A DNA stretch of 24,073 nucleotides, taken from contig CAVYRH010000009.1 in NCBI GenBank assembly GCA_963770835.1, positions 1-24,073 of the forward strand. Reading direction: 5' to 3'. Below, one piece after another: positions 1 through 24,073 of the stretch (its first letter is position 1; each line of letters begins with the position of its first letter). The notes below the pieces were generated by a model, which saw only the letters and a program-made list of their open reading frames with translations, ran no database searches and had not been told where the DNA came from. This stretch comes from an uncultured Pseudomonadota bacterium. Lineage in GTDB: Bacteria > Oederibacteriota > Muellerivitia > Muellerivitales > Muellerivitaceae. Position numbers and translations under genes: made by a program.

Positions 1-161
1 AGGACAAAAACATTAATTCCCCGGTAGCGCTTCTTGGTCGCGGCGTTGACCGGCAGGGGGAGCCCCCGCCCCTGCTTCCAGGGCTTCTCCCAGGGCGTGA
101 CTCCCTTCTCCAAGTCCTCCAAGATCCGGCTGGTGATTTCCTCGGCGATGTTGCGTTTCAT
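1..161 (-). CDS. ardC: ArdC-like antirestriction / ssDNA-binding protein (N-terminal part, truncated by the window edge)
   Basis: Not in the ORF track. Manual translation from ATG 161 (RBS GGAGG upstream) gives MKRNIAEEITSRILEDLEKGVTPWEKPWKQGRGLPLPVNAATKKRYRGINVFV, matching the ArdC N-terminal pattern IT..I...LE.G..PW.KPW...P.N..T...YRGIN. Confidence 0.9.
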   Translation of the reverse strand, partial: MKRNIAEEITSRILEDLEKGVTPWEKPWKQGRGLPLPVNAATKKRYRGINVFV

Positions 162-173
162 AGGTCTGCCTCC

Positions 174-405
174 TTATGCGATTGAGTGAACAAGCTTTTG
201 AAAAACGAAAAACTCCATCGGGTTCATGGCGCATCCCACCGCTTCCAGGAATTCGCCCTCGGTCAAGCCGTCCTTCACGTCCACCATGGCCAAGGTTTCC
301 AGGTCCTCGATCTCGTAAAAGAAGAACCCTTCCGTCCCTTCCAAAGTGGATTTCATACCGGCCCAAGACCTTGAACTTCCCGACCTGAAAAGATGGATGC
401 GCCAT
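174..405 (-). CDS. Small acidic hypothetical protein, probably frameshifted or starting at ATG 356
   Basis: RBS GGAGG + ATG 405 opens MAHPSFQVGKFKVLGRY. The protein-like C-terminus (EGFFFYEIEDLETLAMVDVKDGLTEGEFLE...SIA*) is in another frame and ends at 174, next to the ardC RBS. Confidence 0.55.
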
Positions 406-414
406 AACCCCTCC

Positions 415-564
415 TTAAAACCCCCAACCTTCCTCAAGCTTCTTGAGAACCAGGTCGATCTCCTCGTCCGTGACCTTCCAGCCCCCGGCTTGTATTCCCT
501 TGATCGGCGGTCCCTGGGGCTCCAGGCCCTCCAAGTTCCCTTCCTGCTTCGTGTCCTGTTCCAT
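415..564 (-). CDS. 49-aa acidic hypothetical protein, first gene of the ardC operon
   Basis: Manual translation MEQDTKQEGNLEGLEPQGPPIKGIQAGGWKVTDEEIDLVLKKLEEGWGF*. It has a G-rich RBS, and its stop abuts the RBS of the next gene. Confidence 0.55.
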   Translation of the reverse strand: MEQDTKQEGNLEGLEPQGPPIKGIQAGGWKVTDEEIDLVLKKLEEGWGF

Positions 565-615
565 CCCCCATCACCCCCTTTTTTTTTTTTGAAGGCTTTG
601 CGCCTTTAAAAAACC

Positions 616-841
616 GCCTTCCCCCTCCCCCCTCACAAGCCAAGGGGGGAGGGGAAGGCAAAGCGGGAGTTTTGGGAGTTCGTGCTTGGAAGAAAGCGGA
701 AACGAACGGAAGGAAAAAAAGAAAGGCCACCCCTCGCTTTTGTGACAGCCGCTTTTTGGCTGGCGCAAAAGTTGCCTTTCGCAAGGGTGGCCGTGAAATG
801 GAGAAAAGCCGTATTGGGCCTCGGGACGGACTCCCGAAACT
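616..841 (-). promoter_or_regulatory. Highly structured leader upstream of the ardC operon (candidate ssDNA promoter, Frpo/CUP-like)
   Basis: Inverted repeats at 616-633/643-659, 737-750/758-771, 725-732/785-792 (GGCCACCC/GGGTGGCC) and 668-680/829-841; the last three are nested. Confidence 0.55.
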
Positions 842-1314
842 GTCCATCGTCCTAAGTCCTGAACTACCGGACCTCTATGTCTGCTTGATTGGGTTTGCTG
901 CTGAACTTCAGGAAGGAACTACACCTAAGATCCACTACGAAGGTTCAAACGAATCCCCGATACCCGAAGGCGCTTTTCCCAACGGCAAACCGAGGCGGTT
1001 TTGTTATGTCACGCCGAAATTTGCCGGTGGGAAAAGGCTTACTGAGGACTCAAACCTCCCTTCCATTTATCGGCGACCTGCCAGGGCCGCATTTGTCCGT
1101 GGCCCAGGCGGGGAGACGCCATCGGGGAGGGCCAATCCGAAAACCCCTCCCCGGCTTGTGGCCTCCAAAATTCCATCCCCCGAAGGGCTAAAAAAGTTTG
1201 GCTGGCTAGCAAGACGGGGAGGGGGCTTTCGGCTTGGTGGGGTCCCCAAAGGAAAATGGATGGGAAGCGTCTCCCTAAACCTTCGATCACTTCAAGCAAG
1301 GTTTTGGAGGTTCA

Positions 1315-1449
1315 AGGGGGGTACTTCCCCCTTGTCGGGGTTTGGGGACAACGTCCCCGAGGAAAGGGGTGGGCCTGGACGCCCGTGATTTTCGGGCGGC
1401 TCGGCCCAGGGGGAAGGCCCACGCTCCAAGGCGCTTTTCCTTGGAGCGT
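1315..1449. repeat. Cluster of GC-rich hairpins
   Basis: GGGGAC-AAC-GTCCCC (~1344-1358), GCCCG-N7-CGGGC (1381-1397), and a perfect 11-bp stem ACGCTCCAAGG-N7-CCTTGGAGCGT (1421-1449). Confidence 0.7.
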
Positions 1450-1511
1450 TCCCCCCTTAAACATGACTTTCTTTTATCTTCCTCCGCCCTTTGTGTTAAA
1501 TTCCCTTGGGT

Positions 1512-1829
1512 ATGGAAAACCAAAGGGATATTAAATCCATGTTCAATCCTCTTAAAAACAGGGTCCTGGCGGCCAACCTCTTTTGCGTGTTGACCGTCTG
1601 TATTTCCGGCACTTTCCTTTTCCCCATAACTCTTCCCCACCTCATTGGTTTACAGGCCGTTCTTTTCCCGACCACCAACTATTCGCTATGGGTCTTGTAT
1701 TCAGGTAAAGCCGCCGTCAACGATCCCAACCGTCCCAAAATCATCCGGCTATTCCTGGTATTGGGGCTAGGTGGGATGTTTTTTTGCCTGCTTCTTGAGG
1801 TCCTACTTTTATCCGTCAAAACCGTTTAA
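1512..1829 (+). CDS. Small membrane protein (about 3 TM segments)
   Basis: Hydrophobic stretches VLAANLFCVLTVCISGTFLF, LIGLQAVLF..YSLWVLY and LFLVLGLGGMFFCLLLEVLLL. Start could be 1512 or 1539. Confidence 0.55.
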   Translation: MENQRDIKSMFNPLKNRVLAANLFCVLTVCISGTFLFPITLPHLIGLQAVLFPTTNYSLWVLYSGKAAVNDPNRPKIIRLFLVLGLGGMFFCLLLEVLLLSVKTV

Positions 1830-1853
1830 GAAACACACTCCCCACGGGTGACC

Positions 1854-1894
1854 GGAACCAGGCTTCCTGGGGGTTTTCCAGGAAGCTTGGTTCC
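1854..1894. repeat. 17-bp inverted repeat (possible terminator or protein-binding site)
   Basis: GGAACCAGGCTTCCTGG-GGGTTTT-CCAGGAAGCTTGGTTCC with one G-T wobble, 25 bp after the stop of the membrane-protein ORF. Confidence 0.75.
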
Positions 1895-2164
1895 AGGGAC
1901 TTCCAGGTTTTGTCTTTGCCGTTGGTTCCTCATACCCGCACCCTACACCAGCAACCCCGCCGTTTCCTCCTACCACCCAACCCCTTCACTCACCACCCAA
2001 CACTCACGAATCCACCTAAGGTTTGCTTTACCTAGAACCCCATCGAATACCCCTGCCACCTCCATACCGTCCTACCACTTCGGTTTTCTATGTTTGCTTT
2101 TGCCTTTTTTACTGTCCTTACCAATCTTCAATACGCATCAAGTCCTTGTCCTTGATACTTTTAG

Positions 2165-2259
2165 GTTTTTCCTCGCGGAGAGGGCGAACCCCCCTATCGC
2201 TTCTAGCATCATCACTTGATGCGTAGATAGGGGGGTTCGCCATCGGAGCGAGGAAAAAC
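2165..2259. repeat. 95-nt long imperfect hairpin
   Basis: Nested stems GTTTTTCCTCGC/GCGAGGAAAAAC, GGCGAACCCCCCTATC/GATAGGGGGGTTCGCC and GCATCA/TGATGC. Confidence 0.85.
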
Positions 2260-2576
2260 AGGCCCATTCAAAGGGAAAACTTTATTTTTGGACTTCCATG
2301 GCGCGGAAGTTTTACTTCCATGGAGCATCGCCAAAACCATTGCCATTCCTTGCTGAAATGATTTCACGAGTGTTTCCCGCCCCGTTTTCTCCTTTGAATT
2401 CATAGCGGGCCGTTCTTCTTGGGCATAGCACACCCTGGCTATCAGCAGGTCGCTTAACCGGGTGGTGTAGTGGGGGGACTGGTACTGGAACAGGGTCCGG
2501 CTGGCCCCCTGTGGGGCCGGTGGCCGCCAACCGGATGGTGCCCAGCCCTCAAGCAAGCAAAGCTTAGTGCCAAATT

Positions 2577-2663
2577 CTACTCGGTCCGAAGGCCCTTTGT
2601 ATTTCGGGAATTGACTATCGTTTCGGAATACATCTGGCGGAGGGTGGCCAGTTGGTCCCCTTC
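2577..2663 (-). pseudogene. 3' fragment of small 'QLxTLRQMY' gene (copy A)
   Basis: Translates EGDQLATLRQMYSETIVNSRNTKGLRTE*. Positions 2627-2646 are identical to 19989-20008. Confidence 0.65.
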
Positions 2664-5600
2664 CTATCGCAGGACGACGATTTTCCCCACACGCATTTCC
2701 TGGGACGAATCGTCATTGACACGCAGGACATAGACATAAAGACCGCTGGCGGTCGACTGGCGGGCGTTGTTTTGGAGATTCCAGACGAGCGTGTTCAATC
2801 CCTGGCTTCCCCCGGCTTGGGCACTGTAAACCTGTTCCCCGGTGAGGGCGAAAAGGCTCAACCTGACTTGCGCGGGTCCGTTCAAGTTCACGAGGAACCG
2901 GATGGGCTGGCCGTTCGTGGAAAGGTTGGGGGCCGCCACAACGGACTGCAACAAGGCGCCACGGGTTGGAACCGGCGTCGGGGTTTCCGTCGGGGTATAG
3001 CCGCCTTCCAGCGATGAGCCCTTGAGCATCGGCATGGCTCCACCCGGTTTCGGCGTGCAAGTCGGCAAAGGCCGGCAGGAAGGCGGCACTCCGCCTGAGG
3101 CCGTCACCAGGTTCCCTTTCAAATAAATGGCGTAATGGCTGTTGGTGGAATAAGTCGAGGTCAGGACACAAGGGCTGTACCAATAGGAGGTTCCCGGCAC
3201 GAAAGGCTGGCTGTCGGACCGGTTGACCAGGGTTTGGAGTCCCACCCAACTGGTCCCTCCGCTCAAGACCGTCGTATCAGTCGTGGAAACGGTCATTTCC
3301 CAGTTCGCCATCTGGGTAGTGGTTGGGCCGCAGGCTGGAGAGAAATTAATTGCCGACATGGACACCCCCGTCAAGTTGTGGGAGCAGGTGGGGTTCCAAA
3401 CGCACCCGCCCGTGGTGATCTGCCCCACCAGGCTCACCCCCGAGGTGTCATAGGGCCAGAATTTGATGGTGATGTCCGAAAGGGTGACGGCGGCCCCGTT
3501 ATTGACGACGGCGAAGAGGTGGTAGACCGAGTTGGAGCCGCAGGAACTGGTGTATTCCTCCAAGAGGGCTAGGGCGGTGTTGTTGGTCCCGCAGGCCGTG
3601 GTGGGGCTGGGCGTTGGCGTGATGGTGGGTGTGAGGGTCTTTGTATAGGTAAAGGTCGGGGTGAAGGTCTTGGTGAACGTGCCCGTGGGGGTGCGGGTGG
3701 GAGTCTTGGTGGCGGTGGAAAGTACCGGAGTGGGTGTCGAAGTTTTGGTATAGGTCGGAGTAATGGTGGCAGTTTTCGTGGCGGTACCCGTAGGAGTACT
3801 TGATGGCGTCGCCGTCAATATATTGGTTGGAGTTTTCGTCGGCGTCGGAGAGGGCGTATTCGAGGGCGTTAACGTGGCGGTTTTGGTGGCTGTCAAAGTC
3901 GCTGTATTGGTGTTTGTGAACGTGTAAGTCGGCGTTTGCGTGTTCGTCATCGTAGCGGTAGATGTGGCGGTATTGGTTGTTGTCGGCGAAGCCGTGTTGG
4001 TAGCTGTGTTAGTCGCTGTGTTGGTGGCAGTAAACGTAGGCGTTGAAGTGGCTGTAAGAGTGGGTGTTAGGGTGGGCGTATTCGTAGACGTGCCCGTAGG
4101 AGTACTTGAGGGCGTAGCCGTCAATGTGTTCGTCGCTGTATTGGTTGTCGTGTTGGTAGGAGTATTCGTCGGTGTATTCGTGGCCGTATAGGTCGCTGTC
4201 AGAGTGGCCGTATTCGTAGCTGTATTGGTTGTTGTCGGCGTAGCCGTATTGGTGGCCGTTTCAGTCGCCGTGTTGGTGGTGGTAGGTGTTGGCGTTGAAG
4301 TAGTTGTTAAGGTTGGCGTATCCGTGGCTGTATAAGTTGAAGTGGAGGTTGCAGTGTTGGTGGCCGTGGAAGTGGCCGTATCCGTCGCCGTCGAAGTCGC
4401 AGTAGAAGTAGCCGTATTGGTGGGGGTCGGCGTTCCCGTATCGGTCGCGGTGTTAGTGGCTGTGGCGGTTGCTGTATTCGTTGGAGTATTGGTGGCCGTG
4501 TTTGTGGCGGTATCCGTTGGGGTGTTTGTGGTCGTTGCCGTATTGGTGGGCGTATCCGTTGCAGTGAGGGTTGCCGTGGAGGTCGGAGTGGCTGTCGGGG
4601 TTGATGTAGGCGTATCTGTCGTTGTTTCAGTAGGAGTATTTGTAGGTGTGTTTGTGGGACTGTTGGTTGTACTGCTGGTCACAGTAAATGTTGGCGTTTG
4701 GGTCGGCGTATACGTTGAAACATATGTTGGCGTGGACGTAGGAGAAAAAGTAGAAGTCTGGGTCGGTGATACAGCGACTGTCGGAATAGGCAGGGTGCAG
4801 AAGTTGTATTGATTCACAAGGTCATTTACCGGGTCCGTTACATACCAAACACCATTCCCAACAGCCACTCCTTCCGATCCGCTGGTGGATGATTCGCCGA
4901 TGGGGACAGCACCCAACAATGATCCATACGTATCAAATAACCCGACTTCCCCAAACCCATCGGACACGTATACAAGTCCAATGGGGTCCACGGCGACGAA
5001 TTCCGCCGTCAGAAGATTTGTCCCATTTGTAACGTCCCATTGCTTTATGAATCCGCCTTGTGGCGAAAAGACCTGGACCAATCCGGTAAGGTCGTCCGTG
5101 GCATAAACATTGCCATTTGCGTCGATAGCAACATCCGTTAAACCGTAAAACTTTCCATTTCCCCCCGCCCCAGTTACGCCCCATTCGTTTTGTAAAACCC
5201 CATGGTAATCAAATACTTGGATGCGATTGATGCCCGATTCGGCCACATATACCTGGCTCGTCCCGCTGTTGACCGCGATACCAACCGGGTTGGGCGATCC
5301 GCCGTTAGGATCGGTGAGGGTCCATTGCGCGGAAAAATTCCAATTGTTATCAAAAATATCCACCTGGTTATTCACTTCATCAGTTACATAGACAAATCCT
5401 CTCGAATCCACCGCGACCCCACGGGGAGCCCCAAATTGGCCTTGGGTGCCCAATTGTGTCACGGAATTCCCCTGGGGATTGAAAATCCTGACTTGACCGT
5501 CCGTATCATCCGCCACGTAAAAATACCCCTGTCCCGGTACAAGATCAGCCGCGATCCCCCATGGTTGGAAACCAAAGTTCCAGGAATTCAAAGGCAGGCA

Positions 5601-8600
5601 GGCGGTGAAGGATGGCGTAGATGTCGGAACCGGTGTGCTGGTAGCCGTGGAGGTGCCCATAGGAGTCGGGGTTGGAACTGGATTTGGTGAACAGGACGAG
5701 AATTCCTCGATAAGGTCATTTCCTGTATCCGACACGTACCACCCACCATTGCCGACCGCCAAACCCTCCGACTCTCCAAAGTTTGGATTTCCACCCTGGG
5801 ATGTACCAAGGACATTTCCATTGGAACTGAATAACCCGACGGCTCCGTTCTCATCGGAGACATAAACCGTCCCATTCGGGTCAACCGCGATAAAGGCGGC
5901 GGTTTGAAGGGCCGTTCCCTGGGTGGCGTCCCACTGCGTCACGGGGCTTCCTTGGTTGGTGAATACCTGGACCAAGTTGGTCCCCTCGTCCGTCACATAA
6001 ACATGCCTGGACGTATCCAAAGCCACTCCAAACGGAACTTCAAAAGTTTCATTCCCTCCCATTCCCTCCGTGCCCCATTGGGTCACAGGGCCGCCTTGTA
6101 AAGTGAATACCTGTATCCTTTGATTTCCCTGATCCACGACAAAGACTTGGCTTCCAACGCTGTCAACCGCTATCCCAACCGGGCCGTTAAATTGTCCGGG
6201 ACTATTTCCTATCATTCCCCAATTGGTGACGGGGCTTCCCTGGCTATTAAATACGGCTATTTGATTCAGTCCCTCGTCCGTCACGTAAACATTTCCACTT
6301 GAATCCAAGGCAATACCAACCGGTGAATCCAATTGTGCCCCGCCGAATTGGGTCACGGAACCGCCGGAAGAAGTAAATTCGTCCACTTGTGCCAAAGCGG
6401 GATCAGCCGCAAAGACGTTCCCATTGGAACCCAGGGCGATTCCCATGGCGAAACCGCCCCAAGAGGCCGACTCGGGACAGTAAACCGGAACGGCGGTCGC
6501 CGTGGGAGTGGGGGTAAAAGTCGGCGTAAAAGTTATCGTCGGCGTGGGTGTCGCTGTAAAGGTGGGCGAGGGGCTGGGAGGGCCAAATGAACAAGCGGCA
6601 AATTCATAAACAGTTTGATTTTCCCCATCCGCAAGGTACCAAACCCCATTACCGGCGGCGATACCCTCCGTAGTCAGGAAAGGTTGTGTACCGCCTTGCC
6701 CGAAATCCTGGACAGTTCCAGTGGATGTAAAGAACCCTACCGAACCGTTTCCGTCGGTCACATAAACCAGGCCATTGTTGTCAACTGAAACGAAATCGGC
6801 GGTAAGTAGTGACGTGCCTTGGGTCACATCCCATTGCGTGACCGGGCTGCCTTGGGAAGTGAAAACGTCGATTTGCGCTGTTGCGCTGTCGGCCACATAG
6901 ACATTTCCCAATCCATCCACAGCCAAACCGGTGGGAGAATTGAGAATCCCGCTTCCCCATTCAGTGACTGACGCGCCTGCGGTGGTGAAGACCTTGACGC
7001 TATGGTCGAAATTGTCCCCTACGTACACATAGGACAATGCGCTGTTGACGGCGATGCCCGACAAGGAATTGTAATTATTCGAAGCGGACGTTTGCCAACT
7101 ATGGACCCGGCCGGGAAATGGGTTGTTGTTGTAAACATAAACCCAATTATTATAAGTATCGGTAATATAAGTAAAATCATTGGAATCCACCGCGATGCCG
7201 AATGGGTTGTACATGAAATAGCCGCCGGCGAATGAAACGACCGGACTCCCGTCCGGTTTGTAAACATCCACTTGGTCATTGCCTTGGTCGATCACGCAAA
7301 TATTTCCATTGGAATAAGTCGCTATTCCCTCGGGAGATAGAACGGACCAGGAATTCGTTTGGGCGCACGGAACCACGGCTAAGGTCGGAGTCGGGGTAAA
7401 GCTGTCCGTGGGTACCGGGGTTTGGGTCGCGGTGGGGGAAGGTGGAATAATAATGTCACCTGGCGAATGCCAAACGTCGTTGAAAAGATTGTTATCATCG
7501 TCGGCTCCCCCGATCATCCACATTAAGTTGTTAAAGACCACGCTTCCCTGGTACATCCTGGGCCCAAAAGACAACGTAGGGGATAAAAGGCTCCAATTGA
7601 CGCCATCCGGCGAATTCCAGAGATCCTGTTGGGCGAGGCCGTCATCCGTACCCCCGCCTCCATCGGCACCGCCAATAGTCCAAATCTGGCCGTTATAGAC
7701 CAGGCTTCCCGCCCCCACATGGTCGGGATAGGCCGCTGCCGCCTGCGGGCTCCAACTGACGCCGTTCGACGAACTCCAAACGTTGTCGAGAACCTCGCAA
7801 AAAGTGTTGCAGTCGAAGGGGGCGCTTTCCATCTCCCACATTTGGCCGTTCAGGGCCACGAGTCCTTGGCCATAATCCGGGTTGGAATTGGGGTTTAAAT
7901 GGGCGTTTGCGGTGGCTTCGGTCCAAGTCACCCCATCGGGGGAACTCCAAACGTCATTGTTCGTGTTATTTTCCAGGGTCTGCCCGTCAATTACCCACAT
8001 CAAATTATTGAAGACTACGCTTCCCTGACGGTTTCTAGCGTTGAACCCGGCGGCAGCGGTCGCCTGAGTCCAGACCACCCCGTCCTCGGAGTACCAAACG
8101 TCGTTGGTGTAGGGGGAAGCCGCGTTGCTTCCGCCGATCACCCACATTTTTCCGTTGAAGACCAATGAGGAATGGTAGGCGCGGCCCCCAAAAGCGGCTT
8201 GGGCGGTCGCTTGGTCCCACTGCGCTCCGTCGGGAGATGACCAAACGTCGTCCAAGTATTGGCCCTTGGAATCCACCCCTCCAATGACCCACATCCTGTT
8301 TTTGAAAACAACGCTGGTATGGCCCTTCCGGGGCAGGAACCCACCGTTAGCAGTGACTTCCACCCAAGTCCCGTAATAATTCGATGTGGGGGTTGGGGTG
8401 GCCGTGAACGTGTCCGTGAAGGTAGGGGTGATGGTTGGCGTATATGTTGGTGTTACGGTCGGCGTGGGGGTTGGGCTAATCACAAGGGGACAGGTTTGGA
8501 ACTCGTCCACTTGATTGTTTCCATTGTCGGCCAAATACCAATTTCCATTTCCTGCCGCTATTCCTTCCGTGCCATTAAAAGACGTGTTATTGGCTCCCTG

Positions 8601-11600
8601 GCTGAAGCCAAGGACATCCCCGGCTTCATCGAAAACACCGACCGTTCCGAAGCCATCCGACACATAAACAAAACCATTGGGCCCAATGGCAATGAATTCG
8701 GCGGTCAAGAGCGGCGTGCCCTGCGTCACATCCCACTGTCCTGTCCAAGAACCGTGGCAAGTAAATTCCTGGACCAGGCCCGTATCGGCGTCCGCGACGA
8801 ATACATTTTCCGAGGAATCCAAGGCGATTCCCGAGGGGGAGCTGAAGGTTCCGTTTCCGGCACTGCCGGGCGTCCCCCACTGGGTGACCGAGGCTCCCAG
8901 GGCGGTAAAAACCTGCACCCTCTGGTTGCCTTGGTCGGCGACAAAAACCCGGTTATGGGCGTTGTCAAAAGCGATCCCGACGGGAACCTCGAATTGCCCC
9001 GCGTTATTGCCCGTGCCGCCCCAATGGGTTACGGACCCCCCTTGGTTATTGAAGACATCGACCTGGTTCTGGAATTCATCCGTCACGTAAACATTTCCTG
9101 CCCCATCCAAGGCCACTCCCATAGGCTGGGCCAGGACCTCCGAACCTATCGGCGATTGGGAAACTCCTTGGGAGTTGAAAACATCCACCTGGCCGTTTGT
9201 ATCATCAGCGACGTAGGCACTTCCCTGGTTGTCCAAGGCGGCCCCATAGGGCTGGGAAACCGCCAGGGTATTCAGCAAGGGGCAGGCAACAATGGTTGGC
9301 GTCGGCGTAAAGGTGCCAACCGGCGTCGGAAGGGCGTTGACGGCGGTAGACCAGACATCGTTCTTGTTTAGCCCATCGTTTCCAAACATTGCGAAAATCT
9401 GGTCGTTCAGCACAACCGCAGAGGCAAAAACCCTGGGGCTGAATGTGGCGGAAAGCGGTGCTGATATCCAATCCACCCCATCCGGGCTGTACCAAACATC
9501 GTTCTGGAGGCCCGAGGCGTCCTGGCCCGCAATGACGAACATCAATCCCCGGTAAACCACGGAGGTATGCCCATACCGGGGGGTAAAGGCAGCGGAGGTC
9601 TTGGCCCTCGTCCAATTCGATCCATCGGAGGAAGACCATACATCGTTGTAAAGGTGGGTGCCGTCCCACCCACCAATGACCCACATCTGGTTGTTAAATA
9701 CCACTGAAGTGTGGTTATACCGTGGGCTCCAGGGGGCGGTGGCATGGTTCCAGTGGGCCCCATCCGAGGAAGACCAAACATCATTCGTGGCGTTCCCCGC
9801 TGAATCCTTGCCGCCAATGACCCAAAGTTCCCCGTTGAAGGAAAGGCTCGTATGCCCGGTTCGACCGCCAAAGGTATTGGCTGATTGGGTAACTGGGTTC
9901 CAGGCAGCCCCGTCAGCAGAATTCCAAACGTCTCCTTCAACCCCCGATGCATCCGTGCCTCCGGTCAGCCACAATTGATTGTTCCAAGCCGCCAAACCAT
10001 GGCCGTACCTTCCGCTGAAGGCCGCCGCCTGTGTCGCGGGTGCCCAATTGGTCCCGTCGGTTGAAACCCACGAGTCATTTAGCAGGGATCCCTGTCCACC
10101 CACAACCACCAATTGGCCGTTGAAATTCACGGCCGACGATTGTTGGCGGGGCTCATTGGTCGCGTTATCCGTGTTCTGGTTGAATTTCTTCATGGGAGCA
10201 ATGGTTGGCGTAAAAGTAAAGGTGGGAGTATTGGTGGGAGTAGCTGTTGGGGTGCTGGTCGGGCTGTTCGTCGGCGTATTGGTTTGCGGGGGGGTCGGTG
10301 TGGGCGCGGCGACCAAATTTGCAAGGAGGGTGAAATTAATGAATCCATCCGCCCCTCCACTTCCGTTAACCCTACCTATTACACGGGCCGAAAGAAATGG
10401 AAAAACAGGAACAATTTTCCCTGTATTGTCCACGGAAGAGAATGAGGATAAAGGCCCCTTTAAGGTGACGCTGGGGCAAATTGTGACCGCCTGTTCACAA
10501 CCTGCGACCGCAACTAAAGGAGAACCACCATTCCCAAGCCCAAAATAGAGGAAACTAATGGGAGTCTCCGATTCCGTAATATCCAATAAACCGTTTCTGG
10601 CGGCCATATAAAGCGTGGATTTATTGACATCCGCGTCTACCGATGGTCGAAAGCCAAAAAGACCTTCGACAGTACTTAGCCCACCACCACCCTGAGCAGA
10701 TGCGGGAAGAAAATCCACATCATCCTCGGTTATTGAAATAAGTTCTACCGGGTTGGTATATCCGTTAAAGGTATAGCTTGAATCCAAACCTCCTTCATAA
10801 TTTCCGGTTACCCCCGAACTGTAAACAAAAGGAACAGTGGCGGGATTGCCGTCATTTGAATATCCATCTGAATCATAAGCATGTCCGACGGCCAAAGTGA
10901 TGGTAGTGCTTGGATCTGCCGTCACTAAACTCGCATCGACAGGAAGCTGGTAAGACATTTGGTTGAGCCAGGAACCGCCGGAACCTAGATTAACTATCGA
11001 TCCATCGGACATAGCGAAATACATGTCTGGATTGTTAGTGGTATCCATAGGGGTGTTGAACCCAAGGGTAATCGTCATAGGTTGATTAGCCGACACACCG
11101 TAGTTGGTTGTAACATTCAAGGTTCGAAGGGTGCTTGGTGCCTGGGGCGCTTCCCAATTGGCGCTATACACCGTGCTTTGTTGGGAAATAGTCACGGATT
11201 GGATGTAAGGAACAAGCGGGCCAAGTTGGAAAACATAGTTTTGATCGGGAGCAGTAGTAATTCCTTGCCCCGCAATAGTTTGACCAGTTACATTGTCATT
11301 CCAAGATCCATTTCTTTGGGTAGCGAGATCGGCAGGATTTGGGTTTATAGGATTACCAAAGATATCTTGGAAACCGCTAATTTGCAGTGTTACAGGTCCA
11401 GATTCGGTGACAGGAAGGATTCCCGGCTGGGAAACAACTATGTATTCGATTCCTTCGTTATTAGCTCCATAATTGCTCCACACCCCTTGGGTCGTAACAG
11501 GGCTGGTTGTTCCATCCGCGAAAAGAAAATCAATAGTGGGCATTAAATTCGGATTTGTTTGAGATGTGGCGGTTTGCGCCATTTGACCATTGAACCCAAA

Positions 11601-12971
11601 GATTAAGGAAACTGCCGTATTTGAGGTATTAATCAGCGAATTGGTTACGGGGACAGATAAAGCGCCAAGGTTCGAAGTGCTGGTCGTAGTTACTGGCCAG
11701 GACCCCTGATAGAAAGTCACTCCATTTTGGTCTGTCATCACAACTGATTGAACATAGGGAAGGGACTTATAAAACTTGCTGGCCAAAAGACCCCAAAGTT
11801 CGGTGTTGGGTGAATCGAGGCCCAAAGACCAAATACCCACTCCGGCCAAGGGATAATTATTCGCGTAATCATACTTCATGCCTAAGGATTGAGTGTTGTC
11901 CCACCATGTTTGGTAATCATTAGCTCCGGAATCTTGAAAGTTAAACCATGGCGTGTCGGAGTTGGAATCCCAGGCGGTTACTGGTGCGCTAGTAATGGTG
12001 ATAGGGCCATAAATCGTTGTAACGCCCCCTGAAACGGTTGTAACCGGACGGGTAATCCAAGGCCCAGTTGTATTTGTGGTCCAAGTCACAGCCCTGTTAT
12101 ATGCCCATGAAATTCCAGGTGGGGGTTCAATAGTTGAAGAAGCAATAGTAACGTCGTTTGTTTGCCAACTTATTCCATAATATGGACATATAAGAGACAT
12201 TTGAGCTGGGAAAACACCTTCAGATTGGTAAGCGCTTTCCGTTCCGTCATCCGAATATTGGGCACCTGTACCCCAAATACTAGAACCATATAAAGGCGCT
12301 GTCGGGCCCGCAACGGGCGAGGCACCAAAATGAACACTGTAACCCATAATATCCCAGCCATCGGTCCCATCCGCGATGGTTTCGTAATCCAAAGCCGCCG
12401 CATCACCAAGGTAGCCGTCGGCTGTCACTGTGTAGTTCGGATTTTGTAGTTTAGCCCTGCTGGAAAGATTAACCATGAAGTTGCTAAAGGCGGTTTTATC
12501 AGTGGAAGATATTCTTTCAAAATCAATGTTTACTCCGAGATAGTCCTTAGCATTCATAAAGGTAAGAACGCCGTTAATAAAATTGTTAACATTATCAGTT
12601 GAGTTCACCAAATCACTAATGGCGGTCGTGTTTTCGCTCATAACACAAACTACTGGTCTGATGTTATTCGTCATTGCAACTTGAATTAATCCAGGAGTTG
12701 GTAAGCGATTACTAGGATTTGTGATAGTTGTTCCGTCTGAACTGATTTCAAGATTAAAATCCAATACTTGGCTTAATGGGCTCCAATTATTTTCTATATT
12801 GGTAATTTTGCTACGTTCATAAAATGGAAGAAACCCTGAAACCTTTCGATTCACTCCAACAACTGGTGATGAACTTTGAGCGCGGCCCAAGGCCGGGATC
12901 AATATCCATGAGCATATAAAAACCAAATAAAAGGCCGCAAAACTTTGTTTAGATTGAGTTTGAAAACGCAT
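2664..12971 (-). CDS. Giant 3435-aa secreted multidomain protein: GH18 hydrolase, 2 Ig-like repeats, 2 Kelch and 4 NHL beta-propellers, Thr-rich stalk, CBM3-like domain, T9SS type A/FlgD-like C-terminal domain
   Basis: Signal peptide (..ALGRA/QSS); GH18 motif YLGVNIDFE; Kelch repeats R.GH....F...W..GG....NDVW.S.DG..W; NHL repeats P.GIA.D..GNVYV.D..N..VQVF; C-terminus APN..........SGLYVY.L........GKIVVLR. Confidence 0.93.
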   Translation of the reverse strand: MRFQTQSKQSFAAFYLVFICSWILIPALGRAQSSSPVVGVNRKVSGFLPFYERSKITNIENNWSPLSQVLDFNLEISSDGTTITNPSNRLPTPGLIQVAMTNNIRPVVCVMSENTTAISDLVNSTDNVNNFINGVLTFMNAKDYLGVNIDFERISSTDKTAFSNFMVNLSSRAKLQNPNYTVTADGYLGDAAALDYETIADGTDGWDIMGYSVHFGASPVAGPTAPLYGSSIWGTGAQYSDDGTESAYQSEGVFPAQMSLICPYYGISWQTNDVTIASSTIEPPPGISWAYNRAVTWTTNTTGPWITRPVTTVSGGVTTIYGPITITSAPVTAWDSNSDTPWFNFQDSGANDYQTWWDNTQSLGMKYDYANNYPLAGVGIWSLGLDSPNTELWGLLASKFYKSLPYVQSVVMTDQNGVTFYQGSWPVTTTSTSNLGALSVPVTNSLINTSNTAVSLIFGFNGQMAQTATSQTNPNLMPTIDFLFADGTTSPVTTQGVWSNYGANNEGIEYIVVSQPGILPVTESGPVTLQISGFQDIFGNPINPNPADLATQRNGSWNDNVTGQTIAGQGITTAPDQNYVFQLGPLVPYIQSVTISQQSTVYSANWEAPQAPSTLRTLNVTTNYGVSANQPMTITLGFNTPMDTTNNPDMYFAMSDGSIVNLGSGGSWLNQMSYQLPVDASLVTADPSTTITLAVGHAYDSDGYSNDGNPATVPFVYSSGVTGNYEGGLDSSYTFNGYTNPVELISITEDDVDFLPASAQGGGGLSTVEGLFGFRPSVDADVNKSTLYMAARNGLLDITESETPISFLYFGLGNGGSPLVAVAGCEQAVTICPSVTLKGPLSSFSSVDNTGKIVPVFPFLSARVIGRVNGSGGADGFINFTLLANLVAAPTPTPPQTNTPTNSPTSTPTATPTNTPTFTFTPTIAPMKKFNQNTDNATNEPRQQSSAVNFNGQLVVVGGQGSLLNDSWVSTDGTNWAPATQAAAFSGRYGHGLAAWNNQLWLTGGTDASGVEGDVWNSADGAAWNPVTQSANTFGGRTGHTSLSFNGELWVIGGKDSAGNATNDVWSSSDGAHWNHATAPWSPRYNHTSVVFNNQMWVIGGWDGTHLYNDVWSSSDGSNWTRAKTSAAFTPRYGHTSVVYRGLMFVIAGQDASGLQNDVWYSPDGVDWISAPLSATFSPRVFASAVVLNDQIFAMFGNDGLNKNDVWSTAVNALPTPVGTFTPTPTIVACPLLNTLAVSQPYGAALDNQGSAYVADDTNGQVDVFNSQGVSQSPIGSEVLAQPMGVALDGAGNVYVTDEFQNQVDVFNNQGGSVTHWGGTGNNAGQFEVPVGIAFDNAHNRVFVADQGNQRVQVFTALGASVTQWGTPGSAGNGTFSSPSGIALDSSENVFVADADTGLVQEFTCHGSWTGQWDVTQGTPLLTAEFIAIGPNGFVYVSDGFGTVGVFDEAGDVLGFSQGANNTSFNGTEGIAAGNGNWYLADNGNNQVDEFQTCPLVISPTPTPTVTPTYTPTITPTFTDTFTATPTPTSNYYGTWVEVTANGGFLPRKGHTSVVFKNRMWVIGGVDSKGQYLDDVWSSPDGAQWDQATAQAAFGGRAYHSSLVFNGKMWVIGGSNAASPYTNDVWYSEDGVVWTQATAAAGFNARNRQGSVVFNNLMWVIDGQTLENNTNNDVWSSPDGVTWTEATANAHLNPNSNPDYGQGLVALNGQMWEMESAPFDCNTFCEVLDNVWSSSNGVSWSPQAAAAYPDHVGAGSLVYNGQIWTIGGADGGGGTDDGLAQQDLWNSPDGVNWSLLSPTLSFGPRMYQGSVVFNNLMWMIGGADDDNNLFNDVWHSPGDIIIPPSPTATQTPVPTDSFTPTPTLAVVPCAQTNSWSVLSPEGIATYSNGNICVIDQGNDQVDVYKPDGSPVVSFAGGYFMYNPFGIAVDSNDFTYITDTYNNWVYVYNNNPFPGRVHSWQTSASNNYNSLSGIAVNSALSYVYVGDNFDHSVKVFTTAGASVTEWGSGILNSPTGLAVDGLGNVYVADSATAQIDVFTSQGSPVTQWDVTQGTSLLTADFVSVDNNGLVYVTDGNGSVGFFTSTGTVQDFGQGGTQPFLTTEGIAAGNGVWYLADGENQTVYEFAACSFGPPSPSPTFTATPTPTITFTPTFTPTPTATAVPVYCPESASWGGFAMGIALGSNGNVFAADPALAQVDEFTSSGGSVTQFGGAQLDSPVGIALDSSGNVYVTDEGLNQIAVFNSQGSPVTNWGMIGNSPGQFNGPVGIAVDSVGSQVFVVDQGNQRIQVFTLQGGPVTQWGTEGMGGNETFEVPFGVALDTSRHVYVTDEGTNLVQVFTNQGSPVTQWDATQGTALQTAAFIAVDPNGTVYVSDENGAVGLFSSNGNVLGTSQGGNPNFGESEGLAVGNGGWYVSDTGNDLIEEFSSCSPNPVPTPTPMGTSTATSTPVPTSTPSFTACLPLNSWNFGFQPWGIAADLVPGQGYFYVADDTDGQVRIFNPQGNSVTQLGTQGQFGAPRGVAVDSRGFVYVTDEVNNQVDIFDNNWNFSAQWTLTDPNGGSPNPVGIAVNSGTSQVYVAESGINRIQVFDYHGVLQNEWGVTGAGGNGKFYGLTDVAIDANGNVYATDDLTGLVQVFSPQGGFIKQWDVTNGTNLLTAEFVAVDPIGLVYVSDGFGEVGLFDTYGSLLGAVPIGESSTSGSEGVAVGNGVWYVTDPVNDLVNQYNFCTLPIPTVAVSPTQTSTFSPTSTPTYVSTYTPTQTPTFTVTSSTTNSPTNTPTNTPTETTTDTPTSTPTATPTSTATLTATDTPTNTATTTNTPTDTATNTATNTPTNTATATATNTATDTGTPTPTNTATSTATSTATDTATSTATNTATSTSTYTATDTPTLTTTSTPTPTTTNTATETATNTATPTTTNTATNTATLTATYTATNTPTNTPTNTTTNTATNTLTATPSSTPTGTSTNTPTLTPTLTATSTPTFTATNTATNTATNTASPTTTNTATSTATMTNTQTPTYTFTNTNTATLTATKTATLTPSNTPSPTPTKTPTNILTATPSSTPTGTATKTATITPTYTKTSTPTPVLSTATKTPTRTPTGTFTKTFTPTFTYTKTLTPTITPTPSPTTACGTNNTALALLEEYTSSCGSNSVYHLFAVVNNGAAVTLSDITIKFWPYDTSGVSLVGQITTGGCVWNPTCSHNLTGVSMSAINFSPACGPTTTQMANWEMTVSTTDTTVLSGGTSWVGLQTLVNRSDSQPFVPGTSYWYSPCVLTSTYSTNSHYAIYLKGNLVTASGGVPPSCRPLPTCTPKPGGAMPMLKGSSLEGGYTPTETPTPVPTRGALLQSVVAAPNLSTNGQPIRFLVNLNGPAQVRLSLFALTGEQVYSAQAGGSQGLNTLVWNLQNNARQSTASGLYVYVLRVNDDSSQEMRVGKIVVLR
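3100..3590 (-). other. CBM3-like carbohydrate-binding domain with extra cysteines (approximate bounds)
   Basis: F.VVNNGAAVTLSDITIKFW ... VNRSD ... YAIYLKGNLV resembles the CBM3 pattern N.G...V.LSD..I.YW ... Y..G.LV. Confidence 0.6.
3600..4790 (-). repeat. ~400-aa Thr/Pro/Asn/Ala low-complexity stalk (T-x dipeptide periodicity)
   Basis: TNTPTNTATATAT-type repeats with degenerate codons, producing Val-rich shadow ORFs on the + strand. Confidence 0.95.
11770..12850 (-). other. GH18 domain of the giant protein (approximate bounds)
   Basis: GVNIDFE catalytic motif (~12516-12540), IMGYSVH, PYYG..W and K.DY.....LAGVGIWSLG.D motifs. The NIDFE variant is seen in SleL/YdhD-type GH18 enzymes. Confidence 0.85.
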
Positions 12972-13010
12972 AAATTCCCCAGAAAAAAAGCCAACTGAAT
13001 TTTAAACGTC

Positions 13011-13598
13011 TTATTTTGAAACTATATCTTCCGGTCTAATCGTAATAACCGTCATCTTGCTTCGTTCCCCCAGATAAAGAGAGGCAATCCCAAGATTATG
13101 AGGTCTTTGGCTTTTAAGCGTGACGACATATCCAATAAGAATTTTTGGGTCTTTGATCGGTACTGCGCGAGAATGGTATTTTTTTCCATCCTGGGAATCA
13201 TAAATTACGTAACACTCCGCTCCCTTCACCTTGTCCCAAGAAAGATAGGCTTTGTCGTTTTCAATTGTAATTTTCAAATTTGAAGGTGGCAAAGGATGGC
13301 GAGAGCCAGGAGTAAAATCTTTTGAATGTGGCACGGGTGTTTCCTTCATCCCCGTCAGATTATTTTCTTTTATCCATTCCTTATTCTTTTCTTCTTCAGA
13401 AGCATTGAGCCAATCATCATCTGTCCAAGTTGGCTCAGGCGTATTTGCCGCACTTTGTGCGAAGGCCATCTTGTGTTGTAAAACCCCGGTCAAAACAAAA
13501 AAGGTTAGGCAAGTACTCAATATTTTTCGATAAAGTCTCTCCGATAAAATAAATCCGAACTTCTCGTTCTGCTTCAATTCATTTTTGTTTTGTTTCAT
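13011..13598 (-). CDS. Exported protein with C-terminal fibronectin type III-like domain
   Basis: RBS GAGGT before ATG 13598; signal peptide ending AFA/Q; FN3 pattern P.PPSNL.......AYLSWDKV.GAE.YVIY. Confidence 0.8.
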   Translation of the reverse strand: MKQNKNELKQNEKFGFILSERLYRKILSTCLTFFVLTGVLQHKMAFAQSAANTPEPTWTDDDWLNASEEEKNKEWIKENNLTGMKETPVPHSKDFTPGSRHPLPPSNLKITIENDKAYLSWDKVKGAECYVIYDSQDGKKYHSRAVPIKDPKILIGYVVTLKSQRPHNLGIASLYLGERSKMTVITIRPEDIVSK

Positions 13599-13872
13599 CT
13601 CGCACCTCGTGAAATAGGGTGACAATCTTTATGTTGATGAGTTCTCTTAGAGTGTTTGTTGTGTAATTCTGCCATGGTGCAACTCGGCGTGGAGAGGTGT
13701 GCAGGAAAACTTTAATCCCAAATTTCAAACCTGGCTATTAAAATGCTTACCTTGCCCGTTATTTGTCTGTAAAATCAAAAAAATAATATTCGGCTCAATT
13801 AACTGTTGATTTTCTGGCAGAAATACACATCTCCTCCACCCCCTACTCCTAGGCGCTTTCCCTCATTTTTTC
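13590..13872 (-). repeat. Conserved 283-bp leader/promoter repeat, copy 1
   Basis: Diverged direct repeat of 15374-15656 (offset 1784 at both ends). Exact block TAAAATGCTTACCTTGCC at 13739-13756 and 15524-15541; also shares CCATGGTG and ACCTCGTGAAAT. Confidence 0.9.
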
Positions 13873-14450
13873 CACTGATGGTCCATAATCCATAACTTGA
13901 AAGTTGAATCCAATGGGTTGAGGCGGGTTTGCATTGTTGAAAACCGTTACAGCAATGGCGACCATGGCTTGAAAAGCTGGCAAGTAATTATTTGGATCAG
14001 TTAATTCATTTCCGTTTGCGTCAGTAAAATATTGGACCCACCCAACACCGCCATTACCCGGATTACATGGACTGGTAACAGTGTTAAAATGTATAAAACC
14101 GTCCCCTGGTTGGCACTGGCCAACTGCAAATACATTAGCGGCAGCAACACCAAATGCTTTGCAGGCTTCAGGTGGAAAATTAGGGCCTTGTGTGCCGTAT
14201 TCATTCCTCGCGGCGCCCTTTAAAAAGTCAAGAAACGAAATTGTTATGGAAGCCGAAACCTCATTTAAAGTTATTTGGGTGCCGGGTTGCGTTGGGAAAT
14301 AACCGCCATCGAGAACTATCGACACCGGCACAAAATAATTTTGTAAATTGACAGTTTCATAATGGCAATAGGCGTTGCTAACAAAAATGAAGAAAAATAA
14401 AAAATAATATATTTTTTTCAAAAAACAAATAATCAATTTATTTTTCCCAT
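13849..14450 (-). pseudogene. Truncated exported SpoIID/LytB-like (peptidoglycan lytic transglycosylase-type) module
   Basis: FLDFLKGAARNEY....FPPEACKAFGVAAANVF resembles SpoIID LE.YL.GV...EM....P.EALKAQAVAARTY. It has a signal peptide, its last codons run into the repeat, and ATG 14450 is one base out of frame across an A-run (in-frame TTG at 14436). Confidence 0.6.
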
Positions 14451-14473
14451 GAACAACTTTTGAAAATTAATGA

Positions 14474-15382
14474 CTAATTAATTTTGTCCCATCGATAAAT
14501 TTTTACGATCCCATCCCCGGGTGTTTCTTCATACAAATTACCCGTCTCCAAATTAACCAAAGGCCAACCGGTAGTTGGGATAACACCTTCCGTTTTATAA
14601 TTCGGATCGAATTTAATTAATTCGCGTATCTGATAGGGGTTTTGAAAGGTATAACCAGGCTTAACGACTGGCCTCGTGGCGTAAAAGGCAAAAGAAGTAC
14701 CATCATTAGTTATCGCCCAAAACTGCCAATATAAAAATTCTCCAATTTTTTTAGGTAGATGTAAATTGTGGTTTGGGTTGTATATATGATTTTTAACTAG
14801 TTCGGCCATTCTCGCTTTGTCAAAGCTCTCATCAAAATCCTTGAAATATAATTTCTGTCTGGGAATGGTTTTGGTCGAAGGTAACGAATATAAAACTTTT
14901 CCATCGGTAACTTGATAAACATTGCCATTGGAGAATGAATAATTTTGCAATCCTGTCAAATTAAAGTTGGCTATTAAATTCCCATCTTTGTCTAAAATAA
15001 TGCCAGGAATATTTAATTGATTGGATCCTAAAATTAAAATATTCCCATCTTCATCTACATTAATTTTGAAGCGAACATCAGGAAATGTATTTTTCCAGCC
15101 AATTTCCCGCACAGAACTTCCGGTCTTGTTAAAAATCTCGATGATTGGATTTTTAGAATGAATCACGTAGAAATTTTCATTCGCATCAACAAAAACATCA
15201 TCGACTTGACTCTTGTCGACTTTCAAATCGAATAAAAATGTTTTCTGATAATTTTCTTTGGGCATATTGGTATCACTCCAAAGAAAATCCGATAAAACAA
15301 AAAGGAGGAACAAAGTGGTCAAACTGCGGTAAAAAATTTTACTTTTTAGATTTATCTCCAAAAATAAATTCTTTTGCTTCAT
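14474..15382 (-). CDS. Exported protein with NHL/beta-propeller-like repeats
   Basis: RBS GAGGT before ATG 15382; hydrophobic N-terminus; VFVDANENFYVI...IEIFNKTG and INVDEDGNILIL...ILDKDGNL blades. Confidence 0.8.
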   Translation of the reverse strand: MKQKNLFLEINLKSKIFYRSLTTLFLLFVLSDFLWSDTNMPKENYQKTFLFDLKVDKSQVDDVFVDANENFYVIHSKNPIIEIFNKTGSSVREIGWKNTFPDVRFKINVDEDGNILILGSNQLNIPGIILDKDGNLIANFNLTGLQNYSFSNGNVYQVTDGKVLYSLPSTKTIPRQKLYFKDFDESFDKARMAELVKNHIYNPNHNLHLPKKIGEFLYWQFWAITNDGTSFAFYATRPVVKPGYTFQNPYQIRELIKFDPNYKTEGVIPTTGWPLVNLETGNLYEETPGDGIVKIYRWDKIN

Positions 15383-15656
15383 TTTGAACCTCGTGAAATG
15401 GGTTGAATGTTGTTGGTGTTGGTAAACACTAACAGGGTGAGGAAAGTGAAATTTCGCCATGGTGTTACTCAGCGTTGATAGGTTTGCGAAAAAACTCTAA
15501 GCTTAAATTTCAAGTCCTTCAAGTAAAATGCTTACCTTGCCTGTTATTTGTCCATAAAATCGCAAAAATAATGTTCGGCTAAATAAACTGTTGGTTTTTT
15601 GGCCGTTTTTTGAATTACTCCACCCCCCACGCCTATGTGATTTTCTTCATTTTTTC
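15374..15656 (-). repeat. Conserved 283-bp leader/promoter repeat, copy 2
   Basis: See copy 1. Both copies end at RBS + ATG AA(A/G) CAA AA. Confidence 0.9.
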
Positions 15657-15873
15657 GCTGTAATAACCTATCCCAACTGTATGATTTCAAGCCATTTCAT
15701 CATTTGCCTTGGAATACTACATCATCTAATTCCTTTTCGAGAAGTGGCTTTTTTAGATGCCAGTGATTGGCATGACATGTCTTTTCTTTCAACTTTTCAT
15801 ACACTTGGTGGCATCTTTTCAGCGGAAGTGATATTTTGTATCCGTTCCCAAATTGACATTGAGGAGAAAACTT

Positions 15874-16227
15874 ATGAAACGCTTGGCTCTATTTTTTGCT
15901 CTTGGATGCCTTTGCTCGACTGGCTTTATCTTAGCCGCCCCTTCTACTTCCTCTGTACCTTCCACCACGCCACCTCTTGTCCACGCCATCAACCAACGCA
16001 TCAAGAACCAGATGAAATTAACGCAAGTAGACGTTAAGTCCGGGAAACTCACCAAGGAGCAAGCCCAAACCATTAGGGCCAGCTTGAGGGATATCCGTTT
16101 ACAAGAATTTACTTTTTTCAAACAAAACAAGAGCCATTCACTGACAACCGACCAGATCAGCCAACTCAACCAATCCCTGGATAAAAATTCAACTCTTGTC
16201 GGCGAAACTCCCGGCTCATCCAACTAA
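15874..16227 (+). CDS. Small secreted helical protein
   Basis: RBS GAGGAG at 15861-15866; signal peptide MKRLALFFALGCLCSTGFILA; INQRI.NQ....V.SGKLT.EQA pattern; followed by a terminator. Confidence 0.8.
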   Translation: MKRLALFFALGCLCSTGFILAAPSTSSVPSTTPPLVHAINQRIKNQMKLTQVDVKSGKLTKEQAQTIRASLRDIRLQEFTFFKQNKSHSLTTDQISQLNQSLDKNSTLVGETPGSSN

Positions 16228-16246
16228 TTACAAAACTTTTCTTGTA

Positions 16247-16283
16247 TAAAAGCGGTCGGGATTAAACCCTGACCGCTTTTTTA
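16247..16283 (+). terminator. Rho-independent terminator (possibly bidirectional)
   Basis: AAAAGCGGTCGGG-ATTAAA-CCCTGACCGCTTTTTT. Confidence 0.85.
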
Positions 16284-16366
16284 TTTTATAAACACTCCTA
16301 ACCAAGGAACATGCCTTCGTAAAAAAGCTGTTAGAATGGCGAACCGGTTGTATTTATCCACTTGGA

Positions 16367-18340
16367 TTGGAGCCGAGTTTGCGTTTTTCTTCTTTGTTCT
16401 TCATTTTTGTTTTTCTTTTTTTCCTCGTCCATGCCGCACCGACTGTTTACTTTGGCGATTGCGGGGATCTTTTATCCGCTTTATATACCGGAGGAATTCC
16501 GCACTCGACAGGCTTTCCCGGCTACCTCCTTTTGGGAACCCTAACTTTATCCATAGCCAAAAGCGCCTTTTGGGTAAATGTAATTTCCGTTTTCGCCGCC
16601 TCCACTTCTTGCCTGTTGCTTTTTCATCTCACCCGAACCCTTTTTTCCCATTTTGAACCACCGGAAACATCTTTTTGGTCCGCTTTAGGCGCTGTCCTTA
16701 TTTTCCTTAGTTCCTCAACCCTGATGTTGCACGGCACTGTAGCCCGCGTTTACACGCCGAACTTGGCCCTCACCCTGGGATTCATGTTGGCTGGAATTAA
16801 AGGACATATTGGACGGCGATGGGCTCTGGGCCTTGGTTTTCTGGTTGGCCTTGCCGCAACGTTTCATTTTCTTTTCATGGCGGGAGTTGTCTTTCTCATC
16901 GTTTGGTATTGGAGAAAACGCCGTGAAATCATTGCAAACGGTGTTTGGATGAGTGTCGGGTTCTTACTTGCCTGGAGTTTATATCTTTGGATTCTCTTGC
17001 GAGCTAACCTTCACCCAACGGTCAATTGGTTGCAATCCGACACGCTCGGGGCATTTGTCGATTATCTCCGCCAAAAAAGTTATCACTCGCTGTTTTTCGC
17101 CCGTTACGGGGCAGGCGCATGGGTCTTTTTCAAAACCCTGGCTCAAATATTCTGGAACCAATGGCCGTTTCCCTGGTGGATTTTGGCGCTCATTGGAGGC
17201 TGGTGGTTTCGTCAAAAACATCCACGGGCTTTTGCCGCCCTTGGGGCCATTGGGTTATTCCACCTCTTGCTTTCCTTCAATTACGGGAATGAGTTCAATA
17301 TGAACACAGCCTACCGTTATTTGCTCCCTTTCTATGCTGCCGCTGCCGTATTTGCCGCTGGAGGTTTGGAGTGGCTTTGGGGGCGTTTTGTACCCACATC
17401 TGTACAGCAAAAAGGGTTAACTAGGACCGGGCTTTGCTTATTATTGGCCTTGGGACTTTGGTTTCCTCATTCGCTTTGGAAAGGGCTTCCCCAATCCACA
17501 GCCAGTTGGGATTACGCGTTGAACCTCTTAAAGCCCATTCCCAAAGGCGCTACTTTTGAGCCTATTGGTGACAACCAGGTGTTCCCGCTGGCTTATGCCG
17601 TCGTGGGAAATGGCCTCCGCCCGGACTTGAATATCGTCGAATGGAGCGGCGACTTTTTTCCCCAGGTCCGCCAGAAACTCGCGGCGCAACCCGGATTTAC
17701 CCATAACCAATTGGAGGAAGAATGGTTCAAAGAGGGCGGAGGCCAGCTTTTCATACCTATTGATCGTTCCATGCCTTCACCCTATGTGGTGGAACCTTTC
17801 GGCCTTGTTTATCGGATTAGCAACGAAACAATCCGCAAATCCTTACCCGACTCTCCTGATCCATTGGCTTTTTGCCGGTTACGGAATTTCGGAGTGGAAA
17901 TGGAAGATCACGAAGCCGGTGAAACCCTGGCCGAGTATTCCCTACAGGAAGCGGCGTACAAATGGGCTATCGGGCAAAAAGAAGAAGCTCTTGTTTCGGC
18001 GGAAAAGGCTTCAGAACTCGGTGGGTTCTCGGTACACACTTTGCTCAGCCTTTCAACGATCTACGGAAAAATGGATGAAATGGATAAATGTGAGATGGTT
18101 TTAAAACGAACTATAGCCCAGGAACCCCATTCCGACTTGGCTTATGGGAACTTGGGTATCCTCTACGGAAAAAAAAGCCAATACGTCCAAGCCATGGAAT
18201 ACCTAACCCAAGCCCTTCGCTTAAATCCTTCCAACACCATGGCCCGTTACTACTACCAGCGCGTCAGGGAACTATTGGCCAAGAACGCCGGCACCCTGGG
18301 CGAAACGGTTCCCTCGGCGAATAAGGTCACAGCTGAATAA
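16367..18340 (+). CDS. DUF2723 / TMEM260-like GT-C membrane glycosyltransferase with C-terminal TPR repeats
   Basis: APTVYFGDCGDL......GIPHSTGFPGYLLLG matches the family motif PTV..GDSGE......G..HPPG.P.Y..LG. Many TM helices, a GDN..FPLAY motif, and TPR AYGNLGILYG....Y.QA..YL.QALRLNP. Start codon uncertain. Confidence 0.85.
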   Translation: MEPSLRFSSLFFIFVFLFFLVHAAPTVYFGDCGDLLSALYTGGIPHSTGFPGYLLLGTLTLSIAKSAFWVNVISVFAASTSCLLLFHLTRTLFSHFEPPETSFWSALGAVLIFLSSSTLMLHGTVARVYTPNLALTLGFMLAGIKGHIGRRWALGLGFLVGLAATFHFLFMAGVVFLIVWYWRKRREIIANGVWMSVGFLLAWSLYLWILLRANLHPTVNWLQSDTLGAFVDYLRQKSYHSLFFARYGAGAWVFFKTLAQIFWNQWPFPWWILALIGGWWFRQKHPRAFAALGAIGLFHLLLSFNYGNEFNMNTAYRYLLPFYAAAAVFAAGGLEWLWGRFVPTSVQQKGLTRTGLCLLLALGLWFPHSLWKGLPQSTASWDYALNLLKPIPKGATFEPIGDNQVFPLAYAVVGNGLRPDLNIVEWSGDFFPQVRQKLAAQPGFTHNQLEEEWFKEGGGQLFIPIDRSMPSPYVVEPFGLVYRISNETIRKSLPDSPDPLAFCRLRNFGVEMEDHEAGETLAEYSLQEAAYKWAIGQKEEALVSAEKASELGGFSVHTLLSLSTIYGKMDEMDKCEMVLKRTIAQEPHSDLAYGNLGILYGKKSQYVQAMEYLTQALRLNPSNTMARYYYQRVRELLAKNAGTLGETVPSANKVTAE

Positions 18341-18389
18341 TGAAAAAGACCGGTGCTTCCAAAAGGCATCAGCCTTTTTTGTTTTCAAC

Positions 18390-18646
18390 CTATTTTAAAA
18401 GATCTATTTTTTGAATTTCGGCTTGTCGGGTAGGCCGTGGAGGTATTGTTTCAGCGGTTAATTTTTTCATTTTAAGTGAGTATTCCAAGCGGAGTGTTTC
18501 CAATTGAGCTTCGGTCAACTTTGCTTGGTCGACGAGTAGATTTGACTGGTTCTTGAAATTGGCGAGTGTCTTCCCCGACACCTTTAGGTTAAAGGGCCGT
18601 TTTCGCGTTGTGGATGGAGGAGCGCCAAAAGGGGAAGGTCTTTCAT
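18390..18646 (-). pseudogene. Frameshifted small 'QLxTLR' gene (copy C)
   Basis: MKDLPLLALLHPQRENGPLT* then, in another frame, KVSGKTLANFKNQSNLLVDQAKLTEAQLETLRLEYSLKM; similar to copy B. Confidence 0.6.
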
Positions 18647-18649
18647 GGG

Positions 18650-19016
18650 TTATCTTTCCGATGAAGCCTTGTCCAGGTAATTCTTCAAAGCTTGAACATC
18701 CTCGTCCTTCATGGCCAGGAACTGAACCCCACCCCCGGATTCATTGGACCAAACCACTTCCGTCATGGCATTTAACTTGGACGGGTTATCGGGTATGAGT
18801 ATTTCTATTTTCAGGATACTTCCTGGTTTTAAGGGTTCGTTGGTAAGGATGCCCAGCCCGCCCAGGCTCACGTCCTGCGTGTGGCCTTCCTTTTTCCGTC
18901 GATCAAAAATTTTATCAATTTCTTGTTGGTCTTCCAGAATCCGGTAGGCAATTGGAATTTTAATAGCGATTCGGGGGTAAACCCGCTTTTCCTTAAATTA
19001 AGAAGCCTTCCGTCAT
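18650..19016 (-). pseudogene. PilZ-domain (c-di-GMP-binding) protein with a 5' frameshift
   Basis: Open frame KEKRVYPRIAIKIPIAY...QDVSLGGLGI...EVVW......GVQF contains both RxxxR and DxSxGG motifs. RBS AGGAG + ATG 19016 is out of frame, with a TAA near 18998-19000. Confidence 0.85.
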
Positions 19017-19114
19017 AGGCAACTCCTGGCTTCCTAAATTATCTGGACTTTTTCAAAGATCGCGCTGCGCCAAAAGCCCCTGCCGTCAAACGTGCGTCCA
19101 AAATGGGCCCTATT

Positions 19115-19441
19115 TCAAATATTATGCGTTCCTTCTACCAGTCTTTTCTCACGATCATCGGTCCGTTTTTGAAGCCATTTGATGGCCTCTTCTATTCCGC
19201 TAATGGCCAAAACATGTTCGGGGCAATTAAATTTTGAATTCTGATAGTATTGTAAACGGCTTAAACAAGCCTCGAGAACTTCCTCCACATAAGCTCCGTT
19301 TTGTACTTTTCTTTCCGCGCCCCTTCCCAATGGGCCGTCCTGCCAGGCGATGGCAATGCCGATACCGCGAACAAATCCGCCTGTCGAGACTCCATTTTCA
19401 TCAAGTTTATTTTGGATCTCTAATTTTTGAAGTTGCGACAT
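19115..19441 (-). CDS. tad1: Tad1-family (Thoeris anti-defense 1) immune-signal sponge protein
   Basis: WQDGPL....NG..VEEVL.....RLQYYQ.SKF.C.E...AI..IEEA..WL.KRT.DR..R.VEGTH matches the recalled Tad1 signature FQ.GP....NG...EDL......RL..FQ...F.CREN..A.TK.EEA..WL..RT..R..RGVEGT. Confidence 0.85.
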   Translation of the reverse strand: MSQLQKLEIQNKLDENGVSTGGFVRGIGIAIAWQDGPLGRGAERKVQNGAYVEEVLEACLSRLQYYQNSKFNCPEHVLAISGIEEAIKWLQKRTDDREKRLVEGTHNI

Positions 19442-19479
19442 ATCTCTCCCCCTTGCTCACGATCCGATCCACCGGCCAC

Positions 19480-19779
19480 TCAGTTGTTTTGGATGTTTTG
19501 GACCTGGGCCTGTTGCTTCTTGGCTTCCTTTTCTAATTCCCTTTGCTTCAGGCGATCTTCCCTCGCTTTATCCGTAGCCAAAGCGGTCATGATATTGCCG
19601 ATGCGGGCCTGGATGTTCAAGATGGCCTTTTCCTTGCCGCCACCGAAGTCAGGGACCCGTATTTCACCGAAATTATTAACATGGGTCTTCGCGAAAACCT
19701 TGCCGTTTTCCTCGTAAATCTCGACTTCAAACTCTTTTTCATGGCTTTTGATTTTGAAATTTTCAATGGTTGGCGACAT
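19480..19779 (-). CDS. Hypothetical protein (small alpha/beta domain + charged coiled-coil tail)
   Basis: RBS AGGTGA before ATG 19779; protein-like composition; ends 38 bp upstream of tad1 in the same orientation. Confidence 0.75.
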   Translation of the reverse strand: MSPTIENFKIKSHEKEFEVEIYEENGKVFAKTHVNNFGEIRVPDFGGGKEKAILNIQARIGNIMTALATDKAREDRLKQRELEKEAKKQQAQVQNIQNN

Positions 19780-19803
19780 GAAATCACCTAATTTCATTGG
19801 ATT

Positions 19804-20158
19804 TTAACAAGAGCCGTATATTACCCGGTATTTCCAAGATGACCTTATCCGGTTACTTCGATCGGTTATTTTGTTCATTATATCCCTCTTCCCAACGTTC
19901 ACCTGCCCGCTTAATTTTTTTGGATCAGTAAGCCTGGGAGTGGAGTTACTTATAAATCTCGGATTCCGGAATTTGGCCATTTTATCGAAATACATCTGGC
20001 GGAGGGTGTCCAACTGGGTCTCGTTTAGCTTGGACTCGCCACCGAGGAAATCCGACTGCTTTTGGAATTTGGCCGGCCGCCCAAGGAGACAAGCCGAGGG
20101 CGACGTTTGCGGGTGCAAATTCTGGTGAATTTGTTCAAGCTCTTCAACAAAGAGAGGC
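19804..20158 (-). pseudogene. Small 'QLxTLRQMY' gene remnant (copy B), no clear start
   Basis: FVEELEQIHQNLHPQ...AKFQKQSDFLGGESKLNETQLDTLRQMYFDKMAKFRN; homologous to 18390-18646 and 2577-2663. Confidence 0.6.
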
Positions 20159-20806
20159 TTAATCCCTGTGAAGAGCCCACTTGGGGTACCAATCCTTCTT
20201 TTGCGGGTTTATGGGGGAAAGCCACATCCATGCAGGCGACCCTGTCCGGGAACAATAAGTAACTATTCGATGAACTGTCCTCTTGTTTAGCCCCAGTTTT
20301 TCCGCAGTATCTTGCCTAGTCAACCCCTTCCGAAAAGCCCACAAAACATAATGGGCCGAAACGACCTTCAATGGGAATCCCATGAGCCAAAGCCAAACCA
20401 AATATTTGTTTTCTCTCGAATTAAATAAAGGGTATTTGACCGCACGCCGATAAAAGACATTGACCTGAAAATGAAATTGGTTTTTTGGCCTTTTCCTTAT
20501 GATTCCCAACCACATTCGCCTGAACCTGTAGGTATGAGTCCCCAAACCGATCTTATCGCTTATACCGATAATGGAATTTCTGTGCATCCTAAGGATCTTT
20601 GCTTGCCTGGAAACAATCCCATTTGCCGAAGCAAACCAGGTAAGAAAATAATGCTTGTTTAAATCCTGGGGCTTTAAGTTTTTTCCCCAAAGGGTTTTTA
20701 AACAATTCAATCCCTGAATTAACCCTTTTTTGGGGGGCATTGCTTTCTGGTGCTCTTGAGGAGCCAAAAAACCTTCCTTAAACGTTACATGCTTTTTTCT
20801 AGCCAT
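20159..20806 (-). CDS. Basic DNA-binding protein with two helix-turn-helix motifs (first Fis-like)
   Basis: ANGIVSRQAKILRMHRNSI and KGLTRQDTAEKLGLNKRTVHRI; Lys/Arg-rich. Confidence 0.75.
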   Translation of the reverse strand: MARKKHVTFKEGFLAPQEHQKAMPPKKGLIQGLNCLKTLWGKNLKPQDLNKHYFLTWFASANGIVSRQAKILRMHRNSIIGISDKIGLGTHTYRFRRMWLGIIRKRPKNQFHFQVNVFYRRAVKYPLFNSRENKYLVWLWLMGFPLKVVSAHYVLWAFRKGLTRQDTAEKLGLNKRTVHRIVTYCSRTGSPAWMWLSPINPQKKDWYPKWALHRD

Positions 20807-20848
20807 TTCCTTCAAAACCTCTTTCGTGAGAAAAGCCCAGGGCCCATT

Positions 20849-21115
20849 TCATGAAGCCCATTGTTTATTCGCTATCCTACCGGCCAAATCTATTTGCTCG
20901 TGGCAAGTCACGAAATCCCCCACATTGGAGTCCTTCCGGTCAAATACCGCCGAGGCCCAAACAAGCTCCGGGAAATTCAAAAAGTCGTTTATTCTCGAAT
21001 CCAACATTTTCATTTACCTTGGGTTGTTCTTAATAAATTCCTTAAGGGTTTTTCCAGTTTCGGGTTAAAACTCAATATGCCTCAAACCCCATTTTCCCAT
21101 TTTATCTCCCGTCAT
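20849..21115 (-). pseudogene. 88-codon gene with two in-frame TAA stops, weakly RelE/ParE-like
   Basis: ATGA overlap with the relaxase stop. Reads MTGDKMGKWGLRHIEF*PETGKTLKEFIKNNPR*MKMLDSRINDFLNFPELVW...; stops at 21065-21067 and 21014-21016. Confidence 0.5.
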
Positions 21116-21909
21116 TTACTTGGGTTGCTTAATTGATGCCATATTTTTTTGAAGGGCAATGAAATCGCCTTTTCATAATCCGAAACAAACCAGCGGGGCC
21201 AATCACGTTCGTTTATCTTAGACTTAAGGATTCCCGTCATCCTTACGGTATTTTCCCTTTTCGCCGAAACAACAAGCCTTAATGCATTGGGGAAAGAGTC
21301 ATTCAGGTACTCGATCATCCTGCCGATTTTCGCGTCCGGGTTCTGGACATGCTCATACTCCAAAGTGAATCCATACCTTTTCCCGTCCAAATCCGTCTCA
21401 AAATAACCGTCTGGCGTTCGCCGGCCTTTGATTTGGGAATTGACCCAATTAGACCGCCATACATCCTTGTCCAACTCTCCCTTTAAAAAGGTTTTCTTTA
21501 CTGCCGGAGTTATTCCGGCCCGCATTTCAAAATCCGACACCCAAAATATCCTTCCGAGTTGGTCATTTCTTTCAAATGCTATCCGAATAGCCTGGACTTC
21601 GAGGTCATGTGCCCTTTCATAAGGATTGATCCTTGCTTGGAACTTCGACCTCTTGACCAGAATCTTGTCCGTCTCGTCCAAATATTGGATTGCCTTCCCC
21701 GTCAGAAAATACATTGAATCCTGGAACGTGGAGGACTCGGCTTTGGTCATTCCGAGGAGGCCTTTTTTAAAATATCGGTCCCGCATGATGGAACAAGCTT
21801 GGCGGTAGGTTTTAGGAAATACAAACCGTTTGTGGAAAAGCTCCGGGGTGGTGAATTTATTTGAGTGAATCCAAGTTAAATGCCTTACTTCCCGCTCGTT
21901 CAATTCCAT
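21112..21909 (-). CDS. Replication-relaxation family (MOBC-like, PD-(D/E)xK fold) relaxase
   Basis: N-terminal winged helix (L..RE...L......KF.T...; YFLT.KA), HDL motif, and PDG-x-E-Y-E (D-x16-E-x-E). Lies directly downstream of a coupling protein. Confidence 0.82.
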   Translation of the reverse strand: MELNEREVRHLTWIHSNKFTTPELFHKRFVFPKTYRQACSIMRDRYFKKGLLGMTKAESSTFQDSMYFLTGKAIQYLDETDKILVKRSKFQARINPYERAHDLEVQAIRIAFERNDQLGRIFWVSDFEMRAGITPAVKKTFLKGELDKDVWRSNWVNSQIKGRRTPDGYFETDLDGKRYGFTLEYEHVQNPDAKIGRMIEYLNDSFPNALRLVVSAKRENTVRMTGILKSKINERDWPRWFVSDYEKAISLPFKKIWHQLSNPSK

Positions 21910-21935
21910 CGTTTTATTCCAAATTTCTTTTAAAT

Positions 21936-23741
21936 CTATGTGGGTAAATCCAACTTGGCTTCCAACTGATCAGAACCTGGGTCCTTTTTCGTTTTTTTCT
22001 TTTCGTTCTTGGGTGCGTCTAGAACTTCAAAATAATTGAAATCCATCTTTTTCAAATGGTTGTTTCGGATGGGGACACAAGCCACGTAATCAAAATCGCT
22101 TGGGGGTGGTTTGACTTCCTTAAGTTTCATCTTGAAAACTTTAGGGCCGGAAACGTAAACGATGCGGCATACCGCTTCCCCGCGCTTCATCCCCCTCAAA
22201 TAATTTGGATGAATGATGAATTCCTCGTCCTGTTTTTCGGTTCTCCCTCGGGGTTGTGAAATACGTGTATCGTAGGAATAAACGTCCTTCTTGGTTACTT
22301 TAGTTCCAAAAATTGAAGCGAAGAAATCCACTGTATCCTTTTCAGTGATATTCAAAACGATCTTGTGGTTTGTGTTGGTGAGAATGTCGTCCTTGAATTC
22401 CTGGCTGACCGCCCCCAACTGACCCAAGCTGTGGTGGGCCAGGAAAAAGCAGACATTGGCCTCACGGCCAAGGGAAATAAGGTCGTTTAAGCCCGGATAA
22501 GCGGCGGTGTAGAACTCATCCAAAAACACGAAAAAGGGTTTTGGGGGCTTCTCGATCAACCGCCGCCCAATGACCCCTGCCAAGTCAATTAAGGCGGAAA
22601 TAATGACCGGTTTGGAGTCCTCCTGGTTCACCAAGGAGGAAGTGCCGAATAGGAAAATCTGCTGTTTTTCCACCACGTCTTTCATTTTGATGTCGGGATT
22701 GAGGGTATTAATAAGGGGCGACCATTCCCGATTTGTGAACCGGGCCAGCTTGCTGGTTAGGCCTGACAGGTTCATTTCCCTGTCCTTGGGGGTCATTTTG
22801 ACCCACTTTTCCAGGAAGTATTTGCCAGATACGCTGTCCTTGTGCTTTTTGCTCAAATGGTCAATCGACCGAAAGGATGTAATTTCGTTGGAGATGAGGT
22901 TTTGGTAGTCCATGCGGGTGACGTGCTTGAATTCAAGGAAAAGCAGGTTGGTCAGGTTGCTCAAAACGTCGCTGGCTTGGTCCCTGAAAAATTCATTGGT
23001 GACGGGGCCATAAAAGATGGACTTCATCAGGCCGTTAAAAACTTCGTCGGGTTTGTCCTTGAAATCGGGGTTATAGGTTTGGCTTCGTTTTATATCGGCC
23101 AAGTCAAAATACTTTAAGTCCTTTAGCCGCCCATATTTGGAAGCGTAATAGGGAATAGTTTTGTTGTAATTGGATTTGGCATCAAAAACAAACATGCCTA
23201 GGCCGTTCCTTATGCCTTGTTCAATGAGGTAGTTAAAGATGTTGGTTTTGCCCATTCCCGAAGATCCGATGACTTCGGTGTGGTATTTGAGCAATTCGGC
23301 GGGGATGAAAAACTTTTTATCCGCGTCAAGGTATAGGGAATAATTCCCGCTTTCCTCCTTAGGCGATTCGCCAAAATCCTCCGACCCTTTTTCCAGGACG
23401 AAATGGACGAAGTAAAAGCAAAACCCGATGAAGATGGAAAGCCCCATGACAACATCGCCGGTAAATCCCTCGGTTCCAAAAGACACCCCCAATAGGTCAT
23501 GGGTAAAGGAAAGCGCTATCAAGGCAGGGGCGAAGGCCAGAAGGTGGTTCATTCGGACATGCTTCTCAAAGAGGTACAGAAAACCCACTGAGAGGACTGA
23601 AACCGTGTCAAAAGGGGTCACGGATGGGCCAATAACCCCTACGGCCTCTAAAGTGAATTTAAGGGCCGAATAGAGGCCAAAACCGGCCAAGATTGGTGGG
23701 GCATGACGCTCAATCTTTTTAAAAAATTTCGAGGTACTCAT
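21936..23741 (-). CDS. Type IV coupling protein (TraD/VirD4/TrwB-like ATPase)
   Basis: N-terminal TM helices; H..VIGSSGMGKT Walker A; VFDAK; YNP; FFVFLDEF Walker B; GREA......HHSLGQL and NT..KI motifs. Confidence 0.92.
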   Translation of the reverse strand: MSTSKFFKKIERHAPPILAGFGLYSALKFTLEAVGVIGPSVTPFDTVSVLSVGFLYLFEKHVRMNHLLAFAPALIALSFTHDLLGVSFGTEGFTGDVVMGLSIFIGFCFYFVHFVLEKGSEDFGESPKEESGNYSLYLDADKKFFIPAELLKYHTEVIGSSGMGKTNIFNYLIEQGIRNGLGMFVFDAKSNYNKTIPYYASKYGRLKDLKYFDLADIKRSQTYNPDFKDKPDEVFNGLMKSIFYGPVTNEFFRDQASDVLSNLTNLLFLEFKHVTRMDYQNLISNEITSFRSIDHLSKKHKDSVSGKYFLEKWVKMTPKDREMNLSGLTSKLARFTNREWSPLINTLNPDIKMKDVVEKQQIFLFGTSSLVNQEDSKPVIISALIDLAGVIGRRLIEKPPKPFFVFLDEFYTAAYPGLNDLISLGREANVCFFLAHHSLGQLGAVSQEFKDDILTNTNHKIVLNITEKDTVDFFASIFGTKVTKKDVYSYDTRISQPRGRTEKQDEEFIIHPNYLRGMKRGEAVCRIVYVSGPKVFKMKLKEVKPPPSDFDYVACVPIRNNHLKKMDFNYFEVLDAPKNEKKKTKKDPGSDQLEAKLDLPT

Positions 23742-23848
23742 GGAGGCGAATCTTCTTCAAAAGTTTTAGGGAACCAATAGCCTTTAACTTTTATAACCCC
23801 CGGCCAAAATAGACAAGTTCCTATTTGCGTGATTTTGAAGAAAAACCC

Positions 23849-23976
23849 CGTGTCATATACGTGTCAATCGAAATGCTTTTTTACGAGTTTTTAGGATGCT
23901 TGATGCTCACTGACGCTCGGTCAAAAAAAAAGCCCTTGTCCGCAAGGCTAGTAATTTCCTTGCAAACAAAGGCTTT
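23849..23976. other. att-arm-like region next to the tRNA
   Basis: Direct repeat CGTGTCA at 23849-23855 and 23860-23866 (11-bp period), and an imperfect inverted repeat AAAGCCCTTGT..GCAAGG/CCTTGC..ACAAAGGCTTT at 23929-23976. Confidence 0.55.
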
Positions 23977-24008
23977 CAAAGCGTGCCTGGAACATGTCCC
24001 TTACAAGA

Positions 24009-24073
24009 TGGAGCTGGCGACCGGAATCGAACCGGTGACCTGCCGCTTACAAGGCGGCTGCTCTACCAGCTGA
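24009..24073 (-). tRNA. tRNA-Thr(UGU), 5' end outside the window
   Basis: Reverse complement TCAGCTGGTAGAGCA-GCCGC-CTTGTAA-GCGGC-AGGTC-ACCGG-TTCGATT-CCGGT-CGCCAGC-T-CCA shows the D loop, TGT anticodon, T loop and encoded CCA. Confidence 0.97.

Follow-up and report, generated by a model that had tools for sequence, protein, structure and literature searches.

The window, that is, the whole stretch of DNA analysed here, is the entire 24,073-base contig C9 of an uncultured soil bacterium's 4.58 Mb genome, which is 96% complete and assembled in 26 contigs. At positions 19115–19441 of its minus strand lies an intact open reading frame (ORF) of 108 codons with an ATG start, and a purine-rich run at 19444–19453 of the same strand, directly 5' of this ATG, reads as a Shine-Dalgarno-like sequence. 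The C-terminal string of the product, KRTDDREKRLVEGT, agrees with the pattern RT..R..R.VEGT, and FNCPEH occupies the position of C/S-R-E-N in the solved Tad1 proteins. Accordingly, the 108-aa ORF with a Tad1 signature that had been described in an earlier note on this DNA was confirmed. Hereafter, it is referred to as the Tad1-like gene.

Genes surrounding the Tad1-like gene

The Tad1-like gene belongs to a series of minus-strand features that begins at the contig end with the 3' part of tRNA-Thr(TGT) (23998–24073), which is cut by that end and is likely the attachment-site side of an island. From this tRNA, the order on the same strand is a gene for a 601-aa type IV coupling protein (21936–23741), with the Walker A motif GSSGMGKT and a hydrophobic N-terminus, a gene for a 265-aa candidate relaxase-like protein of the MobC/replication-relaxation type (21112–21909), a gene for a 218-aa helix-turn-helix (HTH_23) protein (20159–20815), two ORFs of 104 aa (19804–20118) and 105 aa (19480–19797) without a family, the Tad1-like gene, a 73-aa PilZ-domain ORF downstream of it (18650–18871), and a 63-aa ORF (18390–18581). 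The coupling-protein gene is 2.5 kb upstream of the Tad1-like gene, and the gaps from the helix-turn-helix gene through the two ORFs to the Tad1-like gene are 40, 6, and 38 nt.

The earlier note had given the context as a coupling protein, a relaxase, and ardC, of which only the first stood in full. The coupling protein scored 48.5 bits against TraG-D_C (cut-off 22) and 41.9 bits against TrwB_AAD_bind (cut-off 20.5) of Pfam. It was also the only match when 28 ORFs of the island and its flanks were searched with PADLOC (mad8, HerA; E 1.2e-16 to mad8), and thus its ATPase class is common to a defence component. The relaxase-like protein matched NCBIfam MobC_subf weakly (E 4.8e-4; 19.5 bits vs a cut-off of 200), and PF13814 was found on 17–24% of its ESM-Atlas neighbours; a PF13814 HMM search of the genome returned no match, as did the control of that search. 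The supposed ardC is a truncated ArdC_N fragment (6–152, minus strand) that covers profile positions 2–50 of 123 and is 19 kb from the Tad1-like gene. Between this fragment and the island genes lies a 3,435-aa ORF, which encodes a protein of surface type (GH18/Kelch/NHL) and is not a transfer gene. No integrase was found in the window, and when the window ORFs, several of which are without a family, were searched with Pfam and NCBIfam, no mating-pair-formation (type IV secretion) gene appeared.

The small ORFs next to the Tad1-like gene have relatives elsewhere in the genome. The 104-aa product is related to that of the 63-aa ORF and to two copies on C6, and the 63-aa ORF has copies on C3 and C6. 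As the two ORFs are paralogous, island-type small genes are present on both sides of the Tad1-like gene. The 105-aa ORF has a 71%-identical partial copy on C7, and ESM Atlas gave no usable match for it (score 0.75). The idea that the Tad1-like gene forms a cassette was dropped, as no repeats bracket it. The GC content of the Tad1-like gene is 0.44 (GC3 0.39), close to the 0.45 of the island, compared with 0.545 for the genome, while a second Tad1-like copy of the same genome, on contig C14, has a GC content of 0.53 (GC3 0.61), like its chromosomal flanks.

Both ends of the window match other contigs of the same genome. Positions 20323–24073 match the end of C5 at 95.6% identity, and residues 1–164 of the helix-turn-helix protein, as far as C5 reaches, are 100% identical to the copy there. 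Near-identical coupling-protein modules adjoin tRNA-Thr(TGT) in the window and tRNA-Thr(CGT) on C5, where the module follows the tRNA and the genes beyond it are housekeeping ones (PBP, TyrRS, YebC, RuvC, and RuvA). Positions 1–5271 match the start of C10 at 98.1% identity, and C10 carries three tandem tyrosine recombinase genes (6765–10013) and, at 18428–18481, a 54-nt copy of the 3' part of tRNA-Thr(CGT) that resembles an attR repeat. From these overlaps of 96–98% identity, rather than from an assembled join, we infer an island that would extend across C5, C9, and C10. Further pairs of coupling-protein and relaxase-like genes are on C1 and C12, and C19 has a lone relaxase-like gene. The Tad1-like gene and the two ORFs upstream of it are also spanned by X2, a soil contig that the same study obtained from a different sample. 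No RNA data covering positions 18300–21000 of the window were found, and the DNA matches to this region were low-depth soil contigs.

Tad1 family membership and a clade confined to bacterial DNA

The product of 19115–19441 is a true Tad1-family protein, by both sequence and fold. When all PDB chains were searched with phmmer, the best match was CmTad1 (8kbb; E 5.7e-12), followed by CbTad1 (7uav, 8kbe, and others) at approximately 3e-8, whereas the next unrelated match had an E of 0.015. The known system nearest to it is therefore Tad1 (Thoeris anti-defence 1), with SBSphiJ7 Tad1, CbTad1 (7UAV, 7UAW, 8SMD, 8KBE, and 8KBF), and CmTad1 (8KBB–8KBD). The PHROGs search gave phrog_2428 at E 5.7e-20. 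Version 2 of the PF24729 model (Acb2_Tad1_hairpin) matched neither the Tad1-like protein nor the C14 paralogue, while the precomputed label PF24729.3 was present on 25 of the 39 closest relatives of the Tad1-like protein. An AlphaFold2 model built on 29 sequences (mean pLDDT 85.6) has strands at residues 8–13, 19–26, and 29–33 and helices at 52–67 and 74–99, which, as in Tad1, form an N-terminal antiparallel sheet and a pair of long helices at the C-terminus. All 20 Foldseek matches in the PDB with E ≤ 0.001 were Tad1 chains, and the next had an E of 0.5. VIA-align superimposed the model on Tad1 with Z of 8.6–9.3 and an rmsd of 2.4–3.1 Å over 94–102 residues, covering model residues 1–107 (1–101 to 1–107, depending on the chain). 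Among viral structure models, the best match (TMq 0.85, 39% identity) was to an Acb2/Tad1-hairpin protein from Vibrio phage VP-1.

The likeness to Acb2 is narrower. The remaining VIA-align rows (Z ≤ 6.7) were generic helical hairpins aligned over residues 51–108 only and included T4 Vs.4/Acb2 (Z 6.4 to 7UQ2). This C-terminal hairpin is what the window protein has in common with Acb2, and PF24729 covers both families; however, Acb2 is without the N-terminal sheet that the window model shares with Tad1, and no Acb2 chain was among the phmmer matches to the PDB up to an E of 10.

A word-indexed search returned 62 relatives, and the best 40 of them, at 63–100% identity, all read CPE[N/H/Y] at the motif; 36 of these 40 are 108 aa long and 4 are 112–127 aa. 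An exhaustive search of 1.84 billion representatives gave 1,833 clusters at E ≤ 0.001, 468 at ≤ 1e-10, and only one at ≤ 1e-30. Thus, the clade of the window protein is one tight cluster inside a large family. In IMG/VR, 299 relatives were confirmed, with a top identity of 62%, and among the 80 of them that were retained, 67 are 103–111 aa long, 55 read CREN, and 2 read CPEN. Consequently, a short N-terminus is the normal form in environmental phages. The N-terminus had been described as shorter than usual, which is true against the solved Tad1 chains (108 aa vs 123–138 aa; 123–142 aa over all the Tad1 proteins named above) but not against these phage relatives. The environmental-phage proteins (approximately 106 aa; phrog_2428) are therefore like the clade in length; unlike the clade, they mostly keep CREN and adjoin phage genes.

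The tree was built from 137 rows, of which 70 were viral, 62 came from the database, and 5 from genomes; 13 duplicates had been removed beforehand, and of long viral ORFs only the final 110 residues were kept. In it, the CPE rows formed one group of 45 members on a stem of 0.65 substitutions per column, the clade being labelled by the CPE motif with the motif columns left in the alignment. Its support was an SH-aLRT of 99 in a quick tree and, in a careful tree, an SH-aLRT of 100 and an ultrafast bootstrap of 100 with the bootstrap not fully settled. None of the 70 viral rows fell inside the clade, and the two viral CPEN rows were placed elsewhere. The window protein is therefore one of the 45 members of a clade that was seen in bacterial DNA only. 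In the tree, this clade is nested among the environmental-phage proteins; as the root is a midpoint root only, we infer, rather than observe, its derivation from phage forms.

Among 99 scanned genomes of candidate division FCPU426, the clade was confined to one family. Tad1-like matches were present in 8 of the 99, all of them among the 31 genomes of the window's family (the source genome included), in one of the three other genomes of the same genus, and in none of the 68 genomes elsewhere in the phylum. Three genomes have two copies each (G000, G060, and G062), and the second copy of G062 is 53% identical, of CREN type, and outside the clade. When the locus of this CREN-type copy was compared with viral loci by tblastx, to see whether it is in a prophage, it gave 2.5 kb of matches, but scattered matches of 1–1.5 kb were also given by chromosomal control loci. 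Nine genes were compared in detail, seven of them from other genomes and two from the source genome (the window copy and the C14 paralogue), and all nine have exactly 108 codons. The pairwise dN/dS over the 32 computable of 36 pairs had a median of 0.14 and reached at most 0.24, with dS mostly above 1 and 4 of the 36 pairs saturated. The clade genes are thus under purifying selection.

The neighbourhoods of the other copies differ from that of the window. Around the eight other loci (seven MAG records and the C14 paralogue), 78 ORFs within approximately 6 kb were surveyed, and the families found were metabolic, transport, envelope, and regulatory ones (RpoD, ABC transporters, glycoside hydrolases, and beta-lactamase-like proteins among them); at E ≤ 1e-4, none was an integrase, transposase, conjugation, or phage family. 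PHROG matches at 1e-5 were given by none of the 40 neighbour ORFs that Pfam had left unmatched, compared with 33 of 68 ORFs at five sampled viral loci, where terminase, portal, major head, baseplate, and tail-fibre genes were included. Relatives of the window coupling and relaxase-like proteins were absent from the seven MAG loci and the C14 locus, and 17 clade loci contained no tRNA gene and no relative of the integrases of the source genome. Since only one of nine loci, the window itself, is near conjugation-type genes, island carriage is not the usual habitat of the clade. The window gene is therefore not a phage-type copy that moved to an island, as a member of a bacteria-only clade whose genes are mostly alone in ordinary chromosomal neighbourhoods.

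No neighbour conserved across the clade loci was found, and the nine loci share no upstream motif, including a TATGA-N6-TCATA box. Similarity between the two copies of the source genome is limited to the coding region (window 19113–19433). In genomes of the same genus, no empty orthologous site for the C14 copy was found, a STAS gene being the sole match. Signalling genes lie close to some copies: the PilZ ORF in the window, STAS genes adjoining the C14 copy of G000 and the copy of G065, and a GGDEF-EAL gene approximately 4 kb from the copy in L086.

Ligand sites of the clade

The published Tad1 residues were mapped onto the window protein through the phmmer PDB alignments. In CbTad1, gcADPR and cyclic dinucleotides are bound in a pocket made up of F82, N92, R109, and R113, and R90 and T97 (R88 and T95 in CmTad1) hold cyclic trinucleotides by their phosphates at the interface of the trimer of dimers and contribute to hexamer formation, while C87, A91, and M92 of CmTad1 contact the bases of the ligand (PMC10680739). 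The pocket equivalents in the window copy are Y66, H76, R93, and R97, the trinucleotide-site equivalents are P74 and S81, and the base-contact equivalents are C73, V77, and L78. The reading of CREN as CPEH, which had been pointed out beforehand, is therefore real and affects two sites: it amounts to a loss of the cyclic-trinucleotide/hexamer Arg and a change of the Asn of the gcADPR/cyclic-dinucleotide pocket. In the pocket, the equivalents of F82, R109, and R113 are kept, and only the N92 equivalent is changed, to His76. The protein also shares the C-terminal RT..R...EGT lid region with Tad1.

Residues at these sites were counted in the 45 clade members and the 70 viral rows of the tree. At the pocket, position 66 is Y in 35, H in 5, F in 4, and N in 1 of the clade members (Y in 68/70 viral rows), position 76 is N in 42, Y in 2, and H in 1 (N in 70/70), position 93 is R in 44/45 (70/70), and position 97 is R in 45/45 (70/70). 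The single His at position 76 is that of the window copy, and thus its predicted ligand binding is less certain than that of the clade. At the trinucleotide site and interface, position 74 is P in all 45 clade members, where 58 of the 70 viral rows have R; position 77 is V in all 45, against A in 56 viral rows; and position 81 is S in 39, against T in 59. The equivalent of CmTad1 K96 at the interface is G, A, E, or D in the clade and K in 51 of the 70 viral rows. In the window copy, P74, G82, and K88 replace R88, K96, and M102 of CmTad1, and W89 and K92 are kept.

In these alignments, the residues of the gcADPR/cyclic-dinucleotide pocket are kept across the clade, and those of the trinucleotide site and the hexamer interface are systematically changed, with Pro, Val, and Ser at the Arg, Ala, and Thr of Tad1. 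Substitutions at the trinucleotide site are reported in 6% of Tad1 homologues (PMC10680739), so such variation is known in kind within the family.

Possible targets, competing explanations, and meaning

The source genome gave no match to TIR_2, ThsB_TIR, or SMODS (CD-NTase). As no TIR or CD-NTase gene was detectable there, the proposal that the protein buffers its host's own system is unsupported. Among the 31 genomes of the family, TIR_2 was found in 9, ThsB_TIR in 5, and SMODS in 2, and thus such systems exist in the pool of possible recipients. TIR_2 matches were present in 2 of the 8 genomes with a Tad1-like gene and in 7 of the 23 without one; the presence of the Tad1-like gene therefore does not track that of TIR genes in the family.

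We give an even chance to the explanation that the product of the window gene works as a sponge whose ligand range has narrowed, and that the island carries the gene as cargo. The predicted targets that the protein would bind and thereby sequester are immune signals, either of the TIR type (gcADPR-like) or cyclic dinucleotides. It would still assemble into the dimer of Tad1, pocket included, cyclic trinucleotides would no longer be bound, and hexamers might no longer form. Of the two known ligand sites, one is changed, so one class of alarm signal would probably still be soaked up, but to the advantage of a mobile element or its host instead of a phage. The benefit would be a blunting of nucleotide-signal immunity (Thoeris-like TIR, perhaps CBASS) where the island enters or lives. 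A non-phage island that adjoins tRNA-Thr and includes a coupling-protein gene likely carries the window copy, a reading suggested by the place of this copy in the same-strand string after the coupling, relaxase-like, and helix-turn-helix genes and by the low GC content that it shares with the island. Anti-CRISPR, anti-restriction, and anti-SOS genes are described in the leading regions of conjugative plasmids (Nature 2024, PMC11541004), and the window likewise has a counter-defence-type gene close to transfer genes. No literature report was found of a nucleotide-signal sponge in conjugative leading regions or of a precedent for its benefit to a conjugative-type element, and the AntiDefenseFinder preprint describes CBASS and Thoeris as so far shown to target phages only (PMC11370490). 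A point against the sponge-as-cargo explanation is that eight of the nine loci are among metabolic or housekeeping genes, without conjugation genes within approximately 6 kb. The His at position 76 of the window copy, the absence of detectable TIR and CD-NTase genes from the source genome, the presence of the gene independently of TIR genes, the weak relaxase match, and the lack of an integrase in the window also count against it.

These same ordinary chromosomal neighbourhoods would be expected if the clade were a host-domesticated nucleotide binder, that is, a phage-derived cellular family that binds an endogenous messenger or sets the threshold of a host pathway; the island copy would then be one more paralogue and no counter-defence tool. 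We regard this as possible, though the less probable of the two. It is favoured by the absence of viral rows from the clade and its long stem, by purifying selection with synonymous sites near saturation, by the paired copies in three genomes (one of G062's being CREN-type and outside the clade), by the host-like GC content of the C14 copy, and by the signalling genes (PilZ, STAS, and GGDEF-EAL) close by in some loci. A precedent is Apyc1 (anti-Pycsar), the mostly chromosomal exception among the anti-defence families, with many non-mobile chromosomal members as in this clade (PMC11370490). However, the bacterial form of Apyc1 is inferred to be ancestral, whereas the Tad1-like bacterial clade looks derived from phage forms under the midpoint root. 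Domestication also fits poorly with the patchy distribution (8/31 genomes of the family, 1/3 others of the genus, and 0/68 in the rest of the phylum), the lack of a conserved neighbour or upstream motif, the foreign, island-like composition of the window copy, and the failure to find a candidate host enzyme that makes the ligand.

It is unlikely that the protein has the Tad1 fold without ligand binding and serves another role, such as protein binding or a structural one. The His in place of the pocket Asn in the window copy, the clade-wide remodelling of the trinucleotide/hexamer interface, and an N-terminal sheet shorter than that of solved Tad1 would agree with such a loss, but the retention of the pocket Arg in 44/45 and 45/45 members and of an aromatic residue in 39/45 would not be expected without a nucleotide ligand, and the short form is also common in phages.

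A leftover of a decayed prophage, or phage DNA misbinned into the genome, is very improbable: the closest relatives outside the clade are on IMG/VR viral contigs amid phage genes, and window positions 13011–13625 gave a local match to a PHROG 'major tail protein' (E 2.3e-5, 46 residues), but neither the window, which had been described as free of phage genes, nor 50 ORFs of the inferred flanks (C5 and C10) and sister contigs yielded a gene for terminase, portal, capsid, or tail, unannotated neighbours at the other clade loci were free of PHROG matches, the Tad1-like gene is intact and under purifying selection, and both window ends match other contigs of the same genome at 96–98% identity.

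The clade also departs from Tad1 as first described, being in bacterial chromosomes and one island instead of phages or prophages. The founding preprint placed 799 of 799 Tad1 homologues in phages or prophages (10.1101/2022.05.03.490397), a later survey placed Tad genes mainly on phages and prophages (PMC11370490), and a 2025 preprint counted 2,953 Tad1 homologues (PMC12393519). A literature search, supplementary tables aside, returned no Tad1 on a conjugation-type element and no description of a chromosomal Tad1 clade.

As a speculative extension, the FCPU426 family may have captured a phage sponge, removed its trinucleotide site, and long kept it, in the cell's own chromosome and on an island, as a domesticated sponge by which TIR/cGAS-type signalling is tuned or disarmed on the side of the bacterium or of a conjugative element. 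If so, it could, for example, shield incoming non-phage DNA from abortive-infection alarms. The question is thereby raised of whether defences based on nucleotide signals target non-phage elements or the host itself, or are under the control of either. A Tad1 clade selected in bacteria only would mean that viruses are not the sole carriers of signal sponges, and in this clade one copy is on an island with conjugation-type genes. With its pocket predicted to be kept and its trinucleotide site gone, the clade would also be a natural separation-of-function variant for ligand choice and oligomer state.

Surroundings and variants of the Tad1-like gene

The Tad1-like gene lies at window 19115-19441 on the minus strand. 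In two genomes of the genus, a STAS-domain gene was found to adjoin the Tad1-like gene, namely, at locus L091 of the source genome (contig C14:41545-41868) and at locus L086 on contig C16 of G065. The STAS gene stood on opposite sides in the two genomes, forming a convergent pair with the Tad1-like gene in one genome and a divergent pair in the second. One genome of the family, G062 (L104/L116, contig C20), carried both a clade-type copy (CPEN motif) and a canonical CREN-type copy, the latter with a 7-residue insert.

A soil contig from a different study, X4, matched window 19363-19615, a stretch that takes in the 5' portion of the Tad1-like gene as well as a piece of the ORF upstream of it. 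Past this match, approximately 850 further bases of X4 showed no likeness to the window. In the population that X4 represents, the Tad1-like gene is therefore preceded by different sequence.

Other genes of the window and its inferred left flank

Small proteins with a common motif were encoded at window 18390-18581 and 19804-20118, and also at C6:2716-3784 and C3:57161-57304 of the source genome. This family was found repeatedly on low-GC, island-like contigs of that genome, and contig C6 additionally carried split Y-family polymerase (IMS) ORFs and a DnaJ-domain gene.

In a 3,435-aa ORF (window 2664-12971, minus strand), Kelch and NHL beta-propeller repeats come after a chitinase-like GH18 domain, and the GC content of this ORF fell from approximately 0.57 to 0.42 towards the 5' end. 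A 204-aa ORF (window 13011-13625, minus strand) gave a short local match, over residues 108-153 and with E 2.3e-5, to a PHROG family labelled 'major tail protein'; its surroundings contain no further phage-like gene. Approximately 1.5 kb past the left end of the window, a position inferred from the overlap of C9 and C10, three tandem tyrosine recombinase genes were located (L095, C10:6765-10013) in a recombinase-in-trio-like arrangement.

Coupling-protein modules at tRNA-Thr genes

The coupling protein (window 21936-23741, minus strand) also matched the MADS defence component mad8 in PADLOC (E 1.2e-16), probably through a common HerA/FtsK-type ATPase core. Its module (window 21936-24073) was closely related to modules at C5:408289-412050 and C1:8454-9891 of the source genome, whose coupling proteins were 97.7% and 81% identical to that of the window, respectively. 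The adjoining tRNA genes differed: the window module followed tRNA-Thr(TGT), whereas the C5 and C1 modules followed tRNA-Thr(CGT). The presence of related coupling-protein modules at different tRNA-Thr genes suggests recent movement or strain variants.
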